The translations under genes and the position numbers were made by a program. The notes below the pieces were generated by a model. That model was given only the letters and a program-made list of their open reading frames with translations. It did no database searches and had not been told where the DNA came from. A stretch of DNA of 64,000 bases from an uncultured bacterium (GTDB lineage Bacteria; Verrucomicrobiota; Verrucomicrobiia; Verrucomicrobiales; DEV007), in NCBI GenBank assembly GCA_963977015.1, contig CAXBMO010000024.1, positions 1-64,000 of the forward strand, written 5' to 3'. Each line of letters begins with the position of its first letter. The stretch's first letter is position 1. This document shows, piece by piece, positions 1-64,000 of this stretch.

Positions 1-28
1 CAAATCCTAGCAGAACTATCGTTTTGAG

Positions 29-307
29 GTGTCCAGCTTTCTGGATCAGGTCACCGCCACGATGAATACTGGTCGGATCTCCAATACCGACAGGGTTTTT
101 AGAGGAAACCCGTGCTTCCAATTGGACGTTTCCGCAAACCATGGAAATAGCGGCGGTCCAGTCCTGAACTCGCAAGGACGCGTCGTCGGAATATTGACGT
201 TCGGATTGGGCGATTTAGATATTGATCGGTTTAATTTCGCGATCCGTATCGATTCGGTTCGAACCTTTCTAGATAAGCAATTTGGTGTCGGCTATTCCCA
301 AAACTAG
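29..307 (+). CDS. C-terminal part of a trypsin-like (S1C/HtrA-type) serine protease; 5' part outside the window or disrupted
   Basis: Catalytic-Ser motif NHGNSGGPVLN..G.VVGI and FAI. An in-frame TAG lies at 8-10, so this may be a pseudogene fragment. Confidence 0.6.
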   Translation: MSSFLDQVTATMNTGRISNTDRVFRGNPCFQLDVSANHGNSGGPVLNSQGRVVGILTFGLGDLDIDRFNFAIRIDSVRTFLDKQFGVGYSQN

Positions 308-486
308 GTCGCTACCGGATTGATTCGTTCGTTCAAATTGTAAATGGATGCCCTCTGCACTTCGTTAGCTTCCGTTTAACACCGGCACAAAGTTAACAGT
401 TTTTGTGAAAGGAGAATATTGGCTCTTTGACAGTTTGAATCCGTTCCTTCCACAACACCTTTTCACTCATTCAACAGGACACCCTC

Positions 487-918
487 ATGAAACTCACTCC
501 CTTCCACATTGCCATTCCGGTTCGCAACATCCCGGAGAGCCGACAGTTCTATTCCACCGTCCTTGGCTGCGAGGAAGGGAGAAGCGATGAAACCTGGATC
601 GACTTCAATCTTTTCGGCCACCAGTTTGTTTGCCACCTCAATCCAGAAATCGGGAAGGATGGCAAACTCGCCTCACACTACAATCCGGTTGATGGGCATG
701 GCGTGCCGGTCCCGCACTACGGTGTCGTTCTGGAGATGGACGATTGGGAAGCCCTCGCAGCGAAGCTGAAAGGTCACGATATCGAGTTTGTGATTGATCC
801 GTACATCCGGTTCAAAGGGGAACCTGGTGAGCAGGCGACGATGTTTTTTCTGGATCCTTCCGGCAATGCCCTCGAGTTCAAGGCCTTCAAGGATATGGGC
901 CAGTTGTTCGCGGTCTAG
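487..918 (+). CDS. VOC/glyoxalase-family protein (putative dioxygenase)
   Basis: [37 protein letters not shown] motifs; AGGA upstream. Confidence 0.9.
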
Positions 919-933
919 CGGTTCGCAAACCTC

Positions 934-1497
934 TCACGCCAGCGCCTCACCTCCCTGCTCTTTTCCCAAGGCCTTGAGCTTGGCTCCGATTTTCAGGATC
1001 ACCCATGTCGCGATCGTAATCCCTCCCAGGGAGAAAAATACCCCGAGACCGGTCAACATCGTGATGGCGTAGGTTTGCAGGAAGCCCGCTCCTGACCCGT
1101 CCATCGCATCGCCCATGACGGCGCCAATGGAGAGCAGGCCACCCCAGTAGTCCAAAATGGAAAGCACCAGCATTTCGCCCTTCTTGATCATCATGCTGAT
1201 GGCGCCAACGACCGAGATCATCGCGATGCCGGCGCGAATGATGGTGCCGATTCGCAGGGCTTTGCCGAAGGGGGCAAATTCGATCTTCTTCCAGAATTCC
1301 CGGGTGGTGGCAAACGTCATCAGGCCAATCCAGGTAACGACGCCGGCGAACATGGCGGCGTTCGCCGAGGAGCCCTGAAAACCGGCAATTTTGGCGAGAA
1401 GAAAGCAGGGCGCGGCGTAAATCATGCCAAACATGGCCCAACGGGTGAGTTGGCGTTGAAACCATTGTTGATCGAGATGGGAGGAAGTTTCAGTCAT
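934..1497 (-). CDS. Hypothetical integral membrane protein
   Basis: About 5 hydrophobic segments; start taken at MTETSS. Confidence 0.7.
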   Translation of the reverse strand: MTETSSHLDQQWFQRQLTRWAMFGMIYAAPCFLLAKIAGFQGSSANAAMFAGVVTWIGLMTFATTREFWKKIEFAPFGKALRIGTIIRAGIAMISVVGAISMMIKKGEMLVLSILDYWGGLLSIGAVMGDAMDGSGAGFLQTYAITMLTGLGVFFSLGGITIATWVILKIGAKLKALGKEQGGEALA

Positions 1498-1611
1498 GGG
1501 ACTACGTTGGCGAAGCTTTGCGAAAACAGTTTGAAGCAACCATGAAGAATCGGTGAAATCAAAGTTCACAAATTTTGCAACGATGCGACTTCACCATTCG
1601 TGATAACGCCA

Positions 1612-2814
1612 ATGAAGTGTTTCCTCAGCTTTCCCATCGTTTTCTTGCTCGCCGGAATCGCACAAGGCGAAATCCAGGTGGAAACCGATTTCCCCGGAGG
1701 TTCCGGAGCCGTCACCAACATCGACCAATCAACGGGATGGATTCAACTCGACCCCGCCGATCATCCGGGGAAAGGTTGGCGCTGCTGGTGGTATGTGAGA
1801 TTGGTTGGCCTCCAACCTCAGCAAACAATCACCCTCGATGTCGGCAACGCGCCGTGGGCAACGCCGGATCGCGCGACCTACAGTGAGGACGGAGGCAAGA
1901 CCTGGGTTCAAACCGGGAAAGGCGTTCGCGAAGACAAGCGAATCCGGTATTCGCTTCAATTGAACGAACCAACGGCATTGATCGCATGGGGACCACCATT
2001 CGTACCTGCAGATTCCCAGGCTCTGGTCGATTCGCTGGCCTCACGGAATCCCGACGCGACCGCATTCTCACTCTGCGAAACTCGCGGCGGCCTTTCCACG
2101 CCCGCTCTACGCATTGGCAAGCGGCAGCACTCTGACGTTGGGGCGAATCGCAGCCTCATCTGGATTCAAGCCCGTCAACACGCCTGGGAATCCGGCTCGA
2201 GCTGGGTTTGCAAGGGGCTGGCGGAATGGATTATTTCTGATGCCCCTGAAGCGGCCAACCTTCGCAAGCAATTTGAGATCGTGATTGTTCCGGTCATGGA
2301 CATCGACAATGTCCAATTGGGAGCTGGCGGGAAAAACCAGAAACCCCAGGATCACAATCGGGATTGGAGCGACGCCCCTCACTGGAACGCGGTCGCGGCG
2401 GCTCAGAAAGAAATCAAGACAGCGGCTGAACTCGGAAGATTGGCGGCATTCATCGACTTGCACAACCCGGGCGCGGATAGCGTTTTCCCGTACTTTTACG
2501 TTCCTCCGCAGGACGCCCTCAGCGAAGTTGCGCAGGCGAATCTCGACCATTTCGTGCAGGCGGCGAAAGCGGAAATGGTGGGGCCACTTCGATTCACCGG
2601 GAAGACGATTGAGTCGGGGGCCAGCTACGATCCCAAGGCTTGGACGCGAATCAGCAAAAACTGGGTTGCCAATCTTGGGACTGACGCGATTTCAGTCACG
2701 TTGGAAACCTCATGGAACACCGCAGAAAGCACAACGTCCGGCTACCAAACCGTTGGGAGCCAACTGGGCAAGGCCCTCGCCCGGCATTTCGCCGACCATC
2801 AGATCGCCGAGTAA
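1612..2814 (+). CDS. Secreted M14-family zinc carboxypeptidase
   Basis: Signal peptide; HxxE (QHAWE), NRDW, DLH zinc ligand, TLE near the C-terminus. Confidence 0.85.
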   Translation: MKCFLSFPIVFLLAGIAQGEIQVETDFPGGSGAVTNIDQSTGWIQLDPADHPGKGWRCWWYVRLVGLQPQQTITLDVGNAPWATPDRATYSEDGGKTWVQTGKGVREDKRIRYSLQLNEPTALIAWGPPFVPADSQALVDSLASRNPDATAFSLCETRGGLSTPALRIGKRQHSDVGANRSLIWIQARQHAWESGSSWVCKGLAEWIISDAPEAANLRKQFEIVIVPVMDIDNVQLGAGGKNQKPQDHNRDWSDAPHWNAVAAAQKEIKTAAELGRLAAFIDLHNPGADSVFPYFYVPPQDALSEVAQANLDHFVQAAKAEMVGPLRFTGKTIESGASYDPKAWTRISKNWVANLGTDAISVTLETSWNTAESTTSGYQTVGSQLGKALARHFADHQIAE

Positions 2815-2821
2815 GGAAACC

Positions 2822-3517
2822 ATGATCTGGGCGCTTCACGGAAATTTGGGAGATTGCCGAGATTGGGATGCGCTTAGGCCGAACCTTCCAAAGCTGGAAA
2901 CCGTTGATCTCTGGGCGCCTCCGCCGCTCGACTTCGAGAAATGGGCTTACCAGCTCAATGATTTGGTGAGCGCCACCGATCCGGATCCCGTATTGCTGGG
3001 CTATTCACTGGGGGGACGGCTCGCCATGCATTGCGCGACGGGGCTCGATTCGGTTTGGAAAGCCGCCGTCTTCGTTTCCGCCCATCCCGGCCTCACCAGC
3101 GAAGCGGAACGGGAATCCCGGCGCAAAGCCGACCACTCCTGGGCGGAAAAACTGCGAACGCAGGGAGTCGAGGAGTTTCTCGAAGCGTGGAACCAGCAAC
3201 CGGTTTTCCTAGCCGATCAGGCTTCCGATCGCCAAACCGAGGTCGTCTCGCGCAATCGAACGGCCATTGCCCAGGCCTTTGAATCATGGTCGCTCGGCAA
3301 CCAAACCGACCAGCGTCCGCTTCTCGCCAATGCGGATCTTCCCCAACTCTGGGTCGCGGGAGAGAACGACCCCAAATTCTGCGAACTGGCCGAAAACGCA
3401 GTCTCGGAAATCCCGCACGCATCCCTCTGCATTTTGCCCAATGCTGGCCACCGGGTTGTGCTTGAACAACCCGAATCCTTGGCGAACGAAATTCGCCGGT
3501 TTCTCGCGACGATCTAA
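2822..3517 (+). CDS. menH: 2-succinyl-6-hydroxy-2,4-cyclohexadiene-1-carboxylate synthase-like alpha/beta hydrolase
   Basis: LHG, GYSLGGRLA, SAHPGL...R...D..W, GENDPKF, AGH; AAGGA RBS; menB nearby. Confidence 0.8.
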   Translation: MIWALHGNLGDCRDWDALRPNLPKLETVDLWAPPPLDFEKWAYQLNDLVSATDPDPVLLGYSLGGRLAMHCATGLDSVWKAAVFVSAHPGLTSEAERESRRKADHSWAEKLRTQGVEEFLEAWNQQPVFLADQASDRQTEVVSRNRTAIAQAFESWSLGNQTDQRPLLANADLPQLWVAGENDPKFCELAENAVSEIPHASLCILPNAGHRVVLEQPESLANEIRRFLATI

Positions 3518-3690
3518 CGTCGGCACAGCCGACTCGAAGTGCGCCGCTTTTTCTCCATCAAATCGGCAAGAAGCTTTTCCTCCGACTGATCGAGAATATT
3601 GCTGATCAGGCGAACGTAGGCCAGGTCTTGTGCCGACGGTGCTTGGCGAGGCACTTTCGAGCGAGGTTGTTGCGTTGTGGTTAACGTCAT
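3514..3690 (-). CDS. Small hypothetical protein (58 aa)
   Basis: ATG-started ORF MTLTTTQQPRSK...RLCRR filling the menH-menB gap, with a helical core. No family recognised. Confidence 0.4.
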   Translation of the reverse strand: MTLTTTQQPRSKVPRQAPSAQDLAYVRLISNILDQSEEKLLADLMEKKRRTSSRLCRR

Positions 3691-3902
3691 GGTGCTGGTA
3701 GGGTGTCGAGGGTCTACTTGTACTTGTGGAGAAGGTTTCCGATGTGACGGAAAAAGTCCTCCGAGGCGCCGAATGGCCCGAATTAGAAGTTCAAGCCGAG
3801 AAAGCTCCATTAAATTACACGTTTCGAGGTCAAGATTTCTTGCAGGAAGCCGTCCGGTCGGCAGACTCCACCTGAATATTCCAATCGTAACCGATTCCTG
3901 AC

Positions 3903-4715
3903 ATGTGGACCGAAGCTGCCGAATTTACCGACCTGAAATATCACAAAACCGAAGACGGGATCGCCAAAATCACGATCAACCGTCCTGAAGTTCGCAATGC
4001 GTTCCGACCGCAAACGGTTAAGGAAATGCTCATCGCCTTCGAATTGGCGCATGAGGATCCCGAAGTTGGCGTCATCATCCTGACGGGCGAAGGCGACAAA
4101 GCGTTCTGCTCAGGCGGCGACCAAAAGGTGCGCGGACATGCGGGCTACGTCGGAGAAGACGGCGTTCCGCGCCTCAACATCCTCGACGTTCAGAAGAAGA
4201 TTCGTGGATTGCCGAAACCCGTCATCGCGATGGTCGCCGGCTACGCCATCGGCGGCGGACACGTCCTCCACATCGTCTGCGATTTAACCATCGCAGCCGA
4301 CAATGCGCGATTTGGCCAAACCGGTCCCAAGGTCGGCTCCTTTGACGGCGGACTCGGCTCCAGCTACCTCGCGCGAATCGTCGGCCAGAAAAAAGCGCGG
4401 GAGATCTGGTATCTCTGCCGCCAATACGACGCACAGCAAGCTCTCGACATGGGGCTCGTCAACACCGTCGTTCCCCTGGAGCAGCTCGAGGAGGAAACCG
4501 TCAAATGGGCTCGCGAGATTTTGCAGCACTCCCCGCTCGCCCTGCGTTGCCTCAAAGCCTCACTCAATGCCGATTGCGACGGCCAGATGGGCCTTCTCGA
4601 CCTCGCCGGGAACGCCACCCTCCTGTACTACATGAGCGAAGAAGCTAAAGAAGGCAAAAACGCCTTCGTCGAGAAGCGGAAGCCCGACTTCACGAAGTTT
4701 CCGCGGGTGCCGTAA
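3903..4715 (+). CDS. menB: 1,4-dihydroxy-2-naphthoyl-CoA synthase
   Basis: [38 protein letters not shown]. Confidence 0.97.
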
Positions 4716-4785
4716 CCCGCACCTCCTCCCAAAATTGGCATTTTTTGAATTCGAATCCTGAGCAATTCCCGCTTAGATCGATTCC

Positions 4786-6264
4786 ATGCTTGGCAAACCC
4801 CTCCTGTTCTCCCTTATCTTCGCCGCGTCCGCCGTGGCGCAGCCGAACCTCGTTCTCATCATTGCCGATGACATGAGTTGGGACGATTGCGGCGCTTATG
4901 GGCATCCATCCATTCGCACGCCGAACCTCGACAAACTCGCGGAGCAGGGGATGACGTTCGACAACGCCTTTCTCACAATCAGCTCCTGTTCGCCGAGCCG
5001 TTGCTCCATCCTCACGGGCCGCTATCCGCACAATACCGATGCCGAGGAACTCCATTGGCCACTTCCCGATGCGCAAATCACGTTCACGGAAAAACTCCGC
5101 GAGGCCGGTTACTGGTGCGGAGCGGCTGGAAAATGGCACCTCGGCGAGGATGCCCGTGACCGGTTCGACAAGATCATGGAGGTCGACACCTCGGGATTCC
5201 AGCTTCCAACCGGGAAAGCGGGCGAAGCCGGTAAATTTGTCGAGTCGCTCGAAGGCGAGGCTCAAAGCGGGTGCGCCGATTGGGTTCCGCTGATGAAAGC
5301 GCGCGACAAGGAGAAGCCCTTCTTTCTCTGGCTCGCCGCGGTCGATCCCCATCGCGATTACTACGAAAACATCATCCCCGAGCCGCATCAGCCTGAAGAT
5401 GTGATCGTCTCGCCCTATCATGTCGACAATCCGGAAACGCGCGCCGACTACGCCCTCTACTACGACGAGATCACGCGTCTCGATCGCTATGTGGGCCTTG
5501 TTCTGGAAGAACTGGACGCTCAGGGAGTCGCCGACAACACCCTCGTCCTCTTCATCAGCGACAACGGCAAACCCTTCCCTCGCGACAAGACCACGCTTTA
5601 CGACAGCGGCATCAAAACGCCGTGGATTGTGCGTTGGCCGGGCCACGCCGAGGCCGGAACCCGCTGTAGTCAGGTCGTCAGCGTGATCGACATCGCCCCA
5701 ACCTTTCTCAAGCTCGCCAATGCCGAGGTCGACCGCAGCTTTCAGGGCCTCGATTTCGCGCCGCTCCTTGCCGATCCCACCAAACACGTTCGCCGCTACG
5801 CCTTTGCCGAGAAAAACTGGCACGACTTTGAGGACCACGCCCGCATGGTGCGCGATCACCGCTTCAAGCTGATCTTCAATGCCTACCCGGACCTGACTCA
5901 AACGCCCTCCGCCGACTCCGCTCGCAGCCCCACCTTTCAATCGATTCTCAAGCTCGCCGATTCCGATAAACTCACCGAAGCCCAGAAGTCCTGCATCACG
6001 GCACCGCGCCCGCTTCTCGAGCTTTACGACACCGAAGCCGATCCTCACGAGTTGACCAACCTGATCGACAATCCGGAATTGGTCGATGACTTGGCGCGCC
6101 TGAGTCAAGAACTCGACGCCTGGACCAAGCGCACGAACGATTACGTCCCCACCCTTCGCACCGCTGATGAATTTGACCGCATTACCGGCAAACCCACTCC
6201 CGCACGGGTTCGCCCGCGCCACACCAAGGCGCAGATGGTTTCCGACGGTCTCGTCGCGCCCTAA
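4786..6264 (+). CDS. Secreted sulfatase (sulfamidase-like)
   Basis: Signal peptide; IIADD, CSPSR formylglycine motif, LTGRYP, GKWHLG, SDNG. Confidence 0.93.
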   Translation: MLGKPLLFSLIFAASAVAQPNLVLIIADDMSWDDCGAYGHPSIRTPNLDKLAEQGMTFDNAFLTISSCSPSRCSILTGRYPHNTDAEELHWPLPDAQITFTEKLREAGYWCGAAGKWHLGEDARDRFDKIMEVDTSGFQLPTGKAGEAGKFVESLEGEAQSGCADWVPLMKARDKEKPFFLWLAAVDPHRDYYENIIPEPHQPEDVIVSPYHVDNPETRADYALYYDEITRLDRYVGLVLEELDAQGVADNTLVLFISDNGKPFPRDKTTLYDSGIKTPWIVRWPGHAEAGTRCSQVVSVIDIAPTFLKLANAEVDRSFQGLDFAPLLADPTKHVRRYAFAEKNWHDFEDHARMVRDHRFKLIFNAYPDLTQTPSADSARSPTFQSILKLADSDKLTEAQKSCITAPRPLLELYDTEADPHELTNLIDNPELVDDLARLSQELDAWTKRTNDYVPTLRTADEFDRITGKPTPARVRPRHTKAQMVSDGLVAP

Positions 6265-6701
6265 TCCAGAGCGTATTTCGCTTTCCAGCTTTCCGGAATC
6301 GTCAGTCGAAGGCCATAGAGATACCGAATCAACTGCCCATGATGGGCGGCTTCGTGTTCGAGCAGGTCGATCAACAGGCGATTCTGGACATCGGTGAACG
6401 AATCGATCGTGTCCAGGATCTCCGAGACCCCGTCAGCCGAGCGGCGCAGCGCATCGGCAACCGGAGTTTTCTCAGTGGTTGAAGCCAGCGAACATGAAAA
6501 TCCCGACCACTTATTGGCCTTGATTGCGGCAGTCATGCTTTCCCGAGCGCCGACGACACACCACAACTGTAACCCCAACGTATTGGAGGGGAGCGTGGGC
6601 AGCTTCGAACTCAAAATCTCCTCGTCGATCGACTCAATCAAATCGCCATAAAGGACGAACGACCGCCGAAAGCTCTCGGTAACGATCGAGGAAATGGGCA
6701 T
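6261..6701 (-). CDS. DinB/YfiT-like four-helix-bundle protein
   Basis: C-terminal HEAAHHGQL motif; GAGG upstream. Confidence 0.65.
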   Translation of the reverse strand: MPISSIVTESFRRSFVLYGDLIESIDEEILSSKLPTLPSNTLGLQLWCVVGARESMTAAIKANKWSGFSCSLASTTEKTPVADALRRSADGVSEILDTIDSFTDVQNRLLIDLLEHEAAHHGQLIRYLYGLRLTIPESWKAKYALD

Positions 6702-6710
6702 TCTTGAACC

Positions 6711-6866
6711 TCAATCCTCAGTCTCGGAATCGGGGTCTTCCAGAGCAGCTCTGGAAGCTTCAGCGGCCTTCTTTTCCGCCTTCGCAGCCTCGCGAGCCAT
6801 CCGTTTGTCTTCCTTCTTCTGTTCACGCTCCCGGCGCTTGTAGTCTTTGCTTGGAGTAAATGCCAT
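6711..6866 (-). CDS. Small highly charged protein (51 aa), absent from the ORF track
   Basis: My translation: MAFTPSKDYKRREREQKKEDKRMAREAAKAEKKAAEASRAALEDPDSETED*. GGGAGG Shine-Dalgarno 4 nt before the ATG; stop lies 9 nt before the next gene. Confidence 0.7.
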   Translation of the reverse strand: MAFTPSKDYKRREREQKKEDKRMAREAAKAEKKAAEASRAALEDPDSETED

Positions 6867-6968
6867 TGTGCCTCCCTTTAGTTTCAACCAAGGACCTGAT
6901 CAACCCATTTTGGCAAAAGCCTGCCGCTCCAGGACCAAAGCCTGGATGAAAATGGTGATCTTGTGAGT

Positions 6969-8036
6969 CTACTTGGAGGCTGTCAACCAGGCCAATGGCA
7001 GGCCGGAAACCTCGACGAGTTTGAAGTCGCCGGGGTTCCAGAAGCTGAAGGCAATGAAGAGCTTCTGGATCTTGCCATCAACGGTGTGGGGCCACCACGC
7101 AGCGTTGTGGATATGGGTGCCTAGCTTGAAACCAAAGTCTCGTTTGGGAATCAGCGTGGAAATCAATTGCTTGGAAGGCCAATGGTAGATGTAACACGGT
7201 GCCCCGGGATAGGAAGCCTCCTTGCTACCGCCACCGCGCAGGCAACCAATGAGGGCAAAGTCGCCGATGAAGTCGATATCACAGGGCGCGCTCCCTTTGG
7301 CCAGGGCAAAGCGCTCAATCACCTCCCCCTTGTCATTCACGGTGCAGATCTCACCGGAACCCCGGCTGCACACGACCCAGTTCCCCTCGTGATAGGTGCC
7401 ACCATGAGCGGTGTTGAACTCCGATTTACCGCCAAAAATCGACTTGGGCTCCTCAATATCAAAGACCAGGCTGGTCCCATAGCCATCAAACGCCCACGGA
7501 TTTCCCGTAATCGGGTGAATCTCCACATCCGTTGGTTTGTAGGCTCCAGGTTTGGCGAATGCTTCGTGAATCGATGCATCGGGAATGATGTCGTAGAATC
7601 CTGAATCCGAGAACGAACGAAAACGAACCAATTTCCGGATGTTGTCCGAAAAGTAGAAACTGGGCATCGCTCCGCCCATGTCCAATGCAAGGCCGTGGAA
7701 ATTGCCCACGCCAAACTCCTCATCATCCAAAAGGATGCTTCCGGCACCGGGATCCACGGTGAACCGAATGACTTTGGTGCCAATCGTCGTGTAAAGATCA
7801 CTGGTCTCGGGGTCGACGACGCTTCCCCCGTGGTTCTTCACCAAATACGCGGCCAACGCTTCATCTTCGGGCAGGGAATACTCATCAGCCTTCCGATAAA
7901 TGAGAGCCCCCCAATCGCTCACCACGAATGGCGACGCGTGATCCGCGGAATGCGTTCCCTCCTCGTCGTGGCCAGGGTGCGCAAACCCTGTAAAACCGCT
8001 AAAAACCAGAAGTGCAAGAGTGAGTAATAGTCTCAT
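6969..8036 (-). CDS. Secreted NHL/beta-propeller-like protein with His-rich N-terminus
   Basis: Signal peptide MRLLLTLALL, HPGHDEEGTHSADH, PTDV, DGYG, FNTAHG segments. Confidence 0.65.
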   Translation of the reverse strand: MRLLLTLALLVFSGFTGFAHPGHDEEGTHSADHASPFVVSDWGALIYRKADEYSLPEDEALAAYLVKNHGGSVVDPETSDLYTTIGTKVIRFTVDPGAGSILLDDEEFGVGNFHGLALDMGGAMPSFYFSDNIRKLVRFRSFSDSGFYDIIPDASIHEAFAKPGAYKPTDVEIHPITGNPWAFDGYGTSLVFDIEEPKSIFGGKSEFNTAHGGTYHEGNWVVCSRGSGEICTVNDKGEVIERFALAKGSAPCDIDFIGDFALIGCLRGGGSKEASYPGAPCYIYHWPSKQLISTLIPKRDFGFKLGTHIHNAAWWPHTVDGKIQKLFIAFSFWNPGDFKLVEVSGLPLAWLTASK

Positions 8037-8181
8037 GAGATAGAATTGGTTCAAAATTGTGAGCAGATAACGTGCCTCTTGTGAAGAGAGAGAAACATTA
8101 ACCACCCCGTATCCTGAAAGCGCAGTCCCCTCGATTCGACGGCTTATGGACGCAAGTTAAAAAACCGCAAAATTCCGGTGC

Positions 8182-8955
8182 CTACTCTCCATTCCGAAAC
8201 TCATGCCCCTTGAACTCGAAAACCGGCTTTTGCTTCCGTTCCTTCAGGTAGTTCGGGTCGTAAGCTTGCAGGAGAGACTCCACCCCGCTAAAGAAATGCG
8301 CCTCCGACTGATCGATCGACCGGCGCAACCAGAACCCCACCGCCGTATTCGCCTCATACCAATCCAGCCCTAGGCTCCGCTCGGCAAAATCGCTGAACTG
8401 CCGGTCCAGACCAAACTCGAACCCACCGGCAAGTCGCATCCTGACGCGTTTCAAATACTCCTCGCGCGCCGTCTCCATCCACTGGGGGTTCGCCTGACAA
8501 ACCAACGCAGCCTCGTAATACGTCTGCACCAGACGCTTCACGTGCGAATCATAGCTTTCCTGAGTGGCTGCGACAAAACTGGCGTCCCCCGTCAATTCCC
8601 GGCAGATTTTCGCCAACTTCGCCACCGCGACAGGATTGTAGCGCCCGAACTCTGCCTCACTCTCGCAGTTAATCGCGCCGCCATCGTGTGGTCCCTCGAG
8701 AAAAAGCGGCCCTTTCACCAGCTTCTGGAACGTCGCGAGCGAAAGATTCCCACCAACCTGATTGAAAAGCCCACGCACGCCCCGTTCCGGAAGCCAGGTC
8801 GGCAATTCGTCCGGAAGCGCGACCGGCTCCGGGTTCGTCGCTGCAGTCACCAACTGATCCCGGACGAGCAACCCGATCGCCGGTTTTCGGGGTCCATTGC
8901 TCGTGGCGACTAGAAAAATCAGGGTAAAGGAGGTGAGAAAGGCAACAACGGTCAT
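8182..8955 (-). CDS. Hypothetical protein with N-terminal membrane anchor
   Basis: 257-aa ORF with hydrophobic N-terminus; no family recognised. Confidence 0.6.
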   Translation of the reverse strand: MTVVAFLTSFTLIFLVATSNGPRKPAIGLLVRDQLVTAATNPEPVALPDELPTWLPERGVRGLFNQVGGNLSLATFQKLVKGPLFLEGPHDGGAINCESEAEFGRYNPVAVAKLAKICRELTGDASFVAATQESYDSHVKRLVQTYYEAALVCQANPQWMETAREEYLKRVRMRLAGGFEFGLDRQFSDFAERSLGLDWYEANTAVGFWLRRSIDQSEAHFFSGVESLLQAYDPNYLKERKQKPVFEFKGHEFRNGE

Positions 8956-9101
8956 GACGGATCGATAGGAAGAACTGGGTTGGAGGTTTGGACGGCACGA
9001 TGAGCCGAGAATTCGCCTTCACATCGCAAAGCGACTGATCAGGATTGGCCGAACGGCTCCCTCCAGTCGGAATGCCGGTATTCGATTCGCGCTTCCCCCT
9101 T

Positions 9102-12100
9102 TCAGCCTTGCTTGAGCGATGGAAACCGCAGGCGAATTTCTTCGATCCAGCAGTAGAGGGTTGGGACGACGAAGACCGTGAGCACGGCAACCGTCATACC
9201 GCCAAAGGTGGGGATCGCCATCGGCACCATCACATCGGAACCGCGTCCGCTGCTGGTCAGCACGGGAATCAGGGCAAGGAGCGTCGTCGCAGTTGTCATC
9301 ATGGCAGGGCGATTGCGCTTCACGGCCGCCTCGATCGTCGCTTCGCGAATGGCTTCGACTGTCTCCGGTTTGGTTTCGCGGAAGCGTTGCTGCAGGTAGG
9401 TTCCCATGAGCACGCCATCGTCTGTGGCAATCCCGAAAAGGGCGAGAAAGCCGACCCACACCGCCACGCTGAGATTGATCGGGTGAATCTGGAAGAGGGT
9501 GCGAAAGTCGATTCCCAGCAGGGTAACGTCGAGAAACCAGGGTTGGTTGTAGAGCCAGATCATCATGAACCCGCCAGACCAAGCCACGAAAATTCCACTG
9601 AAGACGAGCAACGAAGTGCTGACCCGGCGGAACTGAAGGTAGATGATCAAAAAGATGACCAGGAGGGCAAGCGGGACAATGAGGGCGAGGCGTTTCTCGG
9701 CGCGAACCTGGTTCTCGTAGGATCCGGTGAACTTGAAACTCACCCCCGCCGGAAGCTGGAACAGTCCGCGTTCGAGGTGATCCTGAATGACGGCTTCCGC
9801 CTCTTCCACCACACTGACTTCCGCATACCCGTCCTTCTTGTCGAAGATGACATACGCCACGAGGAAGGTGTCTTCACTCTTGATGGTCTGCGGTCCGCGG
9901 ACGAACTCGATTTCGGCAAGTTGCCCCAGGGGAATTTGAGTCCCATCCGGCGCAGGCACAAGAATCTCGCTGAGTTCTTCGATCGAATCCCGGCGCTCCC
10001 GCAGGTAGCGGACCCGGACCGGATAGCGTTCGCGCCCTTCGACCGTCGTCGTAATTCGTCGACCTCCGACCGCGACTTCGATCACATTCTGAACGCCGCG
10101 AATACTGATCCCGTAGCGCGCGATCGCCTCGCGATCGATGTTGATCTCAAGATAGGGTTTTCCAACAACCCGGTCCGCGAAGACTGTTGCCGGATCGATA
10201 CTGGGAACGCCTTGCAGAAGCGCCTCCAGTTCCAACGCGACGTGTTCCAGCGTTTCGAGATCCGGTCCGTAGACTTTGAGGCCCATCGGCGCGCGCATTC
10301 CGGTTTGGAGCATGACGATGCGGGTTTGAATGGGCTGAAGTTTCGGGGCGGAAGTCACTCCCGGCATGTCTGCAGCCTGGGTGATTTCCTTCCAGATATC
10401 GTCCGGTGTCTTGATGTGGTCGCGCCATTGGCGAACCCGCTTTCCCTCGTTGTTGACCGTCCATTCCGACTTGTAGGTGATGATGGTTTCAACCATGGAA
10501 ACCGGAGCCGGGTCCAGCGAACTGTCGGCCCGCCCGATTTTGCCGACGACGCTGTCCACTTCGGGAATGGCATTGATCGCTCGGTCTTGAAGTTGCAAAA
10601 TCCGCTTCGCTTCACCGATCGAGGCGTGCGGCATCGTCGTCGGCATAAAGAGAAAGGAGCCTTCGTTGAGCGCAGGCATGAATTCCTTGCCCAGGTTCTG
10701 CCAGATCAAAAGACCGCAGGTCACCACCCCAAAAACAATGCCAAGCAGGAGCCACTTCGCCCGCAGGAAAAACCGCAGAACCCGTTCGTAGATCTGGATA
10801 AAGCCCCATGCCGCCGCAATCAACCCGCCAACGAGCAAAATCACAAAAACGTGATTGAGCAAGCCATAAGCTGGGCCGAGCGGCTCCCAGGAACTCCCAA
10901 GGTAGAGCGCCACGAACGTGGCCAAGGCAAAAAGCCCGATCCGATGAAAGCGGGGTTCCTTCTCACGGACCCGGTCAAGCCGCCGCTTGAAGAGCAGGTG
11001 GATCAAAGGAGGAAGCACCGCGAGCGCGATCAGGATCGACGCCACCAGGGCAAAAGTCTTGGTGTAGGCAAGGGGCTTGAACAGTTTTCCCTCGGCTCCC
11101 TCCATCGCAAAGACGGGGAGAAAGCTCACCACCGTAGTTAGCACCGCCGTCAGAACGGCCCCGCCGACTTCGGCGCAAGCTCGGAACACCACCTCGACTC
11201 GCGCTTCCTCCTCGTCGGCTTCGTCAAGAGCCTTGAGCACGTTCTCGCAGAGCACCACTCCCATATCAACGATGGTTCCAATCGCAATCGCGATGCCTGA
11301 CAAGGCCACAATATTGGCATCGACCCCAAATCGTTCCATCGCCAAAAACGTGAGCAAAACCGCCCCTGGCAACATCATCGAAATGAGGACGGAACTTCTC
11401 AGGTGAAACACGAGCAGAAGCACCACGATGATGGTGATCAAAATCTCTTCGCTCAATGCCACCTTGAGCGTTTCGAGCGTTTCGTTGATCAATCCCGTCC
11501 GGTCATAGAACGGAACAATCGTCACCTGGCTCACCGTCCCATCTTCCAGCGACTTCTTGGGCAACCCACTCGCGATGGTCGCGATCTTTGCTTTGACGGC
11601 GTCGATCGTGGCCATGGGATTCGCACCGTAGCGGGCAACCACGACCCCACCGACGACTTCCGCCCCTGCCTTGTCGAGAACGCCTCTCCGCAGCGCCGGC
11701 CCAAAGCTGATGTTGGCGATTTTATCGAGCGTGATGGGGATATCATCCGGAGCATCGACCACGGTTTTGCGTAGGTCGTCGAGAGAAGTCACGAACCCTC
11801 TTCCCCGAATCACGTATTCGATCCGATTGATCTCAATGGTGCGTGCGCCGACATCGAGGTTGGAGTCTTTGACGGCTGCGAATACTTGGGCCAGCGAAAT
11901 CCCGTAGGCCCGCATCGCATCCGGATCGACATCGATTTGATACTCGCGCTGGAAGCCACCGATCGATGCCACCTCAGCCACGCCATCGGTCGATTGAAGC
12001 GCGTAGCGGACGTAGAAGTCCTGGATGCTGCGCAACTCCTGGAGATCCCACCCGGGCGCAGGTTTTCCCTCCGGGTCGCGTCCCTCAAGCGTATACCAGA

Positions 12101-12578
12101 AAACCTGCCCCAAAGCCGTCGCATCCGGTCCCAGCGCGGGACTCACCTCAGGGGGAAGCGTTCCGGCCGGAAGGCTGTTCAACTTTTCCAGAATCTTTGC
12201 ACGCGACCAGTCCCATTCGGCGCTTTCGTTGAAGATCACGTAAATGCTGGAGAACCCAAAATAGGAATAGCTCCGAATCGTCTTCACATCCGGAATCCCC
12301 AGCAGCGCGGCCGTGAGCGGATAGGTGATCTGGTCCTCCACGTCCTGCGGCGAACGCCCCATCCAATCGGTGAAAATGATCTGCTGGTTCTCGCCGATGT
12401 CCGGAATCGCATCGACCGGCACGGGGAAACGCGGCAGCCCCCCCAGATCCCACTGAAACGGCGCAGAGAGAATTCCCGCGACCGCGAGTGCTCCTGCGAT
12501 GAGCAGGACTATTAGCTTGTTCGTCAGGCAGAAACGGATGAACGCCGCCACCGGTCCGCCGGGTGTAGAATCGCTCAT
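9102..12578 (-). CDS. cusA: CusA/CzcA heavy-metal efflux RND permease
   Basis: VDAIPDIGENQ, GRSPQDVEDQITYPL, GIAIAIGTIVD, RPAMMT; Met-rich segment LFMPTTMP. Confidence 0.93.
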   Translation of the reverse strand: MSDSTPGGPVAAFIRFCLTNKLIVLLIAGALAVAGILSAPFQWDLGGLPRFPVPVDAIPDIGENQQIIFTDWMGRSPQDVEDQITYPLTAALLGIPDVKTIRSYSYFGFSSIYVIFNESAEWDWSRAKILEKLNSLPAGTLPPEVSPALGPDATALGQVFWYTLEGRDPEGKPAPGWDLQELRSIQDFYVRYALQSTDGVAEVASIGGFQREYQIDVDPDAMRAYGISLAQVFAAVKDSNLDVGARTIEINRIEYVIRGRGFVTSLDDLRKTVVDAPDDIPITLDKIANISFGPALRRGVLDKAGAEVVGGVVVARYGANPMATIDAVKAKIATIASGLPKKSLEDGTVSQVTIVPFYDRTGLINETLETLKVALSEEILITIIVVLLLVFHLRSSVLISMMLPGAVLLTFLAMERFGVDANIVALSGIAIAIGTIVDMGVVLCENVLKALDEADEEEARVEVVFRACAEVGGAVLTAVLTTVVSFLPVFAMEGAEGKLFKPLAYTKTFALVASILIALAVLPPLIHLLFKRRLDRVREKEPRFHRIGLFALATFVALYLGSSWEPLGPAYGLLNHVFVILLVGGLIAAAWGFIQIYERVLRFFLRAKWLLLGIVFGVVTCGLLIWQNLGKEFMPALNEGSFLFMPTTMPHASIGEAKRILQLQDRAINAIPEVDSVVGKIGRADSSLDPAPVSMVETIITYKSEWTVNNEGKRVRQWRDHIKTPDDIWKEITQAADMPGVTSAPKLQPIQTRIVMLQTGMRAPMGLKVYGPDLETLEHVALELEALLQGVPSIDPATVFADRVVGKPYLEINIDREAIARYGISIRGVQNVIEVAVGGRRITTTVEGRERYPVRVRYLRERRDSIEELSEILVPAPDGTQIPLGQLAEIEFVRGPQTIKSEDTFLVAYVIFDKKDGYAEVSVVEEAEAVIQDHLERGLFQLPAGVSFKFTGSYENQVRAEKRLALIVPLALLVIFLIIYLQFRRVSTSLLVFSGIFVAWSGGFMMIWLYNQPWFLDVTLLGIDFRTLFQIHPINLSVAVWVGFLALFGIATDDGVLMGTYLQQRFRETKPETVEAIREATIEAAVKRNRPAMMTTATTLLALIPVLTSSGRGSDVMVPMAIPTFGGMTVAVLTVFVVPTLYCWIEEIRLRFPSLKQG

Positions 12579-12581
12579 AGG

Positions 12582-14963
12582 TTAGTGCTGGTGGGCGGCG
12601 GGTTTCTTGCCTTCCGGCGTCGGCGCATCGTCGGCTCCCGCCAATTGCCCGCTGATTTCTCCGCACTTCAGCATTTTCGCGCCGAAGTAGGGATTGAGGA
12701 TGTCATTGCCAGACTGGAGCCAGTCCGCGCCTTGGTCCTTGAACGCCATTGGGCAATGGGCTTTGAAGACGGTTTGGTCGAGTCCACCGCCAAAAACCGT
12801 CACCAGGGTTTCCATGGATTCGGAAAGCGCCTTGAACGTGATACGCTGAAGGGCCAGAGAGTCGGTTGCGGCAATGGATTGGGCCGAGCCCGCCAACGCA
12901 CCGGACAGGGAATGAAGCAGAAAGGCTGCCTGCGGGTTGGACTCCGCCACTTCCGTGAGCAACGCAGCCTCGCTCTTGAGATTCGTCGCCGCCTCTTGGG
13001 CTTTCGCCAATGAATCACCGGCCAGGGAAGTTTGAACTGCAAAATAGGCGTCCACCACCTTGCCGACGACCTTCGTTCCAGTTTCGCCCAGCGACATGGG
13101 TTTGGGCTCGGCCACCTGATCACGCACTTCGCCGCATTGCAGCATCATCGCGCCAAAATACGGATTCAGCAGGTTCTGGTCGGGCTGCAGCCAAGTTGCG
13201 CCCTGGTCGTCAAAGGCCATGGGACAAAAGTGGGTGTAGACCGGCAAATGCGCGGTACCAAAACGCCGCACCATTTCATCGACGAGCTGAGTCAGATCCT
13301 GAAACCCGATGCGGAACGGCTCGATTTCCTCGCGGGTTGCAAGCTTTGAAACAGATGCCTGGAGGCGGCTCGAAAAATCCGACCAGACATTCCGCGCACC
13401 GGGTGAGAGGATATCCACCTTCATGGCCGCCAGGTTTTTCGTCAGGCGATCAGCCGCGGTGTGCGCATCGGGAAGGCTGTCGTTGGCCAACGCCCGCTGA
13501 ATCGCAAAATACGCCTCAAGAAGACCGTCGATTCCGGTGAGAAAATCCGCAGGAACCTCCTCCTTGGGAAAGAGAAGTTCGCCACCCTCTCCCGGAAGCA
13601 TCATGCTGGTCCGCGCCTGGATCTGAAGCGCGCTATCGATCGCGAACGCCCCTTCACTGACGACTCGCTCGCCCTCTTTCAACCCCGCCTCGACCAAATA
13701 GACATCGTTGGCCCGCGCGCCGAGAAGAATCTCCCGCCCCTCATAAGTCGGCTCCTCCGTGTCGGGTTTCTCAACGTAAACGACCGAACGCTTTCCGGTG
13801 TTGAGGACGGCGCTCACCGGCACCACGAGCGGGCCCTTGCCGTCAGGCGCGACAACGGAATACCCCAGCTTCTCGGCCGGGACGAGTTCCATCCCGCAGA
13901 CGTCGCACGTGCCGGGGCCGTCTTTGACGATCTCAGGATGCATCGGGCTGATCCATTTTCCGGCGAGACTGGGATCGATGACTCGCCCCGATCCGGCAAC
14001 CTTGGCCGATACGACACCCCTGACGAACATGCCCGGCTTGAGCAACTCGTCGGGATTGTCGAAATTCACCCGGACCTTCACGGTTCGCGTCTTCGCATCC
14101 AGTTCGGGGGCGATGAAGGAAATCTGACCAGTAAACACCGTTCCGGGAATTGCTTCCGCCGTGAACTCGACCATTTGCCCAAATCGCAGCCAAGGTTTGT
14201 CGGACTCATAGGCGTCAAACACGACCCAAAGTTCATCGAGCGTATTGATCGTAAAGAGCGGCATCCCGGTCATGACGTATTCGCCCTCCTTCACGTTCTT
14301 GCTGGTTACGATTCCGGTCGCCGGCGCATCGATCATGAGTTGATCGGAGGTCTTCCCGGAGGCTTCGATTTCGTCGATCCGAGATTTGGGAAAGCCCCAG
14401 AGGCGAAGCTTGTCCCTCGCGATCCGGACCGCACCCACGTTGTTAAAACGCTTCGCAGTGAGCAACTCGCTTTGCGCAGCGAGCAATTCCGGGCTGTAGA
14501 TTTTTCCGAGATGATCGCCCTCGCTGACCCGGATGCCGTTGTAGTCCACGAAGAGCTTGTCCATCCGCCCCGGAAACCGGGCAGAGATCATTGCCTGTTT
14601 CGTTTCATCGTAGGTCACCGCGCCATAAAGCCGGATCTCCGCATCGGGATAGCGCCGCACCACCTCAGAAGTGGTAATCCCGGCTAGGATTTTCGCCGCG
14701 GGAGACATGGAATAGTTCCGCCCTTCACCGCCGCCGCCCAGTTGGCTCAAGGGAATCAAATCCATCGCACAGATGGGACACTTGCCGGGTTTGGGAGCCT
14801 GCACCTGGGGATGCATCGAGCAGGTCCAGATTTCAGCGGCAGCGCTGGCCGATCCGCCCTTGCCGCTTGTGGCCGCATGATCGTGACCGCCCCCGCCAAA
14901 CAGCAGCGCTCCGACGATCACTCCCAATACGAGAGCGAGAACCAAAGGAACATACTTCTTCAT
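12582..14963 (-). CDS. cusB: CusB-type periplasmic adaptor with metal-binding MHP motifs and two C-terminal DUF3347-like repeats
   Basis: WTCSMHP..PGKCPICAMDL, SPMHP..CDVCGMEL, YSPEL, LLKPGMF; CPMA...NPYFG..ML.CG twice. Confidence 0.88.
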   Translation of the reverse strand: MKKYVPLVLALVLGVIVGALLFGGGGHDHAATSGKGGSASAAAEIWTCSMHPQVQAPKPGKCPICAMDLIPLSQLGGGGEGRNYSMSPAAKILAGITTSEVVRRYPDAEIRLYGAVTYDETKQAMISARFPGRMDKLFVDYNGIRVSEGDHLGKIYSPELLAAQSELLTAKRFNNVGAVRIARDKLRLWGFPKSRIDEIEASGKTSDQLMIDAPATGIVTSKNVKEGEYVMTGMPLFTINTLDELWVVFDAYESDKPWLRFGQMVEFTAEAIPGTVFTGQISFIAPELDAKTRTVKVRVNFDNPDELLKPGMFVRGVVSAKVAGSGRVIDPSLAGKWISPMHPEIVKDGPGTCDVCGMELVPAEKLGYSVVAPDGKGPLVVPVSAVLNTGKRSVVYVEKPDTEEPTYEGREILLGARANDVYLVEAGLKEGERVVSEGAFAIDSALQIQARTSMMLPGEGGELLFPKEEVPADFLTGIDGLLEAYFAIQRALANDSLPDAHTAADRLTKNLAAMKVDILSPGARNVWSDFSSRLQASVSKLATREEIEPFRIGFQDLTQLVDEMVRRFGTAHLPVYTHFCPMAFDDQGATWLQPDQNLLNPYFGAMMLQCGEVRDQVAEPKPMSLGETGTKVVGKVVDAYFAVQTSLAGDSLAKAQEAATNLKSEAALLTEVAESNPQAAFLLHSLSGALAGSAQSIAATDSLALQRITFKALSESMETLVTVFGGGLDQTVFKAHCPMAFKDQGADWLQSGNDILNPYFGAKMLKCGEISGQLAGADDAPTPEGKKPAAHQH

Positions 14964-16237
14964 TGCGCAGCCTCCTCCAGGGGTTCGGTCAGGGCCCGGA
15001 TTTGCCAGGCCGCCTTGTGCGCATCAGCTAGAGCGCGGGTCCGCATCAATCGCAGGTCCAGCAGAACGCGTTCCGCTTCGATTAAATCCGTCAGGCTCGC
15101 CTTGTCATTGCGAAAGTCCTCCTCGGTGAGATCAGCGGCTTGGGTTGCCGCCGGGATGAGATTTTCGCTGTAATTCTCCAGGCGATCCGTGGCTTCTCTT
15201 TGGGCGGCCTGAAGTCGGACCGCCTCAGCCAGGAGCGCCTGCTCCGTCGCTTCCAGGCCGGCATCCGCCATCGCCGTCATCGCCGCGGCTTCTTCACGTT
15301 CCGCCTGATATTTCTGACGACGGATGGGCAACTTCACCCCCAGCATCACGGCACCGGCCGTCTCTCCTCCGTCACCAATATCAATCGCGTTGGCGCCCAG
15401 CGTGAACCCCGGCCGGTTGCTCTTTCCCGCAAGGGCCTCGGCTTCTTTGGCCGATTGGATGCTCGCCTCAGCCAGGCGGAGCCTCGGATGACGAGCCCGC
15501 ACCTCCGACTGAATGGCATCCAGCGAACGTCGTGTCGGCGTTTGCTGCGGCAGACTCGGCCATGGGAGAGGTGGACCATCCGGTGTTCGCCCCAACAACG
15601 CTTTCAGCTGCGCGTCCAGCCCCGGACGTTGCTCGCGCAGGGTCGCCACTTCCTGATCGGCCACCGCCAGTTCCACGTCGAGCCGCAAGCTGGTCGCCAG
15701 GCTTCCACCCGCGCGCACCTTTTGCTCAACCACCGGCTTAATCTGTTGGAGAAGCCCCAGATTTTCGACGGCGCGATCGGTCGCCCGTTTCAGATAGGCA
15801 TATTCGATCCGCGCCAACCCCACCTTCTCAATCACCCGGCGTCGCGCCACGTCATAACGGTAGTAGGCCATCCGGGCATTTGCATCCGCCACGCGCTGGC
15901 GCAGCTTCAGCACTCCCGGCCACGGAAACGATTGCGAGACCGCGAACGTTCGCTCCTGTGGTCCCGTCCGGGTTTCCACGCTGGACAGGAATTCCGAGTA
16001 GGTCAACATGGGCTCATCCAGAGCCCTGACTTGGAGGCCTTTACGACTTGCCGCCTGATAAGCCTGGAAGGCGGCAGTCACCTCCGGGTTCGACTTCAAC
16101 GCTTCAACGAGATAGGCGTCATGAGCAATGCATCTCAGCGGGAAGAGAATGACACCAATGAGAAAGTAGGTTCGATACATGAAAAAGTGATTCGATTTGA
16201 GAAAAAAGAGAAAGGAGAGCGGAGCGGGCGAGAACAC
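14960..16237 (-). CDS. TolC-family outer-membrane channel of the Cus-like system (start uncertain, possibly 16180)
   Basis: OEP pattern (ALKSNPEV, SQSFPWPG, RHPRL, DLIEAER); 4-nt overlap with cusB. Confidence 0.85.
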   Translation of the reverse strand: MFSPAPLSFLFFLKSNHFFMYRTYFLIGVILFPLRCIAHDAYLVEALKSNPEVTAAFQAYQAASRKGLQVRALDEPMLTYSEFLSSVETRTGPQERTFAVSQSFPWPGVLKLRQRVADANARMAYYRYDVARRRVIEKVGLARIEYAYLKRATDRAVENLGLLQQIKPVVEQKVRAGGSLATSLRLDVELAVADQEVATLREQRPGLDAQLKALLGRTPDGPPLPWPSLPQQTPTRRSLDAIQSEVRARHPRLRLAEASIQSAKEAEALAGKSNRPGFTLGANAIDIGDGGETAGAVMLGVKLPIRRQKYQAEREEAAAMTAMADAGLEATEQALLAEAVRLQAAQREATDRLENYSENLIPAATQAADLTEEDFRNDKASLTDLIEAERVLLDLRLMRTRALADAHKAAWQIRALTEPLEEAAQ

Positions 16238-16268
16238 ACCGCGACCGAGCGAAGAGATCCTTTCCCGA

Positions 16269-16634
16269 TCAAATCAAAAACACGCCGTAACAAACGTGGA
16301 GGGGACAGACGGGCGGTGGATTTACGCTGGTAAACCGCACGCGTTCTGAGTCCCGCACCTCTGCCTCAAGCGATTCGAGTCCTTCTTCACGTCCTTTTGG
16401 AATCTGAACATACAAATCCCCGTTAGGAGGCCCATCGATCGACTTGGGAGGAAATTGCAGCTCCAGGCTATCAGCTCGATCGCAATGAGGACAGGGAACG
16501 TCCTCAGAGTTGACGGGAGCATGGCAACAAGCGGCCTCCACCGCATCTTCAACCATCTGCGGGCAGGGACAAAACGGCAACATCGCCGTCTGGACACAGC
16601 CAATGAGAAACAAAATGCAGATGGTTTTCACCAT
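16269..16634 (-). CDS. Small exported Cys/His-rich protein heading the metal-efflux operon
   Basis: CPCP, CCH, CPHC, PPPV..LH.CY.VFLI; a common position for DUF2946-like metal-binding proteins. Confidence 0.6.
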   Translation of the reverse strand: MVKTICILFLIGCVQTAMLPFCPCPQMVEDAVEAACCHAPVNSEDVPCPHCDRADSLELQFPPKSIDGPPNGDLYVQIPKGREEGLESLEAEVRDSERVRFTSVNPPPVCPLHVCYGVFLI

Positions 16635-16642
16635 GGGGAATC

Positions 16643-16669
16643 AATCTATTAGGAATCCTTAATTGTCAA
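16643..16669 (-). promoter_or_regulatory. Candidate sigma70 promoter of the metal-efflux operon
   Basis: Perfect TTGACA (16664-16669) and TAGATT 15 nt downstream; spacer contains the palindrome AGGATTCCT. The spacing is suboptimal. Confidence 0.35.
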
Positions 16670-16757
16670 AGATTTTTCCCCTAACCGGATTCCAGATCTT
16701 GGCCCCAACCCCAGTGGAGTTTGCGCGATCGTAGGAAGGCTGAATCGGAATCCCACA

Positions 16758-17432
16758 TTACTCCACGCTCACGCCTTTGGGCTTGGCGGAGGTGATGAGG
16801 GCGGCGTAACCGGTTTGCTTCCAGAAGCGCTCGAAGTCGGTTTTGTTGACGTCGACATGGCCGTATTGGGGATCCATGACGAGGAGTTGATCGTGGCTTT
16901 CGCCCATGACGACGAGGTAATGGGCTTTGAGCTGGTTGCCCCAGCCGTTGACCTGAAGGGTGCGTCGATCAAGCGTTTCGATCACGGGAAGATTCTGGGC
17001 AAAGTAGCGGCCGACGGGAAGCTCGACTGCGACGAGGACAGGGCGGCCTTTGCTGAGGTGGCCGCTAAGCTGCTTCATGGGGTTCTGGTCGAGGGTGACG
17101 GCGAAGGCGAGAAGTTCTTCGGCGACGGCGATTTCGCGAAGCTGGAGGAGCGGGTAGCCGGTGGGGGAATTTGGCGGGTAGGTTTCCCGAAGTTGGGGCT
17201 CGGTGAGGGTGGCGTCTTCCTGCCAGTAGCGGATGAGGCTGGTGAGGGCGGCGGCTCCACAACTGCGTTGGCCGCTTTGCTTGACGACGGGGACTTTGCT
17301 GTAGCGGAAATCGACGTGCTTGAGACGAAAGGCGTAGTCCTCGTCTTTGGATTGCGTGGTGGTTTCACAGCCAACAAGCAGGAGCGTGGTGACGAAGACC
17401 AGGGCATTGCAAAATCGGCTCCAGCTTCTCAT
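16758..17432 (-). CDS. Stand-alone C39-family cysteine peptidase, lipoprotein
   Basis: Lipobox LLVGC; Q...SCGAAAL, HYLVVMG, VMDP catalytic pattern. Confidence 0.8.
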   Translation of the reverse strand: MRSWSRFCNALVFVTTLLLVGCETTTQSKDEDYAFRLKHVDFRYSKVPVVKQSGQRSCGAAALTSLIRYWQEDATLTEPQLRETYPPNSPTGYPLLQLREIAVAEELLAFAVTLDQNPMKQLSGHLSKGRPVLVAVELPVGRYFAQNLPVIETLDRRTLQVNGWGNQLKAHYLVVMGESHDQLLVMDPQYGHVDVNKTDFERFWKQTGYAALITSAKPKGVSVE

Positions 17433-17466
17433 TGGTGAGGGGGCTAAGTCGTGGCAGTGTATTTGC

Positions 17467-17988
17467 ATGTCAGACCCCTCCCCTGCCAGCGAAATTCAGA
17501 TGGTGCAACAAGCGATCAGCTTTGCGGCCCGCGCGCACAAGTTTCATACGCGCAAAGATGGCGATACGCCGTATGTGGCGCATCCCTTCCGCGTGTTTTT
17601 TGTGGTGCGCCATGTTTTTGGCGTGGAGGATCCGGTCGCGCTGTGTGCAGCGCTGCTTCACGATACGATTGAGGATACGACGACGGATTATGATGATGTG
17701 TTGGAGGAGTTTGGCGCCGAGGTGGCAGATGCGGTGGCGGCGCTGACGAAGGATATGCGGTTGCGTGAAGATCTGCGCGAACCGGCGTATGATGCGCAGT
17801 TGGCGGAATCATCCTGGCAGGCGCGGTTGGTGAAGTTGGGCGATGTGTATGACAATTTTTGCGATGGGAGGCATCTTAAGTCGCTCAAGAGTATCCGGGA
17901 GAAGGCCGACCGGGCGATCGCCTGTGCGGGGGATGATGCGCGGTTGAAAGCTGCGGTGGCGACGCTTCGCGAGTTGGTGGCTTCGTAA
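17467..17988 (+). CDS. HD-domain small alarmone hydrolase (Mesh1/SpoT-hydrolase-like)
   Basis: AH..H.RK...PY..HP, ALLHDTIEDT, VKLGD..DN; no synthetase domain. Confidence 0.85.
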   Translation: MSDPSPASEIQMVQQAISFAARAHKFHTRKDGDTPYVAHPFRVFFVVRHVFGVEDPVALCAALLHDTIEDTTTDYDDVLEEFGAEVADAVAALTKDMRLREDLREPAYDAQLAESSWQARLVKLGDVYDNFCDGRHLKSLKSIREKADRAIACAGDDARLKAAVATLRELVAS

Positions 17989-18110
17989 CCTGTTTTCGAT
18001 TCCTTCCCGGAAGTTGAATCGCGTCTCACCACGACTGCAGCGCCAGGAACCAGTTCTTGACCGTCTGAACAGACTATCGCAAGCTCACCCTTCCTCGGAG
18101 TCCCCGGATC

Positions 18111-18323
18111 ATGACAAAAGCCAAACTCTTTCTGCTTACCATTATTTTGGTCTGTCTAGGCGTTTTCATCGCGCTGAATACACAAACCATCGAACTCAAC
18201 CTGGCGTTCACTACGGTTAGTATGAGTCGTTCCGTGATGCTGTTGATGGTTCTAGCCGCAGGGTTCGCCTTGGGATGGATTACCCGGTCACTCGGCTCTC
18301 TCCGGGCAAAGTTGGGAGGTTGA
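18111..18323 (+). CDS. LapA-family small membrane protein
   Basis: Two TM segments with FIALNTQ.IELNL between them. Confidence 0.75.
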   Translation: MTKAKLFLLTIILVCLGVFIALNTQTIELNLAFTTVSMSRSVMLLMVLAAGFALGWITRSLGSLRAKLGG

Positions 18324-18342
18324 TTTCCCGAAGCGCCTTCCG

Positions 18343-19272
18343 TTAAGCACTCTGACGCTTGAGGATTGTGGCTCGGATCTCGCGGAGTGTGGCGAGATTG
18401 CCGCGACCACCGAGCCCTTTGGTATTGAGGGCGGCCATGGCGCTGGCAATTCGGGCGCACTCGGTGAGTTCCCAATTTTGCGCGAGTCCGGTGAGGAAGG
18501 CTCCGTGATAGACGTCGCCACAGCCAGTGGTGTCGATGGCGTCTTCGACCGGAAAGGCCGGTTGGTGGAAGGATTCGCGACCGCGCAAGAAAATCCAGCT
18601 TCCGGCGAGGCCGTCGGTAATGACAACGAGGCTGGGCCCGGCCTGTTGAATGACGGCGGCGGCATCCGCGATGTCGTCGGTAAGAGCAAAGCGTTCGGCC
18701 CATTCCCGCGCGACAATCGCGATATCGACGAGAGGAATGAACTCGCGCATGGCTTCGCGAAAGCGATGGGCACCGCCATCAAACGAAACCCGGGTATCAG
18801 CGGCTTTGGCGCGTTGCGCAGCCTCGAACATCGCCTCCCAGTGGCGCCCGTTGGTGTGGAGAATGCTGGCGGATTCGATGACGCCTTCGGGAAGTTGCCC
18901 GGCGGTGAGTTCGGGAACGGAACCGGCGGAAAAAGCGATGCTGCGCCCACCGTCGCGCCGTCGCACCCAAACGGAGGCGATGCAGGAGGTGGTCTCGGGA
19001 AGGCGAGGAGCGTGTTCCATCCCCACGCCGAGTTTGATGAGTTCGCGCTGAATCAGTTCTCCCCGCCAATCATCGCCGAGTTGATCGATGAGCCCCGTCG
19101 TTGCGCCCAACACGGACGCGGCGGCAAGGGCGGTCGAAACCGGGCCTCCACCTTGAAGCGTGGATTCATCCGTTCGCTGGACGCCTTCTTCGCCCGGAAA
19201 CTCGTCCACCCGCATCAACAGATCGAGCGTGCAAACGCCGAGCCCGACCAGATCCAACGTCTTCTCAGCCAT
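18343..19272 (-). CDS. PfkB/ribokinase-family carbohydrate kinase
   Basis: GGGPVSTA, ITDGLAGS, DTTGCGDVYHGAF. Confidence 0.9.
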   Translation of the reverse strand: MAEKTLDLVGLGVCTLDLLMRVDEFPGEEGVQRTDESTLQGGGPVSTALAAASVLGATTGLIDQLGDDWRGELIQRELIKLGVGMEHAPRLPETTSCIASVWVRRRDGGRSIAFSAGSVPELTAGQLPEGVIESASILHTNGRHWEAMFEAAQRAKAADTRVSFDGGAHRFREAMREFIPLVDIAIVAREWAERFALTDDIADAAAVIQQAGPSLVVITDGLAGSWIFLRGRESFHQPAFPVEDAIDTTGCGDVYHGAFLTGLAQNWELTECARIASAMAALNTKGLGGRGNLATLREIRATILKRQSA

Positions 19273-20837
19273 TAGTGTTCCGGATTCAACGCGGGCATCG
19301 TGGCCCATTCCGGCATGACGCCTGATTCAATGCCAAAAACGGCGCGACCGATCGTGTAAAAGAGGATCGTGACAACGACCACACCGATCAAGTTGATGAC
19401 GAGTCCTACCCGGACCATTTGGCCGATTTCAATGCGACCGCTACCGAACACAATCGCGTTGGGCGGTGTCGCCACCGGCATCATGAAGGCGCAGGAGGCG
19501 GATACGGTGGCGGGAACCATGAGGAGGAGCGGATGGACCTTCATGGCAACGGCAACGGAGGCGAGAATGGGCAGGATCATTTCGGTCGTGGCCGTGTTGG
19601 AGGTTAGCTCCGTAAGAAAAGTGATGGTCAGGCAAACCGCCAAAATGACGAGGAGGGGCGGAAGATCGCCCATCCCGCTGAATCCGCTGCCCACATACGT
19701 GGAAAGGCCTGACACGCCGAAGCCTTTGGCGAGCGCGAACCCACCACCGAACAAGAGAACAATGTGCCACGGCAACTTTTTGAAAACATCAACGTCGAGA
19801 ACGGCGCGATGCGGGCTGACGCTGGATTTGGACGGAAAGAGGAACAGACAAAGCGCCATGGCGATGGCGACGGTTCCATCGTCGAGGAAATTGGCGGTAG
19901 GGACGAGATTTGACCAACCGGGGACGGTGAATCCACCGAGCACGAGGTCTTTGCGGAAGACCCAGAGAATGGCGGTAAGGGCAAACACGATCGCGACAAC
20001 CTTTTCCTCGAACTTCATCACTCCCAACGCCTTGTGTTCATTGTGAATGACTTCGGGCGAGACTCGCAGGTCACTTGGATTCTTGAAGAAGACACGGGTG
20101 AGCAACAACCAGATGATCGTCAGCATGGTTACGGAGACCGGCACTCCAAAGAGCATCCATTGGCCGAACGAAAGCGGTTCGGCTTGCGGAAAGGTGATTT
20201 CGAAAATGCGCTGAAGTGAAAGGTTCGGCGGCGTTCCCACCAACGTCGCGATCCCACCGACGCTGGCGCCGTAAGCGATCCCGAGGAGAAGTGCCAACGT
20301 AAGGTTTTTGGTCTTCTCTTTGCCAAAGATGGCCTCCTGCTGCTTCACGATCGCCATGCCAATCGCAAGCATCATGATCGCTGTCGCCGTGTTCGAAATC
20401 CACATGGAGAGAAATGCCGAGGCGAGCATGAAGCTGAGAACGAGCCGCGAAGGCCCGCCGCCGATGATCTTGATGATGTTGAGCGCAATGCGCTTGTGCA
20501 AATCCCAACGCTCCATGGCCAGGGCGATCAGGAATCCGCCAATAAAGAGGAAAATGGTGCTGTTGAAGTAAATCGGCGCCGTCTCTTTGCCCGTGAGAAT
20601 GCCGAGGAGCGGAAAAAGCACCAAGGGAAGCAGGGCCGTCGCCGCGAGCGGAATCGCATCGGTGATCCACCAGGTCGCCATCAGCACGGCGACGGCCGCC
20701 ATGCGGGTAACGAGGGGATTGCCCGGTTGCAGATCAGAAAGAGCCAGGATCAGCAGGAAGAACCCAATCCCGAGCCAAAACCCGATTCGTTTAGCGTGTT
20801 GTAGGTTCGTTCGCAGTCGTTCTCCCAAGGTCGGCAT
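19272..20837 (-). CDS. SLC13/DASS sodium:dicarboxylate or sulfate symporter
   Basis: MWISNTAT, VGTPPN, ELTSNTAT, VATPPNAI. Confidence 0.93.
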   Translation of the reverse strand: MPTLGERLRTNLQHAKRIGFWLGIGFFLLILALSDLQPGNPLVTRMAAVAVLMATWWITDAIPLAATALLPLVLFPLLGILTGKETAPIYFNSTIFLFIGGFLIALAMERWDLHKRIALNIIKIIGGGPSRLVLSFMLASAFLSMWISNTATAIMMLAIGMAIVKQQEAIFGKEKTKNLTLALLLGIAYGASVGGIATLVGTPPNLSLQRIFEITFPQAEPLSFGQWMLFGVPVSVTMLTIIWLLLTRVFFKNPSDLRVSPEVIHNEHKALGVMKFEEKVVAIVFALTAILWVFRKDLVLGGFTVPGWSNLVPTANFLDDGTVAIAMALCLFLFPSKSSVSPHRAVLDVDVFKKLPWHIVLLFGGGFALAKGFGVSGLSTYVGSGFSGMGDLPPLLVILAVCLTITFLTELTSNTATTEMILPILASVAVAMKVHPLLLMVPATVSASCAFMMPVATPPNAIVFGSGRIEIGQMVRVGLVINLIGVVVVTILFYTIGRAVFGIESGVMPEWATMPALNPEH

Positions 20838-20880
20838 CTCCTGACCTTGGCAAGCTTCTATGATTTGGCAAGACTCTTGC

Positions 20881-21477
20881 TCACTGACCTAACGCGCCAA
20901 CCACCTTGCAGCCGTTTCCGCTGATCTCGAAGATCTCCAAACTGACTTTGATCGGGGCGCGCCGATACTGCTCAACAATCGAGACGGAGTAGTCCTCGAG
21001 GTTCCCGCCAAACTTGGGGAAAAGGAAGATGATGTTGCGATCAGGCACCAGGGCGAGAAACTCTTTGCCGAGCACAGACTTCATTCGCTCGTGAAGAGCC
21101 TCAGAGAAAATCACGCTGGAAACAAACGGATCGCGATCTTCAATCACGCCGTAAAGAATCACGCCCCGGCGGTCGCGAACCCAACGGGGTTCGATCTTTT
21201 TCGCGAGGGAGTCCGCAAGTTTCATGGCCTTGGGAAACACGTCCGGCCAGCCGAGCTTTTGCGCGTTCCACTCCTCTTCGGTGTAGCGATCCAACCCGTA
21301 TTTCGTGTTCAAGGCGGGAACCAACACCGTGGATTTGGCGCCATTGACCGGGTGGGCAATTTTCGGCGCGGCAAAGGAGGGTTCCAGGAGAACCCCAAGT
21401 TCTCCCTCCGATTGCGCGGCGGCAAATAATGGAAGGAGGAGCAATGAGAGAAGTGTTAGAGTTTTGCGTTGACCCAT
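20881..21477 (-). CDS. Exported hypothetical protein
   Basis: Signal peptide ending AAA-Q; divergent from ruvA. Confidence 0.65.
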   Translation of the reverse strand: MGQRKTLTLLSLLLLPLFAAAQSEGELGVLLEPSFAAPKIAHPVNGAKSTVLVPALNTKYGLDRYTEEEWNAQKLGWPDVFPKAMKLADSLAKKIEPRWVRDRRGVILYGVIEDRDPFVSSVIFSEALHERMKSVLGKEFLALVPDRNIIFLFPKFGGNLEDYSVSIVEQYRRAPIKVSLEIFEISGNGCKVVGALGQ

Positions 21478-21522
21478 GACATGAGGCGGTCGATTGGACG
21501 TGTTTGTGAATTCTTAGACGGT

Positions 21523-22128
21523 ATGATTACGTTTTTACGCGGCATTCTTCAGGACAATTTGTCGAGCCAGATCACTATTGATGTCAACGGCGTCGGTTAC
21601 GAAGTCAATGTGCCCCTGTCAAATTTAGAGCGATTGGGTCAGCCTGGCGAAACGATCACGATTCTGACCCACCTCCATATTCGGGAGCAGGACCATACAC
21701 TTTTTGGGTTTTGCACACCGGATGAACGGGATCTGTTCCGGCTTTTGATCAATCGGGTTTCCGGAGTCGGCCCCAAGGTGGCGATGGCAATTCTGAGCGG
21801 GATGGAGGTTCGCGATTTCAAGGCGGCAGTGGTGAACGGCGATATCCCGACCCTTTCCAAGATCAAGGGGCTTGGCAAAAAGACCGCCGAGCGGGTGGTT
21901 CTCGAATTGAAGGACAAAGTGGGGGTCGCCGCAGCCTGGGAAGCCGCAAGCGGAGCTCACACACCGAGCCCCGAGCAAGCCAAGCAAACCGACGCGATTT
22001 TGGCGCTCATTTCTCTGGGTTACAAGCAGGGCGAAGCGGCAAAGGCCGTTGCGGCTGTCGCCAAGAGTCGCGAAGGAGAGTTCGCGGTGGAGGAACTGGT
22101 GCGAGAATCCCTCCGACAACTCCAGTAG
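21523..22128 (+). CDS. ruvA: Holliday junction branch-migration protein RuvA
   Basis: DVNGVGYEV, LFGF, VSGVGPKVA, GLGKKTAERVVLELKDK, ALISLGY. Confidence 0.96.
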   Translation: MITFLRGILQDNLSSQITIDVNGVGYEVNVPLSNLERLGQPGETITILTHLHIREQDHTLFGFCTPDERDLFRLLINRVSGVGPKVAMAILSGMEVRDFKAAVVNGDIPTLSKIKGLGKKTAERVVLELKDKVGVAAAWEAASGAHTPSPEQAKQTDAILALISLGYKQGEAAKAVAAVAKSREGEFAVEELVRESLRQLQ

Positions 22129-22230
22129 ATCCCATTCCCCGCAAACCTCCGCTTGTGATCGCACTCTCTGTCGTTTAAATCGCGGTTTGTTGTCGTTTCG
22201 GGTGTTGCGGCGACTAAGCAATTTTGAACC

Positions 22231-23559
22231 ATGCCGGCTTTCCCCGACAGCGAAGCGATTGAGCGCATCCACAAAGCGATGCCACCCCAGGGTATGTTCG
22301 ACCAGAAGTCCTGGCGAACATCCGCGCGTCCTTTTCCGCTTTCCCCGGAAACGGTCGAGGAATTGCGCCGACTCGGACCGGTTTTGAACCGCTTTCAACG
22401 CACGTGTAATCTGATTTATCGCCGTAGCGTACTCGGTTCACTTCCCAGCTGGGTGCACGACTATCTCGATCGCGGCAAACCCAAGGCGTTGATCGAATTT
22501 GGGCGGGTCCGCTCGCTTTACGACACGGTTCCCAGTGTGATTCGCCCGGACTTGGTGCTGCGCAAAGACGGATTCGCCATCACCGAACTGGACACGGTTC
22601 CCGGCGGAATCGGCCTCACAGGTTGGCTGAACCAGACGTATTCCGAGCTGGGTTACAATGTGATTGGCGGGGCAACCGGAATGACGGATGGCTTCGCTAA
22701 AATGTTTCCGAAAGGCGCCGATATCGTCATTTCAGAAGAAGCTGGCGACTATCGGCCGGAAATGGAGTGGCTCGCCAATCAATTGGGTTCCGAAACCTGG
22801 CAGCTCCATCAAGCCGAAACCTACGAACCTCGCGATGTTCCGATTTACCGGTTTTTCGAGCTATTCGACCTTGGAAACGTCCCCTTCGCCCAGCGAATCA
22901 TCGAGACTCGCGCCAACGCGGTCGCCGTCAACCCGCCGATGAAGGCTTACCTGGAGGAGAAACTTTGGCTGGCGCTCTTCTGGTTGCAACCGCTTCAAGA
23001 TGTTTGGCGACGCGAACTGCGGGCAAGCAATTGGACTTGGCTGCAGGAGCGAATTCCCTACAGCTGGGTTGTCGATTCGACGCCCATTCCGCATCACGCG
23101 GTGCTGCCGAGATTGGGAATTCGAGACTTTCACGAGTTGGCCGGGTTCAGTCAGAAAAAGCGCGACCTCGTCCTCAAAATCAGCGGCTTCTCGGATCGCG
23201 CCTGGGGAAGCCGGGGGGTTCACATGGCGATGGACCTTCCTCTCGATGAGTGGGCGGATGCGATTCGGGAAGCGACCGACTCCTTTCCCCACCATCCCTA
23301 CATTCTGCAGGAATTCCGGAAAGGGCGAAAGGTTGAGCATCCTTATTATGATGAAGTTGCCGGTAAAACCGTCACGATGACCGGCCGAGTCCGCCTTTGT
23401 CCGTATTACTTTGTGCCGGGAAATGATCAAGGCCGGTCAACGGGCCGGCCCCAGTTGGGCGGCGTCATGGCGACGATCTGCCCGGAAGACAAAAAGATTC
23501 TGCACGGAATGTCCGATGCGATCATCGTTCCCTGTATTGAAGCAGAGAACGGATACTAA
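22231..23559 (+). CDS. Circularly permuted ATP-grasp-like protein (glutathionylspermidine-synthase-like fold), function unknown
   Basis: RPDL....F.ITELD..PGG, VLK...AWGSRGV, YILQEF. Confidence 0.6.
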   Translation: MPAFPDSEAIERIHKAMPPQGMFDQKSWRTSARPFPLSPETVEELRRLGPVLNRFQRTCNLIYRRSVLGSLPSWVHDYLDRGKPKALIEFGRVRSLYDTVPSVIRPDLVLRKDGFAITELDTVPGGIGLTGWLNQTYSELGYNVIGGATGMTDGFAKMFPKGADIVISEEAGDYRPEMEWLANQLGSETWQLHQAETYEPRDVPIYRFFELFDLGNVPFAQRIIETRANAVAVNPPMKAYLEEKLWLALFWLQPLQDVWRRELRASNWTWLQERIPYSWVVDSTPIPHHAVLPRLGIRDFHELAGFSQKKRDLVLKISGFSDRAWGSRGVHMAMDLPLDEWADAIREATDSFPHHPYILQEFRKGRKVEHPYYDEVAGKTVTMTGRVRLCPYYFVPGNDQGRSTGRPQLGGVMATICPEDKKILHGMSDAIIVPCIEAENGY

Positions 23560-23629
23560 TTGTCGCTTCTGACCTTGTCAGGAGATGGAACTTGCCTAGC
23601 ATGGCACCCAATCAAATCCGCTGACGCCA

Positions 23630-24385
23630 ATGAATCGTAAACTCGCCCTGCTCGTTCCCGCTCTGGGAGCCGCCATTCTCCTTCTCACCGCAGCTGACAA
23701 TGAGCATGCAACATGGAGCTACTCCGGAGAAACAGGTCCACTGTTTTGGGGTGAGTTGGACCCGGCTTACGTGCTTTGTAAGACCGGGACGACCCAATCT
23801 CCCATCGATATTACAGGCGCGGAAAGCAAGGAAGGCTCGCCACTGGAGTTTCACTACGAAACCAGCACGATGAATGTGATCAACAACGGTCACACCATTC
23901 AGCAAAACTACGATCCCGGCAGCTTTGTGATTTATAACTCGAAACGCTTCAACTTGAAGCAATTCCACTTTCATCGGAAGAGTGAGCATACCGTTGAGGG
24001 CAAACACTTCGCCATGGAAATGCACTTGGTTCACGTAGCTGGCGATGGCGAACTTCTCGTCGTTGGCGTTCTGCTGAAGCCAGGGCCCAAAAGTGAATTT
24101 CTCAGCCACTTTTGGCCACATCTTCCCGGAAAGGCCGGGGTTGTCGCAAAGTCCGAGAACGTCACCATCGACATCAACAAGGCGCTACCGGAAAACTCTG
24201 CCTTGTATTCCTACAAAGGCTCTTTGACGACACCACCAGGAAGCGAGGGGGTGAACTGGTTTGTCTTTGCCGAGCCGCAGACCATTTCAGTGGGTCAGGC
24301 GATCAAGTTTTACCGCCTGTATCCGCACAACTACCGCCCGGTTCAACCCCTGAACGATCGGGAAATCTCCATTTGGAATCCGTAG
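23630..24385 (+). CDS. Periplasmic alpha-carbonic anhydrase
   Basis: WSY.G..GP..W, QSPID, NNGHT, QFHFH...EH, EMHLVH, GSLTTPP, NYRPVQ. Confidence 0.95.
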   Translation: MNRKLALLVPALGAAILLLTAADNEHATWSYSGETGPLFWGELDPAYVLCKTGTTQSPIDITGAESKEGSPLEFHYETSTMNVINNGHTIQQNYDPGSFVIYNSKRFNLKQFHFHRKSEHTVEGKHFAMEMHLVHVAGDGELLVVGVLLKPGPKSEFLSHFWPHLPGKAGVVAKSENVTIDINKALPENSALYSYKGSLTTPPGSEGVNWFVFAEPQTISVGQAIKFYRLYPHNYRPVQPLNDREISIWNP

Positions 24386-24392
24386 CACGCCC

Positions 24393-24722
24393 ATGGCCTA
24401 TGTTTACCTTTTCGTGGCAATCATCACGGAAGTCATCGCTACCTCCGCGTTAAGAGCCTCGGAATCGTTCACCAAACTGTGGCCAAGCATCACCGTCGTT
24501 CTCGGCTACGGGACGTCTTTCTACCTGCTCAGCCACGTCCTCAAATCGATCCCGGTCGGAGTGGCGTATGCGATCTGGTCGGGTGTTGGGATTGTCCTGA
24601 TCACCGTGGTTGGGATCCGTCTGTTTCAACAAATCCCGGATGTGCCCGCGCTTATCGGGATGGGGCTGATCATTGCCGGCGTGGTCGTGATCCACCTGTT
24701 TTCCGACACCATGCCGCATTAG
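24393..24722 (+). CDS. SMR-family small multidrug efflux transporter (EmrE/QacE-like)
   Basis: 109 aa, 4 TM, AIITEV, PVGVAYAIWSGVG. Confidence 0.93.
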   Translation: MAYVYLFVAIITEVIATSALRASESFTKLWPSITVVLGYGTSFYLLSHVLKSIPVGVAYAIWSGVGIVLITVVGIRLFQQIPDVPALIGMGLIIAGVVVIHLFSDTMPH

Positions 24723-24737
24723 CGGCGCTAACGAGCC

Positions 24738-25616
24738 CTACTGGACGTTCTGAACCTGCTCGCGGATCTTCTCCAATTCCGTTTTCGCCTCAACAACGTG
24801 CTGGGCAATGGCTGCATCGTTGGCCTTTGAGCCAATCGTATTGAGTTCTCGATTTACCTCCTGACAGAGAAAATCCATGGACCTTCCAGTTGCCCCTTCG
24901 CTGTCAAAATACTTTCGGAACTGGACAAAGTGGCTTTCCAATCGAGTCAGCTCCTCGGAAATGTCGCAACGCTCGGCATAAACCGAAAACTCTTTGAGAA
25001 TGCGATCGTCCTCCAGTGGAAGATCGAGCCCCGCGTCGGCCAACCGGCGCTGAAGTTGGGCCCGATAATGCACCTTTACCTTGGGAGCCAGATCGGCGAC
25101 TGCCCTGGTGATATCCTGCAGTTTCTGCAACCGGGCAACGAGATCGTTTTGGAGCGCGGCGCCCTCCGCGTCCTGCATTTCCAACAGTTGTTGGAAGGCA
25201 TTGGTCAGAGCATCCTCCAGCAACGGCTCCACGTCTCCAACTGCAACTTCCGTTTCTTTCACCGTAAACACTCCCGGTGCTCGCAAAAGATCCGCCGGAC
25301 TCAACGAAATCGTGTTGTTGCCCCAAATCTGGTTGAGCAGCTTGATCGCCTGAAAATACTCGGAAGCAAGGTTGTCATCCACCTCCAGCTTGGAACTGCT
25401 CCCACCCATGGGCTCAATCTGGATGTGAACCGCGACTCTTCCCCGGGAAACGTGCTCGGTAATCGCCCGTTTTACCATGGGTTCCAGTTCGGCCAACGTT
25501 CGCGGAATATTGACGACGATATCGGCCTGCTTCCGGTTCACCGCCGACATTTCCACGGTGAGCTTCACCGAATTGGATGAAGCTTCGCCGCTTCCGTAGC
25601 CAGTCATACTTCTCAT
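24738..25616 (-). CDS. yicC: YicC/YloC-family endoribonuclease
   Basis: MRSMTGYG, RGRV, DISEELTRL, QEVNRELNTIGSK, EKIREQVQN. Confidence 0.93.
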   Translation of the reverse strand: MRSMTGYGSGEASSNSVKLTVEMSAVNRKQADIVVNIPRTLAELEPMVKRAITEHVSRGRVAVHIQIEPMGGSSSKLEVDDNLASEYFQAIKLLNQIWGNNTISLSPADLLRAPGVFTVKETEVAVGDVEPLLEDALTNAFQQLLEMQDAEGAALQNDLVARLQKLQDITRAVADLAPKVKVHYRAQLQRRLADAGLDLPLEDDRILKEFSVYAERCDISEELTRLESHFVQFRKYFDSEGATGRSMDFLCQEVNRELNTIGSKANDAAIAQHVVEAKTELEKIREQVQNVQ

Positions 25617-25683
25617 GGAAAATCAGTTATGAAGGTTGATGAACAGAGAGGCAAGGCTAATTGGGAGTGCACGTTGAGCAGCG

Positions 25684-26208
25684 TCATAGAATCGGATCGG
25701 GGCAAACATCTCTTCGCCCGCAATCCCGGCAAAAGTCGCCGATGTAGAGTTCGTCAAACCATTCCATCAGTCGCGAAACCGTCGCTGGGTCATCCGTCAG
25801 AAATCCGCTTTCGAAATTCCGGCGATTGGGTCGTTTCGCCCCCATCCCGGCACCGGTAAGGTTAGCCGACCCGACAAACGCGATTTTCCCATCGATCAGC
25901 ACAACCTTGGAATGATTTCTCGGGCAAAGCACCCTTTCAAATCGATCGCCGTGAATCAGTTCGGGAAACCGGTCAAAGTCTTCCCGAAAGCGAATTCCCG
26001 GCTCCTTCGCATGAATCAACCTGACATCGACGCCGTTCTTCACCAAGTCAGCAAAGACCGCCAGGATGGAGTCATATTTCTTCCTCCGGTGTTCGACGTG
26101 CATGTCCTTGATATCAGCAGTTGCGATCCAGAGATACTTCTCTGCGGAGGGAAGCAGTTGCTGGATGACACGGTCGTAGATTTGCTCATTCAGGAGGAGT
26201 TCGTGCAT
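25684..26208 (-). CDS. Single-HKD phospholipase D/Nuc-like protein with C-terminal Cys cluster
   Basis: HSKVVLID....FVGSANLT, NFESG; CRDCGRRDVCP tail. Confidence 0.8.
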   Translation of the reverse strand: MHELLLNEQIYDRVIQQLLPSAEKYLWIATADIKDMHVEHRRKKYDSILAVFADLVKNGVDVRLIHAKEPGIRFREDFDRFPELIHGDRFERVLCPRNHSKVVLIDGKIAFVGSANLTGAGMGAKRPNRRNFESGFLTDDPATVSRLMEWFDELYIGDFCRDCGRRDVCPDPIL

Positions 26209-26409
26209 TGTGGTTGGGCGTGGCGTAGAACGTTTTCCTCCGCGCCGTTGTCCAGCGGAATTTTGAGTTTGTTAGTCGATTGTGCCAATCTGGTAACACT
26301 GGCAAATTCCAGAAATTGTCAATTCCAGCATGTAATAAAGACTTGTTAATCTCCAAAGCCCTCGCTACGATCGTCCTCACACAGCCACAACGTTACGCCA
26401 GCTCAACCC

Positions 26410-28002
26410 ATGCCTAATTCACAGGACGCGCTCACCCAACTGGACCAACTTCGCACCGTCAATCATCACCTCCGGGCCGCTCTCGATCAGGTGGATGAAG
26501 CGGTGGTGATCATTGGCGCCGCTCCCCTTGACGCGCCGGGACCGCGCATCTTTTTTGCCAATCGCAAAGCGGCGGAACTTACGGGGTATCCCGAAGAGAA
26601 GCTGATTGGTTCTCCCATCGGATTGATTTACGAAGGCGATCGGCTCACCGACCTTCTCGCCAAACTCCCAATTGTTGCCGAACAGAAACGAACGTTTCAG
26701 ACGGACAAGCAATTGAAGACCAAAAGCGGAGAACTGCTCGCTTGCCGTTGGACATTGAGCGCCATGAGCGACAAGTCGGGAACGCCGCTGAACTACACCC
26801 TGGCCTTTCGAGAACGCACGGAACGAACCGTTGTTCCCGGTCCCGGCACCGCAGGGGGCGACACCCGGAAAGGACATGACCCCATTGAACAAAGTCGAGC
26901 CGAATCCCTCGCATTGCTAACCGGTGGTGTGGCGCACGACTTCAACAACGTTCTAACCTCCGTGCAGGCCAACTTGTCGTTGGCCCGACTCGGAACCAGT
27001 ATCTCAAGCGACATTCGCAAGCACATTGACGATGCCGTTGCGGCGGCAGAAAGCGCCCAGGCCCTCACCAAGCAATTGCTGGGCTTCGCCAAAGGCCGCT
27101 CACAAAAACGCCAAAAGCATGATCTTGGCCAACTCATCAAGCGATCGGCAAGACTCGCAACGATGGGATCCAATATCCGCTGGGATCTCAGCATCGCGTC
27201 CTCGATCCGCAGCGTCGAAGTGGAGGAAACGCAAATCGTCCAGATCTTCAATAATTTGCTCATCAACGCACGCCAGGCCATGCCCGCAGGCGGAGTGATT
27301 CAAATTGGGTGTGAGAACATCGACGTCACACCAGACATGGGCCTCAAGGTGAAACCTGGGCCGTATGTCGTCGCAACCGTTCGCGATCGGGGAACGGGAA
27401 TTCCCGAGGATCAATTGTCGAAAATCTTTGAGCCTTACTTCACCACCAAGCCGGAAGGTAGTGGGTTGGGCCTGGCAACCTGCTATTCCGCAGTTCAGAA
27501 GCACGAAGGAACGATTACGGTCCGCTCAAAGGTCAACGTTGGCACTGAATTCAACATCTATTTACCCGCAGTATCCGCCACCTCGGAACCGTCAAGCATC
27601 GAGCCCCCGCGAATCATCCCGGGAGATGGATCAATCCTCGTCGTCGATGATCAGGACGGAGTCCGCGAAGTGGCCGTTCAGATTCTGGAGCGACTCGGTT
27701 ATGACGCCATTTCAGCGACGGACGGAGAAGAGGCCTTGCGACTCTACATGAAGCGGATGCACAGCGGTGAGCCCATTTCTGCAATTTTGATGGACATGAC
27801 ATTGCCGGGAGGAATGAGCGGAGACGAAACTCTCCGCGAGATTCGGCGATTGGATCCCAACGTTCGCTCCATTGCGACAAGCGGCTATTTTGAAGAGGAT
27901 GCTGAGGACGATTTGCGAGAACGCGGTTACAAAGCGATGCTCCCCAAGCCTTACACCGCCGAGGGACTATCGGTTGCCCTGCAGTCCGCTCTCACGTCTT
28001 AA
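26410..28002 (+). CDS. Soluble PAS-domain hybrid sensor histidine kinase with receiver domain
   Basis: PAS (FANR..ELTGY), GVAHDFNN, NLLINA, FTTK..GSGLGL, LVVDD, MDMTLP, KP. Confidence 0.93.
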   Translation: MPNSQDALTQLDQLRTVNHHLRAALDQVDEAVVIIGAAPLDAPGPRIFFANRKAAELTGYPEEKLIGSPIGLIYEGDRLTDLLAKLPIVAEQKRTFQTDKQLKTKSGELLACRWTLSAMSDKSGTPLNYTLAFRERTERTVVPGPGTAGGDTRKGHDPIEQSRAESLALLTGGVAHDFNNVLTSVQANLSLARLGTSISSDIRKHIDDAVAAAESAQALTKQLLGFAKGRSQKRQKHDLGQLIKRSARLATMGSNIRWDLSIASSIRSVEVEETQIVQIFNNLLINARQAMPAGGVIQIGCENIDVTPDMGLKVKPGPYVVATVRDRGTGIPEDQLSKIFEPYFTTKPEGSGLGLATCYSAVQKHEGTITVRSKVNVGTEFNIYLPAVSATSEPSSIEPPRIIPGDGSILVVDDQDGVREVAVQILERLGYDAISATDGEEALRLYMKRMHSGEPISAILMDMTLPGGMSGDETLREIRRLDPNVRSIATSGYFEEDAEDDLRERGYKAMLPKPYTAEGLSVALQSALTS

Positions 28003-28018
28003 CCCAGAATTCGCAGCA

Positions 28019-28279
28019 TTGCCGCGCCTGCTCCAACTTGTTCTCGTCATCGTCGGGATCGGATTGACAGGAATCCTCGCTGAGGAGGTGATTCCGGAAT
28101 CGCCGACTCGCGATCAGCAGAAGGAAGAGGTCGCGAGTGCCGGGATCAGCACGGTTGTAAAAATCGTGATCGTCCTCCTGCTCTTTTTTGTGATGAGCGC
28201 GATGCGAACCCTGAGCAGAAAGAAGCTGGAACGAACTCGACAGCGCCGGGTGAAACCCTGGGAAGACTCAGGAAAATAG
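28019..28279 (+). CDS. Small membrane protein (TTG start assumed)
   Basis: Signal-like N-terminus, second hydrophobic helix, basic tail. Confidence 0.5.
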   Translation: MPRLLQLVLVIVGIGLTGILAEEVIPESPTRDQQKEEVASAGISTVVKIVIVLLLFFVMSAMRTLSRKKLERTRQRRVKPWEDSGK

Positions 28280-28308
28280 GGCTTGAATAAGAGCCCCGGA
28301 AAATCCGC

Positions 28309-28665
28309 TCAGCCCGCGGTGATATCCACAGCGGTGAATCCCGCGAACTTCACGAAAACCCGATCGTGGCTGACGACACTGCTGAAATTTTGGTTGGCAG
28401 GAACCGTAAACCAGTAGACTTGATCGCGATGATCTTGAACGGCGATTCGGCGGGTTTCTGAATTCGAATCAATGATGCTTCCCTGCACGTGACGAACTCC
28501 CCCCTGAACCACGGGCACCCGCAAATTCGACGGAGCAGTAACGCCCTTCGGATGATTCTTGTAAAAGCTCTCCCCGTATTCTTCACCTGCTGCCATGAAA
28601 ACGCCACCAAACAGGCAGGCGGCGGCAGAAAGGGCAAAAATAGGTGTCGTTGAGATCAGGCGCAT
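28309..28665 (-). CDS. Small exported hypothetical protein
   Basis: Signal-like N-terminus; beta-rich C-terminal domain. Confidence 0.55.
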   Translation of the reverse strand: MRLISTTPIFALSAAACLFGGVFMAAGEEYGESFYKNHPKGVTAPSNLRVPVVQGGVRHVQGSIIDSNSETRRIAVQDHRDQVYWFTVPANQNFSSVVSHDRVFVKFAGFTAVDITAG

Positions 28666-28822
28666 CGTTTTCGTTATGAATATTAGAAAATATCGATCTT
28701 TCCGAACGAAGATCAAGGTCCTGATCAATAAATCTTCACTTTTCGAACGATTTTCGTTGCGCACCTTAAAACCTGTGCACAGAACCGCGAATCCAGCAAA
28801 AACCGCAACTCAGAAATAATAA

Positions 28823-29509
28823 TCAGCGCCCAAACATCCCGAAATCGGAGGTCGGGATGCCTTTCATGCGCTGAAAGTTTTGGAAGGTCATTAACCCGAT
28901 GAGCACGGCAACGAAGGTTAAACCATTGAGAAAAGCCAGAATGGCAACGGCGACGCCAAATCCGACACTCACCTTCAACGCCAACTGCGTTCGAGATGGG
29001 CCCATTGCAGCAAACAACACCCTCCCACCATCCAGCGGATAAATGGGAATGAGGTTGAGGATCGACCACCAGAGATTGGCCATCAAGAGGTAGAACAGGA
29101 ACGAAAGAACGTATTTCGAGGTGTTCTCAGTCACGCTGATTACCCCGAACTCCAACAGGAGCTTTACGGCTCCGTAGAGCATGAGCCCGAAAGCCGGCCC
29201 CGCGAGACTGACAATAATGTCCTGCTTTCTGGCAGCCCACGAATGGTGACCTCCAAATCCGGGCGCGGAGGCGTATCCGCCAAATGCCTGAAGCACAATG
29301 CGTGGCTGGTGTCCGTAACGACGCATGGCAAATGCGTGCCCCAGTTCATGCCAAAGCACGGAAACAAAAACCACCACCAACCAAACCAGCAGTTTGGGCA
29401 ACGCATCCGGACTTCCGTCCAGGAGCAGTCTGGAATTCAGCAGCGCAGCGGTAAGCCAGAACCACCAGAGGACACGAACAGGAAAGCCGAATATGCCGAA
29501 GTTAAACAT
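28823..29509 (-). CDS. M50-family site-2 intramembrane metalloprotease
   Basis: HELGH, SLAGP, NLIPIYPLDGG. Confidence 0.92.
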   Translation of the reverse strand: MFNFGIFGFPVRVLWWFWLTAALLNSRLLLDGSPDALPKLLVWLVVVFVSVLWHELGHAFAMRRYGHQPRIVLQAFGGYASAPGFGGHHSWAARKQDIIVSLAGPAFGLMLYGAVKLLLEFGVISVTENTSKYVLSFLFYLLMANLWWSILNLIPIYPLDGGRVLFAAMGPSRTQLALKVSVGFGVAVAILAFLNGLTFVAVLIGLMTFQNFQRMKGIPTSDFGMFGR

Positions 29510-29534
29510 GGGTAGCGTCCGGGATTTCGCTCAC

Positions 29535-30848
29535 TTAAATGAACTCGTTGATGATGTTCTCCAGCATCTCCTGGCGACCACTCCGGGTCGTCGGTTCGCC
29601 GGTTGCCAGGATGTGGGCTTCGCAATCTTCGAGCGTGGCCTTTCCAGACTCAATTTGCGCTCCAATTCCAGAGTCGAAGCTTGCGTAGCGCTCCTTCACG
29701 AAAGAGTCGATTCGACCATCCTCGATCATGGCGTGAGCGATTTTCAATCCCCGAGCAAAGGCGTCCATCCCGCCAATGTGAGCGTGGAAAAGATCCTCGA
29801 CCTCAAAGCTTTCCCGACGGCACTTCGCATCGAAGTTGAGACCGCCGGTCGTGAAACCGCCCATCGCAAGAACTTCAAGCATGATTCCCGTGGTCAGATA
29901 GATATCGGTCGGGAACTGATCCGTATCCCAACCAATCAGTTCGTCGCCGGTATTTGCATCGATCGAACCCAGTGCTCCGGCGTGGCGAGCAATCCGAAGC
30001 TCGTGCATCATGGTATGCCCCGCGAGGGTCGCGTGGTTGGTCTCGATATTCAGGCTGAGCTCCCCCATCAAACCGTGTTCACGGAGGAAGTTCAAACATG
30101 CGGCCGCGTCACTGTCGTACTGGTGAGTCGAGGGTTCACGAGGCTTCGGCTCGATGTAAAACCCGCCCTCAAAGCCGATCTTCTTTTTGTAATCAACCGC
30201 CATGTGAAGCAACTGCGCCAAGTGATCCAACTCGCGCTTCACGTCAGTATTCCAAAGCGTGGCGTAGCCTTCACGGCCTCCCCAGAATACGTAACCTTCG
30301 CCGCCAAGCCGTTTCGTCACATCGATCGCCTTTTTCACCTGGGATGCGCCGTAGGCAAACACGTCAGCATAAGGCGACGTTCCCGCACCTTGATTGTAAC
30401 GTTTGTGGGCAAACAAGCAGGCCGTCCCCCACAGCAATTTGATGCCCGTCTCGTTCTGCGCTTTCTCCAGCTCGTCAGCAACGGCGTCAAAGGCATCATT
30501 GGTGGCTTGAAGGTCTTCCAATTCAGGAGACACATCGCGATCATGGAAGCAGTAGAAGTCGATCCCGGTCTTCTGCATGAACTCGAACATCGCCCAAACA
30601 CGCTTCTGCGCATTCTCGACGGAGTTGGTTCCATCATCCCAGGGGCGCTCCGCAGTCGGTCCACCGAAGGGATCCGCCAAGCCATTTCGCATCGTGTGCC
30701 AATACGCGCAGGCAAACCGCAGATGCTCCTTCATCGACTTGTCGCCCACTTTCTCCTCTGCGTCATAATGTTTGAACGCCAGGGGATTTTTGGACTTGGA
30801 ACCTTCGAATTCGATCTTGGGGATTTTTGGGAAAAATTCGTCGCTCAT
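29535..30848 (-). CDS. xylA: Xylose isomerase (class II)
   Basis: [46 protein letters not shown]. Confidence 0.97.
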
Positions 30849-30941
30849 CCACGGAATAGTCGAGCGGGAGCCCCCGGAATCAAGCTCGAAATCGGCACCA
30901 GAAATTGCTCTAACACGATCAGGAGAAACGGGATTTGCCCC

Positions 30942-30980
30942 AAAAGAAACGGGCGCGTCTCCTTCCAGAGACACGCCCGT
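30942..30980 (-). terminator. Intrinsic terminator
   Basis: 13-bp stem ACGGGCGTGTCTC/GAGACGCGCCCGT (one G-U pair), 6-nt loop, followed by TTCTTTT on the minus strand. Confidence 0.8.
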
Positions 30981-31006
30981 AAGCCACGCGCACAATTCAA
31001 CACTTA

Positions 31007-31220
31007 ATGAAAAACCAACCTACTCAGGTGGTCTCATGAAAATTCTTTTTCGCGCCTCGCTCGGCAAGGGACGGAAAGCAGGTTCGCCGTGGGGAGGTGA
31101 TTCCGTGAAGGAATCAGCGATTCCCTGCTCCCGTCCCAAATTGCGAGACGTTTGAAATTCTGAAGTCTCCGAACCATCGCTCATGATCGACTTCGCAAGC
31201 TTGTAGGCTTGGAAACTCAT
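31007..31220 (-). ncRNA. Rod-shaped structured RNA, candidate 6S RNA
   Basis: Nested inverted repeats pair end to end over 214 nt. G-U pairs favour the minus strand. TACCAT -10 box 5 nt upstream; terminator downstream. Confidence 0.5.
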
Positions 31221-31267
31221 GGAAGATGGTATGGTGACAAAAATCATCGGGAGGGGGACTCGACGGG

Positions 31268-31726
31268 TTACTCTGCAGGTAACACAGGTTGGATATAAAC
31301 TCTTTCTCCGTCGCGGTAGTCGCGATAGGCCTTGCCTTTGATCACGCGCATGCCGCGGTAGGAAGCTTTCTGGAAGGAAGGACTGCCGGAAACTGGAACC
31401 AGTTCACCATTCACGATCTGGTAAACGGGATTCACCTTTTGCTCCGTTGGCGTTTTGATCACCGGCGTCGATGCAACCGATTCATTCGAAGAGGTTACCA
31501 CCCGGGTGGTTTGAACAGCCATCATCAAGGCGACAAACAACGCTGCGGCAGCGACCGACCACTGCGCAAATGGATGATGAATGATGTTGGAGGGTTGGGC
31601 CAATTCCTCCTCAGCCTGATGAATCGTCATTTCGAGCCGGTGAGAAAATTCCAAGCTCGGTTGCGAAGGGCGGAGCTGCGATAGTCGCTCTTCGAGTTGT
31701 TCTAAGCTGATTTCAGACTGTTTCAT
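31268..31726 (-). CDS. Single-pass membrane protein, anti-sigma-factor-like architecture
   Basis: N-terminal LEERLSQLRPSQPS helix, one TM, C-terminal domain. Confidence 0.6.
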   Translation of the reverse strand: MKQSEISLEQLEERLSQLRPSQPSLEFSHRLEMTIHQAEEELAQPSNIIHHPFAQWSVAAAALFVALMMAVQTTRVVTSSNESVASTPVIKTPTEQKVNPVYQIVNGELVPVSGSPSFQKASYRGMRVIKGKAYRDYRDGERVYIQPVLPAE

Positions 31727-31924
31727 ACTTGTTGTCGTGTCTGAAGCGAAGATGCCCGGATCATTTGTCTAAATAACTGCAAAAAAAATACAACCACCTT
31801 CGCCCACCCCTCCCAGCCGGAGACAACGGCACGGAAAACTTCTCCCACCGCAATTCCGTTCCGCAAGCTCCGTAAGGATTCCCGGTTGACCGCACCAAAT
31901 CCAGATTCGACATAACGCCATCTC

Positions 31925-33163
31925 ATGGAATTCAACGCCTACTTTTTCATCATCCTGCTTACCGTCGTCGGTCTCTACAAACTCGACTTGTTCTCGGAGA
32001 TCCTCAACATGAAGGCGCTGCGTTCCGAACCGCCGGAGGACTTCAAAGACGTCTATGACGCGGACAAATATGCCGAAAGCCAGGAATACACGAAGGTGAA
32101 GACCTACTTCGGAATCATCGAATCCACTTTTTCCCTCGTTGTCTTCCTCCTTTTCTGGCTCCTGGGAGGGTTCGCCTGGCTCGATGGCATCGTGCGCGGG
32201 TATGTCGAGGCTCCGGTTTTGCGAGGTCTCCTCTACGTTTGCCTGCTTTACCTCGGCAACATGATCCTCAGTCTCCCGTTTGAGATTCACAACACCTTCA
32301 AAATCGAGGAACGGTTTGGCTTCAACAAAACCACCCCCAAAACCTTCGTCATCGATCACCTCAAAGGGCTCGCGCTCGGCGCGATTCTTGGCCTGCCCAT
32401 TCTCGCTCTCATCCTTTGGCTCTTTGGAAAATGGGACCTCGCCTGGCTTTACGCCTTCATCCTCGTCACTGTATTTTCGCTCGTGCTCAGCTACGTGGCT
32501 CCAACCTGGATCATGCCGCTCTTCAACAAGTTCGAGCCACTCGAAGATGGCGAACTGAAGGATGAGATCCACAAAATGGCCGCGAAATGCGACTTTCCAC
32601 TCACCGAGGTTTCCATCATGGACGGCAGCAAACGTTCCGCCAAATCGAACGCATTCTTTACCGGTTTCGGGAAAAACAAGAAAATCGCGCTGTTCGACAC
32701 ACTGGTCGAAAAACACAGCGTCGCGGAACTCGTTGCCGTTCTCGCTCACGAAATCGGCCACTACAAGCGAAAGCACATCGTGCAAAGCATGGTTCTGGGC
32801 ATCCTTCAAACCGGCATCACGTTTTACCTGTTAAGCCTTTTCCTGAACAACGAAGGTCTGTTCGCGGCGTTTGGCGTCCCCGAAACCTCCGTCTATCTCA
32901 GCCTCATCTTCTTCGGCCTTCTCTACACGCCGATCAGCAAGATCATCTCCATCTTTATGACGATGCTGAGCCGGAAAAACGAGTTCGAGGCCGACGCCTA
33001 CGCCGCCGAGGTCACTGGTGAACCGGAGACGATGATCACCGCATTGAAGAAGTTGAGCAAAGACAACCTTAGCAACCTCACCCCCCACCCTTTCTACGTC
33101 TTCCTCAACTACTCGCACCCTCCCGTGCCGGAGCGAATCGCAGCCTTGCGCAGCGGAACCTGA
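31925..33163 (+). CDS. M48 Ste24-type zinc metalloprotease
   Basis: FKIEERFGFN, NAFFTG, AHEIGH, EFEAD, YSHP...RI. Confidence 0.95.
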   Translation: MEFNAYFFIILLTVVGLYKLDLFSEILNMKALRSEPPEDFKDVYDADKYAESQEYTKVKTYFGIIESTFSLVVFLLFWLLGGFAWLDGIVRGYVEAPVLRGLLYVCLLYLGNMILSLPFEIHNTFKIEERFGFNKTTPKTFVIDHLKGLALGAILGLPILALILWLFGKWDLAWLYAFILVTVFSLVLSYVAPTWIMPLFNKFEPLEDGELKDEIHKMAAKCDFPLTEVSIMDGSKRSAKSNAFFTGFGKNKKIALFDTLVEKHSVAELVAVLAHEIGHYKRKHIVQSMVLGILQTGITFYLLSLFLNNEGLFAAFGVPETSVYLSLIFFGLLYTPISKIISIFMTMLSRKNEFEADAYAAEVTGEPETMITALKKLSKDNLSNLTPHPFYVFLNYSHPPVPERIAALRSGT

Positions 33164-33180
33164 TCTTCTATCATCTCCCC
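33146..33180 (+). promoter_or_regulatory. sigma70 promoter for a leaderless transcript
   Basis: TTGCGC-N17-TATCAT-N6-ATG, no Shine-Dalgarno. Confidence 0.6.
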
Positions 33181-33753
33181 ATGCTCGAAATTTTGGCCAT
33201 TCCCGACGTTCGCGAACGAATCGCGCCGATCACGATCGAGCGCTATCACCGCATGATCGACCTCGGCGTGTTTGCGGATTGGAATGTGGAGTTGTTAAAC
33301 GGAGTCCTCGTCGAGAAAATGTCCAAGTCCGCCCTGCACATGTTTGTCATTGATTGTCTGTTGGAATTGCTCCAGCAACATTGTCCGAAATCGGACTACC
33401 TGGTTCGCCAGGAAGGAGCCATCACGATCGGCGATTCCGAACCGGAGCCAGATGTTTCCGCCGTGTTGGGTGCACGTAGCCAATTCAAAAATACCAAGCC
33501 CAACACTGCCCAATTTGTGGCCGAAGTGGCGATCAGTTCCCTGGCCATTGATCGCGCCAAAGCTCCCACCTACGCCCAAGCCGGAATCCCGGAATACTGG
33601 ATCGTCCAGCCGGAAACCCGCGCTACCGAAGTCTACCGCAACCCGGCCAACGGCGAATACACCGAAAAAACCGAAGTCCCCGCCGAAACCACGCTCGAAT
33701 CCAGCGCGCTACCCGGTTTCACCTTCAATCTGGCTGAAACGTTGGCGGAATAG
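33181..33753 (+). CDS. Uma2-family (DUF820) PD-(D/E)xK-like protein
   Basis: VELLNG, SEPEPDV, VAEVA.SSL..DR.K...YA.AGIPEYWIV. Confidence 0.92.
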   Translation: MLEILAIPDVRERIAPITIERYHRMIDLGVFADWNVELLNGVLVEKMSKSALHMFVIDCLLELLQQHCPKSDYLVRQEGAITIGDSEPEPDVSAVLGARSQFKNTKPNTAQFVAEVAISSLAIDRAKAPTYAQAGIPEYWIVQPETRATEVYRNPANGEYTEKTEVPAETTLESSALPGFTFNLAETLAE

Positions 33754-33815
33754 CCACTTGTGATGGGCCTCGTCTATCGGCGAGTTTGCCAGCCAATCCA
33801 ACTCCCTTAAATTCT

Positions 33816-35207
33816 CTAATCCGCCCGCCGAAAATCGTAGCAACGCAACCTCGGCGAACTGCCCGTCTTCATCTCCCGCTGATTCTGGCAAACGTAGAGG
33901 AGTCCCTTGCTGATCGCGGGGAGGGTCCAGCTTTGCTGAGCACTGAAGAGCTCGACACGGTGGTTTTCGGTGACGCCATCCGGAGTGAGTTCAAGCGTGG
34001 AAAACGTTCCCAATTCGCCAAGCGCGTAAACCCGGCCGTCAGCCCGAAGCAAACTGCCGCGAAAGTAACTCCATCCAAAGGTGCGACCGTCGATCTCCGT
34101 CTTCCAAAACATTTCTTCCCGCCATTTCCGTTCGCCCGTCGCCGCGTCCCAGCAGTCCAATCCCGCATCGGGTTCGTTCCGTCCCGTGAAAGCGTAAAGA
34201 TGACCGTCCATGAACAGGGGTTGGCTCCAATGACACTTCAGTTCTTCAGCCGTCCAAACCTTGGATAGCGTGAAGTCTTCGCCAACCTGAAGCAGGCAGC
34301 CTCCTATTTCATACGTCTCTGTGATGAGGACGCGGTTGCCGGGAATGATCAAAGGAGTGGAGGCATTGACCGATTCGTACTTTTCCGCCCGCCACGGGAA
34401 ACTGTCGTGGAGTTCGCCGGTTTTGGGATCAATCAGCAGCAACCCTCCGGTGGAGGGGCGACTCTCCCCACCGCAGTAGACGAGCAGCTTCTCCTGGCCA
34501 TGAAACGTCGCCAAAATGGGAGACGCATAGCTGGATCCCCAAGCGTGAGGGGTCTCCCAAACCGTTTCGCCAGTTTTGGCATCAAAGGCGGCCACGCCGA
34601 TGCCTTTGCTGCCGCCAAGATTCATGAACACCTTGCCGTCGGAGACGAGCGGATTGGGACCATGCCCGAAAAAATACTGCGGAATGCCATAGTCGGTCGC
34701 CAAATCACGAACCCAGACCTGTTCCCCGCTTTCCAGATTCAGGCAACGCATCCAACTATTGGGCGCGAGGGTGTAAATATGCCCATCTGCAATTACCGCG
34801 CTGGCTCGTGGCCCGTTCGAATAGCCGAAACGGTCGCGATAGCGATTGGGCTCCTCAAAACTCCAATACCGTTTGCCGGTCTCAGGATGAAGGCACTCAA
34901 TGATGTCAACATCCTTGAGATTGTGATAGAGCACGAGACGCTCGCCAACAATCACCGGGCAGGCATAGCCTTCGCCTTTTTCGACTTCCCAGACGAGCGT
35001 CGGCCCCGATTCCGGCCATTCGGACAGAAGGTGGGTTTCCCCGCTGGTCGCGTCGTCGTTGAGACCGAGAAAGCGCGGCCAATCCTCAGTCTTGGCCTCT
35101 TTGGAAAGCGGTTTGGCCGCCGTGTGAAACGTAAGCCGATCAAAGTCGTCCTGTGCCGAAGCCAGGGCGACCGATAGACCAATCAGCAAAATGCTGAAGC
35201 GTTTCAC
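33816..35207 (-). CDS. Exported PQQ-like (BamB-family) beta-propeller protein
   Basis: DWPRFLG, repeated .TG...W blades, SYASP; GTG start overlaps the upstream stop (GTGA). Confidence 0.88.
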
Positions 35208-35704
35208 GCGTCGAGAACCTTGTTCCACTTCGCCAACTGATCCGCTTGATCTGCGAAAAGTGCCTCGGTGGAATCCGCAATCTTGATGGCTTTGATTTTG
35301 TCACCCTTCTCAATCGCGTCGACCACGTCTTGTCCTTCATCCACTTTCCCAAACACGGTGTGTTTTCCGTTCAACCAATCGGTGGCGACGTGGGTGATGA
35401 AAAACTGGCTTCCGTTGGTTCCCGGACCTGCGTTTGCCATGGAAAACACTCCAGGACCATCGTGCTTGAGACCGGTATTGACTTCATCGCCAAATTTGTA
35501 GCCGGGGCCGCCGGAGCCGGTTCCGGTTGGATCGCCGCCTTGGACCATGAAATCAGGAATCACGCGATGAAACGTGAGCCCGTCGTAGTAACCACGGGTT
35601 GCCAGGTTCAGAAAATTCGCGCAGGTCATCGGAGCTTTATCGGCATAAAGCGTGGCTTTGATGTCACCTTTGGAGGTTTCGAGGGTAATACGGATATCGC
35701 TCAC
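35204..35704 (-). CDS. Cytoplasmic cyclophilin-type peptidyl-prolyl isomerase
   Basis: [37 protein letters not shown] start assumed. Confidence 0.93.
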
Positions 35705-35741
35705 AGGAGTAGGTAGTTTTGTAGTTGAAATTTGAGACTGG

Positions 35742-36359
35742 TTATTCAGCAGAAACGCGTTTCGCCGACGTGATGACGACGTCTTCGCTGGGCACGTCGC
35801 GGAAAGGACGCTCGGAAAGAGATCCATCCATGCCGCGTGCCGAAATGACTTTCTGGCCCGTGGAAACCGCGCCGATTGCTTCCACAACGTCGATTCCCTC
35901 GACCACCTTTCCAAACACCGCGTATCCCCAACCATCCTGACCTGGATAATCCAAAAATCCGTTTTCCTTCAGATTGATGAAAAATTGGGCCGAAGCGCTA
36001 TGCGGATCACCGGTCCGTGCCATCGCCAGTGTTCCAAACTTATTCTTAAGGCCGTTCTTCGCCTCATTCTGAATCGGATCACGCACCTCTTTCTGATAAA
36101 TCTTTCCACCTTCGGCCAACGCAAAACCGCCCGTCTGAATCATGAAGTCCTCAATCACCCGATGAAAAACGATGCCATTGTAGTGCCCGTCATCGACATA
36201 CTTCAGGAAATTCGCGACCGTCTTCGGCGCTTTCTCATCATTCAACTCTACGACAATTTTTCCTTTGGTCGTATCGAACTCAACTTTAGGACCGGCGACC
36301 GCGCTGCTGATAGCAAAGAGTCCAAGGACCGAGGCGATGAACGCTTTCGAAAGTTTCAT
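35742..36359 (-). CDS. Periplasmic cyclophilin-type peptidyl-prolyl isomerase (PpiA-like)
   Basis: Signal peptide; [31 protein letters not shown]. Confidence 0.93.
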
Positions 36360-36431
36360 GTAACAATTTATGGGTGTTTTGGTAGACTACAGGGATTGGC
36401 ACCGTAGATAGACTTCGACCTCACGCAAGGG

Positions 36432-37118
36432 ATGATTATTCTGATTACGAACGATGACGGGATTGACGCAGACGGGCTCAACGCGCTGAAGAATGCGGCC
36501 TCAGGTCTCGGTGAAATTTTTACGGTGGCCCCCGCCGGAGCCATGTCGCAAGTCGGTCACCGGGTCACGACAGACCAGCCGATTCCAGTCGAAGAACGCG
36601 GCGAACGAGCCTGGGCGGTGGACGGTACACCGGCGGATTGCGTGCGGGTCGCCATCACCAAGCTTCTCCCCAAGAGACCGGATTGGGTTCTCAGCGGAAT
36701 CAATCACGGCGGCAATATGGGCCATGATATCTACATTTCCGGCACTGTCGCCGCCGTTCGCGAAGCGGCCTACCACGGACTCCAGGGCATCGCGGTTTCC
36801 CACTACATCCGAAACGGCGTTCCCTTGAATTGGGACGTCTCCAGTCGGCGCGCCGCGGCCGTCATTGAAACGCTGGTGAGCAACCCGCTCGATCCGGGAG
36901 AGCACTGGAATGTCAATCTGCCCCACATTTACGAGCACGATCCGGAACCTGAATCCCAGCACACGGAACCGGATCCAGCCCCGTTGCCCGTCGATTTTGA
37001 CGACTCCGCCGAAGGGCTTCGCTACAAGGGCGTTTACGGCGATCGGCTACGAGCGCCGGGCTCGGATGTCGCCGTTTGTTTTGGCGGACAAATCAGCGTT
37101 TCAAAATTGAAAATCTGA
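36432..37118 (+). CDS. surE: 5'/3'-nucleotidase SurE
   Basis: ILITNDDG, GTPADCV, SGINHGGN, SGTVAA. Confidence 0.95.
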   Translation: MIILITNDDGIDADGLNALKNAASGLGEIFTVAPAGAMSQVGHRVTTDQPIPVEERGERAWAVDGTPADCVRVAITKLLPKRPDWVLSGINHGGNMGHDIYISGTVAAVREAAYHGLQGIAVSHYIRNGVPLNWDVSSRRAAAVIETLVSNPLDPGEHWNVNLPHIYEHDPEPESQHTEPDPAPLPVDFDDSAEGLRYKGVYGDRLRAPGSDVAVCFGGQISVSKLKI

Positions 37119-37301
37119 AACGTCAGGGCGCCGGTTTACTCTCCGCGATCCACTTCTTTTACGATCTGTTCCATCACGGCCGGGTACTCGGCAAACGCGG
37201 TCTTCCCACATCCGTCAACGAACACTTGATCGTCGCTCGTCCGACAAACTGCGGCACTTATTTCGAACGGCAAATGGGTCCCCGAAAATGCCTAACGCTC
37301 C

Positions 37302-38222
37302 TTACTCCGTAGCGGAGGCTGCACTCACCGGCGTCAAGTCCTCCGGAGAAGCAATGGGCTTCGCTTGGGGAGCTGCTTGAGCGGTTTGTCCCTGATTTCC
37401 CAGTTGGATCAATTGGGAGACGGTCACGAACTTGAAGCCTTTTGCGAGCAATCGATCGAAGGTCGAAGGCATCGCGTCAATCGTGGATTTGTGAATGTCG
37501 TGCGCCAGTAAAATTCCGCCATTGCGAGCTCCGGCGACCAATCGATCTGCGACGACAGAAACTCCCGGCTTTTTCCAGTCGAGCGGATCGACATTCCACA
37601 AAATGGTCGGGTACCCATACTCTGATTTCATGAACGACTTCAGACTGGAGGAAACGGCCCCGTACGGCGGACGATACGACTTTGGCTGCACCCCTGTTGC
37701 GGCAACAATCGCATCGCGCGTTCTTTCCATTTCACTGCGAATCCCCGCCTGCGAAAGCTTGGTGAGGTCCGCATGGGTCCACGTATGATTCGCAACCTCG
37801 TGACCTTCCGCAATCATCCGCTTCAAGATGGACGGGTAACTCCTCGCATTTGGCCCGACGACATAGAAGGTCGCTTTGATGTTGCGTTGCTTCATCATGT
37901 CCAACAAGCGCGGCGTGTTGCTCGGGTGCGGTCCGTCGTCAAACGTCATCGCAATGTAGGGCTGACTGATTTTGACGGAAGAGTAGGTCGTTCCGGCCAC
38001 TTTCATGTTTGCCGGAGGAATGCTCGGAGCTTGGTTCCATCCAGGTTTCGTCGCCTGTTTTTCCTGCGCATTGGTGTAGTTTTCCCGCCATTTTTCGTTT
38101 GAGGCGAATTCAGGCTTGTCGTCCTTCTCCAATTTCTTGGATTGGAGCGATTGGCAACTGGTGAAGGAAGACGCAGCGCCGAGGGCAAGAAGAACGATGG
38201 TCAAATGACGAATGAGAAACAT
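37302..38222 (-). CDS. Polysaccharide deacetylase (CE4/NodB), lipoprotein
   Basis: Lipobox FTSC; TFDDGP, NHTWTH, RPPYG, DPLDW, LAHD. Confidence 0.92.
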   Translation of the reverse strand: MFLIRHLTIVLLALGAASSFTSCQSLQSKKLEKDDKPEFASNEKWRENYTNAQEKQATKPGWNQAPSIPPANMKVAGTTYSSVKISQPYIAMTFDDGPHPSNTPRLLDMMKQRNIKATFYVVGPNARSYPSILKRMIAEGHEVANHTWTHADLTKLSQAGIRSEMERTRDAIVAATGVQPKSYRPPYGAVSSSLKSFMKSEYGYPTILWNVDPLDWKKPGVSVVADRLVAGARNGGILLAHDIHKSTIDAMPSTFDRLLAKGFKFVTVSQLIQLGNQGQTAQAAPQAKPIASPEDLTPVSAASATE

Positions 38223-38326
38223 GGCAGGATGGGTGGGCGCAATTTTAGACGTGAATTCGAGAATTGACCATGAAAAGTTCTCGATCGGGGTGTCTTTGTG
38301 AGACCGACTTCTTAATAGCTTGGAAA

Positions 38327-39190
38327 TTACAGAAATCTGGACAACACCGGGCGCAATTTTTCCACGGTTTCCGGCGGCCAAAGGCTCTTGTCCGTGATGA
38401 TTGCCGTATCCAATGCCTGATGCTCCGGCCAGGTTGGCTCGGTTGGGATTCGCGGAATCGCGGCTGCGAGAATCTTCTTCGCATTCTCCGCGTTGGCCAT
38501 GAGGTGGCCGATGACCATTTCCACGTTCACATCTTCCTCATCCTGCTTCCAGCAGTCGTAATCCGTAATCATGGCCAACGTCGAAAGCGCGATCTCCGCT
38601 TCCCGAGCCAATTTCGCTTCGGGAACATTGGTCATGCCGATGACGTCGAATCCCAATTGCCGGTTGGCGTTGGACTCTGCCCGGGTCGAGAAAGCCGGTC
38701 CATCCATGTTCACGTAAGTCGCCCCGTTGTGGACTGGAAGCCCCATTTCCGAGACCGTTTCGTGAAGGATGCCGCGAAGATCAGAGCTGATCGGCTCGGC
38801 AAAACTAATGTGCCCCACAATCCCGCTGCCAAAAAACGTGTGATTCTCCCGGCGGCTGGTCCGATCGAAAAACTGGTCTGGCAGAACGATATCTCTCGGC
38901 TTGTACTGCTCTTGAAGGCTGCCAACGGCGGTCACGGATATGATCCAGCGCACATTCAGCGAACGCATCGCCCAAATGTTGGCCTGGTGGTTCAGTTCCG
39001 TCGGTAAAATGCGATGCCCCTTTCCATGCCGTGGCAAAAAATACACCTGACGTCCTCCCAAGGTGCCGGAAACCAAGGCCTCGGACGGCGCCCCAAACGG
39101 CGTATCCACCTGGATCTCCTCTGCATTCTCCAGTCCCTCGATCTGGTAAAGACCGCTTCCGCCGATAATTCCGATAGCCGGTGAACTCAT
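38327..39190 (-). CDS. mtnP: S-methyl-5'-thioadenosine phosphorylase
   Basis: GIIGGSG, TPFG.PS, PRHG, GPAFSTRAES, GMT..PEA.LAREA, TDYDCW. Confidence 0.95.
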   Translation of the reverse strand: MSSPAIGIIGGSGLYQIEGLENAEEIQVDTPFGAPSEALVSGTLGGRQVYFLPRHGKGHRILPTELNHQANIWAMRSLNVRWIISVTAVGSLQEQYKPRDIVLPDQFFDRTSRRENHTFFGSGIVGHISFAEPISSDLRGILHETVSEMGLPVHNGATYVNMDGPAFSTRAESNANRQLGFDVIGMTNVPEAKLAREAEIALSTLAMITDYDCWKQDEEDVNVEMVIGHLMANAENAKKILAAAIPRIPTEPTWPEHQALDTAIITDKSLWPPETVEKLRPVLSRFL

Positions 39191-39232
39191 GAGGCGACTT
39201 CAGGGCAGAAACCCGATTGCTCAAGAAAAATC

Positions 39233-39778
39233 TCAGCTGGCCACACGCTCGATGCCGACGAGAAAGGGAGCCGCCTTGCGCGAATTCAGCGGATCGTAGC
39301 GCATCGCTCGAAACTTCGCAGAATCGAGGTTCTCGCAAAATCTCAGGATCGATTCCGATTCCTCCAGACCGCCGAGGTGACCAACATAAACCACCAAGGT
39401 AACGATCCCTCCGGCAGAGAGGCTCTCCAAGGCGCCTTTCAATGCCGGAATCGTCGTTTCCGCTTTGGTGATCTGCGTTTTGTCGCTGCCCGGCAAATAG
39501 CCCAGGTTGAACATGACCGCCTTGATCGCGGTAGTTCCCACATGGGCCGACAGGTTTTCATGCCCGTCAAGAATCAGCCGGGTTTGCTCAAGACAACCGG
39601 AATCGCTCAGTCGCTTCTTCGCGACCTCAAGCGCTTTGCTCTGAACATCAAACGCGAAGACCAGACCGCTGTCGCCGACCAAGCCAGCAAGAAACGCCGT
39701 GTCGTGGCCGTTGCCGACCGTCCCATCAATAACCGAGTCGCCCGAGATGACTCTCGCGGCGACCCATTGATGAGCCAA
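39233..39778 (-). CDS. YtqB/MnmM-like SAM-dependent RNA methyltransferase (start uncertain)
   Basis: DGTVGNGHDT, AFDVQ, GHE, FNLGYLPGSDK, Y.GH.GG.EE. Confidence 0.85.
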   Translation of the reverse strand: MAHQWVAARVISGDSVIDGTVGNGHDTAFLAGLVGDSGLVFAFDVQSKALEVAKKRLSDSGCLEQTRLILDGHENLSAHVGTTAIKAVMFNLGYLPGSDKTQITKAETTIPALKGALESLSAGGIVTLVVYVGHLGGLEESESILRFCENLDSAKFRAMRYDPLNSRKAAPFLVGIERVAS

Positions 39779-39816
39779 CTCCGTTGCTCGCGGGAAGCTC
39801 AGTTTGGCGCCCCGGC

Positions 39817-41907
39817 TTACTTCTTCTTGGCCTCTTCGCGTTCCTTGGCTTCGGCGATCACCTTCTCAGTGATGTTGCGAGGACATGGCGCGTAGTGAGA
39901 GAACTCCATCGAGAACTGACCCCGGCCGGATGTCATGGTGCGAAGGTCACCAATGTAACCAAACATTTCACCAAGTGGAGCATCCGCTTTCACCCGAATT
40001 CCGGTTGGCACCGTCATCTGCTCTTTGATGAGACCGCGACGACGGTTCAAATCGCCAATCACGTCACCAACGTGATCTTCCGGCGTAAAGACGTCGAGCT
40101 TCATGATCGGCTCAAGCAGTTGCGCACCGGCTTTGGGAACCGTCTGGCGATAGGCAGCCTTGGCCGCGAGTTCGAACGCAATCGCTGAGGAGTCAACGGC
40201 GTGGTTGCCACCGTCCGTAAGCGTCACCTTGAGGTCGATCATCGGATAACCGGCGAGCACCCCTTTTTCGGTCGACATCCGGAAGCCCTTCTCAACCGCA
40301 GGCCAGAATTCGCGGGGAACGTTTCCACCGACAACCTTCGATTCGAAGGCATAACCTTCGCCGGGTTCATTGGGCTCAATCACGTAGTCAATCTTCGCAT
40401 ATTGCCCCGAACCACCAGACTGCTTCTTGTGGGTGTAGGAATCTTCGGTCCGCTGCGTGATCGTTTCGCGATACGCAACTTGAGGTTCGCCAACTTCCAC
40501 CTCCACTTTGTGGGTCCGCTTCAGAATATCGACTTTGATGTCGAGGTGCAGCTCACCCATTCCCTTGAGAATGGTTTCTCCACTATCCAGATCGGTTTCA
40601 ACGCGGAAGGAAGGATCCTCCTGAACCATCTTTCCGATGGCGACACCAAGCTTCTCAGCGTTGGCTTTGTCTTTCGCGGCAACGGCCATGGAAATCACCG
40701 GATCCGGGAACACCATCGGCTCGAGAGTCGCCGGATTCTTCGGATCACAAAGGGTGTGTCCGGTTTGGATCGTCTTCAGTCCGACCAAAGCGACAATGTC
40801 ACCGGCCTGGGCTCGATCCAGTTCGTTCCGGTCGTCAGCGTGCATTTCCACAATCCGTCCAACCCGCTCGGTCTTGCCGGTAGCGGTGTTCAGGATGCTC
40901 GTGCCTTTCTCCAAAACCCCGGAGTAGATGCGGGTGAAGGTCAGCGCACCGTATTGGTCATCCATGATCTTGAACGCCAAGGCGCGAAGCGGAGCATCGG
41001 GATCCACGATCGCAACTTTTCCAGTTTCGTTACCTTCCATGTCCACCTCGGGCTGAGGCTTCACCTCAGTCGGGCAAGGGAGATAGTCGATCACGGCATC
41101 CAAAACGAGCTGAACACCTTTGTTTTTGAAGGACGATCCGCAATAGGTTGGGAAGAAGTCCAGAGCGATGGTTCCTTTGCGGATACAACGCTTGATGGTG
41201 TCGATATCGGGCTCTTCGCCGTCGAGATATTTCTCCATCACTTCGTCATCCTGCTCAACCGCCGTCTCAATCAGCATCTCGCGATACTGCTCCACCTTCT
41301 CCTTCATATCCTCGGGAACTTCCTCGATCGTGTAGTTCTCAGGATTCCCGGAATCATCCCAGATCCAGGCTTTGCGAGTCAAAAGATCGACCATTCCGAT
41401 GAAATCGTTTTCGATTCCGATGGGAAGAACCATGACCACGGGCTTGGCCGCCAGAATGTTTTCGACCTGGTCGACGACGCGATAAAAATCAGCACCGATA
41501 CGGTCCAACTTGTTCACGTAAATGATTCGAGCGACTTCGGAGTCGTTCGCGTAACGCCAGTTGGTCTCGGACTGGGGCTCAACACCGCCGGATCCACAAA
41601 AGACGCCAACGCCGCCATCGAGAACCTTCAACGAACGATACACCTCAATCGTGAAGTCGACGTGTCCGGGAGTGTCAATGATGTTGAAGCGATAGTCTTT
41701 CCAGAAACACGTGGTGGCAGCCGATTGAATCGTAATACCGCGCTCCTGTTCCTGCTCCATGAAGTCAGTCGTAGCCGCTCCGTCATGTACTTCCCCTAAC
41801 TTGTGAATTTTACCGGTGAGCTTGAGGATTCGCTCGGTGGTAGTGGTCTTGCCCGCATCAACGTGGGCGAAGATGCCAATGTTGCGGTATTTGGAGAGAT
41901 CTGTCAT
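39817..41907 (-). CDS. fusA: Elongation factor G, stand-alone copy
   Basis: [47 protein letters not shown]. Confidence 0.97.
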
Positions 41908-42063
41908 GACTAGAGATGGTTACAGGGAACTTTTGGTCCCGATTTTTCGGGCGGTATTTCTAGTTCAAATCCGTGATTTGGCAACTGGTTTGCGCAAACC
42001 GAATATTTGACGCCCTAAAATCGCGAGATTCCCGCGTGAATTCTATCAATATATTCAAGGGCT

Positions 42064-45000
42064 CTAACCAAGCAACCGAGCGAGCGATTGATGGGCTGAA
42101 TCAACCCATCCTTGGTCCGGGAGAGCGTAGGGACGGAAGGTTTCAAGGTATCCTTCCTGTTCATTGTAGAACAACGCCCGGTTCAATCCCAGATTGCTGG
42201 CCTTGGGCGAATCAATGAGGCTGGATGAGTCGTTTGCGCTCATTTGGAACAGCACCCGCATTTCAAACTCACTCAACGCCTTGCGGCTCATCCCGCGACT
42301 GATGTTGTTGAAGTTGTCGAACATCGCAATGGTGTGGATGCCCACAGCGGGACCTTCAGTGATCAAATCATTCAACTGAGCTCCGGGCGCAGGAGCGGAT
42401 TCGGCATCGAGCGAGAAACTGAAGTCTTCCTCATAACGCAGCTTCTTGAACTTCTGAAGCCCCTGGATGATGACGAACGTCGTTGGCGCCTCGGCGGCGG
42501 CGGCCTCGTCTTCGGTCCGTGCCTTCATGTCGGACGCCAAATCGGCCATCACCGGCTCAACATCGGAGTTCTGAGCCAATTGAACGTGGTGCTGGAGTCC
42601 GGCGCAAACCCGGTGAAGGAAGGCGCGCTCGGGCGTTTCCGGCGCGGTGCCGTCAAAAACCACGAACTTGAGTTTTCCGGCCGCAAACTGCGCGCTGAGG
42701 GAAACGAGCGAAACCGCCAGAATCGCGAGGGCCGACTCATCCCGCTGACCAACGACGAGCAAATTGTTCCCGCTCTGACGCTGAAACGCGGCTTCCGTTG
42801 GGCCCTTGATGGAATTGGGCGCTCCCAGGTAGGCGCGGACGACGCCACTGGTTGGCGCGATGGATTCCGCGCCGAGCATTTGCTCCAACGCCGAATTCTC
42901 GCGAACGTTGCCCGGCGCGTTGCCCTCGAAAACGACCGGACCGGCATATTTTTTGCCCGAATCGTCGGCGAGTTGGCGAACCTTGGTCAAATAACGCTCG
43001 CGGGTACCGTCGTTGAGCCAAACGACCTGAAACGGATTGTTTCCTTCCACGGCCCCGGCGTTGTCGTTGTAAATTCCCTCTCCGGGACGCGAAAGCAGAC
43101 GCGCCGCCGGGTTGTTGTCGTCCATGATGAGGTAGGAATCCGCCTCATTACACTGCAGCGCGATCCGGATGACCATTTGTCCCAGGGTGGAGCGCGCCAA
43201 GGTGAACGCACCGCCCAACGTCTGCGACCCAAGGATCACATGAATCCCGAAGGCTCGACCTTGACGAACAATCCGGTCCAAGAGCAGGGCTGCGTTTTGC
43301 GAAACGCGATCGTCCTCCACAAAATATTCCTGAAACTCATCAATGAGGAGGAGACTCCGCGGCATTTTTTCCGTTCCGCCCGCGGCTTTGTAGCCGGGAA
43401 TGTCCTGAACGCCAAGCTGGCGGAAGAGATCACCGCGACGCTTCAATTCATCATCGACCCGCTGCAACACGCTGAGTCCGAATTCCCGATCACTCTCGAT
43501 CGCGATGACCTTGGCGTGCGGAAGCCGATGCGTGGCGTAGGCCTTGAATTCGACCCCTTTTTTGAAATCGATCAGGTAAAACTCGACCTCATCCGGACTG
43601 AACCAAGACGCCAGGTTGGTGATCATGACGTGAAACAACGTCGATTTGCCGGAACCGGTCTTCCCTGCAACCAACGCGTGCTGCTGGGTTCCCTTCCCGA
43701 TCGCCAGTTGCTGCAATTTCGTCGCTCCCGTCCTCCCGATCGGCACTTTCAACTCCTTGGTCGTATCCAGACTCCAGAACTGCTCATCGGTCGGGGCGAT
43801 GGTTTCGAACGGCACTTCCACGCGCGTTGAGTCGACGCTGGCCTGACCAACTTTGTGGATGAAATTGATCGCGTAATCCGGATCTGGCGCCGCCTCCGGG
43901 ACAATTGAAGCTCCGCGGATCGCATCGTCCGTGAAGATGACGCTGTCGGTTTTGCAGGTGAGACAGGCCGCAGTGTTGCGAAGGTCCTGCGGCTTAAAAC
44001 CGGAAGGAGCCGGGCTGCGCGTGTCCCAGTGAATCAGGGCATAAACACCACACCGCGCTCCGCTTTGCACGATGCTCATGAGGCGTTTCACCGCCATATC
44101 GCTGAATCCGTTCGGGAAATCCGCGACCACCAGGTAGTGGTATTTTTCGGCAATATTCCCGGCCGCCTCGTTGTATTCCGTGATCGTGCTGTAGTCGTTT
44201 CGCAGATACATCTGGATCACCTTCTCCATGTGCTCGTTCAGCTCACCGAGGCGTTTGTCGATGTGCTCGGATTGCGTCCAAATCCGGCTGTTGATCAAGC
44301 TTTCCTCGTAATCCGCCATGTGCATGATCCCGGCGAAATTTTCGCCCAAACTCACGGGATCCAGAATCGTGAAACTCAGCCGCCCGGGCGGAGTCAGCGA
44401 CATGAGCCGCAAAATCACATTGTTCAGCGTGCTGATCCCGACCTCACGACCAACGTTGCCGCTTTCCACCAAAACGCTGCCTTGGTCGGGGATTTTGAGG
44501 GTCAGCGGAATCGACAACTCAGCCGGTCCCGGAAGCGCCAATTTCGGACTTTCCGGAAGCTCTCCGGCCAATTCCGCGACATCGACATTCACGGTCCCAA
44601 GATTGGCGACGTTGTGGAATTCGGTCGGGCTTTGCCAATTCTCAATAAATTCCTGAGTCCACGGCGGAAACAGCTCGGAACTGGCCGCATTCGCAGCGCC
44701 CACGGCCTGGTAAATGCCGGTCATCTCCGCGTTCCATTCCGCGATCAAATTCTCCCAATTCGTTTCGTAGTTGGAGCCAACTTCGCTCAAGCCGCCCTGC
44801 ATCGACTGAATCAAGGTCTGCTTGGTCGACTCCGCCTGAGATTTGAGCGAAGCGAGCTGATTCTCCAAACTGCTGTTCAACTCAGCCAGCTTTCGTTCGC
44901 GAATGCTGTCGAATTTGCCCATCACCCGAACATTCTGATCCTCGATCTTTTTCGGGTAGGTCGCCTTCATGGCTTCGGCTTCCTGGAGAGCAACATTGTA

Positions 45001-45972
45001 GTTTCGCTTCAGCTCGGCGATTCGATCGGTGTGCGCGCCTTCAATCAACGCGACCTGCTGCTGATAATGCGCGTCGGAATCCAGGGAACAGGCATCGACC
45101 AATTGCCGCGACCGACCCATCGCTTTGGCGATTTTCGCGGCGGCCCCGGTCGCGTTCTTCTTTCCGGCAAAATAGAAAAAGCAGGTCAGGATCAGAAGCC
45201 ACAATGCCGAAACGCCGACGGCCCCGACATACAGCATCTCGACTTCGTTGTAGAGCAGGAGCCCCGCAACCGCGCCGTGAACCAGGAGAATCAGGATGAT
45301 CAGCAACGAAACCGGCAAGGCGCCGAAAAAGCGCGGCATCACGTATTTCTTGAAGTCGTTCAACTCCGCCGCGGCCGTGTTCATTTCTCCGCGATAGACA
45401 TCCATCATCGCCTCCACATCCTCTGAGATCTCAGCCACCGGCACCTTCCGTTCCTTCGCCATCATGCGACGAAATGCGCTGTAACCGCGCGTTGCCCGCT
45501 TCGCGGCCTTCTCCATCCGCACCAGATCCTTATGATCGTCGCCCACGATGGTTCGCAGTGCTTCGACCCGCTCCCAGGCCTTGCCGAAGGCCGCGTCCCT
45601 CTCGCGATCCGCCATCATGCGGTTCTTCTGCATCTCGTAGGTCCCCTGCCCTTCGCGCGCCGCGATCACTTCGCGAACGCGTTGGCGGCTGTTCATGTAA
45701 GCCTGGTTGATCCGCGCTTTTCGCTGCTCGAACCGTTGCTCCACTTGAACCACCTTGTTGGCATGCAGCTCCTCGACCTGCTGCAACTGCTTCTCAAGCT
45801 TCTTGTCCTCAACCTCCAGCGCCTCCTCAGTTTCCGTCTCAAGGCGGGAAGTATTCACCCGGGAACCAGACTCGACACGAGATTCGCGTTTCGCGAAATC
45901 GGCGACGCTGGTTTTGAGGCGATCGATGAGTTCGCGCGTCTGGCGAACTGTCAAAAAGTCGTCGTTATTCAC
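42064..45972 (-). CDS. Membrane-anchored FtsK/SpoIIIE-family ATPase, EssC/EccC-like (1302 aa)
   Basis: Coiled-coil N-terminus and two TM helices; one intact P-loop domain (AGKTGSGKST, LIDFKKG, LLIDEFQE, GRAFGIHVILGSQ) flanked by two degenerate RecA-like domains. Confidence 0.88.
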   Translation of the reverse strand: MNNDDFLTVRQTRELIDRLKTSVADFAKRESRVESGSRVNTSRLETETEEALEVEDKKLEKQLQQVEELHANKVVQVEQRFEQRKARINQAYMNSRQRVREVIAAREGQGTYEMQKNRMMADRERDAAFGKAWERVEALRTIVGDDHKDLVRMEKAAKRATRGYSAFRRMMAKERKVPVAEISEDVEAMMDVYRGEMNTAAAELNDFKKYVMPRFFGALPVSLLIILILLVHGAVAGLLLYNEVEMLYVGAVGVSALWLLILTCFFYFAGKKNATGAAAKIAKAMGRSRQLVDACSLDSDAHYQQQVALIEGAHTDRIAELKRNYNVALQEAEAMKATYPKKIEDQNVRVMGKFDSIRERKLAELNSSLENQLASLKSQAESTKQTLIQSMQGGLSEVGSNYETNWENLIAEWNAEMTGIYQAVGAANAASSELFPPWTQEFIENWQSPTEFHNVANLGTVNVDVAELAGELPESPKLALPGPAELSIPLTLKIPDQGSVLVESGNVGREVGISTLNNVILRLMSLTPPGRLSFTILDPVSLGENFAGIMHMADYEESLINSRIWTQSEHIDKRLGELNEHMEKVIQMYLRNDYSTITEYNEAAGNIAEKYHYLVVADFPNGFSDMAVKRLMSIVQSGARCGVYALIHWDTRSPAPSGFKPQDLRNTAACLTCKTDSVIFTDDAIRGASIVPEAAPDPDYAINFIHKVGQASVDSTRVEVPFETIAPTDEQFWSLDTTKELKVPIGRTGATKLQQLAIGKGTQQHALVAGKTGSGKSTLFHVMITNLASWFSPDEVEFYLIDFKKGVEFKAYATHRLPHAKVIAIESDREFGLSVLQRVDDELKRRGDLFRQLGVQDIPGYKAAGGTEKMPRSLLLIDEFQEYFVEDDRVSQNAALLLDRIVRQGRAFGIHVILGSQTLGGAFTLARSTLGQMVIRIALQCNEADSYLIMDDNNPAARLLSRPGEGIYNDNAGAVEGNNPFQVVWLNDGTRERYLTKVRQLADDSGKKYAGPVVFEGNAPGNVRENSALEQMLGAESIAPTSGVVRAYLGAPNSIKGPTEAAFQRQSGNNLLVVGQRDESALAILAVSLVSLSAQFAAGKLKFVVFDGTAPETPERAFLHRVCAGLQHHVQLAQNSDVEPVMADLASDMKARTEDEAAAAEAPTTFVIIQGLQKFKKLRYEEDFSFSLDAESAPAPGAQLNDLITEGPAVGIHTIAMFDNFNNISRGMSRKALSEFEMRVLFQMSANDSSSLIDSPKASNLGLNRALFYNEQEGYLETFRPYALPDQGWVDSAHQSLARLLG

Positions 45973-46177
45973 AGTCTTTCCGGACCTTGGCTACAATTTT
46001 GTCAAGCTTATCGATGACAGTGACGGCCGTGTCCACATTTTCAAACAACCCACTGAGATAACGCGCCTCAAATTCAAGCGCTTTTTGGTCGCGCCAGTAA
46101 GCCCTGGTCGCCTCCCACTTGCGAGAGAGCTCCTTGGTCGATCCGGCCAACCTCGCTTTACTGGCATTCATATTCAT
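45965..46177 (-). CDS. Short WXG100-like helical hairpin protein (70 aa)
   Basis: Two amphipathic helices around W-R-D...F; overlaps both neighbouring genes. Confidence 0.7.
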   Translation of the reverse strand: MNMNASKARLAGSTKELSRKWEATRAYWRDQKALEFEARYLSGLFENVDTAVTVIDKLDKIVAKVRKDCE

Positions 46178-46749
46178 TGCTCATCCTCCTTTGTCTCTGG
46201 AGCATCCACCTGTGACTCGGCAGCTGCGGCATCCTCTGAGGTTGCCAGAGTCGTCGTCGTATCACCGGCCGACGTCCGCGCCGTGCCCGCATATTCATCC
46301 AGGCTCTTGACCGCCTGCGCCAGATACGCGACCGCCTTCGGCAAATCGTTGCCCACCATGTTGCGCAACCGCTCCAGATTCCGCGCCATTGGCTCCACCT
46401 GGCTGTCGAACGAGCGAATCCAACTCTGCGTCGCCCGCAGCTTCGTTTCCGCCTCGCGCAACGCCTCCTCGCAACGCTCCACCTGACGCTTTTGCAAGGT
46501 CGTCGAATCCATCATGCTGGACAACTCGGCGCTGAACAGCTCCTGCTGTGCATCGTTCAACTTCCGCGTTCGACGCCGGATCTCCGTTTTCCAATGCGGA
46601 ATCTGGTTGTTCAGCAACCAAACCCGAAGCCGCGTCACCTCATCGCTCACCTCGGCAAGCGACATCCCCGCCTTTTCCATGTAGGTGATGAGCGAGGCTC
46701 GAAAGTCCTCCAACGCATCAACCCGGGAGATGTTCGCCTTGTCTGCCAT
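46174..46749 (-). CDS. Elongated helical WXG100-like protein (191 aa)
   Basis: All-helical heptad pattern; N- and C-terminal motifs resemble the 90-aa WXG100 protein; acidic low-complexity tail. Confidence 0.7.
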   Translation of the reverse strand: MADKANISRVDALEDFRASLITYMEKAGMSLAEVSDEVTRLRVWLLNNQIPHWKTEIRRRTRKLNDAQQELFSAELSSMMDSTTLQKRQVERCEEALREAETKLRATQSWIRSFDSQVEPMARNLERLRNMVGNDLPKAVAYLAQAVKSLDEYAGTARTSAGDTTTTLATSEDAAAAESQVDAPETKEDEQ

Positions 46750-46757
46750 CGTCCCGT

Positions 46758-47030
46758 CTAACGTTGGCTCAGGTAATCCTCAATCCGCTGGGCCTTCCGA
46801 AGCAGGAGCGGCGCATGCCGGTTCGACGCTTCGAGAAATTTCTTCAGCGCCTTGCTCGTATCCTGAAACTCCTCGGCAAATTGCTGGTGCTCCTGATCCT
46901 GCCAAGTATCACCCAGCGCCGAAAACCGCGCCTGCAGCGAACTCATCCGGTTTTGGAGATCTCCGTTAAACCGCTTCAATTCTTCAGCGAAACGCCGAAC
47001 TTCTTCTGGATCAATAATTGCCTGGGCCAT
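46758..47030 (-). CDS. WXG100/ESAT-6-like protein (90 aa, W-x-D variant)
   Basis: I.DPEEV..FA..L, central L..TWQD....F, helix-turn-helix size of about 90 aa. Confidence 0.88.
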   Translation of the reverse strand: MAQAIIDPEEVRRFAEELKRFNGDLQNRMSSLQARFSALGDTWQDQEHQQFAEEFQDTSKALKKFLEASNRHAPLLLRKAQRIEDYLSQR

Positions 47031-47054
47031 AGCTGTGGGATTCGTCTTTGGACG

Positions 47055-47084
47055 ACTCTAACAGGGAAATCTTGAAGACTCCAA
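47055..47084 (-). promoter_or_regulatory. Candidate extended -10 promoter of the WXG100 operon
   Basis: TTGGAG-N18-TAGAGT with TGn before the -10 box, 24 nt upstream of the ATG. Confidence 0.45.
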
Positions 47085-47103
47085 GACTGTTTTTTGGGAA
47101 GGG

Positions 47104-48279
47104 TTAGCTCGGCACGCCTGGAGCCTCAACAGGCGATTCAGCCTCCTCAGGTTCCTCCACTTCCCGAATCTTGACTTCCATGCCCTCGATGACGGCTTCG
47201 ATGGGGGTGAGGCAGATTCGTTCGCCCTGATCGAGACCGGCGGTGACGATGGCTTCGTCGCCCTGACGCCGGAGAACGTTGACGGTGCGGAACTTGAGCC
47301 GGTTGTCCGGACCGACGAGGACGAGGCGGTCTTCGCCGTAGAAGGCTTTGAGGGGGACGCGGACGGCGTCGCGAATCGTGCGGCCTTCCACCGCCGCCTG
47401 GACGAAGAGGCCGGGTTGCATGATGGCGATGTCGCTGGGGCGCGGGCTGACTTCGGCCACGAGGTAAACGGAGCGACTGGCCCGATCGATGACGCCTTCC
47501 TGCCTAACGACGTTGCCATTCCATTCGAAGGTTTGGCCGCCAGCTTGGGTTTTGAGCACCGCCTTGGGGTTGTCGCCCACGAGGGCAAATTCATCGAGGG
47601 AAAGCGGGAGACGGATCTCGAACGGGGCGACGGCGTAGACGTTGGCGACGGGGGCGCCCGGGGTGAGGAAGGAACCCAGTTCGACACTGATTTTCTCCAA
47701 ACGGCTGTCGTAATCCGCTTTGATCTCGGTTCGCACCAAATCGCGCTGGGCTTTCTCCACATTCGCCTTCGCAGCTTCGATGCGGGCCTTGGCACTGGCG
47801 ATTTGAGGTTTGCGCAGGGTCAGATCGGTCGGCTTTCCTCCGCGCCCAAGCCGCTGCCAGTCGCGATATGCTTTTTCAGCCTGGGCCTCTTCCGTTGCGA
47901 GCATCAATTCGGCCTCGGCTTTGGTGGCTTTGGCCTGGGCGAGGGCGGATTCGTAGTCAGCCTTTTCCAGCCGAATCATGGGCTCGCCCTTGGTGAATTG
48001 ACCACCGGCCTCAAATTTCTCTGAAACCCAGACGACTTTGCCGGCGACTTCGGCGGCAAGTTGCGTTTCGCGCGCAGGCTCGACCATGCCCTGGGAGGGA
48101 AGCTCCAATTTCAGCGTCTCTTTCTCGACGCTGGCGACTTCGACAACCGGAAGCGCCCGAACAGTCGGCGCCTTCTCAGCCTCCGGCTTCAGCTTCAGGA
48201 GAACCACCGCCGCTGCCACTCCGGCGCCTAAAACGATCAAGCACAGAACTAGCTGAGTCAGCTTCAGGGAGAGTTTCAC
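47104..48279 (-). CDS. RND-type periplasmic adaptor (membrane fusion protein)
   Basis: N-terminal TM, L.AEVAGKV, alpha-hairpin, RTEIKA, PGLFV.A, GL..GE. Confidence 0.9.
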   Translation of the reverse strand: MKLSLKLTQLVLCLIVLGAGVAAAVVLLKLKPEAEKAPTVRALPVVEVASVEKETLKLELPSQGMVEPARETQLAAEVAGKVVWVSEKFEAGGQFTKGEPMIRLEKADYESALAQAKATKAEAELMLATEEAQAEKAYRDWQRLGRGGKPTDLTLRKPQIASAKARIEAAKANVEKAQRDLVRTEIKADYDSRLEKISVELGSFLTPGAPVANVYAVAPFEIRLPLSLDEFALVGDNPKAVLKTQAGGQTFEWNGNVVRQEGVIDRASRSVYLVAEVSPRPSDIAIMQPGLFVQAAVEGRTIRDAVRVPLKAFYGEDRLVLVGPDNRLKFRTVNVLRRQGDEAIVTAGLDQGERICLTPIEAVIEGMEVKIREVEEPEEAESPVEAPGVPS

Positions 48280-49801
48280 GTTTCTTGTTTACGATTTCAG
48301 ATGGTTCATGGCTGCGAAAATCGCCGCCGAGAGCGACATGCAGATCAACTCGATTGTCTAGACGTTGTCGACGGGCATCGATTAACGCGGATTCAGAATT
48401 GATCAACTGTTGTTGCGCACGGAGAAGCGTTAACACATCGCCGACGCCTCCGACATAGTCGTCCCGGGCGCGATCCAGCGCGTCGCGGCCCAGAGCGACG
48501 GCCTTTTGCAAGGCGGCAACGCGTTTGGCCTGGTATGAGTCGGCGGCCAATGCTTCCTCGACTTCGCGAAAGGCAGTCAATGCGGTTTGCTCAAAGTTTG
48601 CCAATGCGGCTTCGGCCTCGGCTTCGCGGAGTTGCACGGTTGCGCGGAGGCGTTTTCCGTCGAGCAACGGCTGGGCGGCGCGACCGGCAATGCTCCAGAC
48701 GGTGAAGTCGGTGTCGAAAATGTCGCTCAGGTCTTCGGTCGACGTTCCGTAGGCTCCGGTGAGCGTCACCGCCGGAAGGAGGCTGCGTTTGGCCTGAACG
48801 ATGCGCTCGTCGCTGGCGGAGAGGCGGCGCTCAGCGGCGACGAGGTCGGGACGACGCTCCAGAAGTTCGGCGGGAATTCCAGCCGGAGGCGCGCCGGGCA
48901 TGCTCGGCAGACGCGAGGCCGACCGCAATTCACTGGAGGGATAACGCCCCAAAATGACTTCCAGCAATTTGTTGGAGCGCATGAGTTCCTCCTGGCGCTG
49001 GTAGACGGCTGCGCGGGAGTTTTCGACGTCGGCCAGCGCGAGTTGCAGCTCTCCGGCCGCATTTTCGCCCAACCCTTTCTCAAATTCCGTCCGAATGATC
49101 TCCTGGGTTTGGTTGAAGATCTGCAGGGCCCGCTCCGAAAGTTCGGTTTGCTCCTTGGCGGCGATCAACGCGAACCAGCCCTTGGCGGTTTGCGACGCAA
49201 TCGAAAGTTGAGCGGCGCGAAAATCGGCTTCCGAAGCCTGGAGCTCCGCCAACGACGCGGATTTTGCCGCCGCGACCCGTCCCCAGAGATCCAATTCCCA
49301 GGTCAGGTTGAGATCGAGACCAAAGCTATTGCTCAACGTTGTCTGGACCGTTTCGACAGGCGCGGCACCATCCGTCGTGGTTCCTGACGTTCCCCGCGGA
49401 AAACCGATGAAGTTTCGCTGCGTGCGAACGCCATCGAACTCTCCGCTCACCTGGGGTTTACGGTCGGCGCCGGCGATGATCACGTTGGAGCGGGCCTGGC
49501 GAATGCGGGCGGCAGTGGACTTGAGATCGTAGTTGTTGGCCAGGGCCTCATCGACGATCTGCTTCAGCTTGGGATCGCGAAAGGTCGTAACCCACTCGGC
49601 GTCAGCCATCGGCTTGTTGGCGGCGCGCTCGGTCCATCCTTCCGGAATTTTCAGGCCCAGTTTCTCGTAATCGGGCTCAGGTGTGGTGACACACCCAGCC
49701 AGGAGCAGAGTGCACAAAAACGCAGCCGGGATCGCTGCGAACAAATGCGCAGCCCCCTCGTGCTCGCGGCAGGGGCGAGTCGAAGCCTCAGGGTTCTTCA
49801 T
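48176..49801 (-). CDS. NodT/OprM-type outer-membrane efflux lipoprotein (TolC family)
   Basis: Lipobox LLAGC; F.DP.L..IV.EAL.NN.DL, WELDLWGR, LLERRPDL.AAE, ALGG. Confidence 0.92.
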   Translation of the reverse strand: MKNPEASTRPCREHEGAAHLFAAIPAAFLCTLLLAGCVTTPEPDYEKLGLKIPEGWTERAANKPMADAEWVTTFRDPKLKQIVDEALANNYDLKSTAARIRQARSNVIIAGADRKPQVSGEFDGVRTQRNFIGFPRGTSGTTTDGAAPVETVQTTLSNSFGLDLNLTWELDLWGRVAAAKSASLAELQASEADFRAAQLSIASQTAKGWFALIAAKEQTELSERALQIFNQTQEIIRTEFEKGLGENAAGELQLALADVENSRAAVYQRQEELMRSNKLLEVILGRYPSSELRSASRLPSMPGAPPAGIPAELLERRPDLVAAERRLSASDERIVQAKRSLLPAVTLTGAYGTSTEDLSDIFDTDFTVWSIAGRAAQPLLDGKRLRATVQLREAEAEAALANFEQTALTAFREVEEALAADSYQAKRVAALQKAVALGRDALDRARDDYVGGVGDVLTLLRAQQQLINSESALIDARRQRLDNRVDLHVALGGDFRSHEPSEIVNKKRETLPEADSASSVLDRFRRRSGSGGGSPEAEAGG

Positions 49802-49946
49802 CGTCTCAAAAAAAGGGAGTCGGGTGTGGTCGGCAAAAAGAGGGGTGAGGATATTTCGCACATGTTAGACATTTTACGAGTGTAAAGTGAGGAAGCGCCG
49901 TCAAAAACTCCTTGGCGGAGTCCGCAGAATGGTGAATGGCTCTAAC

Positions 49947-50774
49947 ATGGCCACCACTCTAGCAGGCACGAGATTCGACCTCCGATTTGGAGATTGCATC
50001 GCAGGCATGAAAAAGCTGCGAGACGAATCCATCGATCTCGTCGTCACGTCTCCGCCTTACAATCTCGGGACGAACTATGGCAAATACAAAGACAACAAAT
50101 CGGTCGAGGAGTATCTGGAATGGTGCAAAACCTGGGCCGGCCAAATTCAGCGCATTCTCAAACCCGACGGCTCGTTTTTTCTGAACATCGGGGCTTCGCC
50201 AGCCAACCCCTTGCTCCCCCATCAGCTCCTTCTGGCGCTGACGCCCGAACTCTTTACGCTGCAAAACACATTTCACTGGGTGAAATCCATCACCGTCGAA
50301 ACTCGAGCGGGCGAGGAAGTGTCTGTGGGTCATTTCAAGCCGATCAATTCGAAGCGATTCGTGAACGATTGCCACGAATTTGTTTACCACTTCACGCTCG
50401 AGGGCAATATCCCGCTCGACCGGCGTGGGATCGGGGTGGAATACGTACACAAGAGCAATATTTCGCGCTGGGGCCACACCGGAGGAGAAGACAAACGCTG
50501 TCGCGGCAACAACTGGTTTGTGCCCTATGAAACCATCCAAAAGCGCAGCAAGGAGCGCCCGCATCCGGCAACGTTTCCGGTGAAACTCGCCTCAATGTGC
50601 ATCGGCATCATGGATCGTGATCCGAGTGCCATCACGATGCTGGATCCCTTTCTCGGGATTGGCCACGCCGCGATTGCCGCTGAAAACGAAGGCGTTGACC
50701 GGTTTATCGGCTTCGAAATTGATAAGAAGTATTTCAAGGAAGCGAAATCCCGACTCGCCCCGCCCGAAGAATGA
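49947..50774 (+). CDS. Orphan amino-DNA methyltransferase (beta class, N4-C or N6-A)
   Basis: VVTSPPY catalytic motif precedes HPATFP and the LDPFLGIG SAM-binding motif. Confidence 0.9.
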   Translation: MATTLAGTRFDLRFGDCIAGMKKLRDESIDLVVTSPPYNLGTNYGKYKDNKSVEEYLEWCKTWAGQIQRILKPDGSFFLNIGASPANPLLPHQLLLALTPELFTLQNTFHWVKSITVETRAGEEVSVGHFKPINSKRFVNDCHEFVYHFTLEGNIPLDRRGIGVEYVHKSNISRWGHTGGEDKRCRGNNWFVPYETIQKRSKERPHPATFPVKLASMCIGIMDRDPSAITMLDPFLGIGHAAIAAENEGVDRFIGFEIDKKYFKEAKSRLAPPEE

Positions 50775-52366
50775 AACGTTTCACCAAGGGCGATCTCGAC
50801 GGGTTTTTCGCACTCGGGTTGGACAACCTGCTGATGCTCATCCTGATGAGCGGGTTGTGTCTCGGCTTCCCACTCAACTTCGATCCCGACTTATTTTACG
50901 GGCGGGTCTTGCCCGGAGCAGCGATTGGCCTGCTGATCGGCAACCTGTTTTACGCGCGCCAGGCGCTCCGACTCGCCGCTCGCGAAAATCGCAATGACGT
51001 CTGCGCCCTCCCCTACGGCATCAATCTGATCACCATTTTCGTCCACGTTTTCCTGGTGATGTGGCCAGCTCAACAAATCGCAATGAGCCAGGGACTGGAG
51101 AAGCCGGAAGCGGATTTGATGGCGTGGAAAGCGGGAATTGTCGCCTGCCTTGGCTCGGGTTTGATCGAGTTTCTGGGCTCGTTCGTGGTCGATCGCATCC
51201 GCAGAATCACCCCGCGCGCCGCCCTTCTCGCCGCGCTGGGGGGAATTGGGCTCGCGTTCATCGGGATGGATTTCGTGTTTCGAGCCTTCACCTATCCGCT
51301 CGTTGGATTCACCACGCTCGCGATCACCCTGATCGCTTATTTTGGCAAAGTCCGCTTCAAGTTCGGGCTGCCCGCCGGGCTCGTAATTGTCGTCATTGGC
51401 TGCGCGATTGCCTGGGCGACGGGAGTCGCACCCGTCGGCGAAGCGCGAGCCGCTGGAATCTGTCTGCCCGTCCCCAGATTTGGCGCGCTGTTTGGATCTT
51501 TGGGGAATTTATGGATCTACGCCCCGGTCATTTTGCCGATGGGAATCCTGAGTTTGGTGATGTCGCTCCAGAATATCGAATCCGCCGAAGCGGCCGGCGA
51601 TCGCTACGAACCCAAACCCGCCCTTGCCTTCAACGGGATCGGCTCCATTGGCGCCGCGCTGTTCGGCTGCCCCTTTCCCACCACCATTTACATCGGCCAT
51701 CCCGGTTGGAAGTCGCTCGGTGCCCGGGCCGGCTACTCTACTCTCAACGCAGTCGTCCTCTCCCTGATCTGTTTTACCGGCACCCTCAGTTACATTGTCT
51801 ACGTCGTGCCGCTCGAAGCCGGTATGGCGATTTTGATCTGGATTGGAGTGGTGATGGCGGCCCATGCCTTCCAAGCCGTCCCCAAGGAACACGCGCCCGC
51901 CGTGGTGATGGGATTCGTTCCCGCCCTTGGTGGTTTTGCTGCGCTCATGCTCAAAGCCGGGCTCGGTGCCGGCGGTTACGGCATGCCCGACAAGCCATTT
52001 GATCCCGAAATCGCGACCGTTCTGGCTCAGACTCGAAACGTCTTTGCCGAGGGAATTTTCGCGCTCGATCAGGGCTTCGTTTACACCAGCATTCTCTTTG
52101 CGGCGACGACCGTGGCCATCATCGAACGGAAGTTCCGCATCGCGGCAGCCTGGTGTCTGGCGGGCGGATTTCTCGCGGCGATCGGGCTCATTCACGCCCA
52201 TCAATACACACCGGGAGACGTCGTCGGACGACTGTCGGCCGGGTTTGAACTCGATGAATCCGGAAACCTGATGGCGGCCCAGGGCTGGAAGTGGACCTGG
52301 GGTTACCTGGTGATGGCCGGCGTCTTTTTCGTGGCGCCCTGGGTCACGGAGAAAAGCGAGAACTAA
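50771..52366 (+). CDS. NCS2/AzgA-like permease
   Basis: [35 protein letters not shown]; many TM segments. Confidence 0.85.
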
Positions 52367-52374
52367 GCCGTTCG

Positions 52375-53427
52375 CTAGATCTCCAGTTCCAGCTGCTCGC
52401 CACCTTCTCCGGAAGTCGCAAACCGGACCCCGGCTCCGATCAATCGAACCGTCCGCCCGCGACGTCGCTCCCAACCTTCATTCAGGAGGTTCTCGTAAAT
52501 CTCGGGGAGCACTGAACTTGCCGCACACTCCGCCGTGGTCGTCTGGAAGTCGTTGAATTTGAGCTTGATGAACGATTTTGCGATCTGGAGATCCTCGATT
52601 TTCTCCAAATCGTGGACGAGTTCTTCAAGAAGTGGGTCCAAGGTGCCGCGACACTCTTCCAGCGTGGTCAAATCCTGCGAAAACGTGCGCTCATTGCTTA
52701 AACTCTTGCGCTCCCGATCCACCCGGACCGGTCGATGGTCTTCGCCCCGGCAAAGTTGGTAGAGTTCCACCCCAAACTTCCCAAAATCCCGCGTCAGCCG
52801 CGACAAATCCCAGGTTTGCAGATCGCCGCAAGTCTTCGCTCCCAACCGCTCCAGCTTTTCGGCAGTCCGTTTCCCCACTCCCCAGATCTCTCGAACCGGC
52901 AAATCGACCATGAAGCCGGCAATCTCACTCTCGCGGACCTCAAATTGCCCATTCGGCTTTCGCCAATCGCTCGCGATCTTGGCGAGAAACTTGTTCGGCG
53001 CAATCCCGGCGCTCGCCGCCAACCCGGTCGTTTCAAAAATCCGGGCGCGAATCTCCGCCGCGACGTTCGCGCCACTTGAACGCAGATGGCTGACATCGAG
53101 ATAAGCTTCATCGAGGGAAAGCGGCTCAATCGTTGGCGTGAACTGCTCGAAAATCTGTCGAATCCGGCGCGATTCCTCGCGATAGAGATCAAAACGAACC
53201 GGCAAAACGATCAACCGCGGGCAGAGCTGCATCGCCTTGAAGGTCGGCATGGCTGATCGGCAGCCGAACTTGCGGGCCTCATAGTTCGCCGTCGTCAACA
53301 CGCCCCGGTTGGAAGATCGCCCGCCAACCGCGACCGGTTTTCCCACCAGTTCCGGATTCTCACGCAATTCGATGGCTGCGTAAAAGCAGTCCATGTCGAT
53401 ATGAATGATTTTTCGGGTCTCGGGCAC
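52375..53427 (-). CDS. dinB: DNA polymerase IV
   Basis: IIHIDMDCFYAAIE, ANYEARKFG, LSLDEAYLD, NKFLAKIASD..KPNG. Confidence 0.96.
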   Translation of the reverse strand: MPETRKIIHIDMDCFYAAIELRENPELVGKPVAVGGRSSNRGVLTTANYEARKFGCRSAMPTFKAMQLCPRLIVLPVRFDLYREESRRIRQIFEQFTPTIEPLSLDEAYLDVSHLRSSGANVAAEIRARIFETTGLAASAGIAPNKFLAKIASDWRKPNGQFEVRESEIAGFMVDLPVREIWGVGKRTAEKLERLGAKTCGDLQTWDLSRLTRDFGKFGVELYQLCRGEDHRPVRVDRERKSLSNERTFSQDLTTLEECRGTLDPLLEELVHDLEKIEDLQIAKSFIKLKFNDFQTTTAECAASSVLPEIYENLLNEGWERRRGRTVRLIGAGVRFATSGEGGEQLELEI

Positions 53428-53525
53428 AGCAATCCCACTGTATCCACGGTTGAAGATTGGTCGACCACATCAAAAGCCTCTCGTTCATAGGCAGGATTCC
53501 CGAATATTAAAGAAAACTTAGCGAA

Positions 53526-53549
53526 ATTGTTCATTTTGATTTGAACAAT
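53526..53549. promoter_or_regulatory. Palindromic operator ATTGTTCA-N8-TGAACAAT
   Basis: Perfect 8-bp inverted repeat in the AT-rich divergent region between dinB and the regulator gene. Confidence 0.65.
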
Positions 53550-53575
53550 ATATTTTTTAATGGAACTTATAATAA

Positions 53576-54079
53576 GTGCAACCTGCAACCGAACCTCCGA
53601 TCCCCAAATCCACTCCCCCAGAGCTTTCTCCGGTGGAGGTCGAAGTGATCGATCTGTTCGTCAACGCCGCCAAGCTGCTCGCCCTTCCCAAATCGGTCGC
53701 TGAGATCTACGGCCTCCTCTTTATTTCACCGGAGCCCTGCTCGCTTGATGATTTGGTCACAAAGTTGCGCATGAGCAAGGGATCCGGCAGCCAGGGCATT
53801 CGACTTTTGCGAACGATGGGCGCGATTCAGTCCGTCTACGTTCCCGGGAGCCGGTGCGATCATTTTGCCGCCGTGACCGAACTCAGGAAACTGGTCTCAG
53901 GCTACTTTCGAGGCCAGGTTCAAGAGCATCTCGACAATGGTGATGTCCGGCTTCAGCGCATTACTGAGGCGGCAAACGAAGATTCTTCCGAATTTTACGA
54001 GCAGCGGATTGAGAAATTGGAGCAATGGTATGGTCGAGCCCAAACACTGCTGCCGATGGCGCAGAAAATCCTGGGTTAA
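53576..54079 (+). CDS. GbsR/MarR-family transcriptional regulator
   Basis: LPKSVAEIYGLLF.S.EP.SLDDL...L.MSKGS.SQG winged-HTH pattern; start uncertain. Confidence 0.85.
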   Translation: MQPATEPPIPKSTPPELSPVEVEVIDLFVNAAKLLALPKSVAEIYGLLFISPEPCSLDDLVTKLRMSKGSGSQGIRLLRTMGAIQSVYVPGSRCDHFAAVTELRKLVSGYFRGQVQEHLDNGDVRLQRITEAANEDSSEFYEQRIEKLEQWYGRAQTLLPMAQKILG

Positions 54080-54096
54080 CCGCAAGAAATACGACC

Positions 54097-54669
54097 ATGA
54101 GTGATCCAGCCCCCTATCAGCCCAAAGAGGAAGACATCCATTGGTATGCGATTCATACCAAGGCAAAGAGCGAACATATCGCCACGGCACACCTCAAGCT
54201 TCTGGATCCGGAAATGCAGGTTTTCTGCCCGCGGATCCGTTTTCAAAAGAAGACCAAACGCGGCAAGATCTGGTTCGTCGAAGCCATGTTCCCCGGCTAC
54301 ACCTTTGCCCGCTTCGATCTGGGCGAGTGGCTCCGCGGCGTCAACGCAACCACCGCGGTGCTCGGTGTCGTCCGATTTGGAACGGAATACCCGTTTGTGC
54401 CCGACGAAGCCGTCGAAGAATGGCGCAACACGGTGGACGACCAGGCAATCATCACGGTCGAAGAAAAGCTCGAGGAAGGCGATGAAATCGAAATCATCGA
54501 GGGACCGATCATGGGGCTCAAGGCGATCATCACCAAGGTGATGCCGGGCGCGGAACGCGTAAGTATTTTGATGGATATGCTGGGACAAACTCGAGAAGTC
54601 GAGATTTCCCGCGATGCCATCAGCCGCAAGAAAGACATCCGAGTGGCTTCCACGCCGACTGACGGGTGA
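54097..54669 (+). CDS. NusG-paralog antiterminator (RfaH/UpxY-like)
   Basis: WYAIHTK, FCP, MFPGY.F.RF, V.G..RFG, KOW motif GDEIEIIEGP; heads a polysaccharide locus. Confidence 0.9.
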   Translation: MSDPAPYQPKEEDIHWYAIHTKAKSEHIATAHLKLLDPEMQVFCPRIRFQKKTKRGKIWFVEAMFPGYTFARFDLGEWLRGVNATTAVLGVVRFGTEYPFVPDEAVEEWRNTVDDQAIITVEEKLEEGDEIEIIEGPIMGLKAIITKVMPGAERVSILMDMLGQTREVEISRDAISRKKDIRVASTPTDG

Positions 54670-54690
54670 TTCTGGTGGAAACAGCCTGAG

Positions 54691-54720
54691 AGCACGGACT
54701 CGTCATGGAGTTCGGCTTTT
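54691..54720 (+). terminator. Weak intrinsic terminator-like hairpin after the antiterminator gene
   Basis: CGGACTC/GAGTTCG stem (one G-U), extended by AGC/GCT, followed by TTTT. Confidence 0.4.
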
Positions 54721-54777
54721 CGGCACCTGACTGACACCTTTCCAAAAACGGTTTCGCCAAATCCAATGCGCGATTGA

Positions 54778-54793
54778 CCAGGGGCGGCAGCTT
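54778..54793 (+). promoter_or_regulatory. ops/JUMPstart-like sequence
   Basis: CCAGGGGCGGCAGCTT compared with enterobacterial CCAGGGGCGGTAGC. Confidence 0.4.
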
Positions 54794-54845
54794 CAGGCAA
54801 ATTTCAGTTTCCACTTGGCGATTTTCAGGTTCGGTTAGCGCACGA

Positions 54846-55850
54846 ATGACTCGAGATCGAATTCATCAACTCCTGACGCAGTTTGAGCAAAAGCGCGTCC
54901 TCGTCATCGGCGACATCATGCTGGACCGTTTCTTGTGGGGCAGCGTGACCCGAATCTCTCCCGAGGCGCCCGTTCCAGTCGTTCATGTGCAACGCGAAGA
55001 ATTCTATCCGGGAGGCGCAGCGAACGTCGCTCGCAATCTGGCTCCGTTCACCAAATTCACCTCCCTGGTTGGAATTGCGGGTGAAGACGAATACGCCAAA
55101 ACGCTCCAATCCGAACTTTCGAACGGAAACATCGCCAACGATGGAATCCTCCTCGATCCCAACTTCGAGACGATCGTCAAAACCCGCATTTTCGCGCGAC
55201 AACAGCAGGTGGTCCGAGTCGATCGCGAACGGCCGGGCGCGCTGACCGAGGAACAGCAACAAGCCGTTCTCGACTACCTGATGACAAAGGCGGAGCAACT
55301 GGACGCCATCATTCTGGAAGACTACGGCAAGGGAATGATGCAACAGCCGCTTGTTGATCAGATCGTCGAAATCGCTTCCTCAAAGGGAATTCAGGTCACG
55401 GCGGACCCGAATCCGAACAACCAGCTCAATTGGAACGGTGTCACGGTATTGAAACCCAATCGCCTTGAGGCGTTTCGGATGGCGGACACTCCCGAGCCGC
55501 CTGCCCATGAGGATCCGCTCCAGGACCAGGCCCTGCTCGATGTCGGGGAACAACTCCTTCAAAAATGGGCCGCCAAGATGATTCTGATCACGCTCGGCGA
55601 ACATGGAATGATGCTTTTTGAACGTGATGCAGCCCCACAACACGTTCCGGTCCGGGCCCGCGAGGTCTTTGACGTTTCGGGAGCCGGCGACACCGCCATC
55701 GCCCTTCTCACTCTGGCCCTGACCGCTGGAGCCACACCGATCGAAGCGGTCGAAGTCTCCAACTACGCCAGTGGCACCGTGGTCGGCAAACTCGGAACCG
55801 CAACCCTCTCACCCGACGAGTTGCGGGATGCGGTTCCCGCTGCTAAGTGA
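54846..55850 (+). CDS. rfaE1: D-glycero-D-manno-heptose-7-phosphate kinase (HldE kinase domain only, RfaE1)
   Basis: GDIMLD, RISPEAPVPVV, GGAANVA, DYGKG, KPN..E, DVSGAGDT. Confidence 0.92.
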   Translation: MTRDRIHQLLTQFEQKRVLVIGDIMLDRFLWGSVTRISPEAPVPVVHVQREEFYPGGAANVARNLAPFTKFTSLVGIAGEDEYAKTLQSELSNGNIANDGILLDPNFETIVKTRIFARQQQVVRVDRERPGALTEEQQQAVLDYLMTKAEQLDAIILEDYGKGMMQQPLVDQIVEIASSKGIQVTADPNPNNQLNWNGVTVLKPNRLEAFRMADTPEPPAHEDPLQDQALLDVGEQLLQKWAAKMILITLGEHGMMLFERDAAPQHVPVRAREVFDVSGAGDTAIALLTLALTAGATPIEAVEVSNYASGTVVGKLGTATLSPDELRDAVPAAK

Positions 55851-55854
55851 ACCC

Positions 55855-56415
55855 ATGAAGTCGATTTTCGTCGAACGCCTCCAAGAGCATCATGAAGTGA
55901 TGCGCTCCATCGAATCGCAGGCCGAGTTGTTCGAGGAAATTGCCTCCAAGATGGTCGACGCGATCAAGGCCGGCGGAAAAATCTGCTTTATGGGCAACGG
56001 CGGCAGCGCGGCGGACTCCCAACACCTGGCGGCGGAGTTGGTCGGTCGCTTCCAGAAAGAACGAGCCGCGATGCCATCCATCGCCTTCACCACCGACACC
56101 TCAATTTTGACCGCCGTCGCGAACGACTACGGCTACGACGCCATTTTCGAGCGCCAGGTCGAAGGCCTCTGCGGACCGAACGACGTCGTCGTCGGTCTTT
56201 CCACCTCTGGCAACAGCCCCAACGTGCTCCGCGGCATCGAAGCGGCCAAAAAGATGGGAGTTTTCACGATTGGCATGGCAGGAAAGGACGGCGGCAAGCT
56301 CAAGGACACTGCGGACCTGACCTTCGTCGTTCCATCGCCCAAAGCCGCCCGCACCCAGGAAGCCCATATCTTCATTGGGCACACCCTTTGCGAGGTGATC
56401 GAGGACAGCCTTTGA
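55855..56415 (+). CDS. gmhA: Sedoheptulose-7-phosphate isomerase
   Basis: GNGGSAADSQH, NDYG, STSGNS, QEAH..GH. Confidence 0.96.
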   Translation: MKSIFVERLQEHHEVMRSIESQAELFEEIASKMVDAIKAGGKICFMGNGGSAADSQHLAAELVGRFQKERAAMPSIAFTTDTSILTAVANDYGYDAIFERQVEGLCGPNDVVVGLSTSGNSPNVLRGIEAAKKMGVFTIGMAGKDGGKLKDTADLTFVVPSPKAARTQEAHIFIGHTLCEVIEDSL

Positions 56416-56470
56416 TTCCTGCAACCTGATTTGGATCAGGCGGGCCGAGTATTCTCTTTCCAACTCCTTC

Positions 56471-57778
56471 ATGTTCGGCAGAAAAGAGAGTCGAGCCATC
56501 CTTTGGCTTGGATTCGAAAAAATGGCGGCTCTAGGCCTCTCGTTTTTGGCAACGATTGTCGTCGCTCGGCATCTGGGCCCCGCCAACCTGGGCATTTTAG
56601 CCAGCGGGCTCGCCATCGTATCCATTCTCTCCCCACTTGCCAGCCTCCTGATCGATAAAGCGCTCGTACGACGGTTTTCCAGAGAGCCCGAGCAACGCGA
56701 CTACTTGCTATTCCTGGCACGTCATATTGTCGTAAGGGCCAGTATTCTGACGTTTCTTGTTGGCCTTGTTCTGATCGCAATCTTGTCGACCAGCAGTGAC
56801 GGAACCAGCGGCCTGCGATTTCTGGTGGGCCTATCCGCCTTGCTCTCTCTTCTGATCTTTCCTTTTCTGGTCCCGCTCCGGAGTTTCTGTGAATCCATCA
56901 CCAACGGAAAAATATTGGCGACGTCGAATCTCTCGGGATCGGTTGGAGCGTCACTATTCCGCCTGGTCATGGTCGCCATCGGCGCGCCCCTGCCTCTCTT
57001 CGCGTTCAGCGGAGCCGTTGGCGCGGCCCTTTCCGCAGGAGTACTTCGGGCGCACTTCGGCCGAATCGGCAAATGGTTCCTCCCCGATTTCAAGGCCGCG
57101 CGACGTGAAAAAACGTTCCTTGCCGAAGGCAGCATTCTCGCCTTCGCGGCGCTGACAAACCTGATTCATCGCAATGTCGACATCATCATGGTCGAGCGCC
57201 TGGCCAACTCGACCGAAGCCGGCAACTACGCAGCCTCGGCACGCCTGGCCGAGATCACCTATCTGATCCCCGTAATCCTGGCGACTGTCTATTTACCGCT
57301 ATTGTCCCGTAGCCGGGATAATGCCTCCAGCTTTCATAACTCGACGCTGAACTTCTTTCGACTGAACACCCTTTTCGCCCTGGTAATCACTATGGCCGGC
57401 CTTCTTTGTGGGAAACCGATCATCGATCTGCTCTATGGCAGCCAATTCAGCATGGTCGGAACGATCTTCCTGATTCATATCGCAAGCATCTGGTTCATCT
57501 TTATCGACCACGCGAAAGGAACCGTTCTAACGTCCAACCGGGGAAACCCCGTGGTCATCTGGTGCAACGCCATTGCAATCACGGTCAACGTTGGTCTCAA
57601 CTTCCTCCTGATTCCCAAATACGGCGGAATCGGAGCGGCTTCCGCAACCTTTGTATCCTATTCTCTGATTGGAGCGATCCTCCCCTTTCTTTTCGCCGAA
57701 ACCCGCAAGCTTGCAAGAATGCAGATCAGGGCACTGATTTCTCCGATTCAAGTCCTCGGGCAGCTTCGGTCCAGCTAA
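56471..57778 (+). CDS. wzx: Wzx-type polysaccharide flippase
   Basis: ARHLGP..LG, D..M.......G.Y, NFLLIPKYG.IGAA; about 12 TM segments. Confidence 0.85.
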   Translation: MFGRKESRAILWLGFEKMAALGLSFLATIVVARHLGPANLGILASGLAIVSILSPLASLLIDKALVRRFSREPEQRDYLLFLARHIVVRASILTFLVGLVLIAILSTSSDGTSGLRFLVGLSALLSLLIFPFLVPLRSFCESITNGKILATSNLSGSVGASLFRLVMVAIGAPLPLFAFSGAVGAALSAGVLRAHFGRIGKWFLPDFKAARREKTFLAEGSILAFAALTNLIHRNVDIIMVERLANSTEAGNYAASARLAEITYLIPVILATVYLPLLSRSRDNASSFHNSTLNFFRLNTLFALVITMAGLLCGKPIIDLLYGSQFSMVGTIFLIHIASIWFIFIDHAKGTVLTSNRGNPVVIWCNAIAITVNVGLNFLLIPKYGGIGAASATFVSYSLIGAILPFLFAETRKLARMQIRALISPIQVLGQLRSS

Positions 57779-57920
57779 CTCTCATTCAGTGAACGAGACA
57801 CTCGTCCTTTCGTCTCGGACCATCACCCCGCAGTTTTTCGGAACTGGCTCACAGGATTCCCCGCAAGGACCGCGCATATCCTGAAGGACTGGGTCTATAT
57901 CCCGGCGTCCTTTTGAAAGA

Positions 57921-59023
57921 ATGAATACCACCCTTTCTATTCGGCTGGAACTGCTGAGAATCGGCGCGGCGCTGACCGTATTCTGGCCCATTTTTCCTAT
58001 CTCGGCTACAGCGGCCCCGGCTCGGGATTTATGCGGAACTACGGTCACGATGCGGTCATCATTTTCTTTGTCCTTTCCGGATACGTCATCGCCTACGTGT
58101 CGGATCGCCGGCACGGCAATTTCAGGAGCTATTTCTCCGCACGATTGTCGCGCCTTCTCTCAGTCATGCTGCCGGTGATGCTGCTGACGATTCTGCTCGA
58201 TGCAACCGGTTCCAGATTGGATTCCTACGTCTACGGCACCGTGCCGACTGACCGGCCAGTCCAAAGAATTGCGTCCAACTTGTTCTTTCTATCGCAATCA
58301 TTCGGCCACAACCTGAAGTTTTTCTCCAACGGCCCGATGTGGTCCCTCTCTTATGAGTTCTGGTACTACGCGATCTTCGGCCTTTGGGTCTATCTTCCAA
58401 AAGGCAAAGCCAGATTTTTTGGAGTAGCCGCAGCAGCCTGCATCGCCGGCACCAAAATTCTCCTTCTGTTTCCGATCTGGTTGCTCGGAGTCGCCGCCTA
58501 TCACTTGCACCAGCAGAAAAACCTCCGATTCCACGGGTCCGTCACCATTTTGGCCTGGAGTTGCATCGCCATTCTGCTCCTGGCCCTCAATCAAGTTCCC
58601 GGCTTACTTTCGATTCAACAATCTCTCTCCCTGAACGATGGGCTGGGATTTTCAAAATACCTCTATACCGACTATCTCACGGGTTTGGCGGTTTTTGCAG
58701 GAGTCGTCATGTTAAACCCCAGGAGTTCCAAATTGGTCAGCGACAACCTGAAGGCGAACATCCGAAAAATCGCCGGAGCAACCTTTCCCCTGTATCTCCT
58801 TCATGTCCCGCTTATCCTTTTCATTGCGAGTATCACGCCCCAACTGAGTTCTCACCCCCTACTCGCAACGATCTCGGCATTTGTTACGATTTACGTTTGT
58901 TATCGCATCACCCCACTGACTGAGGCTATCAACCGCATTTTTCGAGGCTGGTTCACAGGATTCTCCGCAGGGCTAATGGAACCACCCGAGTTGCAGCCTC
59001 AACCCCCTAACCATGGTCCGTAG
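57921..59023 (+). pseudogene. Acyltransferase-3 (OafA-like) O-acyltransferase with a -1 frameshift near 57981-57983
   Basis: Frame from 57921 gives MNTTLSIRLELLRIGAALTVF; the -1 frame continues LAHFSYLG...FFVLSG, R..RL, WSLSYE, LYLLH. Confidence 0.8.
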
Positions 59024-61310
59024 CATGAAGTCGGCATTAGCATCGCTCTACTCTCTGGCCCTGGCGGCTCCGCGCGATAAGCCGCTACTGCCGCGCGTCA
59101 TTCAGTTTCCGGTCAACGACATCTGCAATTCCAAGTGCCAGATGTGCGAGATCTGGAAGCAGAAGAAGTCGGAAGAAGTATCTCCCGACGCGCTCCGAAG
59201 CATTCTAACCCAACCCCTGTTCCGCGAAGTGCGTGGAATCGGTTTCAACGGCGGCGAGCCAACCCTTCGCCCCGACTTGCCGGAATTGATCGAAGCTGCC
59301 GCGGACACGCTCCCCAAGCTGGGCGGCGTCTCCCTGATTACGAACGCGATTCGGGCACCGCACGTCATTCGGAACATCGACGCCATCGGAAGCCTTCTCA
59401 AGAATCGCGGCATTCACCTTGACGTGATGGTGTCCCTGGACGGAGTCGGTGATGTGCATGACCGAGTGCGCGGGCGGGCAGGAAATTTCGCCAGCGCGGT
59501 GCAGGTTCTCGAACACCTGCGCGACCGCCAACCCGCCGACAGTTTCCGAATCGGTTGCACGATTATTCGGGAAAACGTGCTTCAGGTGGAGGAAGTGTTG
59601 AACTGGGCTCAGGACTTCGGTGTTTACGCCCGTTTCCGGGTCGGAATTCCTCACCAGCGTCTTTATACCGCGGAGAAGGTCGATCCGTTTGCGCTGACTC
59701 AGGGCGAGCGGTTTCACCTCGCAAACTTTCTCCAGACTCTCGAGCAATCCTACGAAACAAATCTGCTGCGCAGGCACTTTTATCACAGTCTGCGTCGTCA
59801 GGTCGCCTATGGGGAGAATCGCACCGCGGGCTGCGATTGGAAGGACCGCGGAGTCACCCTGTTCGCGTCCGGCGACATCGGATACTGCGCCGTCAAGAGT
59901 CGCAACATTGCTTCCCCGCTTCGCGGTGATGACGCCCTCGCGGCCTACCATGCCAACGTCGATCATCTTCGTGAGATCCGCGACAACCATTGTGCAACCT
60001 GTCACCATGATTACGAGGGAATTCCGAATCGCGCATTCTTTATCAAATCCAGGCTGAAACAGAGCAAGGACAAGATTCCAGCTCCTTTGCGATCGCGGGC
60101 GCAGAGTTGGAAGGCGGAATATCACGAACAGCGTTCCAAGCGTCGCCTGCGGCGTCTTTCCAAGCCAGCATCGCCGATTCAACCACATCGAATCCCGAAC
60201 TCCGATCCTCACATCCTCCTTTGCGGCTGGTATGGAACCGAGACGCTCGGCGACCGGGCCATCCTGGCCGGTGTCATCACCGCCATTCGCGAGGCCAATC
60301 CATCCAGCAGGATCACGATTGCGTCTCTGGAGCCCTACGTGACCGAGCAAACCCAGCGGTTGATGCCGGAACTTGAAGGCAGCTCGATCATTTCCTATCC
60401 CGAGGCCCTCACGAATCTGAAATCGTCCGGATTTGATTCCGTGCTGATGGCCGGCGGCCCACTAATGTCTCCGGTGAATGAGTGTCTGGATATCCTGGAA
60501 CTGTTCCATGCCGCCAAATCCAAGGGCATCCCGACCGGACTCTTCGGGGGCGGGGTGGGGCCGCTCCAATCCGGATGGCGATCCGAGATGATCGCGGCGA
60601 TCATCCGCAACAGCGACCACCTTTCGTTTCGCGATTCCCGTTCCCTGGATCTGTCCAGAAAACTGACCGGCGCGGACCTTGACGCCAGCGTCATCCCTGA
60701 CCCATCCCGCTACTGGCTGCGGCGCCATCACGAAGCGCTCAAACGGATCGAACGCGACCCAAAACGCATCCTTTTTGGCCTGCGCGACTGGCATCCCCAG
60801 GTTTATGCCAATGAGTTGAGCGAATCCGAGGGCCAAGCCATCAAGGACACCTTCGAAGCAGAGATCAAGACCTACACCCGGGAAAAACTCGCCTCCGGCT
60901 ATACCATCATTCCGTTCTGTATGCACAAGCAACCGGTGGGCGGAGACGACCGGTTCTATTATCAACGGCTTTTTCAGGACGAACCTGAAATTCTCCGGCA
61001 CCTGGACTGGCAACATCGCCCTCCCGGCGACGACTTTGCCGAGTTTCATCGGGCGTCCTTTGCCCTCACGATGCGATTTCATTCCACGGTCTTTGCCCTC
61101 GAGGCAGAGATTCCCTTTCTGGCGATCGACTACACTCGGGGCGGGAAAGTTGGCGCGCTCTGCGAAGAAAGCGGATTGGCCGACCAATGCCTTCCGATCG
61201 ACCAGATCACTGCCGATTCGCTTCAAAACCCGGTTCCTGATTCAGCACCTCGGAATCCGGATTTGAGTTCCCTTACCGCCTTTGCCGAACATTGCCTTCA
61301 ATCTCACTAA
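59013..61310 (+). CDS. Radical SAM (with SPASM/twitch-like Cys) fused to a polysaccharide pyruvyltransferase (CsaB/WcaK-like)
   Basis: CNSKCQMC, GGEP, SLDG...HD..RG; later GWYG.E.LGD.AIL, GGG, FRD, PDP, MRFHS. Confidence 0.85.
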   Translation: MVRSMKSALASLYSLALAAPRDKPLLPRVIQFPVNDICNSKCQMCEIWKQKKSEEVSPDALRSILTQPLFREVRGIGFNGGEPTLRPDLPELIEAAADTLPKLGGVSLITNAIRAPHVIRNIDAIGSLLKNRGIHLDVMVSLDGVGDVHDRVRGRAGNFASAVQVLEHLRDRQPADSFRIGCTIIRENVLQVEEVLNWAQDFGVYARFRVGIPHQRLYTAEKVDPFALTQGERFHLANFLQTLEQSYETNLLRRHFYHSLRRQVAYGENRTAGCDWKDRGVTLFASGDIGYCAVKSRNIASPLRGDDALAAYHANVDHLREIRDNHCATCHHDYEGIPNRAFFIKSRLKQSKDKIPAPLRSRAQSWKAEYHEQRSKRRLRRLSKPASPIQPHRIPNSDPHILLCGWYGTETLGDRAILAGVITAIREANPSSRITIASLEPYVTEQTQRLMPELEGSSIISYPEALTNLKSSGFDSVLMAGGPLMSPVNECLDILELFHAAKSKGIPTGLFGGGVGPLQSGWRSEMIAAIIRNSDHLSFRDSRSLDLSRKLTGADLDASVIPDPSRYWLRRHHEALKRIERDPKRILFGLRDWHPQVYANELSESEGQAIKDTFEAEIKTYTREKLASGYTIIPFCMHKQPVGGDDRFYYQRLFQDEPEILRHLDWQHRPPGDDFAEFHRASFALTMRFHSTVFALEAEIPFLAIDYTRGGKVGALCEESGLADQCLPIDQITADSLQNPVPDSAPRNPDLSSLTAFAEHCLQSH

Positions 61311-61328
61311 CTACCTACCACTCCTGCC

Positions 61329-62105
61329 ATGCTTGACTCGAATACCCTGTTGGACCTCGCCGAAGCGAACCGGGAATCGTTCCGCTCCGCCGAACCTTTT
61401 CCCCATGTCGTGATCGACAACTTCCTGCCGCTGGATCTTGCCGAGGAAATTCACGATCTGTTCCCTTCCTTCGAGGAAGCGGACCCTCGAACTTATCAGC
61501 GCGAGGAAAACAAGATTGCGACTCGCCCGGACGTTCCGACCTGCCCCGAGCGACTTCGGCAAATCATGTATGCGCTCAATTCTCACGAGATCATTACCCC
61601 CCTGGAGGTGATGACCGGGATCAACGGCCTGTTGCCCGATCCGCACTTTTTTGGCGCCGGACTGCAGCAAACCGGGCCGGGCGGAAAGCTCGGCATTCAC
61701 GTCGATTTCAACAAGCACAAACACCTGCGACTCGACCGCCGGCTCAACCTGCTGATCTATTTCAACAAAGACTGGAAAGAAGAATGGGGCGGACATTTCG
61801 AGCTTTGGGACAAGGACATGACCGCCTGCCAAAAGAAGATCCTGCCGATCTTCAACCGGATGGTGGTTTTCGCCACAACCGACGAATCCTATCACGGTCT
61901 GCCGGATCCGATTCAATGCCCCGAAGGTGAATCCCGGAAATCGCTCATTCTGTTCTTTTATTCCAACGGGCGGGAAGACGGAGCGGCGGAAGTCGGCTGG
62001 ACCCAGCACCAGAAACGTCCCAACGCCCACGATTACAAGTTTGTCGAAAAAGGCCCCTTTCGGCGAAGCATCAACAAGGTCGGACTGATGCTCTCCAATA
62101 TCTGA
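61329..62105 (+). CDS. 2OG-Fe(II) oxygenase (prolyl-hydroxylase-like)
   Basis: PFPHVVIDNFL, HVD, RRLNLLIY, FNRMVVF, SYHG, RKS. Confidence 0.9.
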   Translation: MLDSNTLLDLAEANRESFRSAEPFPHVVIDNFLPLDLAEEIHDLFPSFEEADPRTYQREENKIATRPDVPTCPERLRQIMYALNSHEIITPLEVMTGINGLLPDPHFFGAGLQQTGPGGKLGIHVDFNKHKHLRLDRRLNLLIYFNKDWKEEWGGHFELWDKDMTACQKKILPIFNRMVVFATTDESYHGLPDPIQCPEGESRKSLILFFYSNGREDGAAEVGWTQHQKRPNAHDYKFVEKGPFRRSINKVGLMLSNI

Positions 62106-62114
62106 TCTCCAATC

Positions 62115-62933
62115 ATGAACACCGAAGACTACATCGCCCAGCTTAAGAAGAACGGCTTCGTGGTGATTTCCAAGGTCATCGCGGAAGACCGGCTTCTGGC
62201 CCTGCGAAACCTGACCGATCGCATCATGGCCTACGCCGATCGTGGCCTGGAGGATCCCTTCGCGCCCTACTATCTTCCGCATCGGAGCGACCAAGGCGTC
62301 CTCTATGACCTGTTCCACCGGCATCCGGAGTTCCAGGAAGCAGCCAGGCTCCCCCAAATGCTGGACGTTCTCGAAGGCGTTCTCGGCCCGAACATCTTTC
62401 TCTATGAGAACAGCCTGGTTTCCAAGCCCAAAGGCCGCTCCAACGGAGTCCCGTGGCATCAGGACTTCATGTCACGACCTGACGAGCCGAAAAAGTACAT
62501 TACCTGGATCGCGCTCGACGATGTCCGCGTGGAGAACGGAGCTCTCCGGGTGATCCCCGGTTCGCACCTGAACGGCTACGTTCCGTATCACGTCGTTCCC
62601 GGCGAAACCCACCACACCCGGGCCAACCCCGACACAGTCGACGAGTCACAAGCGGTCCATGTGGAAATGGACGCTGGTTCCGGATTCATCTTCGACTGTC
62701 AGATTCTTCACGGCAGCGATGAGGTTCACGCCGATTCCCCGCGCCGGGCTTTCCGGGTTTCCTACCAGGGTTTCGAACAGATCTACACTCCACGGGCCAC
62801 TCCAATCGTGGTCCGCGGCGGAGATCCTGAAGACTTGGGACGACTCTTCCCCAATAAGCCTATCGCACCAAGAAAACGGTCAGCTACGATCAGAGCCCTC
62901 AACAAGATCGGTAGAGTCTTGGCGCGGGTTTAG
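62115..62933 (+). CDS. Phytanoyl-CoA dioxygenase (PhyH)-family 2OG-Fe(II) oxygenase
   Basis: NGFVV, WHQD, WIALDD...ENG.L..IPGSH, LHGS, RRA. Confidence 0.9.
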   Translation: MNTEDYIAQLKKNGFVVISKVIAEDRLLALRNLTDRIMAYADRGLEDPFAPYYLPHRSDQGVLYDLFHRHPEFQEAARLPQMLDVLEGVLGPNIFLYENSLVSKPKGRSNGVPWHQDFMSRPDEPKKYITWIALDDVRVENGALRVIPGSHLNGYVPYHVVPGETHHTRANPDTVDESQAVHVEMDAGSGFIFDCQILHGSDEVHADSPRRAFRVSYQGFEQIYTPRATPIVVRGGDPEDLGRLFPNKPIAPRKRSATIRALNKIGRVLARV

Positions 62934-62949
62934 CAATTCCGGCATCCTT

Positions 62950-64000
62950 ATGAGAGCTCTGCACATTAACTTCAGCGACACCCAAGGTGGAGCCTCAGTC
63001 GCCGCGTGGAGAACACACCGCGCGTTGCGAGAAATTGGAGTCGATTCGTTGATGGCAGTTCTCGATAAACAATCTTCGAGTGAACATGTTTATCCGCTGC
63101 TCCAATCCCGCTCACATCAAAGATGGAGTACGTTTCAGGATAAAGCGGAGCGGGGCCTTGCCAAAGCCTTGGGGCTGAGAGGAAAGGCCGCGTGTGGTCG
63201 CCACGGGGGCTGGATCCCCTCGCTCACGGCGGAGCGAATCAATAGTTTTGAGGCAGACATCGTTCACCTTCATTGGATCAACCACGGCGTGATCAGTGTT
63301 CCAGAACTCCTTCAAATCCAGGCTCCCATCGTTTGGACACTTCACGACATGTGGCCATTTAGTTGTGGTTACAACTACCTTGGCTCGTTTCAAAATGATC
63401 CAATCGGACTGTCTCAATACCAACAGTCGTTTTTTGGCAGCCTTAACCTCAGGCTCAAACGGCAATCCATCCACCGAAAGGACATTCGATTCATTGCACC
63501 TTCCCAGTGGATCGCGTCAGAACTCTTGGAATCAGAACTAGCCCCGTCATCCAATATTTCTATCATTCCCAACGGCCTCGACGTCGACCAGTTCTCTTGT
63601 CATCCAAACAAGAAAGAGCAATTCCGCAATGAGCTAGGCCTCCCAACTGGCCGCAAGCTAATCCTGGCAGGAGCGGTCGGGCTCAACGCAGATCGAAGAA
63701 AAGGCTTCGACCTCCTATTGCAGTCTCTCAACGTGATTCAAAATTCGACCGCATTTTCGACAAAACCCGCGTTGGTTGTCTTTGGGAACGACGAGTCGAT
63801 ACATAAGTTCGATTTCAGTGGAATCGATGTTTTTGCCCTGGGCAAAATCTCAAATGAAGAAGACCTAATCAAACTCTATAACGGTTGCGATTGTTTCGCC
63901 CTCCCGTCACGGGAAGACAACTTGCCCAACGTGATTCTGGAAAGTTTTGCCTGCGGACTTCCATGCGTTGGATTTCGAGTCGGAGGGGTTCAGGAGATGA
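62950..64000 (+). CDS. GT4 glycosyltransferase (WcaC-like), runs off the window; absent from the ORF track
   Basis: My translation: MRALHINFSDTQGGASVAA, VHLHW, WTLHDMW, RKG, PSREDNLPNVILESFACGLP. Confidence 0.92.
   Translation, partial: MRALHINFSDTQGGASVAAWRTHRALREIGVDSLMAVLDKQSSSEHVYPLLQSRSHQRWSTFQDKAERGLAKALGLRGKAACGRHGGWIPSLTAERINSFEADIVHLHWINHGVISVPELLQIQAPIVWTLHDMWPFSCGYNYLGSFQNDPIGLSQYQQSFFGSLNLRLKRQSIHRKDIRFIAPSQWIASELLESELAPSSNISIIPNGLDVDQFSCHPNKKEQFRNELGLPTGRKLILAGAVGLNADRRKGFDLLLQSLNVIQNSTAFSTKPALVVFGNDESIHKFDFSGIDVFALGKISNEEDLIKLYNGCDCFALPSREDNLPNVILESFACGLPCVGFRVGGVQEM

Follow-up and report, generated by a model that had tools for sequence, protein, structure and literature searches.

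A four-gene WXG100/FtsK-like ATPase operon from Verrucomicrobiota as a candidate self-contained, type-VII-related export module

What might WXG100-like proteins encoded beside an FtsK-type ATPase do in a bacterium with an outer membrane? The window analysed here, a 64,000-nt stretch of the verrucomicrobial contig CAXBMO010000024.1, carries four minus-strand genes for WXG90, CC191, S70 and a large ATPase (Table 1). The spacing given in an earlier sequence-only reading is borne out by the open reading frames and the sequence: the WXG90 and CC191 genes are separated by an 8-nt gap (46750–46757), the CC191 and S70 genes overlap by 4 nt (ATGA) and the S70 and ATPase genes by 8 nt (GTGAATAA). The outer membrane ascribed to the host is supported as well: the window encodes two OEP/TolC-family proteins, an AcrB-type pump and a BamB-like protein, and a PfkB kinase gene adjoins that of a SIS-domain protein.

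Table 1. Features of the four-gene cassette, in window coordinates
Feature	Coordinates	Strand	Description
WXG90 gene	46758-47030	minus	90 aa, WXG100 family
CC191 gene	46174-46749	minus	191 aa, helical; ~155-aa N-terminal helical domain, then 38-aa acidic tail
S70 gene	45965-46177	minus	70 aa, WXG100-like hairpin
ATPase gene	42064-45972	minus	1302 aa, GTG start, EccC/EssC family
ATPase N-terminal arm, residues 1-210	45343-45972	minus	one helix 9-160, then short helices (AlphaFold2)
ATPase transmembrane hairpin, residues 214-270	45163-45333	minus	predicted from hydropathy, flanking charges, model
ATPase return arm, residues 271-434	44671-45162	minus	one helix with TM2 over 246-434 (AlphaFold2)
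ATPase first P-loop-fold domain, residues ~455-730	43783-44610	minus	degenerate; SGNVGREVGIS at Walker A site
ATPase catalytic domain, residues ~731-1000	42973-43782	minus	Walker A and Walker B LLLIDEFQ
ATPase third P-loop-fold domain, residues ~1001-1302	42064-42972	minus	degenerate, GQRDES

Judged by its sequence, WXG90 is a true WXG100 protein, and the Pfam WXG100 profile (PF06013) matches residues 6–85 with 44.9 bits against a cut-off of 27.3. The usual W-x-G is replaced by W43-x-D45 within TWQD (residues 42–45). Both W43 and D45 are invariant in the gap-free alignment of WXG90 homologues (A2; 60 rows, 90 columns), and the C-terminal LLRKAxRIEEYLxQR is conserved. The mean column identity is 67% across two phyla, which is unusually high for a secreted effector, and the length is exactly 90 aa in 58 of 65 homologues. 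There are also longer proteins with a WXG90-like N-terminal domain and mutually unrelated C-termini; a WXG-like head with a variable C-terminus is an architecture tied to T7SS export in the relevant passages of Zhang et al. (2012, PMC3482391). WXG90 is, as a separate observation, conserved more strongly than the motor ATPase.

CC191 matches no Pfam or NCBIfam family at or above cut-off, and sequence comparison detects no relation to WXG90. Its helical domain ends in a tyrosine, Y153, that is present in 60/60 rows of an alignment (A4) with a mean identity of only 22%, and the 38-aa acidic tail is probably disordered. The canonical T7SS signal Y-x-x-x-D/E is not matched. An Imm33-like C-terminal domain occurs in five of the eight CC-family proteins tested, the carriers being five of the six that exceed 320 aa, and further members end in another, unnamed domain. 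The CC family thus bears swappable C-terminal domains.

S70 carries YWRD at residues 27–30, so W-x-D is confirmed in both small proteins as first read. Its hallmarks (alignment A3) are W21, W28-x-D30 and a near-invariant penultimate cysteine, the end being ...DCE. The S70 of the window has no Pfam match; among 60 members there are five weak WXG100 and two WXG100_2 matches, and the profile–profile comparison with WXG90 gives a probability of 67% (E 5e-5) with W-x-D aligned to W-x-D. Modelled against CC191 and WXG90, S70 reaches an ipSAE of 0.80 (runs 0.80, 0.79 and 0.80; best of three controls 0.02), a mark that 116 of 157 solved complexes and two of 215 mismatched pairs attain; this supports rather than shows binding, and resemblance to helical-bundle complexes already solved may account for the pass. 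The runs share at least 96% of contacts, with partner pLDDT of at least 89. In the model S70 touches CC191 over residues 1–49 and 103–146 and WXG90 at residues 86–89 only, so that the predicted partner is CC191 rather than WXG90. Joint prediction of the small proteins, as had been suggested, therefore gave a candidate S70–CC191 complex and no EsxA/EsxB-type pair.

By sequence and predicted fold, the ATPase is a member of the EccC/EssC family. Pfam FtsK_SpoIIIE scores 98.7 bits against a cut-off of 24, and none of the top NCBIfam matches, EccCa, EssC and EccCb, comes near its cut-off (EccC/EssC 1.4e-30 versus FtsK 2e-8). The PDB sequence-profile search returns EccC (4nh0, 4e-41), also EccC5 and YukB, with FtsK at 8e-11; the fold search (model pLDDT 92.1) again places 4nh0 best, with E 1.2e-33 over 953 columns, followed by EssC D2–D3. 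The claimed homology to the WXG100 and EccC/EssC core therefore holds. A Pfam search finds no FHA domains. The middle domain is the only catalytic one and holds the sole Walker A motif, GKTGSGKS (residues 770–777, bases 43642–43665); G773, S774, G775, K776, S777, D878 and E879 are invariant in the ATPase alignment (A1). The third domain keeps a C-terminal surface motif, RVLFQMSANDS ... FRPY, and by analogy with EccC D3 (4n1a) it may be the client-binding domain.

The two membrane segments that had been reported are present as hydrophobic stretches at residues ~214–240 and ~246–270, modelled as helices at 221–241 and from 246 onward. The loop between them is ~4 residues long, and because Lys/Arg flank either side, both ends of the hairpin are predicted to be cytoplasmic. 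In the AlphaFold2 model of residues 1–500 (pLDDT 92.9, pTM 0.54) the hairpin separates two helices of roughly 150 residues each. Judging by helix length, this stalk would keep the ATPase domains some 20 nm or more away from the membrane; no comparable stalk is seen in the EccC/EssC structures matched by the ATPase model, and Foldseek returns only generic antiparallel coiled coils (Rad50, dynein stalk, MukB, chemoreceptors). Most of 70 homologues have the hairpin at the same position, and arm length is conserved at only 12–28% sequence identity. Four of the 70 lack the hairpin through a precise deletion (three Prosthecobacter MAGs and one Phycisphaerae MAG), so that some PVC clades have lost it. 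Three of these hairpin-less loci (L051, L054, L079) retain all three small genes; in the fourth (L055) S70 is the only small gene found. The related L025/L026 ATPases also have no membrane segment.

The four-gene locus is more than a chance arrangement, because the Pfam scores exceed their cut-offs and the order recurs. Among 88 distinct loci from Verrucomicrobiota and Planctomycetota, 17 were set aside as too short or without a full ATPase open reading frame; 60 of the 71 assessable loci keep the order WXG100, coiled-coil, 70-aa WXG-like hairpin, ATPase, with all three small genes upstream on the same strand. Both the conserved order and the PVC setting proposed from the sequence are thereby upheld. 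A start–stop overlap is found at 36 of 57 CC–S70 junctions. No fifth gene is conserved and no other family recurs beside the cassette in related loci, where the flanking genes vary. Since WXG90, CC191 and S70 are also single-copy in the genome, the cassette appears self-contained. It is patchily distributed, in 10/301 Verrucomicrobiota and 36/301 Planctomycetota genomes sampled. The ATPase tree (FastTree, midpoint root) tracks taxonomy: Planctomycetota fall on one side of a branch, families cluster and the clade of Verrucomicrobiota has 100% local support, so inheritance with loss fits better than frequent transfer. Searches of the genome find no EccB, YukD/EccD-type, YukC/EssB or EssA, in agreement with the parts first listed as missing; the EccE search carries no weight, as its control was silent. 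Likewise the window contains no toxin, nuclease or immunity domain, as expected from the earlier statement that the locus has no toxin–immunity pair, and no outer-membrane or periplasmic partner is conserved across related loci.

Regarding known systems, T7SSa (ESX) of Actinomycetota comprises EccB, EccC, EccD, EccE and MycP with EsxA/EsxB. The cassette shares with it a WXG100 protein and an FtsK-like ATPase of the EccC type that has several domains and two membrane helices; in structure the cassette's ATPase comes closest to the T. curvata EccC cytoplasmic domain. However, neither EccB nor a YukD/EccD-type domain was found in the genome, only one ATPase domain is active, the hairpin is flanked by a long coiled-coil stalk, W-x-D replaces W-x-G, no EsxA/EsxB-type pair is modelled and the NCBIfam EccC scores are far below cut-offs. 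T7SSb of Bacillota comprises EssC/YukB, EsaA, EssA, EssB, EsaB and EsxA, with LXG toxins and Lap partners. In LXG–Lap, a larger helical domain and small WXG-like partners target a variable C-terminal domain for export. The EssC-like motor and WXG100 protein are shared, and the modelled CC191–S70 bundle touched by WXG90 may resemble LXG–Lap (described in part of Klein et al., 2024, PMC10801868) in outline. Unlike T7SSb, the cassette has no FHA domains, EssA, EssB/YukC or EsaB/YukD, CC191 shows no detectable relation to WXG90, and no toxin or immunity gene lies at the locus. The relevant sections of Garrett, Higginson and Palmer (2024, PMC11217815) describe T7SSc to T7SSj variants in Bacillota and Actinomycetota only, which like the cassette combine a core ATPase and WXG100 protein with lineage-specific extras; those sections contain no occurrence of diderm, Chloroflex, Pseudomonadota or Cyanobacteri.

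We propose, as an evenly balanced judgement, that the cassette belongs to the 'stand-alone WXG100/FtsK-like ATPase operon' class, as a self-contained module related to type VII secretion, and that it exports its own proteins to the periplasm; this is the likeliest role, at about an even chance. A long two-helix stalk would carry the ATPase at one end and, at the other, the transmembrane hairpin in the inner membrane, with WXG90, CC191 and S70 as clients or cofactors of the ATPase. S70, a truncated WXG-like hairpin, would pack on the CC191 helical domain to form a four-helix 'carrier', and the variable CC191 C-terminus would be the cargo position, here occupied by the acidic tail alone. The ATPase may oligomerise, its degenerate third domain recognising the helical bundles by their conserved C-terminal ends, and ATP would drive their passage over the cytoplasmic membrane to the periplasm, with no dedicated outer-membrane step encoded. 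Homology, the conserved operon, hairpin anchoring, carrier pairing and variable C-termini argue for export. The hairpin-less forms, the ~4-residue periplasmic loop, the absence of a conserved outer-membrane or periplasmic part, the WXG90 conservation and the unmatched Y-x-x-x-D/E signal argue against it, and the long stalk would make a simple channel-coupled motor less obvious.

Two other machines may be read from the locus and its surroundings. Directly upstream, on the strand of the cassette, are OEP (155.4 bits) and HlyD_3 genes (47104–49861), 73 nt from the WXG90 start and without an adjacent pump gene of their own; with the EccC-like ATPase, this membrane-fusion protein and TolC-like channel would make a type-I-like route through both membranes. 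We consider this very improbable because the linkage is not conserved: no homologue of either was found in any of 88 other loci, and in the closest relative (L030) the place of the pair is taken by an opposite-strand gene. Hardly credible is an FtsK/TraB-type DNA translocase that adjoins small helical proteins by chance. Its catalytic domain is of the FtsK/SpoIIIE family and also matches the defence proteins SspH and mad8 in their FtsK-like parts; however, a canonical FtsK is encoded elsewhere in the genome (207.7 bits, contig C7), EccC/EssC scores are far better than those of FtsK and the WXG100 linkage is conserved.

A more serious, if tentative, alternative is a non-secretory machine in which the ATPase, whether or not it is tethered to the membrane, would act on the helical-bundle proteins by assembling, unfolding or remodelling them, either in the cytoplasm or on the inner face of the membrane, for example in membrane organisation or signalling, and nothing crosses the membrane. 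The antiparallel stalk resembles those of Rad50, MukB, dynein and chemoreceptors and is unlike a translocon, and the conservation of its length and of the hairpin position despite low identity suggests a ruler-like role. The missing hairpins, the extremely conserved, length-invariant WXG90 and the lack of a conserved periplasmic or outer-membrane partner point the same way. However, characterised EccC/EssC and WXG100 systems are described as exporters in the consulted parts of the papers cited here, most homologues keep the hairpin, and variable C-termini on WXG-like and CC carriers suit export cargo. We think it rather unlikely that the cassette is a mobile conflict or defence element that delivers or uses toxin, immunity or nuclease cargo to counter competitors or phages. 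Such a role is proposed for relatives within TerY-P and CoCoNuT loci; the relevant parts of Zhang et al. (2012, PMC3482391) speak of 'mobile versions of T7SS', and those of Bell et al. (2024, PMC11090510) place a hairpin-less relative inside type III-A CoCoNuT loci. L025 has a CoCoNuT-like layout (vWA, vWA, WXG100, 436-aa coiled-coil, two small ORFs, 1059-aa ATPase, PP2C, kinase), some CC proteins have Imm33-like ends, the distribution is patchy and the flanking genes vary. Against this, no toxin, nuclease or immunity domain is encoded in the window, the cassette lies among housekeeping genes (EF-G, rRNA methylase, phosphorylase), only 9 of 108 nearest-neighbour ORFs (58 loci) match PADLOC at 1e-10, mostly through generic domains, the tree follows taxonomy and WXG90 shows no diversification. 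The first interpretation, an ESX-like machine for export or a non-secretory role, is thus partly supported: the homology stands, export is our preferred reading, and the stalk and hairpin-less variants keep the non-secretory option.

The arrangement itself has been in print since 2012 and is not new. Zhang, de Souza, Anantharaman, Iyer and Aravind (Biol Direct, PMC3482391, Table 1 footnote 6) noted solo WXG genes beside a YueA-like ATPase of three domains, the middle one alone active, in lineages including planctomycetes and verrucomicrobia. According to section 10 of Bell et al. (2024), Anantharaman et al. (2012, Mol Biosyst) noted it too. These notices, one a footnote and one a passing comment, draw on comparative genomics and give no anatomy of the PVC form. 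The same part of Bell et al. also covers a coiled-coil protein, a further WXG100-like protein that lacks W-x-G, and an ATPase with a long coiled coil at its N-terminus; their CoCoNuT-linked relative has two WXG100 genes and a coiled-coil–nuclease fusion and, unlike the window cassette, no membrane segment. The earlier reading knew of no experimental characterisation in PVC bacteria, and our literature search likewise found no experimental study of the PVC cassette and no RNA or proteome data for it; comparative genomics, by contrast, had already described the arrangement. Judged against the relevant passages of these papers, the present analysis adds to the class the membrane hairpin between the stalk arms, the predicted S70–CC191 pairing, the W-x-D motif shared by WXG90 and S70, the range of C-termini in the CC family, Imm33-like ones included, and PVC clades that have lost the hairpin.

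The cassette is encoded by four co-directional ORFs, namely the WXG100-family protein WXG90, the helical coiled-coil protein CC191, the WXG-like hairpin S70 and an ATPase related to EccC/EssC. Their junctions in the window DNA are an 8-nt gap, an ATGA overlap and a GTGAATAA overlap. The sequence-only reading had described four tightly coupled genes with TWQD and YWRD motifs in the two WXG-type products, and the ORF coordinates, the spacing and both motifs were all found in place. WXG90, S70 and CC191 are each single-copy in the window's genome. Compared with shuffled sequence, there is no excess of promoter-like sites (3 seen, 2.1 expected) or of terminator-like sites (9 seen, 11.8 expected).

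Coordinates of the four cassette genes in the window
Gene	Position	Strand	Product
WXG90	46758-47030	minus	90 aa ORF
CC191	46174-46749	minus	191 aa ORF
S70	45965-46177	minus	70 aa ORF
ATPase	42064-45972	minus	1302 aa ORF

WXG90 matches the WXG100 profile of Pfam (PF06013) at 44.9 bits against a cut-off of 27.3, with residues 6-85 placed on profile positions 4-83 of 86, and scores below the stricter NCBIfam model TIGR03930 (33.6 versus 44.85 bits). Its length agrees with the approximately 100 residues of the WXG100 family, and exactly 90 residues are found in 58 of 65 homologues. The W-x-G turn is not kept: W43-x-D45 is invariant in all 60 rows of the family alignment, so that Asp replaces Gly family-wide. 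This alignment covers 90 columns without a gap, has a mean column identity of 67% and retains a conserved C-terminus. A search with the WXG90 profile matched 1735 protein-library representatives at E<=0.001, 737 at <=1e-10 and 46 at <=1e-30. Among the best 150 matches are proteins of 186-359 residues (P0248, P0256, P0259, P0265 and P0249 are examples) that carry the WXG90-like W-x-D domain at the N-terminus. The C-terminal parts of these long proteins are mutually unlike (11 scanned, 8 aligned); one of the 11 is weakly papain-like peptidase in its C-terminal part, under the cut-off, and two of the long proteins look like WXG-CC fusions.

S70 matched no curated family in Pfam or NCBIfam. W21, W28 and D30 are invariant across its family, and the penultimate Cys is near-invariant. 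We compared the S70 and WXG90 family alignments by hhalign, which gave a probability of 67% and an E-value of 5e-5 with W-x-D placed on W-x-D. When iterated, the S70 and WXG90 profiles converge, and PF06013 is matched weakly by 5 of 60 S70 members (PF25547 by 2 of 60; the window copy matches neither). Because of the profile-profile alignment, the converging profiles and the five weak WXG100 matches, S70 is taken, with moderate support, as a probable shortened relative of WXG100.

CC191 is the variable member of the cassette, with a mean identity of 22% and family lengths from 165 to ~360 residues. No curated Pfam or NCBIfam family matched it, and profile comparison with WXG90 showed no relation (probability 0.9%). 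The T7SS export motif is Y-x-x-x-D/E, located after a helical domain. In the CC191 family, the tyrosine that closes the helical domain is invariant (60/60), and the canonical signal is judged from the alignment to be missing since Asp or Glu occurs at Y+4 in only 4 of 60 members. In WXG90, Y86 sits four residues before the C-terminal Arg.

We modelled WXG90, CC191 and S70 together, with our own alignments as input and S70 as the scored partner. S70 scored an ipSAE of 0.80 (0.80, 0.79 and 0.80 in the individual runs), with 0.02 for the best of three controls. This mark was attained by 116 of 157 solved complexes and by 2 of 215 mismatched pairs, and attaining it may stem from resemblance to solved helical-bundle complexes. 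Contact agreement between runs is at least 96%, and the partner pLDDT is at least 89. WXG90 was modelled solely as a non-scored chain of this job, with a pLDDT of 86 for the other chains. The predicted contacts of S70 involve residues 1-49 and 103-146 of CC191, and of WXG90 only residues 86-89. The model supports, as a prediction, binding of S70 to CC191.

The C-terminal parts of the CC family differ between loci. At the C-terminus of five of the eight CC-family proteins scanned, PF24719 (Imm33-like) passes the Pfam cut-off; the five are among the six proteins longer than 320 residues. These five long forms (loci L061, L065, L072, L085 and L097) all come from Phycisphaerae or Tepidisphaeraceae. 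The name Imm33 derives from immunity proteins of polymorphic toxin systems. Protein-atlas matches of CC191 comprise only unnamed PVC clusters and one cluster of 433 members, 64% of which carry the Imm33-like domain. In addition, the C-terminal part of P0249, one of the long WXG90-like proteins, reappears as the C-terminal domain of CC-family proteins at eight metagenome loci. The ATPase gene is on the same contig at three of the eight, following the W, CC and S70 genes in L114 and L117 and preceding them in L115. Pfam named no family for this domain. A ParB-like reading of it in P0249 and the CC proteins of L110-L117 was suggested by a motif; Pfam matched nothing, and the reading was dropped.

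The ATPase matches FtsK_SpoIIIE of Pfam at 98.7 bits. Its best NCBIfam matches are EccCa (1.4e-30), EssC (5.1e-29) and EccCb (3.8e-25), compared with 2e-8 for FtsK, and all three lie under the equivalog cut-offs (106.6 of 509.15, 100.6 of 778.4 and 88.2 of 346.55 bits, respectively). A profile of 13 homologues compared with solved structures placed EccC of T. curvata (4nh0, 4e-41), EccC5 and YukB ahead of FtsK (8e-11). The AlphaFold2 model of residues 440-1302 (76-row alignment, pLDDT 92.1, pTM 0.82) shows three α/β domains, and Foldseek returned the three-ATPase EccC structure 4nh0 first (E 1.2e-33, 953 columns), then EccC/EssC D2-D3 and then FtsK. By NCBIfam, PDB profile and fold, the P-loop domain is therefore nearer to EccC/EssC than to FtsK, and the model and Foldseek agree on three tandem FtsK-like cytoplasmic domains. 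Walker A is kept solely in the middle domain (GKTGSGKS at residue 770); the corresponding positions hold SGNVGREVGIS in the first domain and GQRDES in the third.

In the N-terminal region, hydropathy marks two neighbouring hydrophobic stretches (residues ~214-240 and 246-270), which are flanked on both sides by Lys/Arg. The two stretches form a two-TM hairpin (214-270) set between ~210 and 165 residues of coiled coil. In the model of residues 1-500 (70-row alignment, pLDDT 92.9, pTM 0.54), a helix at 9-160 is followed by a few short ones and by TM1 at 221-241; one long helix then spans 246-434 and continues into the first P-loop domain. Foldseek matched this region only to long antiparallel coiled coils, including Rad50 (5.8e-4), dynein stalks, MukB and chemoreceptors, with low TM-scores. 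We interpret the modelled region as a stalk of two arms, tipped by the membrane hairpin and carrying the ATPase at its opposite end; the stalk length, estimated from that of the helices, would be 20 nm or more. Most of 70 homologues retain the position of the hairpin (~205-270) and the length of the region (~490-500 residues), at identities to the window ATPase of 12-28%, save one close relative at 71%. In four of these homologues, the hairpin is cleanly deleted and both arms are kept. Three of them are from Prosthecobacter MAGs (L051, L054 and L055) and one is from a Phycisphaerae MAG (L079). All three small genes are present at L051, L054 and L079, and the S70 gene alone was found upstream at L055.

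To define the relation to type VII secretion, we compared the gene content of the window's genome, which is 95.26% complete, with the component sets of the known systems. No match was found in it for EccB (PF05108; control positive), for YukD (PF08817, the domain at the EccD N-terminus and in EsaB/YukD), or for EssA and EssB/YukC (PF10661 and PF10140), and the controls for the last three were positive in B. subtilis. The search for EccE (PF11203) was silent, as was its control, and is uninformative. In contrast to T7SSa (ESX), no EccB and no YukD-type domain was found in the cassette genome; in contrast to T7SSb, no EssA, EssB/YukC or EsaB/YukD was found, and Pfam finds no FHA domain in the ATPase. 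The sequence-only reading, which had proposed WXG100 and EccC/EssC homology together with an absence of the other T7SS parts, is upheld in both respects: WXG90 belongs to the WXG100 family, the ATPase is nearest to EccC/EssC, and EccB, YukD, YukC and EssA were not found in this genome.

The conservation of the cassette was analyzed over a wider set of genomes. A protein search with the ATPase gave thousands of matches, of which the best 120 are nearly all ~1300 residues long; the few names among these 120 are 'FtsK/SpoIIIE domain-containing protein' from Verrucomicrobiota, including Pedosphaera parvula Ellin514. Loci were collected from a scan of species-representative genomes (80, in Verrucomicrobiota and Planctomycetota, including Singulisphaera, Gemmatales, Pirellulales, Phycisphaerae and others) and from a phylum sample (9). 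Homologues from the scan include one in the complete genome of Singulisphaera sp. Ch08 and one in a MAG labelled Planctomicrobium piriforme. This gave 88 distinct loci, 17 of which are unjudgeable (11 with <1.3 kb upstream and 6 without a full ATPase ORF called). By single-sequence search, 57 of the remaining 71 have all three small genes upstream, co-directional and in unchanged order; profile search adds three, giving 60/71, which bears out the expectation of a conserved four-gene order. Among the 11 exceptions, five have no small gene nearby (L023, L024, L052, L089 and L098), three have S70 only, one has CC and S70, and two are of another type (L025 and L026). At L023 (genome G169) and L024 (G289), the ATPase gene stands alone. 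The cassette can be split, because the WXG90 gene is on another contig in both genomes. No further gene family recurs beside the cassette across the fetched loci; the extra clusters present in at least five loci are opposite-strand ORFs within cassette genes, as judged from the example members checked.

With the WXG90 profile, 10 of the 301 genomes sampled from the window's phylum and 36 of the 301 sampled from Planctomycetota each gave one copy. The ATPase search at 1e-30 matched 12 of the 301 genomes in the former sample, two of which (G105 and G041) gave weaker partial matches to other FtsK-family proteins. In a FastTree phylogeny of the ATPase region, which was midpoint-rooted and from which no direction of transfer is claimed, Planctomycetota fall on one side of a branch, Verrucomicrobiota form a single clade (local support 100%), and members of a family group with each other. 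Nested in the verrucomicrobial clade are single contigs labelled Bacteroidetes, Bifidobacteriaceae and Sulfopaludibacter. The cassettes of five loci labelled Acidobacteriota, Bacteroidetes, Bifidobacteriaceae, Gemmatimonadales or Acidoferrum (L038, L044, L057, L067 and L101) are 47-64% identical to verrucomicrobial ones, and those included in the tree nest in the same clade. The oddly labelled contigs are probably binning errors and not transfers.

This kind of locus has been noted before. Footnote 6 to Table 1 of Zhang et al. 2012 (PMC3482391) is the source for stand-alone operons of WXG100 and a YueA-like ATPase, and the cassette has the features of the stand-alone WXG100/FtsK-like operon as worded in that footnote. 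Section 10 of Bell et al. 2024 (PMC11090510), citing Anantharaman et al., describes a module of this kind within type III-A CoCoNuT loci. The traits given in that section are also found here: a second WXG100-like protein (S70), a coiled-coil protein (CC191) and a long N-terminal coiled coil (helix 9-160). However, relative to the CoCoNuT-linked form in the same section, the cassette ATPase has a membrane hairpin and the cassette's coiled-coil protein lacks a nuclease. A more complex second form occurs in the window's phylum at L025 (1522-10808, G160) and L026 (G260). The gene order of L025 is vWA, vWA, WXG100, a 436-aa coiled-coil protein, two small ORFs, a 1059-aa ATPase, a 155-aa ORF, PP2C and a Ser/Thr kinase; this three-domain ATPase has no hydrophobic segment. 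The layout of L025 and L026 is the TerY-P-linked layout of that section of Bell et al. 2024. The cited passages of Garrett et al. 2024 (PMC11217815) assign T7SS subtypes c to j to Bacillota and Actinomycetota only, and the T7SS literature, in the passages cited here, describes the system only in these two phyla. A literature search of main texts turned up no experiments on the PVC form. The arrangement itself is not new to PVC bacteria: on the evidence of the cited parts of Zhang et al. 2012 and Bell et al. 2024, the class has been in print for these phyla from 2012 onward, so the window locus adds a further example to a kind already known.

The setting of the window bears on the envelope of the host. 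The inference of an outer membrane is reasonable because the window encodes two OEP/TolC-family proteins, an AcrB-type pump, a BamB-like protein and a PfkB kinase beside a SIS-domain protein. At 9102-16237 (minus) lies a complete metal-type RND efflux operon, which encodes an outer-membrane factor, an AcrB-family pump and a CusB-like adaptor that bears heavy-metal-binding domains. The cassette is immediately preceded, on its own strand, by overlapping ORFs at 47104-49861 (minus) for a TolC-type factor (OEP, 155.4 bits) and an HlyD-type adaptor, with no inner-membrane pump gene adjoining. Coupling of this pair to the cassette was rejected: neither protein has a homologue in the neighbourhood of the cassette at any of the 88 other loci retrieved. 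Elsewhere in the window are a DNA methylase gene at 49887-50774 (+; N6_N4_Mtase, 131.2 bits) with no adjacent restriction gene and, away from it, a Uma2-family putative restriction endonuclease gene at 33181-33753 (+). A 236-aa ORF at 16758-17468 (minus) has a partial Peptidase_C39 match confined to its C-terminal end (residues 181-227) and may be a fragment or have a mis-called start.

ATP-driven export of the cassette's own helical bundles into the periplasm is the reading that we favour, at about an even chance. Export accounts least well for the clades without a hairpin, for the length of the stalk and for the extremely high conservation of WXG90. A machine with a non-secretory role ranks after export, as a possible if somewhat doubtful explanation. 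That the genes form a conflict cassette seems improbable. PADLOC named no defence system for the four cassette proteins; the FtsK-like domain matches SspH and mad8, the coiled coils match weakly, and neither WXG-type protein matches any model. Among the nearest-neighbour ORFs from 58 loci, 9 of 108 match PADLOC at 1e-10, and these are mostly generic (sigma-54 activator, kinase, subtilase and cysteine desulfurase), with one each of TIR, Fic and reverse transcriptase.

Alongside export as the favoured reading, we tentatively propose a type-VII-derived route by which folded carrier-cargo complexes, built as helical bundles, would leave the cytoplasm of LPS-type diderm PVC bacteria. In such a route, an EccC-like motor on a fixed-length coiled-coil stalk, ending in a membrane hairpin, would handle the WXG100 protein and a CC-S70 carrier. 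The carrier would have a swappable C-terminus, which would be an acidic tail in this cassette and, at other loci, a nuclease or a domain that is either Imm33-like or unnamed. If true, this would be a third general route to the periplasm beside Sec and Tat in these phyla, and the carrier-cargo machine would have an architecture unlike any solved T7SS.

Since the window locus is one more member of its class, what it offers is a lead into an understudied system rather than the discovery of a new kind. In bacteria that have an outer membrane, the core pair of WXG100 and EccC seems to function somehow in the absence of EccB/D/E or EssA/B. The cassette provides a four-gene minimal system for asking what the EccC/WXG100 pair does alone, with testable features in its one catalytic site, fixed-length stalk, predicted carrier heterodimer and natural hairpin-less variants.
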